Shown here piece after piece: positions 1 through 64,000 of a stretch of DNA of 64,000 nt (position 1 is its first letter; each line of letters begins with the position of its first letter). Both the position numbers and the translations under genes were made by a program. Location of the stretch: the NCBI GenBank assembly GCA_964016885.1, contig OZ024742.1:160642001-160706000 (forward strand). The letters are read 5' to 3'. This DNA is from Eledone cirrhosa. Taxonomy: Eukaryota. The notes beneath the pieces were generated by a model that was not told where the DNA came from, did not search any database, and worked only from the letters and a program-made list of their open reading frames with translations.

Positions 1-253
1 GCTTTTCATTCTTTGCTTTTCATTTTTTGCTTTTCGTTCTTTGCTTTTCATTCTTTGCTTTTCGTTCTTTGCTTTTCGTTCTTTGCTTTTCATTCTTTGC
101 TTTTCATTCTTTGCTTTTCATTTTTTGCTTTTCGTTCTTTGCTTTTCATTCTTTGCTTTTCATTTTTTGCTTTTCGTTCTTTGCTTTTCATTTTTTGCTT
201 TTCGTTCTTTGCTTTTCATTCTTTGCTTTTCATTCTTTGCTTTTCATTTTTTT
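1..253. repeat. 14-bp tandem repeat (GCTTTTCRTTYTTT)n, about 18 copies, cut by window edge
   Basis: Unit directly visible; the three overlapping Phe/Leu-rich ORFs at 13-317 are its translations. Confidence 0.95.
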
Positions 254-319
254 TTTATTCTTCATTAACGTACCAGTAGATTCTCCTTCTATACCTTTCG
301 CTGCTCCGACAGGATAACA

Positions 320-505
320 GTCGAGTCCCTAGCAATGGAGACTTCTGATGCCCTTGACACTAGGGCCACCTTTCTACTCACCACCATAGGCGCTGAGCGC
401 TGAGCTGACTAGCTGCAGGTATGAGATCGTGAGCTGGAGTATCTTTTCCAGCACATCTCCATCACCCTCTTCCGGGAAAACGCGTTCTCTATTCTGTCCG
501 CCGGA
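320..505 (+). pseudogene. Decayed C-terminus of a CRE-like (restriction-like endonuclease) non-LTR retrotransposon ORF
   Basis: Manual translation VESLAMETSDALDTRATFLLTTIG..*..DRELEYLFQHISITLFRENAFSILSAG resembles the typical 'F.P.A.ET.G..G...LFQRIS.A.QRGNA..IL' end of CRE/RLE ORFs; in-frame stops. Confidence 0.6.
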
Positions 506-1199
506 GTTGTGGGTTGGCCATCACATGGGACCCCATTTGGCTCAAAATAGTGAGAAATGGGCGAGAGAGACGGAGGTAATGACAGTGGGAGTTCGGCTCC
601 TCGGATTTCGGACCTGGTGTACATGTGTGTAATAAAATTATCCAACTCCCTCTTCTTCACTAGAAATAGATTACGTCAAACCTGGAAAAGGATGTGCTCC
701 ACTTGGTTTTAATGGCCAAGGCACGCTATATGCCACAACTCCATCACAAAATAAGAATCCACAGCAGGGACTGTAGATATCTAGTTATGAATTTTGTTGT
801 TACTTATTTTTGTGTTGTATTCTTTGGTTTCTTGAAGAGGAGGAAAGGATTTTCATGGTTTTGTTAATATCTACTGTATTGTACATATTCGTATAAAACT
901 GGGGAGCTAACATTTAGAACATACATACATATCTACATGCATAAATATATATATACACATTGGCGGACTGTGTCTAAAAATATTGGTTGTCAGGAAGAGA
1001 AAAAGAGGCCCACACACAACTACAATACTATCATTTAATTTTTATATCGAATACATTTTTTTTTAAATCCTGTATTTCTGTGTATGCAATTGACAGTAAA
1101 ATTGTAAAGTAAAAATACCGATTATAGAATATATTAAATATTTCTTACCTTCTCCAATAAAAAAGATCTTGTGAAATATAAACATCCACAAAGCCATAT

Positions 1200-1220
1200 A
1201 TGTGTGTGTGGGGGGGGGGG

Positions 1221-1292
<72 letters not shown>

Positions 1293-1320
1293 TGTGTGTG
1301 CGTGTATATGTGTTGTGTGT
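1200..1320. repeat. (TG)n microsatellite with poly-G run
   Basis: Direct; representative of dozens of (TA)n/(CA)n/(TATG)n/(CT)n tracts across the window. Confidence 0.95.
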
Positions 1321-1369
1321 GACTGTATATATACATACATGATGATGGTGATGATTGCTACAGCCAATG

Positions 1370-2688
1370 GAAGCTATAGCCAGACATACAAAGCTAGGGC
1401 ATGCGAGGCGAGCGGGGCAATGTCCAGCGATGCAAAATAAGACATAAACAGACACACAACGCTAGAGCTAGCGAGGCGAGCAGGGCAATGTCCAGCGATG
1501 CCAATGCAAGACATAACCAGACACACAAAGCTAGAGATTCCGAGGCGAGCGGCGCTTTTAGCACGGCTAAGCTAAAGGAAGCTATAGCCACAGCTAGAGC
1601 TTCCGCGGCGAGCAGTGTTTTTAGTACAGCTATGCCAAAGGAAGCTATAGCCACTGTTAGAGCTTCCGAGGCGAGCAGTGTTTTTAGTACAGCTATGCCA
1701 AAGGAAGCTATAGCCACAGTTAGAGCTTCCGAGGCGAGCAGTGTTTTTAGTGCAGCTATGCCAAAGGAAGCTATAGCCACTGTTAGAGCTTCCGAGGCGA
1801 GCAGTGTTTTTAGTACAGCTATGCCAAAGGAAGCTATAGCCACAGCTAGAGCTTCCGAGGCGAGCAGTGTTTTTAGTACAGCTATGCCAAAGGAAGCTAT
1901 AGCCACAGTTAGAGCTTCCGAGGCGAGCAGTGTTTTTAGTACAGCTATGCCAAAGGAAGCTATAGCCACAGTTAGAGCTTCCGAGGCGAGCAGTGTTTTT
2001 AGTACAGCTATGCCAAAGGAAGCTATAGCCACAGTTAGAGCTTCCGAGGCGAGCAGTGTTTTTAGTACAGCTATGCCAAAGGAAGCTCTAGCCACTGTTA
2101 GAGCTTCCGAGGCGAGCAGTGTTTTTAGTACAGCTATGCCAAAGGAAGCTCTAGCCACTGTTAGAGCTTCCGAGGCGAGCAGTGTTTTTAGTACAGCTAT
2201 GCCAAAGGAAGCTATAGCCACAGTTAGAGCTTCCGAGGCGAGCAGTGTTTTTAGTACAGCTATGCCAAAGGAAGCTCTAGCCACTGTTAGAGCTTCCGAG
2301 GCGAGCAGTGTTTTTAGTACAGCTATGCCAAAGGAAGCTATAGCCACAGTTAGAGCTTCCGAGGCGAGCAGTGTTTTTAGTACAGCTATGCCAAAGGAAG
2401 CTCTAGCCACTGTTAGAGCTTCCGAGGCGAGCAGTGTTTTTAGTACAGCTATGCCAAAGGAAGCTATAGCCACAGTTAGAGCTTCCGAGGCGAGCAGTGT
2501 TTTTAGTACAGCTATGCCAAAGGAAGCTATAGCCACAGCTAGAGCTTCCGAGGCGAGCAGTGTTTTTAGTACAGCTATGCCAAAGGAAGCTCTAGCCACT
2601 GTTAGAGCTTCCGAGGCGAGCAGTGTTTTTAGTACAGCTATGCCAAAGGAAGCTATAGCCACAGCTAGAGCTTCCGAGGCGAGCAGTG
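1370..2688. repeat. 63-bp minisatellite: about 17.5 homogeneous copies (1581-2688) plus about 3 diverged upstream copies
   Basis: Unit GCTATAGCCACAGTTAGAGCTTCCGAGGCGAGCAGTGTTTTTAGTACAGCTATGCCAAAGGAA; translates as 21-aa repeats on both strands (ORFs 1401-2771 + and 1394-2662 -). Confidence 0.95.
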
Positions 2689-3064
2689 CGTCTTCTACAT
2701 TCTACCTTCTACTAGTTGGCAAACGAGAAAAAAAAATGATATTATCTTCGCGTGAGGAGATTGAACAATGAACAGTCATTGGTGTGTAAAATTAGCAGTT
2801 ACACATTTACATAACCAACAGTAGTACCACACAACCACCGAGACTGGTCGAATTTTTATGCCGTTTTTTAAAGTTATATTATAAATATCAAATTTTGGGA
2901 TCTTTAAGGTCTTACCTACTTTCCACTTCCATATTCATTCGCTTAAATATTTAACATTGTTGGATACCGTGTTCAGTTATTCTATCAATTATTAAAGACT
3001 AATATTTACTTTTATTTATTTAATTATTTACATGCTTATCTGTACAAACATCTCATTCCCCCCT

Positions 3065-3067
<3 letters not shown>

Positions 3068-3108
<41 letters not shown>

Positions 3109-3120
3109 TCTCTCTCTCTC

Positions 3121-3185
<65 letters not shown>

Positions 3186-3201
3186 ATATAGATAGATAGA
3201 T

Positions 3202-3269
<68 letters not shown>

Positions 3270-3300
3270 GGAGAGAGAGATATATAAAGAGAGAGAGAGA
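3068..3300. repeat. Compound (CT)n-(TA)n-(GA)n microsatellite, self-complementary arrangement
   Basis: Direct. Confidence 0.9.
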
Positions 3301-3656
3301 AAGAAAAACGGACTGGCATGCCTACACAGATATTCATAAATCCGCTCGTGAGTGTTATACAAATATAGCCGAATATACATATACATCACCCCTACCCCCT
3401 GCATTGTAACCTTACTTTGCATCTGGAAGCCAGTTTCCTTGAAAACCACTCGAAATCTCACAATCTCACTGAAGAAAATCAAAATATATACCTATCTCTA
3501 CTACCAGTGCACATAATATAGCGAACATTTTTTATAGATAATCGAAATACAATGGTTAAGGAAAATAAACCTAGTTTCTAATAACGGAAATAATGAAAAA
3601 TTTATCACCCCCGTCATATCCTCTCAGCATTACGTTGCATAACTTAATAGATCTTC

Positions 3657-3717
3657 CAGTTCAAATTTTGCTCTGGTCTCCCTATCATCATTCCGGGGTT
3701 GACAAAATAAGCTACCA
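3657..3717 (+). mobile_element. Degenerate SINE fragment
   Basis: GTTCAAAT...TCATCATTCCGGGGTTGACAAAATAAG..ACCA resembles the body of SINE copies at 21590 and 32429. Confidence 0.4.
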
Positions 3718-4053
3718 ATTTTTTAAAAACTCATATTCTAAACATTCATCTCTGCTTTAGGGCTTCCATTAAATATCTATATATAATATACTTCCATACC
3801 GGCTTCGTTTATTCTATCATTTGTCAGACACTACTTTTAATATTATTTATTTTCATATTTTCCCCTAATATATTTTCATATTTTCCCCCATCGGGCAAGC
3901 TGATGACCTGGCCAGTCCACCACTGTACATACATATATACATACATATATGTACAACCATACACATATGCATGAATGTATGCACACATACATACAAACAC
4001 ACACACACACACACTCACACAAACACACACATATATATATAAACATAATATAT

Positions 4054-4139
<86 letters not shown>

Positions 4140-4243
4140 ATACTCAAACATACATACACAAAGAGAGGAGGTGAGAGAGAGAAAAATACAAATGTTTTCA
4201 AATACTTACATAAAACACATTCTGTGCATATATATGTGTCTGC

Positions 4244-4291
<48 letters not shown>

Positions 4292-4881
4292 GCACAGAGA
4301 AGGGGCAAGGGAGAGAGGGAGGAAGAGATGAAAGAGCAATAAAACTGCATCTCCCTTGACATGTTTTCGTGGAGAGATAATCCATGTTTAGCCGTCTACA
4401 GGTTGAAGGCGCCAATATTTTCAACATTGGCAGTCGTCGCTCTATTTATATACAGACATCCACCACAATATATGTTTCAGTGTTAGACTGTTTGACAACG
4501 ATTCTGTGAGCTTTACAAAACAACTAACGTACTATCGTATTAATGTGCTGGCTTCTAATTTTCGTTCGTACGCTATATTCACTAGGCTTGAAACTGGCAG
4601 CTTTCTGCATTAGCAGAGCTCAATTCAAATTTATTAGTCGGCTCAAATATTCTCTTGTCTTCGTCGTCGTCAACTTAACCGTCCTGTTTATCAAGCTAGC
4701 TTTCGAAGCGTTAAATTGGCTAATTACTCTCTATGTTTCAGAAACTGATCGGCCAGTTGAAACTGATGAAATTAACAGTTAACAGCAAAACAAAGTTTAA
4801 CAATCCTCCCTTACACCACCTTAACTTATCGCTGAGCAGTAAATAGTAGCGCAACGCAACAGCAGCAATTACATATACACG

Positions 4882-4969
<88 letters not shown>

Positions 4970-5749
4970 CATACATGTGTGTATATATATATGTAGATAA
5001 ATCTACCAAAATATACGTTGTCCAATCCGTATATACATACACATATATATATATATATGTCTATATATATATATATATATGTATGTATATATGTATATAT
5101 GTGTATGTGTAATGTATGTATGTATATATATATATATATGTGTTGTGTGTGTATGTGTATACATACATACTGATATGTAAGAGATGATTGCGATGATGAT
5201 GATAGCAGTATCTGCTGACATAAATTCAAATTCGACACGATAGAGGCTTTGATTTCAACATTGTCTGAATTCTGTTGAAACAGTAGAAAATGCCTGTTAT
5301 CAAACATGCCACTTACATGGATTGGTGGATCGTTTAAGTAATAAGTATGTTTTACAGACATAATAATGACATTTTGTAGAGTTAATTGTTGCTGTTTAGC
5401 CCCAGGACAACTGTAATAAGAAGTAATTCAAACTTCAAACGAATGAAACAGTTCTAGTGCTGTAGAAATCATTTCTATATAAAATACATATGTACCTTCT
5501 TTACAAATGATCTGAGTAATTTATTTAGCAATGGTACAGAAACCAGGTACTGATCGTGGTTCAGACTACTGATGTCCGTCATTGTTATGCAAGGGACTAT
5601 GATTTGGGTATGGTTCTGATAGGGGTTATTAGTTTCACATTATGCTTTGGGTGCTGTATTACATCGAAATTAGATATTTTGATCGTATTAGTTCATGGAT
5701 ATCATTAGTCATACACACACACACATATATATATATGTATGTATATAGG

Positions 5750-7041
<1,292 letters not shown>

Positions 7042-7044
7042 CAC

Positions 7045-7076
<32 letters not shown>

Positions 7077-7080
7077 ATAA

Positions 7081-7129
<49 letters not shown>

Positions 7130-7140
7130 ATTTGTGTGTG

Positions 7141-7172
<32 letters not shown>

Positions 7173-7666
7173 GGGTTTTCTTAAGGCCCGGTCGCTGGTG
7201 ATGGTGATGGCGGCGGTGGTGGTGGCGGTGGCAGTTGATGTTGTTGTTGTGTTGTGTGCGTGTGTGTGTGTGTTTTGTTATTTTGAGTTTTTTTGTTTGT
7301 TTGTGTTTTTATCGTTTGATGCCGCTGTTGTTGTTGTTGTAAATATTCATTACAAATCATTCTGAAGCTGTTGTTGCTGTAAACATTAGTGCCGGTGTTG
7401 TTGTAGATGTTGGGGTTGAAATCTGGTCGTTTGACTGAGTGATGTATATACACACATATACATACGTATATATATATATACACACACACATTCAACAGAG
7501 AGTAGAGAGTTTGACAACAGGTCGGTGACTTTAGTCTAGATAGGGTAATGACATGTGTAAATGTATTTTTTCTTTTTTTTTTTTTGCGCGGGGACAGAAA
7601 TAATCGCGCAGTTAATTTAATAATAATTTTTCTGCTTTTGGCACGGATCCAGCGACTGCTCCAGCG

Positions 7667-7775
7667 CATTACTGGTACTCTCTTTTGTTGACTCCGTGGG
7701 GATGAAAGGCAAGGTTGACCTCGGCGGGATTTAAGCTCAGAGCGTGGAGAGCCATAGCTCTATGCTGTAAAGCAA
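7667..7775 (-). mobile_element. SINE fragment (tRNA-like family)
   Basis: Reverse complement contains CTGAGCTTAAATCCCGCCGAGGTCAACCTTGCCTTTCATCC, as in the other copies. Confidence 0.75.
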
Positions 7776-8129
7776 TTATAATAATACTGGCTGTAATACG
7801 AACGGCTTCAACGATACAAACTCTTGAAAGTCAACAGTTGACATAATCTTATAATCTTGTATCAGTAATGACGGTAATATATATATGAGTGTGTGTGAAA
7901 GTGAGTAGCGTGTGTGTGTTTGTATGTATGAGTGTTGCTGTGAGCGCGCGTATGTATGCGTGTGTGTGCGCGCGTATGTATGCGCGTGTGTGTATGTCGT
8001 ACGTATAAGTGTCAATAAGTGAGTTTTTCTTTTTTTTTTTGCGCGCGGGGACATAGAAATAATCGGGCTGGATGCCCGATCGCGCAGTTAAACTACTGGG
8101 AGTGAAGAACCCCTAGCACTTGTCAGGGC

Positions 8130-8330
8130 TTTCTTCTAGGAGAAGGCATCTCAAGAAACTGGGTTAACTCCGACACAAAACATGCGGCTCAGTAGTTACC
8201 GATGATGTTGATCTTTTCTTCTTTTCGGGTTATAGCTACTGTCGCTCAGAGAGTGGGATTGGCTCATTGCACACTCTTTCCTCACTTTAAAAATATTCGT
8301 CACGCACAGGCATTGCACGATTGCATTAAT
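8130..8330 (+). repeat. Unnamed dispersed repeat, diverged homologue of 21065-21230
   Basis: Shared blocks TTCTAGGAGA, CCGATGATGTTGA, GCTCAGAGAGTGGGATTGG, CACTTTAAAAA. Confidence 0.65.
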
Positions 8331-8332
8331 AA

Positions 8333-8745
8333 TTAAGAGGAAAATCAGGGTGGAGAGGCAAGTGCTGCTTTCTAGCAAGTTTGTTGAAAGGTGGGTGAAT
8401 GTAGCGAGAATGGCCTGAATATACGTCTGTAGTTTGAGAGATGGAAAAATTGAGAGAGGGCGCTTGCCCTGGTGGTCAGGGTGGCCGTGGTCTTTTGTGT
8501 GGTTTTCGCCACGAGTAACCCTCGGAGGTTTCCCCCCTATTGGGGAATTTTTCATTGTTTCAATTTTCATTTTTATTGTTTATATATATATATGTTTCTA
8601 TGTCCTTTCTTTTCTTTTCTTATATAAATAATAAAAATATTTACACGCACAACACCCACATCGTACCGTCCTGTACCGTTCTGTGCCGTCTGTAATGTTT
8701 TTCTTGATGTCAGCCCTTGTGGCCAATAAAGAAATCATTCATCAT
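8333..8745 (+). mobile_element. 5'-truncated Tx1-like LINE, subfamily B (ORF2 end plus 3' UTR)
   Basis: Homologous to 18698-19061 but diverged; ends CCCTTGTGGCCAATAAAGAAATC followed by (ATT)n. Confidence 0.85.
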
Positions 8746-8765
8746 TATTATTATTATTATTATTA

Positions 8766-8922
8766 TGTCCCTCGGAAGTCTCCCCCCTATTGGGGAATTT
8801 TTCATTGTTATTTTTTTTGTTACATCCTCTGTTGTTTTTTTACACGCAGAAATGCCCATTTGTACCGTCCTGTATCGTCCTGTACTGTCCTTAATGTCAA
8901 CCCTTGTGGTTAATAAAGAAAG

Positions 8923-8923
<1 letters not shown>
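8766..8923 (+). mobile_element. Very short 3' fragment of Tx1-like LINE, subfamily A
   Basis: Close match to 3' UTRs at ~18895-19061 and ~55795-55956; (TTA)n on both sides. Confidence 0.85.
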
Positions 8924-8977
<54 letters not shown>

Positions 8978-8978
<1 letters not shown>

Positions 8979-9292
8979 GCAGTCCTGAGAGTGGCTGGCT
9001 TTGGGCCAGTCTTCCGAAGCTGGATCGCTGCCATCCACAGCGACCGACATCTGCTCTGTGGTGAGAGTGAACGGTCACCTTTCGGAACCGTTCAACATCA
9101 TGCACTCGGTCCACCAAGGATGTCCCCTCTCCTCCCTCTTGTACGTATTGACTCTCGATATATATGTTTTATGTCCTTTTTTTTTCTTTTTATATAAAAA
9201 TATTTACACGCACAAAACTCACATCGTACCGTCCTGTGCCGTCTGTGATGTTTTTCTTGATGTCAGCCCTTGTGGCCAATAAAGAAATCATT
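8978..9292 (+). mobile_element. Chimeric Tx1-like fragment: internal RT piece fused to subfamily-B 3' UTR
   Basis: 8978-9158 matches ~17197-17373; 9159-9292 matches ~8585-8740. Confidence 0.8.
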
Positions 9293-9308
9293 AATAATTA
9301 TTAAGAGT

Positions 9309-9341
<33 letters not shown>

Positions 9342-9343
<2 letters not shown>

Positions 9344-11450
9344 TTCATTTATCTTGCTTTATGTTCATACGAGTTATCACCAAGTCACAACCAGTGACCT
9401 CAAGAGACAACAAGGTCCGCCATGTTCAAGAAAGAACATACATATTCACACATGCATCCTTAGTGTTTAGACTTGTGATGTACTTATATTGACAGGATCT
9501 TCCTTAGTATATGGGCAGTTCCCATTAGTACTATCTTTTGTATTTCTCCTATACGCGGGTTTCCTGGGATTTGCGATAAGTAGTCGTTAGACCCCTTAGG
9601 TATAATTCCCAGAGCGCCTACAACCACTGGTATTGTTTTAGTTCTCAATTTCCACATTTTTCCAATTTCTATCTCCAGGTCCTTATACTTGCTCAATTTT
9701 TCAAATGTTTTTATAGATACATTCTTGTCTATTGGAACAGACATATCAATTAGCAGGCATACCCTCCTTTGAAAGTCCTTCAATATTATATCAGGTCTAT
9801 TTGCATCTATTTTTCGGTCTGTTTGGATGCTAAAGTTCCACAAGATTGAGATGTGATCTTTTTCAAGTATGGGAGGGGGTTGATTCTCCCACCAATTCTT
9901 TTGATGAGGCAGATCAAAATGCTTACACATTATCCAATGTATGTATTGTGCAGCTCTGTCCTGCCTGTTTAGGTATTCGGTTGGAGCTATAGGACTGCAC
10001 ATTGAAATTATATGGTCAATGGTCTCTGGTTGTTTTTTGCATACACGGCATAATGGGCTGCACCCATTTTTTATTATGTTGGCTTGGTAATTTTTTGTTG
10101 GCAGACACTGATCTTGTGCCGATATAATTAGTCCTTCAGTCTCCGATTTCAGTCCAGAGGATGCCAACCACTGATGGGTTAAAATTTTGTCAACATCAGG
10201 ATTGTTAGCTCGCTCTGGGTATTTTCCATACAGAGGCTTTTCTTGCCATTTCTTAGCCAGTTTCTGTAGCAGTTCTTTCTTTGCAGTTACTTTTACCTGC
10301 TTTGCTTTTTCTGTGTTTTCCATTTCAGCAGTAAATGGGACTTCTGAAATTTGTAGTCCATTACTGTATCTTTGTGCATCTTTTGTAATGAAATATGATC
10401 TTTTGGTGCTTTCGTGTTTCAAAACGAGTTTGATCATCCAATCATGTGATTCCCTTAGATATGTGGATAATCCAATTGTTGCAGTTTTCAACGCAATGTC
10501 TAACTGGATTAACCCACGTCCTCCTTCTTTCCTAGGGAGATATATTCTATCTATGTCTGACTTAGGGTGATGCATTCTGTGCATGGTTAAGAATTTTCGG
10601 ATTTTTGTATCGAGCCTACGGATCTCTGTGCTTGACCAGTTGATGACATTGTAACTGTAGGTTACTACTGGTATGGCAAGCGTGTTTATGGCATCGATCC
10701 TATTCCTTGCATTCAATTCCGTTCTTAAGATTGCTCTGACTCTGCGGTAACATTCCTTCCTTATCCTTTCCCTCATTGTCGAGTGCTTGATTCCGTCTCC
10801 TTCACAAACGCCTAGATATTTGTAAGTTTTTTCTTGATCAAGCTCTCTTATCACGTTCCCCCGATCAAGATTAATGTCTGAACTCTTCAGCAGCTTTCCT
10901 CTGGTGAACGTTGCTTTGGCGCATTTATCTAGTCCAAACTCCATTTTAATGTCATCACTGAACTGCTTCACACTGGATAATAGCCCTTGCAATTGTTCAT
11001 CATTTTTTGCAAATAGTTTCAGGTCATCCATGTAGAACAGGTGATTAATGGTTTTGTCATAGACTCTATATCCATGTTTTGTTTCATTGAGCATTTTACT
11101 TAATGGTATAAGTGCGATGCAGAATAAAAGCGGTGATAAAGAGTCACCCTGAAAAATTCCACAATTAATATTAACTTCTCCAGCTTCCAGTGATTTTGTT
11201 TCACTATTCAAAAGGAGTGTCGTTCTCCATGTCTTCATACTGAATGACAAAAACCTCCTGACAACGGGGGATATTTTGAAAATCTCTAAACATTTTTCAA
11301 TCCAACTGTGTGGCAATCTATCGAATGCTTTTTTATAATCTATCCAAGCAATCGATAGATTTTTGTGTCTATTATGACAATCTTCCAGTATCATTTTGTT
11401 AACCAGAAGCTGATCCTTACTGCCATATGAGCCTCGTTTACACCCTTTCT
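9342..11450 (-). mobile_element. 5'-truncated R4/Dong-clade non-LTR retrotransposon, family B
   Basis: Contains ORF 9484-11394; 3' UTR shared with copy at 46416; TAA-repeat flanks. Confidence 0.9.
9484..11394 (-). CDS. Partial RT + CCHC + restriction-like endonuclease (R4/Dong family B), uninterrupted frame
   Basis: [59 protein letters not shown]. Confidence 0.9.
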
Positions 11451-11496
11451 TCTTCTACTTCTTCTTCTTATTATTAGTATTATTGTTATTGTTATT

Positions 11497-13101
11497 CCTT
11501 GAATCTCAGTCATTGATGTTGGTTAACTGGAAAGTCCGTTGGATTGAATATCAAGCCACTACCTGCAGCCTCAGATATTCAGGACGTATCGGAGGGTTCT
11601 TGCTGTTCCAAGCAAGCATGCCTTTTGAAGCGTTCCAAAAAGCGTGAAGGGGCCGATTTTCTTTAACCATCCCTGGAAACTTTTGGAGATAGTCCCCAGT
11701 GCGCCTATGACAATCGGGATCACTTTGACTTCATGGCAGTTCCAAATCCTTTTCACCTCCCACTTTAGGTCATGGTATCGGTTAATTTTCTCCTTCTCCT
11801 TCTCTTGCACTCTCGTGTCGAACGGGCAGGCCACATCCACAATCAGACACGATCTTTTTTCTTTGTCCACAACCACCAGGTCAGGTCTATTGTGTTCCAG
11901 TTTTTTGTCCTTCTGTATCCTAAAATCCCACAGCACCTTCACCTGATTGTTCTCCATCACCGCCTCTGGCCTATGCTCATACCATTTCTCAGAATGTGGT
12001 AGATTGTTTACTTTGCACAGGTGCCAGTGGATCACCCTGCCCATCACATCGTGTCTCCAGCCCTTATAGTGGGTCTGGGCTAGGTGTTTACACTCGGACA
12101 CAATGTGAGCCACAGTCTCCTCTCTCTCTCCACAGATCCTGCACAGTGGGCTAGCCTCCTCCTTGTAGATATGGTGCTTCAACCACTTCGTTTTGAGGGC
12201 CTGCTCCTGCGCAGCCATTAGCATTCCTTCTGTAGCCTTTTTGAGGTCTCCTCTTCTCAACCAGTTCCATGTCTGTGGATCTCTAAATTCAGTTTTCTCA
12301 AAGAAGGTACTATGAAGGGATTTTCCCTTAAGGCTGCTCTTCCTCCTTGATGTTATTTCCTCCCTGGACATCCCCTGGCCTACTGTCCCCTCCTTCAGTA
12401 CAGTTCTGAGCATTGGCTCCTTACTATAGGTCACGTATTTGTATAGGTTGTTTTTCTCCATCTGAACACAGTCCTCTATGCTGATAAGACCTCTTCCACC
12501 CTCAGATCTCCTTAGGTAGAGTCTATCGACATCACTCCTCCTAGTCTTCCTATCCATTTCTTTTTGTTCAGCAACATTCCATCTCAGAATTCCCGCACTG
12601 TACCTAATAATAGACACAGCTCGGGAATTTACTGCGCTTATGGCATTTCTGCTGTTCAGATGTGACTTCAATACGCTCCTTACTCTCCGAATGTATTCAG
12701 TTCTTAACAATTCCTTCATTTTTTTGTTCTTTATGCCATCAGCCTCCAGAACGCCCAAATACTTGTATCCTTCCTCAGAGTCAATTTCCTTTATCATCTC
12801 ACCTGTTGGTATCTGGATCCCGTTACTTCTGCTCAACCTACCCCTCTTCATCACAATGACTCCACATTTACCAATACCAAACTGCATACATATATCACTG
12901 TTGAAAATACGGACAGTGTCAACAAGCACATCCAACTCCTTCTCACTTTTCCCGAAGAGCTTAAGATCGTCCATGAAGAGGAGGTGATTGATGGTAAGCT
13001 CTCCCCTTCCCAACTTGTATCCTGCTCTCACTTTTCGCAGCATAATGGTCAAGGGCATCAGGGCAAGGACAAACAACAGAGGGGACAGGCTATCTCCCTG
13101 G

Positions 13102-13102
<1 letters not shown>
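11497..13102 (-). mobile_element. 5'-truncated R4/Dong-clade element, family A (ORF 11571-13076; in-frame 33-bp deletion)
   Basis: [39 protein letters not shown]; lacks [11 protein letters not shown] present in sister copies. Confidence 0.9.
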
Positions 13103-13135
<33 letters not shown>

Positions 13136-13357
13136 TTATTATTGGCGACCTACGTAGTAAATCGTATCATCGTGAGCTCGGTTTGCAAAGGTTTGTTATT
13201 TTCAGTTATTTAAAATTGCCATTTATGGAAAATGTTTATTGTTAACTGTATATAAGTGCACATACATTGTTATCTGAAAAGGACACCCAAAAAGATTGGG
13301 GCCTTGTGCCCAAAATTTAAACTTTTATGATTATCAAAAAATTTCTTTGAAAAAATC

Positions 13358-15357
13358 ATGGCTGATTCACCTCTGCACCAAGCAACTGAGAGCCTTCCTC
13401 ACAAATTAACACCTCACACCGACACCACCATTGTAAATATCACTACGTTTGCCAACACTAAAAATATAAGCAGTAGCAATATTTTAAATTTGTCTCAGGC
13501 AGACATTCATTTCCGGCCATTACCAATGACTGCAGGTGTTAAAGCCGCCACCACCACCACCACCACCGCGACAACCCCCCCCCCCCCACCGCGACAACCC
13601 CCCCCCCCCCCCCCCCCCCACCCCCACCCCACCACCACCACCACCACCACCACCACCACCGCGACAACAGAAACAAAAGAAAAAAATAAATTAACTCGTG
13701 ATGTCGAAATGAATTCAACCAAAATGAACTCTTCCACACCGAACACCACTGACGCCACCACCGCCACAACTGAAACTAAAATTAATAATAACAAAAATAA
13801 CGATAACAACAACAGCAACAATGACATTAAGAAAGCCACCATGAGTTTTGCCAGAGTAGCAAAACAGTGCGAAGCATTTCAGGTAACTCAGGAGGAATTA
13901 GAAGAAGTCAAAAAATGGTAAAGAAAGATGGGTACAGGGTCAGCCCCCCGCCCCCCACACCTAATAAAATGGAGCATCGGCGCCTATGCACCGTGTCTTA
14001 TCGAACAATTAATGTAAAATCGCTCCGAGTGGAACGGGCATCCGAGTCCCAAATCCAAAAAGCTTTGGGACATGTGTGGGCAAAAAAAAACCCACATCAG
14101 GCGTGGGCAGTAGTATGGAACCGTGGACGTGTTCTTTCAAACACCAGAGGAGGCTAGAGAACACTCCATGGCCCCATTAAGAAGTGACGACTTCACACTC
14201 GTCCCAAGCTATTGTGGCCAGAGACTCGTAAAGATCAGGGTCACCCACGTTCCACCGGCCATCGAAATTCCCTGGCTAATAGCTGCCGTCCTCGCCGGCA
14301 TCGAAGCCAACACCAAGATAATAGAAATAGCGAAAGAAAAGCAGGAAAACTGGTCCGGATCTGGGATGGAGCTCCTGATCCAAGCGGACCCAAAAAGCAT
14401 TGAGGAGATCCCAGAGGTAATAGACCTCACTGACGGCAGCCACCTCACCGTAATTGTCGAGGGCAGAAAGCCTAGGTGTGTCGTTTGTGGTGAAGGAACC
14501 CACCTAAGGGCTTTCTGTCCTCAGGCTAAAAGGTTGAGGCCACCTCTCCTACCCACCCCAGTGACTCAACCATCACCACCACCAGTAGCAGAGATGGCAG
14601 CAACAACAGAAGCAACTGTAACAGCAACAACCCCAGCAACAGTAGCAAAACCAACACCACCACCACCCAACGCTTCAGAACTAGCACCAGCGCCTACACC
14701 ATCCACCACGCCACAACCAAAACTAATGCCTGTGGAGGATTTTCCACTTCCCGGCCTATCACAACTGGAGACAGATTGTGACGACGAGGAGTGGGGAAAC
14801 GGTATCAGGAAAAAAGAAAAAAAGAAACCGAAAAAGAAAAAAATTCTCTGCCTTCCCCCTCCAAAAACAAAATACAGAGGGAAACAAATAAACTATCAAA
14901 CAAAAAAGTCAGGACAGACATGCCACCATCCACACCAGCATCACCAACCCCATCACCCCAAACACCAACACCACCATCACCTACACCACAAAAGTCACCA
15001 AAATGCGAAACAAAAACAAACCCACAACAAACGCAAACAAAACAAAACAACCAAAACGATACACACTACACAGCATTAAATTTGAACAACAACCAATTAT
15101 TACACTACATCCAACACAACACCAGCATCACAGAAAAAGACTACACAACAACCCAAAAGTTCACACCACCTCCACACATACAAATCTCTCGCATCACACA
15201 GAAAACGTACATGACACTAAAACAAAAATTCCCCAGAGACATCGGAGACTTCCGACAAGCACTCTCCAGGAGGATTTATAAGGACATCCTTCCTGAGGAG
15301 GCCACACGCAGTGAAAAGGATGGAGAAACTGTCCTTCCTCTACGAGAAGTAAGGTAA
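13358..15357 (+). pseudogene. Tx1-like ORF1 (gag-like, zinc knuckle), frameshifted
   Basis: CVVCGEGTHLRAFC = CX2CX4HX4C; split over ORFs 13358, 13867, 14123, 14791, mostly at homopolymers. Confidence 0.8.
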
Positions 15358-15391
15358 GTTGTCTTTCCCATCTTTTCCACTCCATTTCAAC

Positions 15392-18300
15392 ATGACCTCA
15401 CTCAGAATAGGCAGTATAAATGCGCGTGGCTTGGGGTCGTCATGGACACAGGGCCACCTGCTCAACGACCTCAGCTCACTAAACATAGATGCAGTGGCCA
15501 TCAGCGAGACCAAAATCTCCGAAGCACGGGCTTTCGCACCGATCTTCGGCGGCTACGATGTGTACGCATCTCCCAGCCGTCCGGGATCGGGAGGAGGAGT
15601 TGCTGTGCTTTTTCTTAGAGGTTTGGATCTTGCCATACGGGGCATCTTCCTGGACCCAGAAGGTAAGTTGATGGTGCTGGCCGTGACCAGCGGAGACGGG
15701 CAAGCTTTTAGGTTAGTGGCCGTCTATGCCCCGACAGGTGCAGGGCGGCCTGATTTCTTCCGGCGTCTGGAGACGTTTCTTGGAACGTCCCGCTCTTTAG
15801 TGTTAGTGGGCGACTGGAACGGGATCTTAGATGCACGCTGGGACTGTGTGGGATTAGTGGATAGGGGAGGAGGGTGCAAGAGTCTCACCAACCTGCTCAG
15901 GCGTTTTGAGCTGCCTGACAGGTACCGATTGGATTTCCCGAATGTGCCAATGTGGACTTGGACAAATCGCATAGGGTCATCCAGATCATATCTAGATAGA
16001 GTATTTTGTAGAGAAATAGATAGGTCTAGCATAGGCTGTCCACAATTCAAGATAGTCAGCTACACGGACCACAAATTCGTGATCTGTGTGCTTGAGTTAG
16101 ATAGGCTTCATAGACGAGGACCCGGCTACTGGAAGCTAAACGCGTCCTTACCAGCGCGCAAGGCCTACAGAGACCGGATTAGCGAACTAGTTAAGTGGGC
16201 GTTGACGGGGGCCATCGTCAACAACAAGTGGTGGTTTGCTCTGAAAAGAGCAATTAGAATAGAGTCAATTAGGTTTAGTAAGGCTTTAGCAATAGAGAAA
16301 AATAGAGCAGAGGGAGAATTAGTTAGGAAATTAGACGAGGCGCTTAGAAAAGGCATCGCGACCGACGTACTTGCGGCGAAATTGGCCTTTGACCAATTCT
16401 TCAATGCAAAGCACGAAGGCTGCGTTGTCAGAGCTAGGGTGTGTGCTCTCAGACACGAGGGGACGAAAGCCGTTCAATGGGCCCGAGTGGCGGAGGCACG
16501 TCGTGGCAACAAAGCCACGATACGGTCTTTGGTGGCCCACGACGTGCGCATGCTACTCGATCCCGGGCAAATGTGTGAAGCTTTCCAGCGACACTTCGCT
16601 CAGCTGTTTGGGAGCAGCGGCGGCCGAATCGAGGGATGGACTTTAGTGTCCACCTCGACGGACTGCCGCGGCTCTCGACCACTGAGGCGGAGTGTTGCGA
16701 AAAGCCGATAACAGCCGCTAAAGTACGGGAGGCAATGACTGGCTGCATAAGGGCGGATGGCCTGGTTTGGATGGTCTGCCCTATGAACTTTACGTACAGA
16801 TGCCAGACATGTTCGGAGGCCTCTTGGCGGACGTCTACTGCAAATGTCAACACAACAGAACGGGAGAATTCCCAGTTCTGTGAGCCGAGGAGCGGTGGCA
16901 CTGCTGAGAAAGGATCCGAACAAGGGGGATAACATAGATAATTTTAGGCCCATAACTCTGCTAAACACAGAGTTCAAGATTTTGGACAAGGTGCTAGCAA
17001 AGAGGTTGGCGCTTGTCGTTGGTGGTCTGGTGGGAGAGGCGCAGACATGCGCCATTCCCTACAGATCCATCCACGACAACCTCCACCTCATGCGATACAT
17101 CGTAGAGAGGGTAGCTAGGGAACCTGGCACGCGTGGGTCCTTGATCAATTTAGATCAGTCTAAAGCTTTCGATAGGGTCGACCATCGTTACCTAGCGGCA
17201 GTCCTGAGGGCGGCTGGCTTTGGGCCCGTCTTCAGAGGCTGGATCGCTGCCATGCACAGCGACATCTGCTCTGTAGTGAGAGTGAACGGTCATCTGTTGG
17301 AACCGTTCAACATCATGCGCTCGGTCCGCCAAGGATGTCCCCTCTCGTCCCTCTTGTACGTATTGACTCTCGAGCCATTACTGCACAAACTGGAGACGTT
17401 GAGAGGGGTCCCGCGCGAACTAGGATGCGGAAGATCCGTGTCAGCATATGCGGACGATGTCACCGTAGTGGTGTCGAACGGCAAACACATCGAGGCGAGC
17501 GGCACTACACTAAGAGAATACGAAGCGGTGACAGGAGCAATGATCAACCAGGAAAAGTCAGTGGGCCTGCAGCTCGCACCTGGAGAGGCAGGTCCATGCC
17601 GTCCAACAGCGTCGTCGGACGCTGGACGGACGGACCGGTTAAATTGCTAGGGGTCTGGTTCGGTCCGGACCTCCAGACGGACAAAAACTGGGACGAGGTG
17701 ACGAGCAGGGTGGCTTCTCTCACCCAGAAATGGGCGGAGAGGAAGCTATCCCAGAAAGGTCGAGCGGAGGTGGCTAACGCGTACATCGCGTCTGTCATCT
17801 GCTACCGCCTGACCGTTGTACCTTGTCCTAAGACTTGCCTGACTGCGCTGGAGCGTTTGCTCTTTCGCTTTTCGTGGAAGGGACGCGCTCCGATGGTCAG
17901 ACGATCCATCTGTTGTCAACACCCGCTACGTGGAGGGCAGGGCATGCCGTGGCTGATGATGCGCAGGCACGCGCTCAGGCTACGACATCTCCACCTCTTC
18001 CTCGACGGTGATCAGGTGTGGTCGCCGTTTGCTAGACACGTATTTCCCCAGCTCGTTTCCTTGACGGAGCTGCAGTCCTGGGTCAAGCGAAGACCGAGAG
18101 GGAGCGCCTGGAGACTGGAGTGTCTTCAGGCGCTCACAGCGCTCGACCAATCGGGCAATGTGATCGGTGGAAACTCCACCTCGGCGTTCTATAGAGGATT
18201 AGTGGAGGGGAAGAGCGACGACGTACTTGGGGGAAACTCTAGGCGTCGACGAAAATCAACTAGCCAATCTCTTCGGAAGAACTTTCGGGCCAGGGCCTAT

Positions 18301-18813
18301 GGAGAACTTCCAGAAATCTCTGGCCTGGCAGTGCTACCGAGGAGCCTTGCCAGTTCGGGATAAACTCTACAGGCATGGAGGTGCCGTCAGTCGGGCATGT
18401 CCGAGATGCGCGCAGGGCGACGAAACCGTCCTGCACGCACTCGTCCAGTGTCCGAAAATTGCTGACTTGTGGGTTTATGTCGAACACCTGCTGTCGCGTT
18501 TAGGACGGATCCGGCTATCATCTGAGTCCATCGTGAGGATTGCCCCGCCCTCCTCCTTTAGCCGGGAAGGGCAGGCAGTTTTTATCTGTCTGGTGGCCAT
18601 GGCGAAAGAGATAGTATGGTGGAAACGTTTGAAAGGGCTGAAGACGAGCACTTACCTCTTCGGTGATGCTCTGATTGACTTTTTCAAATTTCATTTAAAA
18701 GGAAAATCAGAGTAGAGAGGGAAGTGCTCTCTTCCCAGCATTTTGTTGAAAGATGGGTGAGAGAAGCAAGAATGGCCCGAGTGAATGAGCCTACTCTGAG
18801 TATATATCTGTAA
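15392..18813 (+). pseudogene. Tx1-like ORF2: APE endonuclease + RT + C-terminal zinc finger, frameshifted
   Basis: SINARGL, ISET, VYAP, VGDWN, SYLDRV, TDHK, GYWKLN, FRPITLLN, DQSKAFDRV, RQGCPLS, YADD, CPRC..ETVLHALVQC. Confidence 0.9.
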
Positions 18814-19145
18814 ATTAAAGGTGGAAAACTGGGAGAAGGCACTTGCCTTGGTGGTCAGGGTCATTGTGGCCTTTTACTGGGCTTTCTCCACAAATGTCCC
18901 TCCGAAGTTTCCCCCCTATTGGGGAATTTTTCATTGTTATTTTTTGTTACATCCTCTGTTTTTGTTTTATACGCAGAAATGCTCATTTGTACCGTCCTGT
19001 ATTGTCCTGCACTGTCCTTAATGTCTACTTTATGTAAACCCTTGTGGTTAATAAAGAAATCATTATTATTGTTGTTATTATTATTATTATTATTGTTATT
19101 AATGTATATGTGTGTATATATATATATATATGTGTATATATATAT

Positions 19146-19179
<34 letters not shown>

Positions 19180-19276
19180 TTCTTTTTTTTTTATTTTATT
19201 TTATTTTATTTTATTTATTTTTTTTTTTTTCTCGTGCAATGGCCATACTCGATAACGAGGGGGTAGCCATCATGTA

Positions 19277-19700
19277 AAGGGTGACTCAAAAATAACTGGC
19301 CTGTGTACATTTTGTATCACGGTATATTCATTTTCTAACCGATCAACCTTAAATTTCAGGACATATCAGATAAAATGTACGTGGAGACAACGAAGCCTCA
19401 ATGAGAGCTCAAGCACCGGATTTTTTCTGTGAAACATTACTATAAGTGTCTAGGACCAAGTTTAGGAACAGTTTCAGGCCAATATATAAAACTGGGTGAG
19501 ATCTATGGCACAGTGGAGAACCTCAATACAATGTCTGAGCACCACTAGACACACTCTGAACAACCTAGGAAGCGTACACAGAGGGTTATTGACATGATCC
19601 GAGAGTCTGTTGAAGAAAGCCCAAAATGATCGTTGCGCAGGAGATGCCAATCCTTAGGTCTCTTCACAGAAACTTACAGATGTGTTGTTAAAGAGCATCT
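19277..19700 (+). mobile_element. Decayed 5' part of a Tc1/mariner-superfamily DNA transposon
   Basis: Starts TA|AAGGGTGACTC; translated remnants HRIFSVKHYY..YGTVENL..PRKRTQRVIDMIRESVEESPK*SLRRRCQSLG resemble the N-terminal HTH region of Tc3/maT-type transposases. Confidence 0.6.
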
Positions 19701-19775
19701 TAAGAAGTACTCCCTGTATGGAGTACTTCTCTGATTTGTAGTCCTCCTGGTCTCCGTACTGCAGACATATACATG

Positions 19776-19807
<32 letters not shown>

Positions 19808-19817
19808 TGTATGTATG

Positions 19818-19851
<34 letters not shown>

Positions 19852-20713
19852 TGTATGCATGTTCTTCTGGTTTTATAATTTCACAAAGTTTTACCAATAG
19901 AGAGAGAGTCGGTTTCTAACATAGACACAAAACACTCTCATTGGAATTTACACAACATCAACTAGGTAGATATGTATGTATGTCTGCATGCATGCATGTG
20001 TAGATATGGATGTTATTGTATGTGTGGATGTGTATCTTTTGAGTTGTATGTGTGCATGTATATATGCTTTGCATCTGTACATGTATATATGCAGTTATTA
20101 GATGCAAAATATTTGGAATGTTTTACATATTTTTACTGTTCCATTAATGGATTGTACTTGTAATTTCCTAACTAGTTGTGTTCTTTCTGTTCCTGAGAAG
20201 CCTAGCTTCTCAAGTTTTGTATTGAGGCAGTTACTAATGTATGTATGTATGTATGTATGTATGTATGTATGTATGTATGTATGTATGTATGTATGTATGT
20301 ATGTATGTATGTGTCTGAATATATAAGAAATTTCACAATAGAATGAAGAATTAGAAGATAGAAAATGCGCAATCAAATTAAAAGCAACAACACACAAACC
20401 TATACGAAGGTGAATGCTCCTATTCTCAACTCTCTATTGGGTTTCATTGTGGTTTCCACATCAAACAACCCTATAATGTCAGCAACGTTATAAATGCTCA
20501 GGAATCATGCAATATTTCCACATATAAAAACAATCACAGTTACAGCAAATATATAGAGCGGAATCTTTGAGCCTGAACAAAACATATAGAATACAATTTG
20601 CAATGACTTCGAAGGGACCATCCACTCGAGAAAAACAAGCTTCATAGGTAATATTGAAATTCCATTAGTTATATTCACACACACACATACACGCACACGC
20701 ACACGCCACACGC

Positions 20714-20816
<103 letters not shown>

Positions 20817-20964
20817 TATATGTATGTATGTATGTAAAAGGTAAACAGAAATAACAAAACAATCAGCACAGTACATGGAAGAAATATATTAGTTTAACGC
20901 TTGAAATAGCAGGAAGAACATTTTAAGGAATATATATATATGTCAAGTCGCTCTCGAGTGCTAC

Positions 20965-21235
20965 TGGTAACATGTAACCCAGTACAACCTGTCTCATGGT
21001 TGGGTCGTCGGTGACTAAACCAGCACCCCCACCAAGCTCCCCAGTTGTTGTCAACACAACACCTTTCTAGGAGAGGGAAATGCTGAAAAAAAACCCTGCG
21101 GCTTCGGAAGTATCCGATGATGTTGACCAGTTCTCCTTTTCGCGTAGTGTTTTCGATGCTCAGAGAGTGGGATTGGTTGAGAGCAAGACCTTTCCCCACT
21201 TTAAAAAAACTTCAAATCACAGCATTGCTTGTTCA
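20965..21235 (+). repeat. Unnamed dispersed repeat (SINE-sized), homologue of 8130-8330
   Basis: Shared sequence blocks with 8130-8330. Confidence 0.6.
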
Positions 21236-21589
21236 GCATCTGTTACAGGTTCGTGTGGCTGGACGTAGCCTAAAAGTGCACTGAACTCTGTAATCTGACA
21301 AGCGATTGCAATACTCTTAGCAGAGTTTGCAGCCTCGTATATATATGTATATATATTCTAGTTCAATAATTCATGTTGGTTCTAAGCAAACAGCGAATTA
21401 TGGTGTATATGCACTCCACGTCGTAGTTATCCATAAAGGTAAGACTAGGTAATATATATATGGTATCGAAGGGAGTATTGTTATTAAGTAAGAAAAGGCG
21501 GTTTTACGTTTTACGCTTCAATTTATTGTCTTACACAATACCATTAAATTGTCATTATGTAATAATTAATAATTATTAATAATTAATAT

Positions 21590-21777
21590 GTCGGTGTATT
21601 GGCAGTATCGGTAGAGGGTCGGACGCCATGCTTTCCAGCATAGTTACGTCCCTTTACGATCTGAGTTCAAATCCCGCCGAGGTTGACTTTGCCTTTCATC
21701 CTTACGGGATCGATAAAATAAAGTACCAGTAATGAACTGGGTATTTGCTGGCCTTGTCTCTAAAGTAGAAACAATTA
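21590..21777 (+). mobile_element. tRNA-like SINE
   Basis: A-box-like TGGCAGTATCGG, B-box GAGTTCAAATCCC; six or more copies in the window; ATT-rich flanks. Confidence 0.85.
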
Positions 21778-21937
21778 TGTAATAATTAATACGGTGTCTC
21801 GCATAAACAACTCTTCAACAGCGAATATATAAAAAACAAAACATCGTCAAAATTATCAACACCTACCTGATGATAACGCATTAATTATTATGTATATATA
21901 AACGCGCGCACACACAAACACACATACACACACACAC

Positions 21938-22046
<109 letters not shown>

Positions 22047-22225
22047 ATTTAGTATATCTACTAACATATGCGTACAGATGTACGCTAATGCTAGCAAATA
22101 CACAGGTTATGTCATAGTACCTAGGTGGTTCAATGCAGGAGGATGCAGAACAATAATATAAAAGACGTAAAGTAAGAAAATTTAAAAAAATCTTTTTAAA
22201 AATTAACTTACTTACTAAAATTTTC

Positions 22226-22307
22226 ACTCCAACTAATTAGTTTCTGCAATGGGATAAAGACAGTTACGTAATTTAACTGTCGAGAATTCATTGCGTCATC
22301 AGGGAGT
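22226..22307 (-). ncRNA. Type I hammerhead ribozyme motif
   Basis: Reverse-complement copy of 23052-23133. Confidence 0.8.
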
Positions 22308-23051
22308 TTATTCTCAGCTAAGTCTCCAGGCAATGCGCGGACACTGGGGACTCATATAAAAATAATAATAATTCAGTAGATGGAACAGCTAGCGGGACTG
22401 GATTCCATGCACTGAAAAGCTCGCTGTCTCTAGTCAAGTGGCTGATTCTAAAGAATCAATCACGTGACACTGAGGCTAGTCGGTAGGAGTGGGATGGTAA
22501 GATGACAGAAGCCTACTATCACACCAATAAATTAGTAGTGGTTTTGGCAGGTTTGCTCAACAAATAAGTAATTTGGAGATAAATATAGAGAATTTAGTAT
22601 ATCTACTAACATATGCGTACAGATGTACGCTAATGCTAGCAAATACACAGGTTATGTCATAGTACCTAGGTGGTTCAATGCAGGAGGATGCAGAACAATA
22701 ATATAAAAGACGTAAAATAAGAAAATTTTTAAAATTTAAAAAAAAAATGTAGTAGATATACTAAATTCTCTATATTTATCTCCAAATTACTTATTTGTTG
22801 AGCAAACCTGCCAAAACCACTACTAATTTATTGGTGTGATAGTAAGCTTCTGTCATCTTACCATCCCACTCCTACCGACTAGCCTCAGTGTCACGTGATT
22901 GATTCTTTAGAATCAGCCACTTGACCAGAGACAGCGAGCATTTCAGTGCATGGAATCCAGTCACCGCTATCTGTTCCATCTACTGAATTATTATTATTTT
23001 TATATGAGTCCCCAGTGTCCGCGCATTGCCTGGAGACTTAGCTGAGAATAG

Positions 23052-23133
23052 ACTCCCTGATGACGCAATGAATTCTCGACAGTTAAATTACGTAACTGTC
23101 TTTATCCCATTGCAGAAACTAATTAGTTGGAGT
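23052..23133 (+). ncRNA. Type I hammerhead ribozyme motif
   Basis: ACUCC-CUGAUGA-c GCAAUG...CAUUGC a-GAA-ACUAAUUAGU-U-GGAGU: 5-bp stem I, intact core, palindromic stem III. Confidence 0.8.
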
Positions 23134-23193
23134 GAAAATTTTAGTAAGTAAGTTAATTTTTTAAAAAATTTTTTAAAATTTTCTTATTTTACG

Positions 23194-23307
<114 letters not shown>

Positions 23308-23484
23308 GAAAAGGGGCTCCGGCCGTTCGACAGCTAAATCCTAACAGTTTGGATCTAGCTGTCGAAACAGTTGGAGCTCAGCCATCGGGGTCCTGACTCT
23401 TTTCCTATTACCCACTCCACTACCCTAAGTATTGTGTACTCTGGTGCGTTATGGTTCACCTGGTATCTTACCACACCCTCTTTG

Positions 23485-23528
<44 letters not shown>

Positions 23529-23769
23529 TTAGTATCAGCAGAAAATGCGGAGAAAATCAAGGATAAGTTTAGTTATAATAAGTAATCTAAGTGTTATTTT
23601 TTAAATACTCTGATTGCTTTTGTACCTCTCATATGTACATATGTATTACATTATGTAATTATATTGCTCTATGTACTATTCTTGTAAATGTGAGCTCAGG
23701 AACGGGTTTTGTCGAATCTTACATCGATTGAAGTTTTATAGAGCAACGAAATCAAGATATTTTTAAAGA

Positions 23770-23945
23770 CATTTTTTCCAATTGTTCCCCCGCGCCCGTC
23801 ATTTCAATCTATTTAATTTCTCATTTTTTCTTCTGATGAAGGACTAGCGTCCGAAACGTTAAGAACCTCTTTCTGCTATTTCAAGCGTTAACCTAATATA
23901 TTCCTTCCATATACCGATTGTGTTATTATTTCTGTTTACCTTTTA
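23770..23945 (+). mobile_element. Small hammerhead-containing repeat, copy 1 of 3 (others ~33031-33175 and ~42012-42192)
   Basis: Shared ...TTCAAT...TTCTTCTGATGAAGGAC..GTCCGAAA...AAGCGTTAA.CTAATATATTCCT.CCATATAC..ATTGTGTT; ends in TA-rich microsatellite. Confidence 0.8.
23828..23865 (+). ncRNA. Minimal type I hammerhead ribozyme motif
   Basis: UUCUU-CUGAUGA-A-GGAC UAGC GUCC-GAA-ACGU-U-AAGAA. Confidence 0.8.
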
Positions 23946-24047
23946 CATACATATGTGTGTGTATATATATAGTGGTGGAACACTGGAAGGTAATATCCGT
24001 AGTGGTAGAGCACTCAGTCCATGGGACGAGTTAGGTAGAAGTGGTTA

Positions 24048-24085
24048 TGAGCTGAGGATCGGCTAAGGTGAAACAATTGTTCTCG
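24048..24085 (+). ncRNA. Minimal hammerhead motif (weak stem II)
   Basis: UGAG-CUGAGGA-(11 nt)-GAA-ACAAUUGU-U-CUCG; enclosed by 12-bp inverted repeat TAGAAGTGGTTA/TAACCACTTCTA. Confidence 0.6.
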
Positions 24086-24194
24086 GTATGGTGAACTAAC
24101 TGTTGTGTAACCACTTCTATATATATATATATATCATCATCATCATCATCATCATCATCACCATTTCACGTCCGTTCTTCCAAGCTAGCATGGG

Positions 24195-24237
<43 letters not shown>

Positions 24238-24896
24238 AGATGATGATGGATCCTTCACCTTCATCAATTTTGATCAACAGAATGGTGATCACGAAATTTA
24301 ACATGTTAGTTTGTTGAATATTCCACAAACAAATTGTTATTGTTTACCTGTTTATCACCGTCTGTAAGAGCATTGTGAAAATAAGTCGTTACTTCTTTTG
24401 CCGCTTCTCTTCTTCCATTTTATTCCTCGCCTTTTTCACTGTTTAGTCAGCGTCCATGATTTTTTCAGGGATACGTAGCCTAGTTGAAGGGAGAAAGGGT
24501 GGAAAGTATCCTCAAAATTTGGTGTATGGGCATGTAAAGTTTTGATCTTTAAGGGAAAGGTTCAACCCTTTTTTGGGAAAGAGTTTTAAGTTAAAATATA
24601 CTGTTAATTTTCAAAATTTTAAATAAATAAAAGTGTTTAAATTCTATATGAAGTGGTCGAAATAATTAGTCTGTAGATTGTGAATCTATTTATAAGTTGT
24701 TTCTTTCTCATGGTTTTATAATTTATATTAAAATATTAAATTGCAAATTTAAAAATACATTTTGTGTTGAAACTTTATAATAAAGTAAGCTGTTGGGCCC
24801 CTGCGCAAATGTTTGCATCGGAGTGGGCTCCTTTAAAGTCACCCAATGGCTAGGTAATGGTATTAAAGCTGGCGATGGTTTATCTCTTCCACTTAA

Positions 24897-25104
24897 CCCT
24901 GAAGCATTTAAACTGGCCATATTCGACAAGAATTCTCTCGCCTCTTTCTCTTCAAACCGGTCATAACCGGCTGCTCATACTGACGTTAAGGTATTGTTCT
25001 GAAAATAAATAGCATCAAAATTTTATATATTCGATATTATGTGAGATAAAGCCATTTCTTTAAAAATACAATAGTAAATATATTGCAATATGAATGCTAA
25101 AGGG
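24897..25104. mobile_element. piggyBac-type MITE
   Basis: TTAA at 24893-24896 and 25105-25108; termini CCCTGAAGCATTTA / TGAATGCTAAAGGG (11/14 inverted match). Confidence 0.75.
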
Positions 25105-26621
25105 TTAAGTAAGCCGGATCATGATTTGAACCCCGAGAACAAGTCCCATAGAGTAACTTATCTAATGTTCTAAACATTCCACCAATCCACGTCTCTATCC
25201 AATGCGTTAACAATACACTGGTGATTCCATAATCTCAATATCTTTCAAGCATTAAAAAAAAGATACACACATCTCTTTAAAACATTCTTCAAAGTTTTTA
25301 GCAGTAATTACGATTAATTATATTTCAATAAATTAAATAGATTAACTAATAAACACGTGTTTCACCTCAAATATTTCCATGTTTTATAGTAATTTAATTC
25401 AATTCTTCAGATAAGATTCGTAGTTAAAAACCTAAGACTGACGAAGTAAAAGAACGTTTCGCTCCATACATAAAGGCGCCATATATGTTCCATCTGCGCG
25501 GCACTTTAACAATGAAACAGAGTATAAGGTTTTACGTAGATACACTTCATGATTTGAGAAACTGTTTTAATCAGAATATAATAATTATGTACATTAAATA
25601 ATAATCATCAGGAATTTATGTTGTAACGTGTATATTTTTGTTGTTGTTGTTGTTTGGTAAATACGATATTGTTGCCGTTGTTATTGATGATCATCATAAT
25701 GATAATGATGACAATAATGAATTTGGTGAAGGTTGTGGTGGTGCTGGTGGTACTGGCAGTGGTGGTGGTGTTGGCGGCTGTGGTGCTGGTAATGGTGGTG
25801 GTAGGTGGGAGTGGTTGTAGTGGTGTGTACGTGTGTGTGTGTGTGTGTGTGTATGTGTGATTATGATAATAATGAATTTGGTGATGGTGTTGGCGGTGGT
25901 GGTTGTGTTGACGGTGGTGGAGGGAGGTGGTGGTTGTTGTTGTGGTGTGTATGTGTGATTATGTGTGTGATTATGTTTGTATATGAAAGAATTTTACGAG
26001 ATCAATGACTGTACATGGTGTGTGTAAACATTCCCATCAAATCCAATACACAGGCACACACAGATACACACACATAAACAAACACTCGCACACAGACACA
26101 CAGATGCTCACACAGATACACACACTCAGGCACACAATTGGCCAACAAATCAATTTGGAAAGGAATCGGAATCAAATTAGTTTTACGACCGACTCTTCCA
26201 GTTAATTCTTTTATTACACTCAAGTTTAAGTACTTGTCTTGTCTTAATATCTTCGCTACAATTAGCTAAGTGTTTTGAAATACAAACACTTATAGTGTTG
26301 TTTTGGGAGATTAACGTGAAGTGGAGGAGAATAAAAACACAGAAATACAGAAACACAGAAACATAGAAACATAGAAACATGTCTTTCTTGTTTAAGGAAG
26401 CGGGGAGGCAATGGAGTTTATCTTTAATCATTATCCTCCGGGTGGAAAGCTAACATTGATACTGTCCACTACGGATTAAGACATGGAATTTCAATTAAAC
26501 TGAGAACTGTTGCATGAAAGGTATGAGAGGACTTACAGGAGTTTATGTTTCCCCAAAATACGGAGATTAGTAGAGATGATGAAGAATAAAAATCCTTTGT
26601 AAGCTTTGGGTTTTGTGTGGG

Positions 26622-26693
<72 letters not shown>

Positions 26694-26734
26694 ACAGGGA
26701 GAAAGAGACGATTATGAGGAAGAAAAAAAAAAAA

Positions 26735-26786
<52 letters not shown>

Positions 26787-27016
26787 CCTTTTTTATTTTT
26801 ATTTTTGCGTATCATTGGAAACAGGTGTTTTGTTAGTATTGGAAGAACACAAAATACGATCTAATTCAAGTCATGTGTAGAGACAACTTTGAAGTCTCCA
26901 CACCATTACAAACACCACCATCTCCACCACACCCACTTTAGCCAATATTTCTTCGTCGTGGATAGAAAATAATGTGAAATGTCCGATTTTAAAGACATTT
27001 TTATTTCATTTTTATT

Positions 27017-27063
<47 letters not shown>

Positions 27064-27307
27064 TTCACAGAAAACTTAAAGGGGGTAAAAAGAAAGAAGT
27101 GATGCTTCAGGTTTTTGAGTGTTTACATGGAGTTTGGATTGCGCTACTGTTTACAGCTGGTTTCAGTTCCATTAAAAGGTTTCGGAAAATATTTTTGCTC
27201 TCTTTGAGTCATGTTGTTCACTGTTTTACTGATATCAGTCGTATTAAAAGTGCAGTTCACGTTTCTGATTATTTTTCTTTTTAAATATATAAAGATCGAA
27301 ATTAGAG

Positions 27308-27870
27308 CCGTGTGTTGGCGACACTGGGTGGTGTACTAGTAGACGGTGGTGTGTTGATATAGAGTGGTGTGTTGGACCCACGGCCGTGTGTTGACACTGG
27401 GTGGTATGTTAGTAGACGGTGGTGTGTTGGTATAGAGTGGTGTGTTGGACCCACGGCCGTGTGTTGACATTGGGTGGTGTGTTAGTAGACGGTGGTGTGT
27501 TGATACAGAGTGATGTGTTGGCCCCACGACCTTGTGTTGACACAGTGTTGTGTGTTAGCACATTGTGCTGTGTTAGTACAGGGCAGTTTTTTGGCACATT
27601 GTGGTGTGTTGGTATGTGGTGGTTTGTTGTAGTGGGTGGTGTGTTGACACAGAGTCGTATGTAGACTCTGATTGGTATGTTGGCAGATAGTTGTGTGTTG
27701 ACAGAGTGTGTTGGTGTGTTGGTACAGAGTGTTGTGTTGACAGAGGGTGGTGAGTTGACTCAGAGTGGTGTGTTGACACAGAGTAGTGTTTTAACACATA
27801 GTGGTGTGTTTACACTGGGCGGTGTATTTATACTGGTGAGGTGTTTACACTGGATGGTGTGTTTACACTA
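27308..27870. repeat. GT-rich minisatellite with ~18-bp subunits (GGTGGTGTGTTGACACAG-like) and ~74-bp higher-order unit on the left
   Basis: GCCGTGTGTTG recurs at ~27307, 27383, 27456. Confidence 0.8.
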
Positions 27871-28100
27871 GGTGGTGTGTTGACAGAACTGATAGAGCGT
27901 CGAACAAAATGTTTTGCGGCATTTAGTTACGGCTCCTTACGATCTGAATGCAAATCCCACCGAGTTCAACTTTCATTTTCAAACTTCTGGGGGTCGATAA
28001 AATAAAGACCCAGTTAAGCATTAGGCTCGAAGTTATCGATCTAACCTCCTCCCCACTTAGAAAACATTAAACACTGGCCTTGTACTTAAATTAGAAACCA
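27871..28100 (+). mobile_element. tRNA-like SINE, diverged
   Basis: Colinear with the 21590 and 32429 copies, ends GGCCTTGTACTTAAATTAGAAAC. Confidence 0.8.
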
Positions 28101-28395
28101 ATATATAAAGATCACATATCGGGCAGTAGATCGACATAATCCTTGATAAAAATGCTTGGGATATTTTAAGTTTTGAATTTAAAGCCTGCACCAAAGCTGA
28201 CTTTGCCTTTTATCGTTTGTACACGCGGACATGGCGCAGTAGTCAAAATGTTTGCAACACAATGTCGAGGTTCTGGCTTCGAAATCTCTACATGTCTTTT
28301 ATCAAAGTTTTGGGTCGACTTATACCTATTATTGAAGCAAGGGAAAAGAAAATTGTGTAAGAGCTCGTATGATCCTGTTTTCTCACGATATGTCA

Positions 28396-28508
28396 TGTAC
28401 TTGGCGGATTAATCCGCAGCTAGGTAGACCCTTAGAATAATTCTCGCTAACTCTTAGCGAGAATTATTCTAAGGGTCTACCTAGCTGCGGATTAATCCGC
28501 CAAGTACA
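28396..28508. repeat. Perfect palindrome, 55-bp arms, 3-nt spacer
   Basis: 28396-28450 is the exact reverse complement of 28454-28508. Confidence 0.95.
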
Positions 28509-28768
28509 AGTTAATTTAACGAGTATGGCATTTAGTTGATCGAACAGTTGAATGCTCATCGTTGAAAGTGACTGAGATTCCATCATTACGCTCTAGTAGT
28601 AGCCTATAGGTTTGCTGCTTCTCTGTCTCATATATTACAACATTAAAAGGGTCAGTTCTATCTAAACTAGCCAGCTGATGTACATTACCTCTAGTCAAAC
28701 GAAACCCATGCGCCATCTTATATCTCCAAAACTCTGGAATTTTATATCTGTCCAGATTTTTATTTCAG

Positions 28769-29000
28769 GAATCAACGTAACAGTAACTTACAGCAGTTCA
28801 AACTTAACAGTAACTGTGATCAACTTATAGTAGTTCAAACTTAACAGTAACGAGGATCAACTTATAGTAGGTTAAATATAAAAGTAACAGGGATCAACTT
28901 ACAGTAGTTCAAACATAACAGAAACAGGCATCAACTTGCAGTAGATCAAACTTAACAGTAGCAGTGATCAACGTACATAAGTTCAAACTTTACATTAACC
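28769..29000. repeat. 37-bp tandem repeat, about 6 diverged copies
   Basis: ATCAACTTAYAGTAGTTCAAACTTAACAGTAAC recurring every 37 bp. Confidence 0.85.
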
Positions 29001-30282
29001 GCACCAACCTCACCTATAGAGGATGGCCTGCAAAAGTTATGGGCGCCATCTTAATTATTTAGCATGACTAAATAATTAAAATTATTAAGATAATTAAAAA
29101 CACATATTTGTCATGCTTCTAATGACTGTCAATTTTATTTTTCATTACCACAACTTTACTCCATTGCCATTATTCTATTCTCGTTTCTATAAACTATTCT
29201 CGTTTAAACTATTTGATTAGTTCATTTCCTAAGAGTTTAATCCCTCCACTTGGCACGGCATGGAGACCAGGAACATTGCTAGATTAGCGTTTCTAAGTGC
29301 ATGCTACTGTAATGTCGAACTGAGGGAGAGGATGATGTGTTGAGAGAACAGAATGGAAAGGAGAGAACCCCTAAGTTAAAAAAAAAGGATCAAAGAAGTA
29401 TGATAATTTTTTTCGTTATATTTTTTTTAAGGGTTGATGTGAACTGGGGATTTTGTGATGTCAGCGATTAGCTTTGAGATGAGGAAGAACAGATAGGGAG
29501 CAGTGAAAAGTCAACGCCATATCGCAGACTCTTCATCGTTGAAATGCTACGTCTGCATTCGACGAATGCCAACATTCCTGGCAGTGCTGAAATAAAATAA
29601 TGTCAGATCAAAATCAAGCAGTGTTATCCGAGTGAAGAGTGGTGGCAATACTAAAACATACATCTGGGGAACTATCATCTGCAACTGTTGCTAGAATCGA
29701 CAACATGAAAGATACGACGACTGATATAGTTCTTGTAACAGGGGCACAAAGCAAGACAAACTGATACGGAAGGGTGTGGGTAGTGAAGAAAAGAGAAATA
29801 GGGTGGGGAGGAAGAGAAAGAGAAGGAGGAAGTGAGGGAGTTAGGATGTTATTGAATGAATGACTGAGAGAAAGAAGAGAAAGAATATATAACATACAGA
29901 AAGGTTTAGCAAGAGACATGCGACTAAAACAATATTCTAAAACCTGTTGACAACTGTTGATGAATTGTAACTTTTATTAAAATCGTTCTTTTTCAAGGAA
30001 AGTTGCTGTTTCCTCCTTATCCTCTTCATTCTCTTCATCCCTCTTCTCTTCTTATTCTTTCATTTTTGTTTATTTATTTAGGCTAGACAATGGTAGTCGA
30101 GACAAATCAAGCGAACATTTTGGCAGTTGTCAAAAGCTCTTTCTGAAATGAATTTGTCAATGTCTACTATCTATCTTATAGCCTCATTGATAGAAAATAC
30201 ATCCCTTCTGGATAAACTGTAGTGAATAAAAATCTGTAAAAGATATAAGATATATAATCTTAAATATATAACAGTGAGCAAA

Positions 30283-30440
30283 GCAGCTAATTGGAAGAGG
30301 CGTTAGAACGTCGGGTATAATACTTCCCGTTATTCGTTCAAGCTCCCTGCGCTTTGAATTTAAATCCAACCAAGGTCAATTTAGCTTTTTATACTTTCGA
30401 GGTCGATACATAATGTACGAATATTTGGGTTGATTATTCA
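30283..30440 (+). mobile_element. Old SINE copy
   Basis: GAATTTAAATCCAACCAAGGTCAATTTAGCTTTTATACTTTCGAGGTCGATA matches the SINE body. Confidence 0.55.
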
Positions 30441-30636
30441 GCCCCTCCTCTCTTTACGTATTTTTAAAGAGGACAATGAGTGTGTTCAGAGCTGGGTTGG
30501 GGTGGATTCTTCGAGGTTTAAATATCCAAGAGACGTTATATGATACGACGGTGCTCTTACGTCGGTAATTCAGAACTAATGGACTACTTTTCATCAACAG
30601 TTACGATGATCAAGATAATATATATATATATATATA

Positions 30637-30930
30637 TATATTAATAAGAGGAATTCCAACTTTGTCTGATTTACTCGTTTTATTCAACTGTTGAAAATTG
30701 CAAACTCGACTGTCACCACATATCATGAACCTGAAGATTGCGAAAGCATGAAAGTACTTGTTCAATTAACACTTTGAATTTAATATTCTATCATACTATT
30801 TCATTATAATACCATTATATATATTTTAAAGGATTGTAAATAAAACGAGTAAATCAGACAAAGTTGGAATTCCTCTTATTAATATAATCTTCTATACACA
30901 ATCATACACACCCGTGTATATTTACCTATC
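30637..30930 (+). mobile_element. Short hammerhead-bearing element with ~48-bp inverted arm
   Basis: 30637-30684 is the reverse complement of 30839-30886; microsatellite flanks. Confidence 0.75.
30726..30764 (+). ncRNA. Minimal type I hammerhead ribozyme motif
   Basis: UGAAC-CUGAAGA-u UGC GAAA GCA u-GAA-AGUACU-U-GUUCA. Confidence 0.75.
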
Positions 30931-30934
30931 TATA

Positions 30935-30984
<50 letters not shown>

Positions 30985-31081
30985 TATATATACATATATA
31001 TACATACATATGTATATATACATACTTACATTTAAGTATCAGCCGTACTAAGAGTGAGAAATGAAATTTCATTTTTTCCAT

Positions 31082-31140
<59 letters not shown>

Positions 31141-31338
31141 CGCGGGTCGGTTGAAAAGTTCATAGGCCGACCAAGATATTCTCATGGAATGACCAAATGA
31201 GGTTTATTTTTCAACATAGTCCCTAGAAAGAAACAATACAGTTATTGTAAAGAAGAGTTGAAATTAATGCATGCAAGATTTCACAGTTCTAGCATCACTC
31301 TTTCATAGTCAGCCTATGAACTTTTCAGTCTACCCACA
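31141..31338. mobile_element. Mariner-type MITE (internally deleted)
   Basis: ~31-bp imperfect TIRs CGCGGGTCGGTTGAAAAGTTCATAGGCCGAC / GTCAGCCTATGAACTTTTCAGTCTACCCACA; TA on both sides. Confidence 0.8.
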
Positions 31339-32008
31339 TATTTTTAATCGTGTCATATGGGGGTCTTTTGGCTGCTATATTTAGCAATTCGAACAGCTAC
31401 CCATAGTCTTCTTCCTGACTTATTGGGTCATTACAGATGAGTATTGTATACAGAGAATTCAACTGTATTCCAGCCATGACAATCGCGTATTTTTAAAGAC
31501 GATTTAGGGTCCTAATTTTAGGGGCTTTTGACTGCTATTTCTAGCAGTTTGAATGACTACGTAAGCCTTCTCCCTGTTTATTCGCTCGTTACAGACGGTT
31601 ATTTTATTATACACGTGCTTCATATGTATTCCTTTGTTTATTTACTTGTTGTGTTTGTGTATTTACACAGCGAGGTGTCGTTGCTGCATACTATTTCCAT
31701 TTCTATCATAGACTGTCGATCGTAAATATCATGTAATTGGGTCTGGTTTGGATTTGTGGTGTAGTTTAATCCTCCACAAAATGGCGCCTCCTTCTCAGGG
31801 TCCCTCAGCATGCTCTGGAGACCATTTAACAAATACATGCTGAGGCATGTATTCATACAGACACATTTACATACATAGGCACACACATTCACACCCACAC
31901 ACATACGCACAAATGATCTTATATATATATGTGTGTATGTGTGTGTGTTATGAATGCATGTGTGTCTGTGCGTGCATGTGTGGGTATAGAAGCTACATAC
32001 ATCTGGTT

Positions 32009-32101
<93 letters not shown>

Positions 32102-32428
32102 GTGTTATATATGTATGTATATATATATATATATATATTTATATATACAAACATATACATATGTATGTGTGTGTCTGCATATATACACACATATATATAT
32201 TTATTTTATTTCCCAACTGATAGATATGCTTTTAAACACTATTTTATAAATATTACTTTGACTTGTACGTATTTTGCATCTCTGCTTTGCTATTCACACA
32301 ACTAACACAGTTGAGTGCAGAGTTCTTCGAATTTCCTGCTATCGGGTTTTTCTTAACGGCCTTCTCTTTATAGAGACACTTGATTCTTATAATGTCTGAA
32401 ACTGCTATCATTATCATTGAAACACACA

Positions 32429-32632
32429 GGGCGGTGGGTTGGCAGTATCGGTAGAGAGTCGGACACCATGCTTTGCAGCATAGAGTTACGGTCCTTTACG
32501 GTCTGAGTTCAAATCCCACCGAAGTTTACTTTGCCTTTCATCTTTAAAATAAAGCACCAGTAACGTACTTGGGTCGATTAAATCGACTCTCCCCTCCCCA
32601 CAAATTACTGGCCTTGTGCCTATACAAGAAAT
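32429..32632 (+). mobile_element. tRNA-like SINE
   Basis: A/B boxes; ATCATTATCATTG duplicated near both ends (candidate TSD). Confidence 0.85.
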
Positions 32633-32700
32633 CATTATCATTGCGCTATGCCAGTTCGATTGATCCGGTTGCTCGGATTTCCAGTTTGAACTTAGGCTGA

Positions 32701-32807
32701 ACATCCGCCGATGAAGTAGTCATGTTATGTAATATTTGGATATATTGCATGATTTCTGTGAGTAACACTTACTGATGAAACTGTTGCGCACTCAACAGTC
32801 CGGATGT
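32701..32807 (+). ncRNA. Extended type I hammerhead motif with GUC site (core variant CCGAUGA)
   Basis: ACAUCCG-CCGAUGA-long stem II-GAA-ACUGUUG cgcacu CAACAGU-C-CGGAUGU; 7-bp stem I and 7-bp stem III. Confidence 0.7.
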
Positions 32808-32978
32808 GTATATTATATCCACAAGAAACGGTCTTATTTACTAATTAACGATAGTTTTCCACTCTGAATTATAAGTCCGTACTTACCACATACGATACTT
32901 GTAAAATCATTGAATGATAGATAACGACCGGAGCTATATGAATTACTCAAGATTAGCTTCGTTAAACAATACACACAT

Positions 32979-33033
<55 letters not shown>

Positions 33034-33071
33034 CCCTCCCAGTACCTTCAATTTTTCTAATTTATGATTGT

Positions 33072-33109
33072 TTCTTCTGATGAAGGAAAAGCGTCCGAAA
33101 TGTTAAGAA
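33072..33109 (+). ncRNA. Mutated copy of the 23828 hammerhead
   Basis: UUCUU-CUGAUGA-A-GGAAAAGCGUCC-GAA-AUGU-U-AAGAA. Confidence 0.65.
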
Positions 33110-33237
33110 TAAGCGTTAAGCGTTAAACTAATATATTCCTACCATATACCAATTGTGTTGTTATTTTTGTTTATATGTACACACACACACACACACACAT
33201 ATACATATATAAGTATAATTTACTTAACGGAAATGTA

Positions 33238-33402
<165 letters not shown>

Positions 33403-33489
33403 AAATATTTCCGTAGAAAAGGTAAAGTAAAAAAAGAGTACTCTATGTATTGTACAGATCTATTTAATTACATACTAAAGAACACGATA

Positions 33490-33572
33490 TAATTATTTCA
33501 TTACCCAAGGTTTCAAGAAACTAGATTATTCTTGCAAGCAACATGCAGTTCGTTCGTCAGAAAAAATAATTA
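33490..33572 (-). ncRNA. Degenerate hammerhead motif
   Basis: UAAUUAUUUUUU-CUGACGA...GAA-ACCUUGGG-U-AAUGAAAUAAUUA; U16.1 mutated. Confidence 0.45.
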
Positions 33573-33752
33573 TGTTTTGGATATATATTTTGAAAGTGAT
33601 AGCTATTTAAAATTGAAAGTGATAGCTATTTAAAATTGAAAGTGAGGCTGAGTTAAGAAAGGAATATCTTATAACGGAAAGAAATATACATACATATAAA
33701 CCTACATGCGCGCATGCATACATACATCTACATACACTCTAGGCGCATACAA

Positions 33753-33823
<71 letters not shown>

Positions 33824-33836
33824 TATATATATATTT

Positions 33837-33868
<32 letters not shown>

Positions 33869-33878
<10 letters not shown>

Positions 33879-34581
33879 TTTACATATATATATACATACA
33901 TATATATATATAGACATGTTTTATGATATATAGCTCTGATTGTTTAATTTATTAATTTTTCATTGAGCCACAAAGTGACCAGTTGCAAAACACGTATATG
34001 TATGTGTATGTATATATATATGTAAACTTTTATATGTAATAATCTCCCACTAGGTTGAGATACAAATTTGGCTGTATTGTGCTGTGCTTTCTAGTAAAAA
34101 TGCCACTAGTCATAAGCAACTACCACACCCTTCCAACTTGACCGCGACTACGTCACGATTTTTAGCCATTTTGAAATGAATTCTTGGCGCGATCGTTTTG
34201 GAAAATTTAATGTCTAGATATGAGCGAGCTTCCTGAAGAATCCGGCGCTCGAGTTTATATAATTATTACATCATTATTGGAAAACTCAAAACACGGACGA
34301 AACCATGGTAGAGGTATTTAAATGTATTCTATTTTCTCCTAGTTTATTTTAAACCTAATTCTGCTTAGTTGACTGTATCTAGGCGATTACGCTGTCGAAA
34401 TATTCGATAAATATTCCGCTACGGCTGACGCGAAGCGCTAGTTTTGGTTATTTGTCGGAGATTCCTTCATAGAAGCCTCATTCGTATAGCCTGGTCTATT
34501 CGATTTTTTATATAGTTAATTATGCTAATTGGGAGAGGAAATAGTATATATTTTATCTTGTGATTCTATAGACATGTTTTA

Positions 34582-34590
<9 letters not shown>
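33869..34590 (+). mobile_element. Hammerhead-bearing ORF-less 658-bp unit with ~22-bp terminal direct repeat, in (TA)n
   Basis: TAGACATGTTTTATGATATA at 33911 and 34569; short inverted copy ~33869-33900 vs ~34005-34035. Confidence 0.7.
34228..34315 (+). ncRNA. Type I hammerhead ribozyme motif
   Basis: GCUUC-CUGAAGA-aUCCG...CGGAc-GAA-ACCAUGGU-A-GAGGU. Confidence 0.7.
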
Positions 34591-34634
<44 letters not shown>

Positions 34635-34722
34635 GGAGGTGAGTTTTAGTGTAGTACAATAAAGCAATGCAAATATCGGATAAGTAGCACTCTACAGTTT
34701 GTAGGACTGGAGTATAAATAAT

Positions 34723-34906
34723 TGTTACTACTTTAGGCACAAGGCCAGCAATTACCCAGTACATTACTGGTACTTTATTTTATCGACCTCGTAAGGATGA
34801 AAGGCAAAGTCAACCTCGGCGGGATTTGAACTCAGATCGTAAAGGGACGTAAATATGCTGGAAAGCATGGCCTCCGACACTCTACTGATGCTGCCAATCC
34901 ACCGCT
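34723..34906 (-). mobile_element. tRNA-like SINE inserted in Penelope A 3' region
   Basis: 16-bp TSD CTGGAGTATRAATAAT at 34707-34722 and 34907-34922. Confidence 0.9.
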
Positions 34907-34955
34907 CTGGAGTATGAATAATATAAGATCAAAAGATGGTTAAAAGAGTTCCAAG

Positions 34956-35026
34956 TATTTTATTATGCGCATTTCAAAAACAAATATCATCATGGGATGA
35001 TATCTGCGTTCTCATCAGATAAAATA
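34956..35026 (-). ncRNA. Type I hammerhead ribozyme in Penelope A 3' region
   Basis: UAUUUUAU-CUGAUGA-~16-bp stem II (CCAU loop)-GAA-AUGCGCAU-A-AUAAAAUA; 8-bp stem I. Confidence 0.85.
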
Positions 35027-37790
35027 GGGAGACATGATATGAAGCTTAAAAAACACTTGTGAATAGTGAAGTTTTAAATCAACATATGAAAAATAAATTA
35101 AGATGGATGTATGAGATTGGGGAAAAATTAGGGGGGTGGGGGTGGAAAAGGTAAGGAAGAGGACGAAATAAGAATAAAGGATGGTGGGGAGGAGTATAAG
35201 AAGGAAGGATGAGAGAGGAGGAGAGATGGGTGATAGACAGAGAGCGAGATAGCCTTTACAACTGAGAAAAAAATATTGTCTCATAGAGAGAAATTAAAAA
35301 GCCGTTGGAAGATAATAGATAATTTAATAGATTTTGAAATTAAAAGTTAATGAGGTTTATGCATGAAGAAAAAGGAATTAAGAATAGTATTAAATTAAGG
35401 TTTGTATATTGAAGGGTTTAATAATATGTGCGAAGAAAAGAATTTATTAATATGTATTATTAAAATAAAAATATTAATGATATTAAGGATATAATGTGAA
35501 AAGAGGGAGAAGAATGAATGAGTTATGAATTTAGAGGAATTAGTTAGGGTTTAAGTTTGTTTTTATGTAATGTAATATGTGTACGTAAATAGTATGTTTA
35601 AAATGAACGCGGAGGGAAAGAAGAAAAAAGAATGTTTAAGGAAGAAAATATCTAACATCAAAAAGTATATATGTTTACGAAATATTTTCTAATGGTAATA
35701 ATATAATATATTAAAAGAAATTAGTTAGGGTTTAAGTTTTTGTTTATGTATTGTAATATGTAAAAGTCAAATTAAGTAGTAGGTTTAAAACGAGCATGAA
35801 AGGATGGAAGAGATATGAAAAATTTAAGGAAGAAAAAAATCGAACGTCAAAAAGTTTATATGTTTACTTCTAATGGTAATATTATAATGTATTAAAAAAA
35901 TAATTTTTATGGCCAATGTTGTGGTGAGTAATAATATGAATTCAGAAGTAGTTGGGAAGAAAAAGTACAGATTAGAGGTTAGAAATAAAAAAAAAAGGAA
36001 GAAAGGACAATGATAAAGAGGAATTATATAGAATGGGTAAATTGTATTATATAATATGTGATACTGAAATAAGGTAGAAAGATGGGTATATTTGTAAAAG
36101 ATATATAAGCCTTTGATAAAAAGTATTTTAAACTAGTAAGGTGTTGAGATATTAACTGTACACTTTATGGAATGTTCTATGGAATTTATGCAAGCAGAGA
36201 GAAAATAAATCCGTGCGTCTATTTATTATAGAATTGAAATTAGATATAATGGTAAATTTCTCGGCTAGGCAGAGATTACATGTTCTGGATAGGGAAGAAT
36301 TCAGGTAAGGAAAGGCGGAACAAACCTTCCTCCAAGAGATGTTATAGTTAATATTTTTGTCTTTCAAGGACCATATGAGTTCCGAGAGTGCCGTTAGTTC
36401 TTTTAAGTTGGTATCTAAAAGACGAATTGTGATTATAAAATCTCGCTTTGAAGGAAGTGGAAGTGGAACCGAAATAGGTAAAAGAATTGGTATCAGTTAT
36501 AACCTTACATTCATAGACTAAGTTTTTATCAAGACAATGGTTATTAAGAGGACATTTAGTTTTAATAGGGCAATTACAATTACGATTAGAGAAATTAACA
36601 GAGTTATTAACAAGTGACCTAGCATTATTTATAGAAGGAATTGGATTGGAGAAGTTATTTACGATAGGAACAATAGTTTCCTGATTTAGATTGGTATTAT
36701 GAACATTCAACGAAGTTACGTTTGACGTCGTATTTAAATTTATAGAATCTAGCCTAGAGTAAACAATGACGTCGGGTGTACTACTGCTATTATTATGACG
36801 CTCAGTTTTGGAATGATGTGATTTATTATTTTTATTGTTGTGTTTAGAGACAATGTTAGAGATGTTGGAAGTGGTGGAATAAGAAAATGTTATTGTATGT
36901 TTGTTAAAGATTTTACTATAGATATGTGAGGGAGGGAAGCATTTATCTAAGGCCCTAAAGAATAGTTTAGGAATATTATTATTAATAGATATAGAAAAAG
37001 GAGCATTATACCAGATTATATTTTTGTATGTAGGTCTTTTATTTAAGTTATTGGAATGTTCATAATTAATTATTTTACTGTAAGACCTTCTAGGATTGGT
37101 TTCCTTACTGTATTTAATTTTATCAGGATAACCGGCTTTAGAAAGCGCATTATTATAGTAATTGGCGTTAGCATCGAACATATCTCAAAAAAAGAATCTC
37201 AAACCTATCCTCTAATAATAGAGGATAGGTTTGAGATTTTTTTTTCAATATTACTGACTATAGCATTTTTAATGTTAGTGGGGTGGTTAGATTTAAAATT
37301 AACATAATTTAGATTCTCATTGTTTTTATGGTAAGGGTAATATAGGCCAGTGTCAAGATTAAGGTATATATCCGAGAAGTTAGCTAGTTTGACGTTGTTA
37401 TCAAATTCAATTTTAAGGTTATGGTGCTTAAAGAGATCACGTATCTTAATAATATTAAGGTTAATTAAGTTGCAGTTTAAGATAGTAAAAAGTCCATCGT
37501 CACGATAAATTCCACCGCGAAGTTGAGGAATTTTCCGATTTAAAGAATTCAAAATAAAATACCAATCAAATCAGTTAATTGCGATGAATCGGAAGCACCC
37601 ATTGTGATATCAAATTTGTTGGAAGTATCGGCTCTAGTCCAGTATTCATTGTTGAATTCTAAGATAGTTTTTCTTGCGGTGAGAATGATGTAAAGTTCAT
37701 CTGTGGTGATGTCAGAATATTTAAATGCGAAAGGTAGAGCGTTGTTGAGAAGTGAAGGCGAAATAGAAGAATAGTAGCTGGCAATATCAA

Positions 37791-40700
37791 ATTGATGAAT
37801 AGTATGCATCGATGTCGAATTGGAGAAATGAAGCTGAGGGCTTATTTTTGATGTTGGTGAACCAATTGATAACTTGGGAAGTGTTTTCCCATAGCGGTAG
37901 TTTTACATGCTTCCTTATTTCTGTGATAATTTTATCAAGAATATTTTTGCTTATTACTCCGATGTCGGACTTAGATGCATACTATTCATCAATATCCCCC
38001 ATACTACTGAACAAAGCATTAATTTTCGCCAAAAATAGATCGGACTTAACTATGAATGAAATTAAGATCATCTCACACGCCAGACAAACTCTATTGGACT
38101 TCCAGGACGAGTATTGGACTAGGAATACTTATAGTGATTTATATGATATTACTATGGGCTCAATGGATTCCGCCCAGGTTACGGACCTGTGGGCCTCTTC
38201 CCCTTACATAATTTGAATTCCTCTTTTCCGCATCTCAATGGGCTCTATATCGCGATGACTTTCTTCTAGCTAATAATCTTAGTCTCTCAGCAATTGCGAG
38301 AAATAAAAAGCATATTAGGAAATTCCTCAAAAATTACTATAATCTTATGGTTACTTTTGAAAATAGCACTAAAATGGTCAATTTCCTCGACATCTCTTTA
38401 GACCTATCAACAGGCACTTACCAACCCTACCACAAACCAAACCAAAACCTCCATTATATACATTCACTATCTAACCACCCTAGTTCCATACTAAAAAATC
38501 TAGTCTTCAATATCTCACTCAGACTATCTAAATTATCATCTAGTGAAGAAATATTCTATAAAAATGCACCTTATTATAATGAGGCTTTAATTAGATAAAA
38601 TATTTTACATACCTAACACCATAAATACCCCTAGCATACAGCCAACAATAAGCAACAGACACCGTAGAAAACACCAAAAAGTTAGTGCCAGCAATAAAAC
38701 ACCGAAAAACCTAGATCCTACTATTACTCCCAATATCCACATTAACACAAATTCTCTAAAAATCATCAATCTTAACGATTCCGAATATTTCTATAACTTG
38801 CCTAATATTATTACTACAAATCGTGCGAAAACACCTAACTCCACTACTCTTAAAAAAGCAGTTAATAATAACACCTTATATCTTAATTCTCACAATAAAC
38901 CTAATGATATATCACCTATCTCATCGAACCTTCAACATAACCAAACTACACCCTTGCAATCCAAAAAACTAGAGAAACATATCCGAACTATCGTATATAG
39001 CAAGAATGATACCGAAATTCCAGGTCCTATCAATAATGCTCCATTAATAAAACACACAGTATCTTCTACAAATCAAACAAAAAGCAATAAATCAAAAGCT
39101 AATACAATTCAAAAATCTACTCAATAATTAGTTCACACCCATAATAACAATCACAATGTTATAATTTCATCTGATAACAATATTTACCCCAAACTTCTAT
39201 ACATACCCAATATAACAAGAGGAAACCTTTTAGAAACCATAAAAGAAATGTAACATGGTATAACGTTCCATTCAACTTGCAAACTATGGGCCAAATCCCT
39301 AAAAGATTTTTTACAATTCTCGATAAGTATTTCCCACCTAACCACAAATACCATCAAATCTTAAACAGAAATACAGTAACATTTTCTTACTCCACATCGA
39401 GCAATATACAACAAAATATAAGTGCATATAACATCTATAAATGTAAAAAAACTCCATCTATACCACACACAATAACACACCACACACAAGATAACTATGG
39501 TAATACTACAACGCATAACCAGAATATTACTGCATATTACCTGATGAATCCGCTCACTCACCTCACCAGCACAATATAGCAGACTACAACCAACTAGCAT
39601 CTTCCTCATCCTTAATAGGGACTAAGATTTACATACCCAATCTAACTAATAGCGTCCAAAACAACCATGACTCCATAAACGCTACATCAACTATAATTTC
39701 ACCTACTAGCAACAATTCGGATTATAACCACCCTACCGTAAACCCTTCTCTCCCAAATAAAAAGGTAAACACAAATACTAGCACTATTATTGAGAATATG
39801 GATAGCACATCTGAAACGCTATATGCAAACGGTTGTAATAGTAGAATAAAAGATAATTGCCTCTTAAATGGAAATTGCTTAATTAATAATATAGTATATA
39901 AATGTGTAATCACCACTAAAGACTCTAATCAATCCTATATAGGATCCACTTCTAATCCATTTAAATCGAGATTTTATGCACACATCCACGGTTTCCGAAA
40001 CACAAAATTAGCAAATACTACTTCTTTAGCAGAAGCAGTTAATAATTGTAAAAAGAAGAATATCAAATATAACCTAACTTGGAAGATTCTTAAGAGAACT
40101 ATTTCTTATCAGAGCAATTGAAGGGAGTGCGAACTATGTTCCCATGAAATTTTTGAAATTACTAAATCGAAGGACACTCTATTAAATAAAAGACAAAAAT
40201 TAATTTTAGTATGTAACCATAAAATTAGAAGGACATTCAAATATTATAAATACAACTAAACAAATATAGAAAAAGATATAGGTGAATAAACGTGTGAGTA
40301 TAGGTGTGTGTGTGAATATGTATATCTGTGTGTGTATATGTATGTATATGCATAAATGTATGCCTATATATAAACATGTGTGACTATACATCTATATATA
40401 TATATTTTTTATATTATATATTTTTAGAACGAATTATTCCTCACAACAAAGAAATAACTAACTTTTTAAGATTGTTCTATTCTTGATGTAACACACTAAT
40501 CTCAGTACCCCTTTTCCTCCAACCGTAATCTTCTTTGACCATCAACACTTTTATATACAATATGCCTAAATTCATTTACACTAAGAACTTTCATTTCTTT
40601 TCTTAAAAGACACTTGATACCTTATCCACTGCTGGCCTATTTATTCATCTACTACCACCAGCCTTAAGGATTTATATTGCCCCTTTCCATTCTTAACATT

Positions 40701-40960
40701 GGTCAATTTCAACCTGGTTATAAAACCTTCCTTATTCATATGTATGTTTTTTTGTATTCTTCAATAAACAAAACTCATTATTTCTGAAGACGGCAGGTAG
40801 TGAAGACGTATGTATCTTTTTCTTACTATGATATTTTGTAATATGTTTTACATAAATGAACATACAGGGAACTACCCCCCCAAAACGATCGTAAAATAAT
40901 GTGTTTTACTATAAATTAACAGTTTTGTTTAATTTCATTGTTTTAATATTTCTATATATA
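37791..40960 (+). mobile_element. Penelope-like element B with inverted 5' segment (37791-37972), decayed
   Basis: DAYYSSISP, TMGSMDSAQVTDL, YRDD, VNFLDISLDL..YQPYHKPN; GIY-YIG IVYKCVI..YIGSTSNPFKSRFYAH. Confidence 0.85.
40776..40901 (+). ncRNA. Hammerhead motif in Penelope B 3' region (G12>A, probably inactive)
   Basis: CAUUAUUU-CUGAAGA-..GGUAGU...ACUACC..-AAA-ACGAUCGU-A-AAAUAAUG; 8-bp stem I. Confidence 0.7.
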
Positions 40961-40999
40961 TTTATATATATATATTCTTCTTCTCTCCTCACTACTTTT

Positions 41000-41931
<932 letters not shown>

Positions 41932-42069
41932 TGTGTGTGTGTATTATATATATGTATGTGTGTGTGTATGAAGAGATCACAACATTAATGGACCTGTTAT
42001 TTTTCTCTAAAACATTTTTTTTCCGATTCCGCCCCACCCGTCCCTTCAATCTTTCTAATTGCTCATTCC

Positions 42070-42107
42070 TTCTTCTGTTGTAGGACTAACGTCCGAAACA
42101 TTTAGAT
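42070..42107 (+). ncRNA. Decayed copy of the 23828 hammerhead
   Basis: Core mutated to CUGUUGU; stem II GGAC/GUCC and GAAA retained. Confidence 0.5.
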
Positions 42108-42465
42108 GCTCTTCCTGCTATTTCAAGCGTTAACCTAATATATTCCTTCCATATACTCTACCGATTGTGTTGTTATTTCTGTTTACCTTTTATATATATA
42201 TATATATAACGTATGTATTACTCTGTTGATAGCTATATCATGCTGTAACCGGTGGTGACGGGTGAGGTCCCAGTATCTGAAACATGTGCACTTCTGCGTA
42301 TCGATCACATACAATTCTATGCTAAAATTGAAATTGTCAGTAGCTAAAAAATTCCCTCACACCTCGCCCACTTACGTTTCCTTCAACCGAAGCGTGTTGC
42401 ATTTTAACGGAGATAAATCAAAAACTCATTCAGATGTCACCCCACACATATATACACTCACACGA

Positions 42466-42511
<46 letters not shown>

Positions 42512-42619
42512 CTTTATATATCAATGATATTAATAAATGGAAACTATATTTATTTTATTATATTATATATATTTCCAGGGTACGAAAATTTTGGTACGCC
42601 CACATCAGATAAAATACAA

Positions 42620-44783
42620 AATTTGTTTTATAAATGTTGACATACCCAAGAAACCAGACCTTATCGGTTCAGGTTCAGTTTGGATAGTGAAAGAAATTTC
42701 AAATCCTTAGGAGGAATATGTAAATGAGGTTGAAACGTAAGGCTGAAAAAAGATCGTTATATTTAGACGCTAGGTAAATTTAAATAATTATTAGGATAAT
42801 TTATAAAAGGAAAAAAGAGAGGCTAATATTAATATTATGGTGTAAGAAAATTTAAGGAATGATTTTAAGAAAAAAATATAGTTAGAAATACACTATTATT
42901 ATTAAGATAAAATTGTATAGATCATATCAGTGATGGTGTAAAGAGAGTGATATAATTATATTTAATTAGTTAATTATATAGACATATATTTTGGTAGTAT
43001 CTATAAAATAATATGCGAGTTAAGAATGTGTTGAAGTGGTGAAATACCAATTTAAAATAAAAAAAAATAAAATTGAGATATATAACAAATTATTGGATCT
43101 ATTCAAATCATGAGTTATAATATAATATATATAATATTTATAAGTATATTTTAAGGTTGTAAGTATATTTTAGTTTATTATATTACAACGGGTTATTTAT
43201 ATAAGTATTTATATAAATATTTTTGGTGAGTATATATGTTGTTATTTTCACTAGATAGTAAATTAAATGTTAAGCGTTACGAAGAATTTTGTGTTTATAT
43301 TTTCAATATATAGTTAAGAAAAGGACGTAGTTATAAATTTTATTTGAGAAGATTATTTCGTACATTCAGATAGTTTAATCAAGTTAGGAAACATTCACAA
43401 AAAAAATTTATTAAGTCAACGAAAATAAATATTTATGTAAAGTTTAGTTTTTAAGTAGAAGGAATATTTAAGCGTGTTACATTATAAAGGAAAAGATAAC
43501 TCCAATGTTTCTTAGTTAAAATAATTATGTTACATATGTCATTTAATTCTAGAATTTACTTTTAAAGAAATATACAATTAAGATATATGCGGAATATAAG
43601 TAGAACTTTTTAATATATTATTTTGTATATAATTATAAGGTACTTTATATGTTTAGATGTTTTCAAAGATGAGAATTCTTTTATATATGTATTTAAATAG
43701 TATTATCTACATGAATGTATGTGTTAAATTCTATATAGTGAAAAAATATTATTACAGACATCATAAGTATATTTAGAAACATTATCAAAATTATCACAAA
43801 AAAGATATATTTCAAAATATCATTGAAAACCATTAAAAAGAATATCATTTGAAAAAGAATATCATTTGAAAAAAAGAATATCATTTGAAAAAGAATATCA
43901 TTTGAAAAATAATATTAGATAAAAAGAAAAATATCATTTCAAAATCACCACAAAATCTCGACATAGTGAAGACATATAAAATGTAAACAAGTGAAATATA
44001 TTCTATAGATTAAAAATACTTCTGAAAGTCATTCTTTGGCGATGTCTACAAGAACTGAATATTCCTTTCTTTTTGTTAATAGAGTTTCGGCAGGTAAGTA
44101 TATAAAATATTTCTTCAATACACAAATGACATATTCGTGAGAGAGCCATATTTCGGTATGCGGGCGTTTTCGAAATAGTTCCCCAAGAGATTGAATAGTC
44201 AATATTATTGTCTTTTAAGTACCAAATTAGATGTGAAAGTGATGTAGAACATTTTTATCGGATCTATTAAAAGTATGTTTGTGATTATACCAGCGTTCTT
44301 TAAATTTTTGTAAACGTGCCTCCTATATAGTTATATATTTTATCTCTAGTTTTTACTGTGCATTTGTATACTAAGTTTTTATCTAGGCAATTAATCTGTA
44401 AAGGGTAATTTGGTTCGTCTCTACAGTTACATCTTCTAGAGTTATTGTTACTATGAACGGTACTATTATTATTAGTATTAATACTGTTATTAGTAGTATT
44501 AATATTGTTATATTGGTTTATTTGGTTCGGGTTTAAAGTTAAGTTTCTATTATTAATTCTATTTATATTTTGTGCTATGTTCATCGTAGTAGAGTAAGAT
44601 AGTTTAATAGTATGTCTGTTAAAAATAGAGTGGTATATCTGGGATTCAGGAACACATTTACCTAACGCTTTGAAAAGTAGGTTTGCTACAGGTGTTTTAA
44701 TGCCTATTGAGAATGAGGGAGAGTACCAAATAATATTTCTGGTTCTAGTTCTTTTGTTTGATTTACTATTTATGTTAAATTGC

Positions 44784-44790
<7 letters not shown>
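42620..44790 (-). mobile_element. Penelope-like element C, 3' half (linker + GIY-YIG + long AT-rich 3' region; left boundary approximate)
   Basis: IIWYSPSFS, IFNRHTIKLSYS, CNC..PL..CL, LVYKCTV..YIGGT, then ERWYNHKHTF and CHLCIEE in another frame. Confidence 0.8.
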
Positions 44791-44854
<64 letters not shown>

Positions 44855-44856
<2 letters not shown>

Positions 44857-45366
44857 TTGAGTCACAGTCAGTGATGTTAGTTAACTGGAAAGTTTGTCGA
44901 AATGAATATCAAGCCACTACCTGCAGCCTCAGATATTCAGGACGTATCAGAGGGTTCTTGCTGTTCCCAGCAAGCATGCCTTTTGAAGCGTTCCAAAAAG
45001 CGTGAAGGGCCAATTTTCTTTAATCATCCCTGGAAACTTTTTGAGATAGTAACTAGTGCGCCTATGACAATCGGGACCACTTTGACTTTATGGCAATTCC
45101 AAATCCTTTTAACTCCCATTTTAAGTCCTAGTATCGGTTAATTTTCTCCCTCTCCTTCTCTTGCACTCTCGTGTCGAATGGGCAGGCCACATCCACAATC
45201 AGGCACGATCTTTTTTCTTTGTCCACAACCACCAGGTGGTTGTGGACAAAGAAATGTGTTCCAGTTTCTTGTCCATCTGTATCCTAAAATCCCACAGCAC
45301 CTTCACCCGATCGTTTTCTATCACCGACTCTGGTTTATGCTCATACCACTTCTCAGAATGTGGTAA

Positions 45367-45369
<3 letters not shown>
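44855..45369 (-). mobile_element. R4/Dong family A, short older 3' fragment
   Basis: Homologous to 45430-45940; (TTA)n on both sides. Confidence 0.85.
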
Positions 45370-45429
<60 letters not shown>

Positions 45430-45430
<1 letters not shown>

Positions 45431-46396
45431 CTTGAATCTCAGTCATTGATGTTAGTTAACTGGAAAGTCCGTTTGAATGAATATCAAGCCACTACCTGCA
45501 GCCTCAGATATTCAGGACGTATCGGAGGGTTCTTGCTGTTCCCAGCAAGCATGCCTTTTGAAGCGTTCCAAAAAGCGTGAAGGGGCCGATTTTCTTTAAC
45601 CATCCCTGGAAACTTTTGGAGATAGTCCCCAGTGCGCCTATGACAATCGGGATCACTTTGACTTCATGGCAGTTCCAAATCCTTTTTACCTCCCACTTTA
45701 AGTCTTGGTATCGGTTAATTTTCTCCCTCTCCTTCTCTTGCACCCTCGTGTCGAATGGGCAGACCACATCCACAATCAGACACGCTCTTTTTTCTTTGTC
45801 CACAACCACCAGGTCAGGACTATTGTGTTCCAGTTTCTTGTCCGTCTGTATCCTAAAATCCCACAGCACCTTCACCTGATCGTTCTCCATCACCGCCTTT
45901 GGCCTATGCTCATACCATTTCTCAGAATGTGGTAAATTGTTTACTTTGCACAGGTGCCAGTGGATCACCCTGCCCATCACATCATGTTTCCAGCCCTTAT
46001 AGTGGGTCTGGGCTAGGTGTTTACACTCGGATACAATGTCAGCCACAGTCTCCTCTCTCTCTCCACAGATCCTGCACAGTGGGCTAGCCTCCTCCTTGTA
46101 AATATGGTGTTTCAACCACTTCGTTTTGAGGGCCTGCTCCTGCGCAGCCATTAACATTCCTTCTGTAGCCTTTTTGAGGTCTCCTCTTCTCAACCAGTTC
46201 CATGTCTGTGGATCTCTAAATTCAGTTTTCTCAAAGAAGGTACTATGAAGGGATTTTCCCTGAAGGCTGCTCTTTCTCCTTGATGTTATTTCCTCCTTGG
46301 ACATCCCCTGGCCTATTGTCCCCTCCTTCGGTACAGTTCTGAGCATTGGCTCCTTACTATCAGTCACGTATTTGTGTAGGATGTTTTTCTCCATCT
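45430..46396 (-). mobile_element. R4/Dong family A, 5'-truncated (ORF 45504-46394, endonuclease domain)
   Basis: CCHC + PD..D motifs; (TTA)n on both sides. Confidence 0.9.
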
Positions 46397-46415
46397 CTTA
46401 TTATTATTATTATTA

Positions 46416-47917
46416 CAGTTGCATTTATCTTGCTTTATGTTCATACGAGTTATCACCAAGTCACAACCAGTGACCTCAAGAGACAACAAGGTCCGCCATG
46501 TTCAAGAAAGAACATACATATTCACACATGCATCTTTAGTGTTTAGACTTGTGATGTACTTATATTGACAGAATCTTCCTTAGTATATGGGCAGTTCCGA
46601 TTAGTACTATCTTTTGTATTTCTCCTATACGCGAGTTTCCTGGGATTTACGATATGTAATCATTAGACCCCTTAGGTATCATTCCCAGAGCGCCTACAAC
46701 CACTGGTATTGTCTTAGTTCTCAATTTCCACATTTTTTCCAATTTCCATCTCCAGGTCCTTATACTTGCGCAATTTTTCAAATGTTTTTATAGATACATT
46801 CTTGTCTATTGGAACAGACATATCAATTAGCAGGCATACCCTCTTTTGAAAGTCTTTCAATATTATATCAGGTCTGTTTGCATCTATTTTTCGGTCTGTT
46901 TGGATGCTAAAGTTCCACAAGATTGAGATGTGATCTTTTTCAAGTATGGGAGGTGGTTGATGCTCCCACCAATTCTTTTGATGGGGCAGGTCAAAATGCT
47001 TACACATTATCCAATGTATGTATCGTGAAGCTCTGTCATGCCTGTTTAGGTATTCGGTTGGAGCTATAGGACTGCACATTGAAATTATATGGTCAATGGT
47101 CTCTGGTTGTTTTTTGCATACACGGCATAATGGGCTGTACCCATTTTTTATTATGTTGGCTTGGTAATTTTTTGTTGGCAGACATTGATCTTGTGCCGAT
47201 ATAATCAGTCCTTCAGTCTCCGATTTCAGTCCAGAGGATGCCAACCACTGATGGGTTAAAGTTTTGTCAACATCATGATTGTTAGCTCGCTCTGGGTATT
47301 TTCCATACAGAGGCTTTTCTTGCCATTTCTTAGCCAGTTTCTGTAGCAGTTCTTTCTTTGCAGTTACTTTTACCTGCTTTGCTTTTTCTGTGTTTTCCAT
47401 TTCAGCAGTAAATGGGACTTCTGAAATTTGTAGTCCATTACTGTATTTTTGTGCATCTTCTGTAATGGAATATGATCTTTTGATGCTTTCGTGTTTCAAA
47501 ACGAGTTTGATCATCCAATCATGTGATTCCCTTAGATATGTAGATAATCCAATTGTTGCAGTTTCCAACGCAATGTCTAACTGGATTAAGCCACGTCCTC
47601 CTTCTTTCCTAGGGAGATATATTCTATCTATATCTGCCTTAGGGTGATACATTCTGTGCATGGTTAAGAATTTTTGAATTTTTGTATCGAGCCTACGGAT
47701 CTCTGTGCTTGACATTGTAACTGTAGGTTACTACTGGTATGGCAAGCGTGTTTATGGCATCGATCCTATTCCTTGCATTCAATTCCGTTCTTAAGATTGC
47801 CCTTACTCTGCGGTAACATTCCTTCCTTATCCTTTCCCTCATTGTCGAGTGCTTGATTCCGTCTCCTTCACAAACACCTAGATATTTGTGAGTTTTTTCT
47901 TGATCAAGTTCTCTTAT
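46416..47917 (-). mobile_element. R4/Dong family B, 5'-truncated, frameshifted
   Basis: Near-identical to 9342-10850. Confidence 0.9.
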
Positions 47918-47951
47918 TATTATTATTATTATTATTATTGTTATTGTTATT

Positions 47952-50073
<2,122 letters not shown>

Positions 50074-53000
50074 GGCGACCTACGTAGTAAATCGTATCAT
50101 CGTGAGCTCCGCAAAGGTTTGTTATTTCCGTTTGTTAAAAATTGTCATTTATGGAAAATTTTATTGTTAACTGTTTATAATCGCACATACATTGTTTTCC
50201 GAAAAGGACACCCAAAAAGATTGGGGCCTTGTGCCCAAAATTTAAACTTTTATTATTATCAAAAAATTTCTTTGAAAAAAATGGCTAATTCACCTCTGCA
50301 ACAAGCAGCTGAAAGCCTTCCTCACAAATTAACACCTCACACCGACACCACCATTGTAAATGTTACTACGTTTGCCAACACAAAAAAAATATAAGCAGTA
50401 GCAATATTTTAAATTTGTCTCAGGCAGACATTCATTTCCCGCCATTACCAATGACTGCAGGTGTTAAAGCCTCCACCACCACCACCACCGCGACAACCAC
50501 CACCCCCACCACCACCGCGACAACAGAAACAAAAGAAGAAAAAAATAAATTAACTCGTGATGTCGAAATGAAATCAAGCAAAATGGAATCTTCCCCACCA
50601 AAGACGACTGACGTCACCACCACCACAACTGAAACTAAAATTAATATTAACACAAATAACGATAGCAACAACAACAACAATGACATTATAAAACCGACCC
50701 TCAGTTTCGCCAGAGTAGCAAAACAGTTCGAAGCATTTACGGTAACTCAGGAGGATTTAGAAAATGCCAAACAAATGGTAAAGAAAGATGGGTACAGGGT
50801 CAGCCTCACCCCCCCACCTAATAAAATGGAGCATCGGCGCCTATGCACCGTGTCGTATAGAACAATAAATGTAAAATCGCGCCGAGTGGAACGGGCATCC
50901 GAGTCCCAAATCCAAAAAGCTTTGGGACATGTGTGGGCAAGAAAAACCCACATCAGACGTGGGCAAAAGTATGGAACCGTGGACGTGTTCTTTGAAACAC
51001 CAGAGGAGGCTAGAGAACACTCCATGGCCCCATTAAAAAGTGACGACTTCACACTCGTCCCAAGCTATTGTGGCCAGAGACTCGTAAAGATCAGGGTGAC
51101 CCACGTTCCACCAGCCATCGAAATTCCCTGGCTAATAGCGGCCGTCCTTGCCGGCATCGAAGCCAACACGAAAATAATAACAATAGCAAAAGAAAAGCAG
51201 GAAAACTGGTCCGGATCTGGGATGGAGCTCCTGATCCAAGCGGACCAAAAAAGCGTTGAGGAGATCCCAGAGGTAATAGACCTCACTGACGGCAGCCACC
51301 TCACGGTAATTGTCGAGGGCAGAAGACCTAGGTGTGTCGTTTGTGGTGAAGGAACCCACCTAAGGGCTTTCTGCCCTCAGGCTAAAAGGTTGAGGCCACC
51401 TCTCCTACCCACCCCAGTGACACTACCATCAACACCACCAGTAGCAGAGATGGCAGCAACAACTGTAGCAGCAACAACAGAAGCAACTATAACAGCAACA
51501 ACCCCAGCAACAGTAGCAAAACCAACACCACCACCAGCAAAACCAACACCACCACCACCCAACGCTTCAGAACTAGCACCAGCGCCTACACCATCCACCA
51601 CACCACAACCAAAACTAACGGCTGTGGAGGATTTTCCACTCCCCGGCCTATCACAACTGGAGACAGATTGTGACGACGAGGAGTGGGAAACGATATCCGG
51701 GGAAAAAAAAAAGAAACCAAAAAAGAAAAAATTCTCTTCCTTCCCCCTCCAAAAACAAAATACAGAGGGAAACAAATAAATTAAGAAACAAAAAAGTTAG
51801 GACAGATATGCCACCATCCACACCAGCATCACCAACCTCATCAAACCAAACACCAACACCATCACCATCATTAACCCCAACCCCACCATCACCTACACCA
51901 CAAAAGTCACCAAAATGCGAAACAGAAACAAACCCACACCAAATGCAAACAAAACAAAACAACCAAAACGATACACATTACACAGCATTAAATTTGAACA
52001 ACAAGCAATTATTACACTACATCCAACACAACACCAGCATCACAGAAAAAGACTACACAACAACCCCAAAATTCACACCACCTCCACACATACAAATTAC
52101 TCGCATCACACAGAAAACGTACATGACACTAAAACAAAAATTCCCCAAAGACATCGGAGACTTCCGACAAGCACTCTCCAGGAGGATTTATAAGGACATC
52201 CTTCCTGAGGAGGCCAGAAGCTGTGAAAAGGATGGAAAAACCGTCCTTCCCCTACGAGAAGTAAGGTAAGTGGTCTTTCCCATCCTTTCCACTCCTTTTC
52301 AACATGACCTCACTCAGAATAGGCAGCATAAATACGCGTGGCTTGGGGTCGTCATGGAAGCAGGGCCACCTGCTCAACGACCTCTGGTCACTAAACATAG
52401 ATGTAGTGGCCATCAGCGAGACCAGAATTTCCGAAGCACAGGCTTTCGCACCGATCTTCGGCGGCTACGATGTGTACGCATCTCCCAGCCGTCCGGGATC
52501 GGGGGTTGAGTTTCTTTGCTTTTTCGGAGAGGTTTGGATCTTGCCATACGGGCCAACTTCCTGGACCCAGAAGGTAAGTTGGTGGTGCTGGACGTGACCA
52601 GCGGAGACGGGCAAGCTTTCAGGTTAGTGGCCGTCTATGCCCCGACAGGAGCAGGGCGGCCTGATTTCTTCCGGCGTCTGGAGACCTTTCTTGGAACGTC
52701 CCGCTATTTAGTGTTAGTGGGCGACTGGAACGGGATCTTAGATGCACGCTGGGATTGTGTGGGATTAGTGGATAGGGAAGGAGGGTGCAAGAGTCTCACC
52801 AACCTGCTCAGACGTTTTGAACTGTCTGACAGGTACCGAATGGATTTCCCGAATGTACCAATGTGGACTTGGACAAATCGCATAGGGTCATCCAGATCAT
52901 ATCTAGATAGAGTATTGTGTAGGGAAATAGATAGGTCTAGCATAGGCTGTCCACAATTCAAGATAATCAGCTACACGGACCACAAATTCGTGATCTGTGT

Positions 53001-55955
53001 GCTTGACTTAGATAGGCTTCATAGACGAGGACCCGGCTACTGGAAGCTAAACGCGTCCTTACCAGCGCGCAAGGCCTACAGAGACCGGATTAGCGAACTA
53101 GTTAAGCGGGCGTTGACGGGGGCCATCGTCAACAAGTGGTGGTTTGCTCTGAAAAGAGCAATTAGAATAGAGTCCATTAGGTTTAGTAAGACTTTAGCAA
53201 TAGAGAAAAATAGAGCAGAGGGAGAATTAGTGAGAAAATTAGATGAGGCGCTTAGCAAAGGCATCGCGACCGACGTACTTACGGCGAAATTGGCCCTTGA
53301 CCAATTCTTCAATGCAAAGCACGAAGGCTGCGTTGTCAGAGCTAGGGTGCGTGCTCTCAGACACGAGGGGACGAAAGCCGTTCAATGGGCCCGAGTGGCG
53401 GAGGCACGTCGTGGCAACAAAGCCACGATACGGTCTTTGGTGGCCCACAACGTGCGCATGCTACTCGATCCCGGGCAAATGTGTGAAGCTTTCCAGCGAC
53501 ACTTCGCTCAGCTGTTTGGGAGCAGCGGCGGCCGAATCGAGGGATGGACTTTAGTGTCTACCTCGACGGACTGCCGCGGCTTTCGGCCACTGAGGCGGAG
53601 TGGTGCGAAAAGCCGATAACAACCGCTGAAGTACGGGATGCAATGACTAATTGCACAAGGGGTAAATCGCCTGGTTTGGATGGTCTGCCCTATGAACTTT
53701 ACGTACAAATGCCAAACTTGTTCGGAGGCCTCTTGGCGGACGTCTACTGCGACTGGCAACAGAACGGGAGAATTCCCAGCTCTGTGAGCCGAGGAGCGGT
53801 GGCGCTGCTGAGAAAGGATCCGAACAAGGGGGATAACATAGATAATTTTAGGCCCATAACTCTGCTAAACACAGAGTTCAAGATTTTGGCCAAGGTGCTA
53901 GCAAAGAGGTTGGCGCTTGTCGTTGGTGGTCTGGTGGGAGAGGCACAGACATGCGCCATTCCCGACAGATCCATCCACGACAACCTCCACCTCATGCGAT
54001 ACATCGTAGAGGGGGTAGCTAGGGAACCTGGCACGGGTGGGTCTTTGATCAATTTAGATCAGTCGAAAGCCTTCGATAGGGTCGACCATCGTTACCTAGC
54101 GGCAGTCCTGAGGGCGGCTGGCTTTGGGCCCGTCTTCAGAGGCTGGATCGCTGCCATGCACAGCGACATCTGCTCTGTAGTGAGAGTGAACGGTCACCTT
54201 TCGGAACCGTTCAACATCATGCACTCGGTCCGCCAAGGATGTCCCCTCTCGTCCCTCTTGTACGTATTGACTTTCGAGCCATTACTGCACAAACTGGAGA
54301 CGTTGAGGGGGGTCCCGCGCGAACTAGGATGCGGAAGATCCGTATAAGCATATGCCGACGATGTCATCGTAGTGGTGTCGAACGCCAAACACATCGAGGC
54401 GATCGGCACTACACTAAGAGAATACGAAGCGGTGACAGGAGCAATGATCAACCAGGAAAAGTCAGTGGGCCTGCAGCTCGGCACCTGGAGAGGCAGGTCC
54501 ATGCCGTCCAACAGCGTCGTCGGGCGCTAGACGGACCGGTTAAATTGCTAGGGGTCTGGTTCGGTCCAGACCTCCAGACGGACAAAAACTGGGACGAGGT
54601 GACGAGCAGGGTGGCTTCTCTCACCCAGAAATGGGCCGAGAGGAAGCTATCCCTGAAAGGTCGAACGGAGGTGGCGAATGCGTACATCGCATCCGTCATC
54701 TACTACCGCCTGACCGTCGTACCTTGTCCTAAGCCCCGCCTGACTGCGCTGGAGCGTTTGCTCTTTCGCTTCTTGTGGAAGGGACGCGCTCCGATGGTCA
54801 GGCGGTCCATCTGCTGTCAACACTCGCTACGTGGAGGGCTGGGCATGCCGTGGCTGATGATGCGCAGACACGCGCTCAGGCTACGACATCTCCACCTCTT
54901 CCTCGACGGTGATCAAGTGTGGTCGCCGTTTGCTAGACACGTTTTTCCCCAGCTCGTCTCCTTGACGGAGCTGCAGTCCTGGGTCAAGCGAAGACCGAGA
55001 GGGAGCGCTTGGAGACTGGAATGTCTTCAGGCGCTCACAGCCCTCGACCAATCGGGCAATGTGATCGGTGGAAACTCCACCTTGGCGTTCTATAGGGATT
55101 AGTGGAGGGGAAGAGCGACGACGTACTTGGAGAAAATCTAGGCGTCGACGAAAATCAACTAGCCAATCTCTTCGGAAGGACTTTCGGACCGGGGCCTATG
55201 GACAACTTCCAGAAATCCCTGGCCTGGCAGTGCTACCGGGGTGCTTTGCCAGTTCGGGATAAACTTTACAGGCATGGAGGTGCCGTCAGCCGGGCATGTC
55301 CGAGATGCGTGCAGGGCGACGAAACCGTCCTGCACGCACTCGTCCAGTGTCCGAGCATTGCTGACTTGTGGGTTTATGTCGAACACCTGCTGTCACGTGT
55401 AGGACGGATCTAGCTATCAGCTGAGTCCATCGTGAGGATTGCCCCGCCCCCTTCCTTTAGCCGGGAAGGGCAGGCAGTTTTTATCTGTCTGGTGGCCATG
55501 GCGAAAGAGATAGTATGGTGGACACGTTTGAAAGGGCTGAAGACGAGCACTTACCTCTTCGGTGATGCCTGATTAACTTTTTCAAATTTCATCTGAAAAG
55601 GAAAATCAGGGTAGAGAGGGAAGTGCTCTCTTCCCAGCATTTTGTTGAAAGATGGGTGAGAGAAGCAAGTATGGCCCGAATGAATGGGCCTTCTCTGAGT
55701 ATGTGTCTGTAAATTAAAGGTGAAAACTGGGAGAGGGCACTTGCCCTGGTGGTCAGGGCCACTGTGGTCTTTTAATGGGCTTTCTCCACAAATTTCCCTC
55801 GGAAGTCTCCCCCCTATTGGAGAATTTTTCTTTGTTTTTTTTATTTCATCCTCTGTTTTTTTTACACGCAGAAATGCCCATTTGTACCGTCCTGTATTCT
55901 CCTGTACTGTCCTTAATGTCTACTTTATGTAAACCCTTGTGGTTAATAAAGAAAA

Positions 55956-55956
<1 letters not shown>
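50074..55956 (+). mobile_element. Full-length Tx1/L1-clade LINE, copy 2 (ORF1 50281-52269, ORF2 52304-55712, both disrupted)
   Basis: Colinear with 13144-19061; zinc knuckle, APE and RT motifs; flanked by long (TTA)n tracts. Confidence 0.9.
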
Positions 55957-56001
<45 letters not shown>

Positions 56002-56013
56002 GTTGTTGTTATT

Positions 56014-59000
56014 CCTTGAATGTCAGTCATTGATGTTGGTTAACTGGAAAGTCCGTTGGAATGAATATCAAGCCACTACCTGCAGCCTCAGATATTCAGG
56101 ACGTATCGGAGGGTTCTTGCTGTTCCAAGCAAGCATGCCTTTTGAAGCGTTCCAAAAAGCGTGAAGGGGCCGATTTTCTTTAACCATCCCTGGAAACTTT
56201 TGGAGATAGTCCCCAGTGCGCCTATGACAATCGGGATCACTTTGACTTCATGGCAGTTCCAAATCCTTTTCACCTCCCACTTTAGGTCCTGGTATCGGTT
56301 AATTTTCTCCCTCTCCTTCTCTTGCACTCTCGTGTCGAAAGGGCAGGCCACATCCACAATCAGACACGATCTTTTTTCTTTGTCCACAACCACCAGGTCA
56401 GGTCTATTGTGTTCCAGTTTTTTGTCCTTCTGTATCCTAAAATCCCACAGCACCTTCACCTGATTGTTCTCCATCACCGCCTCTGGCCTATGCTCATACC
56501 ATTTCTCAGAATGTGGTAAATTGTTTACTTTGCACAGGTGCCAGTGGATCACCCTGCCCATCACATCATGTCTCCAGCCCTTATAGTGGGTCTGGGCTAG
56601 GTGTTTACACTCGGATACAATGTGAGCCACAGTCTCCTCTCTCTCTCCACAGATCCTGCACAGTGGGCTAGCCTCCTCCTTGTAAATATGGTGTTTCCAC
56701 CACTTCGTTTTGAGGGCCTGCTCCTGCGCAGCCATTAACATTCCTTCTGTAGCCTTTTTAAGGTCTCCTCTTTTCAACCAGTTCCATGTCTGTGGATCTC
56801 TAAATTCAGTTTTCTCAAAGAAGGTACTATGAAGGGATTTTCCCTGGAGGCTGCTATTTCTCGTTGATGTTATTTCCTCCTTGGACACCCCCCTGGTCTA
56901 TTGTCCACTCCTTCAGTAGAGTTCTGAGCATTGGCTCCTTACTATCAGTCATGTATTTGTGTAGGTTGTTTTTCTCCATCTGAACACAGTCCTCTATGCT
57001 GATAAGACCTCTTCCAACTTCAGATGTCCTTAAGTAGAGTCTATCGACATCACTCCTCTTGTGGAACATGTTGTAGATAGCCAATAGCTTCCTTGTCTTC
57101 CTATCCATTTCTTTTTGTTCAGCAACATTCCATCTCAGAATTCCCGCACTGTACCTAATAATAGACACAGCTCGGGTATTTACTGCACTTATGGCATTCC
57201 TACTGTTCAGATGTGACTTTAATACGCTCCTTATTCTCCGAATGTATTCAGTTCTTATCAATTCCTTCATTTTTTTGTTCTTGATGTCATCAGCCTCCAG
57301 AACACCCAAATACTTGTATCCTTCTTCAGAGTCAATTTCCTTTATTAACTCACCTGTTGGTACCTGGATTCCGTTACTTCTGCTCAATATACCCCTCCTC
57401 ATCACAATGACTCCACACTTACTAATACCAAATTGCATACATATATCATTGCTGAAAATACGGACAGTGTCAACAAGCACATCCAACTCCTTCTCACTCT
57501 TCCCGAAGAGCTTAAGATCGTCCATGAAGAGGAGGTGATTGATGGTAAGCCCTCCCTTTCCCAACCTGTATCCTGCTCTCACTTTTCGCAGTACACTGGT
57601 CAGGGGCATCAGGGCAAGGACAAACAACAGAGGGGACAGACTATCTCCCTGGAAGATACCTCTCTTGATCTTCACGCTTCCCAAGGATTCTTCAGTTGAT
57701 GTTAACTCTGTTTCCCAGGACTTCATACTTTTGCCCAACAACTGTCTGATGTTATCTGCCACCTTGAAGATCTCCAGGCTTTTGGTGATCCAAGAATGAG
57801 GCACCATGTCAAATGCCTTTTTGTAGTCTATCCAGCCCATGGCAAGACCAGTGTATCTCTTCTTGCAATTCCTCATTACCATCTTATCAATAAGTAACTG
57901 GTCCTTTGTACCACGTGACTTCTTTCGGCATCCTTTCTGTTCGTCCGGTAACAAGTTGTTTGTGTGGAGGTGATGGTAGATTTTCTCAGACATAATGCTT
58001 GTCAACAGTTTCCACATTACGGACAGACATGTGATAGGTCTATAGTTGGTAACATCATTACCCTTGATTCGGTCTTTCATTATCAGAACTGTGGTACCTT
58101 TTGTCAACCACTCTGGTACCTCACCTGACATCAAGCAGTCATTGAACATGGTTGTCAGTTTCGGGTGGAGGGATGTTAGATTTTTAATCCAATACCCCTG
58201 CACACCATCTGGGCCTGGTGATTTCCAGTTGGTTAGCTTTTTGGCCTGCCCCTTAAGAGTTTCAACTGTGATACTCAAATCAGTTTGTTGGTGTGCCTGT
58301 TCACTAATCTCCTTCTGTACTGTCTCAATCCACACTGCCTGGCCATTATGTTTAACATCCTGCTCCCATATTCCTCTCCAGAATGTTTTAGTTTGTTCCG
58401 CCCCAGGGATCAAGTCGTTGCCTCTTTCTTTCCCTTCAAGCTGTCCAAACAGCATCTTCTGGTTGTTGTCGAACATGCGGTTCTGTCTATACTGACTGAC
58501 TCTGTTCTCGTATCGCCTGATTTTTGCACTCTTTGCTACAATGCATTGCTTCAGTTTCTCTATGATAATATTTAGCTTTTTCCTCCTAGTTTTGTACTTT
58601 ATTTCCAGTCTATTTTTAGTGTCTATGTTTTTTAGTGTCCCATCGGTAGGGACTCAAGCTTTCCATGTCATTTCTCATTTCCCTGATTTGACCACTCAGT
58701 TGTTTTTTCCACCAAGGCTCTGATCTTTCTTGTCTGTTGTTTCCTCTCGCTTTTATACCAAGTAGTTTCCTCACCGTATTTGCTGTTGCTTTGAGGATAT
58801 TGTTGCACTGGTGAAGGCTCCTCACCTCAAGGTATGGGATGACTTTGTTTACCTTACCTGTTGTTTCTTTTAACTTTTTCCTGTCTACAAATCTTAGGTT
58901 CATAGGTTTCCCACTATCATTGTTCAATTCATCTACCACTAATTTAGGATATCAACCAAATCTTGTCCTAGCCCGTCAGCATTCATTCATCTCCTCAGTG

Positions 59001-59600
59001 GTCGTATCTCTGTTCCAGGTATTATTTATCTCAGCATTCAGATCATTGTCTGCTTCGGGTGGTTCCTCCGTTCTCTGGACCTCTTCACCTTCATTTCCCA
59101 CTGGCTCATTTGCCTAACATACTCCACTCTCCATCTCCAACTAATCTCTCTGCTCAGTTCCTCTAGTTCCAGCTCGCTCATCCACCCATTAGTTCTTATT
59201 ACCCGAGCCTGCCCGGCCAATTTTTGTTCATCTAATTTAAATAGACCAATCTCGTTCCATCCTTTTCCTATAGCCTTTCTCCTTGGGGTTACTCTTCAGG
59301 TAACATTGCATAACAGTTCTATTCAATCCTTTCGTCCAGTTGGTTCTGGTCCCTTTCCTTCTTCTTCTTCCTCCGACACCAGCAGTATTTGGTTGACAGC
59401 CAGGTCTCTGCTGCTGAGCCAGGGAGCACCTGCTGGGTGAGAGTCTGTCACATGACATTCTAGTCTCCACTTCACCGTTATTCGAACTGTTTAGGTTCGA
59501 CATTTAAACACTTTATCGAGGATTGGCGAATGTATGGTTACATAACCACCGGTGATTTCATCACCTCCGGTGATTTCGTCACTCCCGGTGATTTTTGTGT
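56014..59600 (-). mobile_element. Near full-length R4/Dong family A element (ORF 59503 to 56088, frameshifted)
   Basis: N-terminal WTKGLNRTVMQCYLKSNPKEKGYRKRM..QARVIRTNGWMSELELEE typical of R4/Dong; EPWWKK; RT; endonuclease. Confidence 0.9.
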
Positions 59601-60677
59601 GGCATTATCACGCTGTAGACGAACATAAATAAACAAACAAACAAACAGGCAAAAAAAAACCCAAACATGAATAAGCATAAGTTTCATTGTAATGTAATGT
59701 TTGAATGTCTGACTTAGTTTTTCCCTTCCCTTCTCTGTCCGTCTGTTTGCTCTTCTCTTCATTTTTCTTTTCTTTACGTTTTTCGTTGTTGCTGTGCTGC
59801 ATTGATTTTGATTTTTGGTTTTTTGATTTTGACCGGGTCATCAATTCAGTCTATTTATATATTTTGATGCATTCCTCTTTTAGTGGGGACACTACGATGT
59901 AGCAGGGGGTAGCGGGAGAGAATAGCGGCGGTAGTGATAATGAGGCAGTGGTGGTGGTGGTGGTGGCGGTGCTGTGCTAGCAGCACCTAGCAGGAGGTAG
60001 TGGGAGAGAATAGCGGCGGTAGCGATAATGAGGCAGTGGTGGTGGTGATGTGATCGTAGTACTGTAGTGATGGTGTTGAAGTTGGAGTAGAAATAGCGGT
60101 TGAGGCGACATGACCATAGTTTTCATCGTGGTAGTGGTGGTGGTGTCGGTGGTGAAATTATCTTTAGCTATTTAGCTATTTATTTCGACTCTAACATTCC
60201 TGATCCAAAATTAAATATTAATCTTGTTTATTAATATTGTCTAGTGATACCACCACCTTCCCCTTTCGTAAGTTAACAGAAGGTAATGGGGGAATAGCGG
60301 TGGTAGCAATGCAGGAGTGGTGGCGGCGGTGATGGGATAGTGGTAGTAATGATGGATGGGTGGTGGCGGCGGTGGCTGTAGTGATGGCGTTGTCGTTACT
60401 GAGTTTTGTTGAATAGTCTGTATTTTTGTTTGATCGGTGAATCTATGGGGTTAGTCGCGTATATGTGTTGACATATTTTCTTAATATTGGTATTAAACAT
60501 TTTGTGAAGATTTGAGACAATAATAATAGCAATTATAATTATTATGCTGGGATTGGTGGTGGTGGTGGTGGTGGTGGTGGTGAAATTGCCGTTATCTGGC
60601 TGTTGTATTTAGTGTACACAGAGGAGTGATGGGGTAGGTGGTGTATCTAGTTTGTGGTGTTGGTGAAATTGCTGTTA
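59600..60677 (-). other. Low-complexity (ACC/CAC-rich) leader upstream of the R4-A ORF, possibly its 5' UTR
   Basis: No TTA tract separates it from the ORF; internal ~60-bp duplication at ~59900 and ~59988. Confidence 0.4.
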
Positions 60678-61064
60678 TTTCGAATTTTTGTATCGAGCCT
60701 ACGGATCTCTGTGCTTGACCAGTTGATGACATTGTAACTGTAGGTTACTACTGGTATGGCAAGCGTGTTTATGGCATCGATCCTATTCCTTGCATTCAAT
60801 TCCGTTCTTAAGATTGCTCTTACTCTGCGGTAACATTCCTTCCTTATCCTTTCCCTCATTGTCGAGTGCTTGATTCCGTCTCCTTCACAAACACCTAGAT
60901 ATTTGTAAGTTTTTTCTTGATCAAGTTCTCTTATCACGTTCCCCCGATCATGATTAATGTCTGAACTCTTCAGCAGCTTTCCTCTGGTGAACGTTGCTTT
61001 GGCGCATTTATCTAGTCCAAACTCCATTTTAATGTCATCACTGAACTGCTCCACAGTGGATAAT
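60678..61064 (-). mobile_element. R4/Dong family B internal RT fragment lacking its 3' end
   Basis: Matches ~10595-10981. Confidence 0.85.
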
Positions 61065-61092
61065 TATTATTATTATTATTGTTATTGTTATT

Positions 61093-64000
61093 CCTTGAAT
61101 CTCAGTCATTGATGTTGGTTAACTGGAAAGTCCGTTGGATTGAATATCAAGCCACTACCTGCAGCCTCAGATATTCAGGACGTATCGGAGGGTTCTTGCT
61201 GTTCCAAGCAAGCATGCCTTTTGAAGCGTTCCAAAAAGCGTGAAGGGGCCGATTTTCTTTAACCATCCCTGGAAACTTTTGGAGATAGTCCCCAGTGCGC
61301 CTATGACAATCGGGATCACTTTGACTTCATGGCAGTTCCAAATCCTTTTCACCTCCCACTTTAGGTCTTGGTATCGGTTAATTTTCTCCCTCTCCTTCTC
61401 TTGCACTCTCGTGTCGAACGGGCAGGCCACATCCACAATCAGCCACGATCTTTTTTCTTTGTCCACAACCACCAGGTCAGGTCTATTGTGTTCCAGTTTT
61501 TTGTCCGTCTGTATCCTAAAATCCCACAGCACCTTCACCTGATTGTTCTCCATCACCGCCTCTGGCCTATGCTCATACCATTTCTCAGAATGTGGTAGAT
61601 TGTTTACTTTGCAGAGGTGCCAGTGGATCACCCTGCCCATCACATTGTGTCTCCAGCCCTTATAGTGGGTCTGGGCTAGGTGTTTACACTCGGACACAAT
61701 GTGAGCCACAGTCTCCTCTCTCTCTCCACAGATCCTGCACAGTGGGCTGGCCTCCTCCTTGTAGATATGGTGCTTCAACCACTTCGTTTTGAGGGCCTGC
61801 TCCTGCGCAGCCATTAGCATTCCTTCTGTAGCCTTTTTGAGGTCTCCTCTTCTCAACCAGTTCCATGTCTGTGGATCTCTAAATTCAATTTTCTCAAAGA
61901 AGGTACTATGAAGGGGTTTTCCCTTAAGGCTGCTCTTCCTCCTTGATGTTATTTCCTCCCTGGACATCCCCTGGCCTACTGTCCCCTCGTTCAGTACAGC
62001 TCTGAGCATTGGCTCCTTACTATAGGTCACGTATTTGTATAGGTTGTTTTTCTCCATCTGAACACAGTCCTCTATGCTGATAAGACCTCTTCCACCCTCA
62101 GATCTCCTTAGGTAGAGTCTATCGACATCACTCCTCTTGTGGAACATGTTGTAGATAGTCAATAGCTTCCTAGTCTTCCTATCCATTTCTTTCTGTTCAG
62201 CAACATTCCATCTCAGAATTCCCGCACTGTACCTAATAATAGACACAGCTCGGGAATTTACTGCGCTTATGGCATTTCTGCTGTTCAGATGTGACTTCAA
62301 TACGCTCCTTACTCTCCGAATGTATTCAGTTCTTAACAATTCCTTCATTTTTTTTGTTCTTTATGCCATCAGCCTCCAGAACGCCCAAATACTTGTATCC
62401 TTCCTCAGAGTCAATTTCCTTTATCATCTCACCTGTTGGTATCTGGATCCCGTTACTTCTGCTCAACCTACCCCTCTTCATCACAATGACTCCACATTTA
62501 CCAATACCAAACTGCATACATATATCACTGCTGAAAATACGGACAGTGTCAACAAGCACATCCAACTCCTTCTCACTTTTCCCGAAGAGCTTAAGATCGT
62601 CCATGAAGAGGAGGTGATTGATGGTAAGCTCTCCCCTTCCCAACTTGTATCCTGCTCTCACTTTTCGCAGCATAATGGTCAAGGGCATCAGGGCAAGGAC
62701 AAACAACAGAGGGGACAGGCTATCTCCCTGGAAGATACCTCTCTTGATCTTCACGCTTCCCAAGGATACTCCAGTTGATGTCAACTCTGTCTCCCAGGAC
62801 CCCATACTCCTGCCTAGCAACTGTCTGATGTTATCCGCCACCCTGAAGATCTCCAGGCTTTTGGTGATCCAAGAATGAGGCACCATGTCAAATGCCTTTC
62901 TGTAGTCTATCCATCCCATGGCAAGATCAGTGTGTCTCCTCCTGCAATTCCCCATTACCATCTTATCAATAAGCAACTGGTCCTTTGTACCACGTGACTT
63001 CTTTCGGCATCCTTTCTGTTCGTCCGGTAACAAGTTGTTTGTGTGGAGGTGATGGTAGATTTCCTCAGACACAATGCTCGTCAACAGTTTCCACATTACG
63101 GGCAGACATGTGATAGGTCTATAGTTGGTAGCATCATTACCCTTGATTCGGTCTTTCATTATCAGAACTGTGGTACCTTTTGTCAACCACTCTGGCACCT
63201 CACCCGACACCAAGCAGTCATTGAACATGGCCGTCAGCTTCGGGTGGAGGGATGTTAGATGTTTAATCCAATACCCCTGCACACCATCTGGGCCTGGTGA
63301 TTTCCAGTTGGTTAGTTTTTTGGCTTGCCCCTTAAGAGTTTCAACTGTGATACTCAAATCAGTCTGTTGCTGTGCCTGCTCACCGATCTCCCTCTGTACT
63401 GTCTCAATCCACCCTGCCTGGGCATTGTGTCTAACATCCTGCTCCCATATTCCTCTCCAGAATGTTTTAGTTTGCTCCGCCCCAGGGATCAAGTCGTTGC
63501 CTCTTTCTTTGCCCTCAAGCTGTCCAAACAGCATCTTCTGGTTGTTGTCGAACATGCGGTTCTGTTTATACTGACTGACTCTGTTCTCGTATCGCCTGAT
63601 TTTTGCACTCTTTGCTACAATGCGTTGCTTCAATTCCTCTATGATAATATTTAGCTTTTTACTCCTAGTTTTGTATTTTATTTCCAGTCTATTTTTAGTG
63701 CCTATGTTTTTTAGTGTCCCATTCAGTAGTGACTCAAGCTTTCCTATGTCATTTCTCATTTCCCCGATTTGCCCACTCAGTCGCTTCTTCCACCACGGCT
63801 CTGCTCTTTCTTGTCTGTTGTTTCCTCTCGTTTTTATACCAAGTAGTTTCCTCACCGTATTTGCTGTTGCTCTGAGGATATTGTTGCACTGGTGAAGGCT
63901 CCTCGCCTCAAGGTATGGGATGACTTTGTTTACCTTAGCTGTTGTTTCTTTTAACTTTTTCCTGTCTACAAATCTTAGGTTTATAGGTCTCCCACTATCA
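61093..64000 (-). mobile_element. R4/Dong family A, long young copy running off the window (one frameshift in a T-run near 62350)
   Basis: ORFs 62326-63855 and 61167-62348. Confidence 0.92.

What the first reader, a model, noticed from the sequence alone, without database searches (positions are those of the whole stretch)
8333..19101. Cluster 1: two unrelated LINE lineages share one (TTA)n target on opposite strands
Seen: six insertions separated only by TTA-type tracts; all Tx1-like copies on +, both R4-type copies on -. The full-length and two of the truncated Tx1-like copies abut (TTA)n at their 5' ends as well, so the repeat is a target and not only a tail. Established: Dong-type R4 elements target TAA repeats, and some Tx1 families target other microsatellites (TC, TTC). 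Inference: this is a TTA-targeting Tx1 family that converged on the Dong target with a different endonuclease nicking the complementary strand; each insertion regenerates target, giving self-expanding arrays.
Basis: partly seen in the sequence, partly recalled or inferred. Interest (0 to 1): 0.75.

Follow-up and report, generated by a model that had tools for sequence, protein, structure and literature searches.

The report
Two LINE kinds share ATT repeats
In this animal genome two unrelated kinds of jumping gene sit in the same ATT/TAA repeats facing opposite ways, likely because each starts copying on a different DNA strand; the pattern holds genome-wide, but three of the six flagged pieces likely arrived as one insertion.

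Summary
Cluster 1 holds four pieces of an L1/Tx1-group LINE on + and two Dong/R4-type LINEs on −. Genome-wide, 1,511 of 1,594 young full-length 5′ ends follow 16 nt of pure ATT. 107 of 124 sampled 3′ ends run into ATT. 100 of 102 Dong 3′ ends run into AAT (background 0.6%). 33 of 33 Dong neighbours face the other way.

Corrections: (1) The three short pieces lie inside one 11-bp duplication, and 14 of 14 paralogous empty sites carry it once. They are likely one composite insertion, so their internal tracts do not show targeting. (2) Only 16 of 43 non-full-length 5′ junctions abut ATT. (3) The nick motif is short: ATTA(T/A). (4) Full-length copies have a 17–18-nt ATT floor and no duplication of the 3′ flank, so they likely carry an (AUU)6 RNA leader.

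Tx1-clade membership and nicking are untested. This scan noted the same pattern at least nine times before on other DNA of this genome. Verdict: new variant of a known kind.

The parts
7616..8335 (+). Left part (5′ region) of a different high-copy APE-type LINE that hosts the cluster; RTE-like by recalled motifs
   Evidence: 90% match to paralogue L251; paralogues continue into an APE frame; the right half is absent from the window plus the next 20 kb
8325..8335 (+). Left copy of 11-bp target-site duplication ATTAATAATTA
   Evidence: single copy in 14 of 14 empty paralogues
8336..8736 (+). T1: 3′ fragment of Tx1-like subfamily B; its 5′ flank is the duplication, not a TTA tract
8737..8766 (+). 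ATTCATC(ATT)7 tract between T1 and T2, likely template-derived
   Evidence: inference from the duplication
8767..8923 (+). T2: ~157-bp 3′ fragment of subfamily A
   Evidence: 87.5% to T4
8924..8978 (+). (ATT)18 tract between T2 and T3, likely template-derived
   Evidence: inference
8979..9289 (+). T3: chimera of a subfamily-A RT piece (8979-9158) and a subfamily-B 3′ end (9158-9289)
   Evidence: junction has 1 match genome-wide with ≤2 mismatches
9290..9300 (+). Right copy of the duplication ATTAATAATTA
9301..9343 (+). Host sequence TTAAGAGTGT plus the host's own (ATT)n tract, into which Dong RA inserted
   Evidence: L256 shows an independent Dong insertion in the same host tract
9344..11453 (-). 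Dong/R4-type family RA, 5′-truncated; 656-aa open frame with RT, CCHC and RPD..D..K RLE motif
11447..11494 (+). (TTC)n plus degenerate ATT spacer; includes family RB's conserved AATAACAATAAC tail on −
11495..13101 (-). Dong/R4-type family RB, 5′-truncated, 97% to an intact 4.5-kb copy
13102..13143 (+). Head-to-head (ATT)14 tract between two 5′ ends: target and/or RNA leader, not a 3′ tail
13144..19061 (+). T4: full-length L1/Tx1-group LINE (5′ type A1); ORF1 region then APE-RT-zinc-finger ORF2, both split over several frames
   Evidence: ORF2 and 3′ UTR 95-96% to young intact A2 copies
19062..19101 (+). 3′ ATT/GTT tract

Best explanation
A young, abundant L1/Tx1-group LINE inserts at ATT repeats in one fixed orientation while Dong/R4-type LINEs occupy the same repeats in the other, likely because the first nicks and primes on the (AAT)n strand and the second on the (ATT)n strand.

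SHOWN: flank sequences, polarity, copy number, intact ORFs, and duplications of 10-25 bp that begin ATTA in truncated copies and in a co-oriented SINE.

INFERRED: (1) The APE nicks the bottom strand to leave 5′-ATAAT-3′OH, and this primer pairs with AUU at the RNA 3′ end. (2) Full-length RNA carries about six AUU units at its 5′ end; the cDNA anneals to upstream ATT, giving uniform ATT|G junctions without a duplication and favouring long tracts. (3) The RT switches templates, which would explain T1+T2+T3 as one insertion at an imperfect ATTAA site and the LINE-SINE chimeras. (4) Each insertion leaves ATT on both sides, so later elements of either kind can land there; tandem duplication and deletion also shape the arrays.
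For: Full-length 5′ ends: 1,511 of 1,594 exact A2 5′ ends follow 16 nt of pure ATT (the denominator pattern already requires TT); 30 of 30 A1 5′ ends. 3′ ends: 107 of 124 ATT, 1 AAT. Dong: 100 of 102 3′ ends AAT, 0 ATT; 98 of 135 truncated 5′ ends AAT, 0 ATT. Neighbours of 40 young copies: 33 of 33 Dong opposite, 21 of 21 Tx1 and 5 of 5 SINE co-oriented. Tract preference: 99 of 1,162 background ATTAT sites start a ≥3-unit tract, against 70 of 92 Tx1 3′ ends. Target-derived ATT: duplications in L037, L055, L153 and in the window with empty sites. SINE: 25 non-repeat duplications ≥10 bp among 58 copies against a shuffled mean of 1.1 (max 4); 24 of 24 start ATTA. Leader: A2 5′ tract ≥17 nt in 50 of 52 and 36 of 37, while 9 of the 17 tract-bearing non-full-length junctions have 9-16 nt; 3′ interruptions are not copied to the 5′ side in L132, L145, L152, L156, L136. 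APE catalytic positions align with human L1. Precedent: melanogaster-type R1 (PMC2718515, passages).
Against: 27 of 43 non-full-length 5′ junctions lack ≥3 ATT units (the set includes chimeras and library-limited ends). The base before SINE duplications is T 12, C 8, A 4 of 24, so there is no strict TpA nick. Two full copies run into (CTT)n and one follows (TAG)n. In arbitrary regions only 2 of 9 SINE 3′ ends enter a ≥3-unit tract. The SINE-LINE tail match is modest (p=0.0025 to subfamily B, 0.057 to A2), so the SINE's use as a cut-site reporter is inferred. L141 and L343 repeat an imperfect spacer at both ends, which fits tandem duplication as well as leader capture. Sampled loci were top-scoring hits and their neighbours, not a random draw. 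No RNA or biochemical data.
Confidence: 0.7

Rival explanations
1. The endonuclease is a relaxed AT-rich nicker; specificity comes mostly from base-pairing of AUU at the RNA ends with the nicked DNA (snap-velcro-like), so the convergence on Dong's target is convergence of RNA ends rather than of nuclease specificity.
For: The invariant motif lies on the primer side (ATTA 24 of 24) while the −1 base varies. The hairpin-loop region aligns without gaps to human L1 EN, whereas the LTX and LR1 variants need gaps. Base-pairing contributes to L1 target choice (PMC4014453, abstract).
Against: Duplications start at offset 0 after the element end in 31 of 37 SINE cases, so little RNA tail is added. Known Tx1 target choice is attributed mainly to the endonuclease (PMC4494074, passage).
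Confidence: 0.2
2. ATT is only an element-borne leader and tail; insertion is AT-biased but not targeted, and mixed arrays form because Dong targets the LINE's tracts and because template jumping and tandem duplication stack copies.
For: The composite T1-T3 sits at a non-tract site. 27 of 43 non-full-length junctions lack ATT. A tandem array shares one spacer. Dong targeting of TAA is established (PMC3812793, passage).
Against: Duplications whose left, target-derived copy begins ATTA. 3′ tract length varies from 1 to 100 nt and merges with compound microsatellites. 16 of 43 is still far above 0.6%. Full-length Tx1 copies sit directly after other Tx1 tails.
Confidence: 0.07
3. Passive accumulation: both families insert widely and survive mainly in repeat-rich, gene-poor DNA.
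For: Proposed for Drosophila Waldo-A/B in CA repeats (PMC3812793, passage).
Against: The youngest copies (median 99.3% identity) show the pattern most strongly. Base-precise ATT|G junctions and strict polarity are not produced by selection on location.
Confidence: 0.03

Closest known systems
Kibi (TC)n, Koshi (TTC)n and crocodilian Tx1 families in (TTCC)n/(TTTC)n (PMC4494074, passages and section 15)
   Same: APE-type L1-group LINE that prefers a microsatellite.
   Different: The target here is ATT with core ATTA(T/A). No named member was available for a tree; the nearest proteins found are unnamed (about 40%), and the nearest named one is a Patella caerulea protein at 30%.
Dong (Bombyx mori), DongAg, DongBg, R4 clade (PMC3812793, passage; PMC3774820, passages)
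   Same: The − elements have a single ORF with RT, CCHC and RLE, and TAA on both sides on their sense strand.
   Different: Two families 40% identical coexist and share tracts with an APE element in opposite polarity. No ribozyme family matched in Rfam, which is inconclusive.
Melanogaster-type R1 (PMC2718515, passages)
   Same: Full-length transcripts carry upstream target and give precise 5′ junctions, while 5′-truncated copies have duplications.
   Different: R1 clade and 28S rDNA target; here a dispersed microsatellite, and the leader is inferred from junctions only.
TRAS and SART sharing (TTAGG)n in opposite orientation (recalled, no call)
   Same: Two families use one repeat on opposite strands.
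   Different: Both are APE elements of the R1 clade at telomeres; here the pair is APE versus RLE, at dispersed tracts.
Human L1 ORF2p (PDB 9k6g, 8sxt)
   Same: Best solved-structure match over APE and RT (E 3e-52).
   Different: L1 nicks TTTTT/AA (PMC8565326, abstract start in search listing) and has a poly(A) tail; this element ends AATAAAGAAATC then ATT.

Membership tests
L1 group (L1/Tx1) | ORF2 with N-terminal APE, RT and C-terminal zinc finger, closer to L1 than to R2 | tested here: met
   Pfam PF03372, PF00078, PF13966; L1 ORF2p E 3e-52 versus R2 1e-21
Tx1 clade | RT phylogeny groups with Tx1L, Kibi, Koshi or Keno | not testable with these tools
   No named Tx1 sequence was returned; Repbase and Dfam are not on hand
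Tx1 clade | Sequence-preferential insertion (criterion: >20% of flanks, PMC4494074) | tested here: met
   1,511 of 1,594; 107 of 124
Tx1 clade | Two ORFs, ORF1 with a CCHC knuckle (recalled feature) | tested here: met
   692-aa ORF1 with CX2CX4HX4C seen in the translation; no Pfam ORF1 family matched
Tx1 clade | Endonuclease cleaves the target in vitro | not testable with these tools
   Needs a nicking assay
Dong / R4 clade | Single ORF with RT, C-terminal CCHC and PD-(D/E)xK RLE, no APE | tested here: met
   1,130-aa ORF; best PDB hits are R2, RLE stretch aligned weakly; motifs present in both families
Dong / R4 clade | Inserted in TAA repeats, TAA on the sense strand | tested here: met
   100 of 102 3′ ends; 98 of 135 truncated 5′ ends
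Dong / R4 clade | RT phylogeny with named Dong/R4 | not testable with these tools
   Listed hits were almost all unnamed
Dong / R4 clade | HDV-like 5′ ribozyme (B. mori Dong self-cleavage, PMC3774820 legend) | tested here: inconclusive
   No Rfam match; folding z about 0.2; pseudoknots were not modelled

The most novel reading that the evidence does not exclude
A still-active APE-type LINE has evolved to use Dong's microsatellite on the opposite strand through a bipartite code: a short ATAAT^ nick plus AUU repeats at both ends of its RNA. The 5′ (AUU)6 leader anneals to upstream target and the RT jumps between AUU-ended RNAs, building composites and LINE-SINE chimeras. With thousands of copies, two Dong families and a SINE, this is a dispersed natural system in which nuclease specificity and RNA pairing can be separated, and in which an APE and an RLE enzyme split one repeat by strand.
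Probability: 0.4. Interest if true: 0.7.

Novelty: new variant of a known kind. Interest (0 to 1): 0.5.

Why it matters
Microsatellite targeting by Tx1-group and Dong elements is known. An ATT target for an APE element, shared strand-wise with an RLE element, did not appear in my searches or in the passages read. Kojima and Fujiwara 2004, Repbase entries and the PMC4494074 supplement and figure could not be seen and may already list such a target. About 130 of 147 tied top APE hits lie in intact 1,139-1,204-aa frames (hand count). That makes a tractable test of an open question: how much of LINE target choice is nuclease and how much is RNA-DNA pairing, at both first- and second-strand steps. 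In 20 arbitrary ~10-kb regions these LINEs covered about 11 kb of 200 kb, mostly in one region, so the arrays matter for annotating this genome.

Tried and rejected
A DNA search of the genome with the RB 3′ end found nothing because common words are skipped; a protein search was used instead. My first motif for young copies failed because they carry a different 5′ end (resolved in 31-32). The ESM Atlas held neither ORF2 nor a homologue. Rfam gave only low-complexity matches at 5′ ends and at the host repeat; 5′ ends fold no better than shuffles. Relatives in metagenome contigs were mostly 21-35% identical (up to 48% over short segments) and showed no ATT flanks in the 36 of 71 loci inspected; they are too distant to inform the target. 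Cluster look-ups gave no Tx1 or Dong names. Sequencing runs: no RNA holder listed; contigs laid on the cluster did not span it, though one loose end at 8335 pointed to the empty site. Rejected: segmental duplication of clusters 1 and 2 (different Dong truncation points, T4 93% to its counterpart); a source locus for T3 (junction unique); sequential insertion of T1-T3 with a duplication each time (SINEs that reuse a site leave a duplication per event, L078 and L103, and none lies between T1, T2 and T3). No tree, fold or complex prediction was run.
Full report
ANATOMY. Self-BLAST, ORFs and Pfam resolve 8333-19101 into T1 (8336-8736, 3′ end of subfamily B), T2 (8767-8923, 3′ end of subfamily A), T3 (8979-9289, A-type RT piece fused to a B-type 3′ end), Dong-type RA (−, 9344-11453), Dong-type RB (−, 11495-13101) and full-length T4 (13144-19061). 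T4 encodes APE, RT and a zinc finger over several frames. RA and RB are 40% identical in protein. A second cluster runs from 44853 to about 68300, past the window's end, with the same polarity. The genome is 3.0 Gb. An octopod host is plausible from earlier notes and from the active Dong-R4 and L1-Tx1 families reported for Octopus vulgaris (PMC13282606, first third and passages), but I did not test it.

THE LINE FAMILY. Of 150 scored APE hits, 147 tie at one score and about 130 of them lie in open frames of 1,139-1,204 aa (hand count). Twenty such copies are 99.3% identical at the median. They share ORF2 and the 3′ UTR with T4 at 95-96% but carry a different 5′ UTR and ORF1 (type A2). An intact copy has a 692-aa ORF1 with a CCHC knuckle and a 1,139-aa ORF2. 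Its best solved relative is human L1 ORF2p. No named Tx1 was retrievable, so 'Tx1' remains likely and untested. Dong RB is also young, with many 1,141-aa frames.

IS ATT A TARGET? Yes. 30 of 30 fetched A1 5′ ends have ATT upstream (top 30 of 40 scored, own copy included). Whole-genome exact counts give 1,511 of 1,594 A2 5′ ends preceded by 16 nt of pure ATT. Across fetched loci, de-duplicated by context, 107 of 124 3′ ends enter ≥3 ATT units and one enters AAT. Dong shows the mirror image: 100 of 102 3′ ends and 98 of 135 truncated 5′ ends have AAT, and none has ATT. Around 40 young copies, 33 of 33 adjacent Dong pieces are antiparallel and 26 of 26 Tx1 or SINE pieces are parallel. Background is 0.6%. 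These loci are top hits and their neighbours, so the percentages are not unbiased, except the pattern counts.

ATTAATAATTA occurs at 8325-8335 and 9290-9300. The flank belongs to the 5′ region of another high-copy APE LINE. All 14 paralogues read show the motif once, followed by TTAATAGTGTA and, in 13 of them, an ATT tract. So T1+T2+T3 sit inside a single duplication, about 21 bp before the host's tract, at an imperfect ATTAA site. SINEs that reuse a site leave a duplication each time, and none lies between T1, T2 and T3. The T3 junction is unique in the genome. The simplest reading is one insertion with template switches, or one read-through RNA. The tracts before T2 and T3 are then copied from templates and do not prove targeting. 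The head-to-head tract at 13102-13143 is the better local evidence. The host's right half is missing from the window and the next 20 kb, so a deletion or recombination also shaped the cluster.

CUT SITE. Truncated copies L037, L055 and L153 have duplications of 11-20 bp that begin ATTATTA. A 185-bp co-oriented SINE has a 3′ end resembling subfamily B (p=0.0025 by shuffling; Dong tails p≥0.6). Among 58 SINE copies, 25 have non-repeat duplications ≥10 bp against a shuffled mean of 1.1; in the 24 used for the matrix all start ATTA and 23 ATTAT, lengths are 10-25 bp, and the preceding base is T 12, C 8, A 4 (that scan required ATT after the SINE end). Relaxing the start, 31 of 37 duplications still begin at offset 0. 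By target-primed reverse transcription geometry the primer is 5′-ATAAT-3′OH on the bottom strand (inferred), and Dong must prime on the other strand. The LINE prefers tracts beyond this pentamer: 70 of 92 3′ ends read ATTATTATT against 99 of 1,162 background ATTAT sites, while the SINE in arbitrary regions does so in 2 of 9.

FULL-LENGTH VERSUS TRUNCATED. Only 16 of 43 non-full-length 5′ junctions abut ≥3 ATT units (the set includes T1-T3, chimeras and ends limited by my library). Nine of the 17 with ≥9 nt have only 9-16 nt. Full-length A2 copies have ≥17 nt in 50 of 52 and 36 of 37 (3 of 40 dropped for motif variants). Where the 3′ flank is interrupted early (L132, L145, L152, L156, L136), the interruption is not repeated at the 5′ junction. 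This contrast matches melanogaster-type R1, whose full-length RNA carries upstream target and whose truncated copies have duplications (PMC2718515, passages). I infer an (AUU)~6 leader; L020 and L140 are exceptions, and no RNA evidence exists.

ARRAY GROWTH. Mixed stacks fit repeated targeting. But five tandem A2 copies at C2:188.05 Mb share the spacer ATTATTGTTGTT(ATT)14 before each copy and differ by 0-14 nt. That points to tandem duplication or concatemer insertion rather than five independent events.

COMPARISON AND NOVELTY. Microsatellite-specific Tx1 families (TC, TTC, TTCC/TTTC; PMC4494074, passages and section 15) and TAA-specific Dong (PMC3812793, passage) are known. My searches found no ATT-targeting Tx1; key sources were out of reach. 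Earlier notes of this scan describe the same guild at least nine times elsewhere in this genome (478 notes fit the look-up). I had reached the polarity, SINE and duplication ideas before reading them (notes) and tested them here. One look-up for the leader, template-jump and empty-site points returned nothing. Verdict: real, a new variant of a known kind, interest 0.5.

Noticed in passing
window 44787-64000 and G000:C3 to about window 68300: Second stack of at least ten Dong pieces, one full-length A1 LINE and a SINE, same polarity, running past the window's end.
   Followed up: partly
window 7616-8335; L250-L263: Host is a high-copy APE LINE (RTE-like by recalled motifs) whose 5′ region contains an ATT tract; 2 of 14 paralogues (L256, L259) carry other insertions in that tract, so it seeds targets genome-wide.
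   Followed up: partly
L162-L181 versus window 13144-15310: Subfamilies A1 and A2 share ORF2 and 3′ UTR but have different 5′ UTR and ORF1, and recombinants exist (L133, L136, L189): 5′-end replacement.
   Followed up: partly
L143, L153, L160: Truncated LINE 5′ ends fused to SINE pieces, with ATT outside the SINE: likely template-switch chimeras.
   Followed up: partly
window 7629-7774, 21592-21771, 27893-28020, 32428-32569, 34725-34904: 185-bp SINE copies; the family has ATTAT-starting duplications and a 3′ end like subfamily B.
   Followed up: yes
L243-L246 (G000:C2:188.05-188.08 Mb): Five head-to-tail full-length copies with an identical imperfect spacer; one copy differs by 13-14 nt from the rest.
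   Followed up: partly
P0258 cluster: The nearest named ORF2 relative (Patella caerulea, 30%) occurs as a run of consecutive locus tags (SNE40_003393 to 003415), suggesting a tandem array in a limpet; its target was not examined.
   Followed up: no
window 5844-7041 and 22034-23203: Near-perfect inverted repeats (486 bp at 98.6%; 454 bp at 97.8%), possibly young MITEs or foldback elements.
   Followed up: no
window 1363-2688: 63-bp minisatellite with 18 copies and open frames of more than 430 aa on both strands.
   Followed up: no
window 39519-40121: Weak GIY-YIG match (E 0.0024, below cut-off), possibly a decayed Penelope-like element.
   Followed up: no
window 11483-11496 and most RB copies: RB ends in a conserved AATAACAATAAC before the pure TAA run, so part of its tail is element-borne.
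   Followed up: partly
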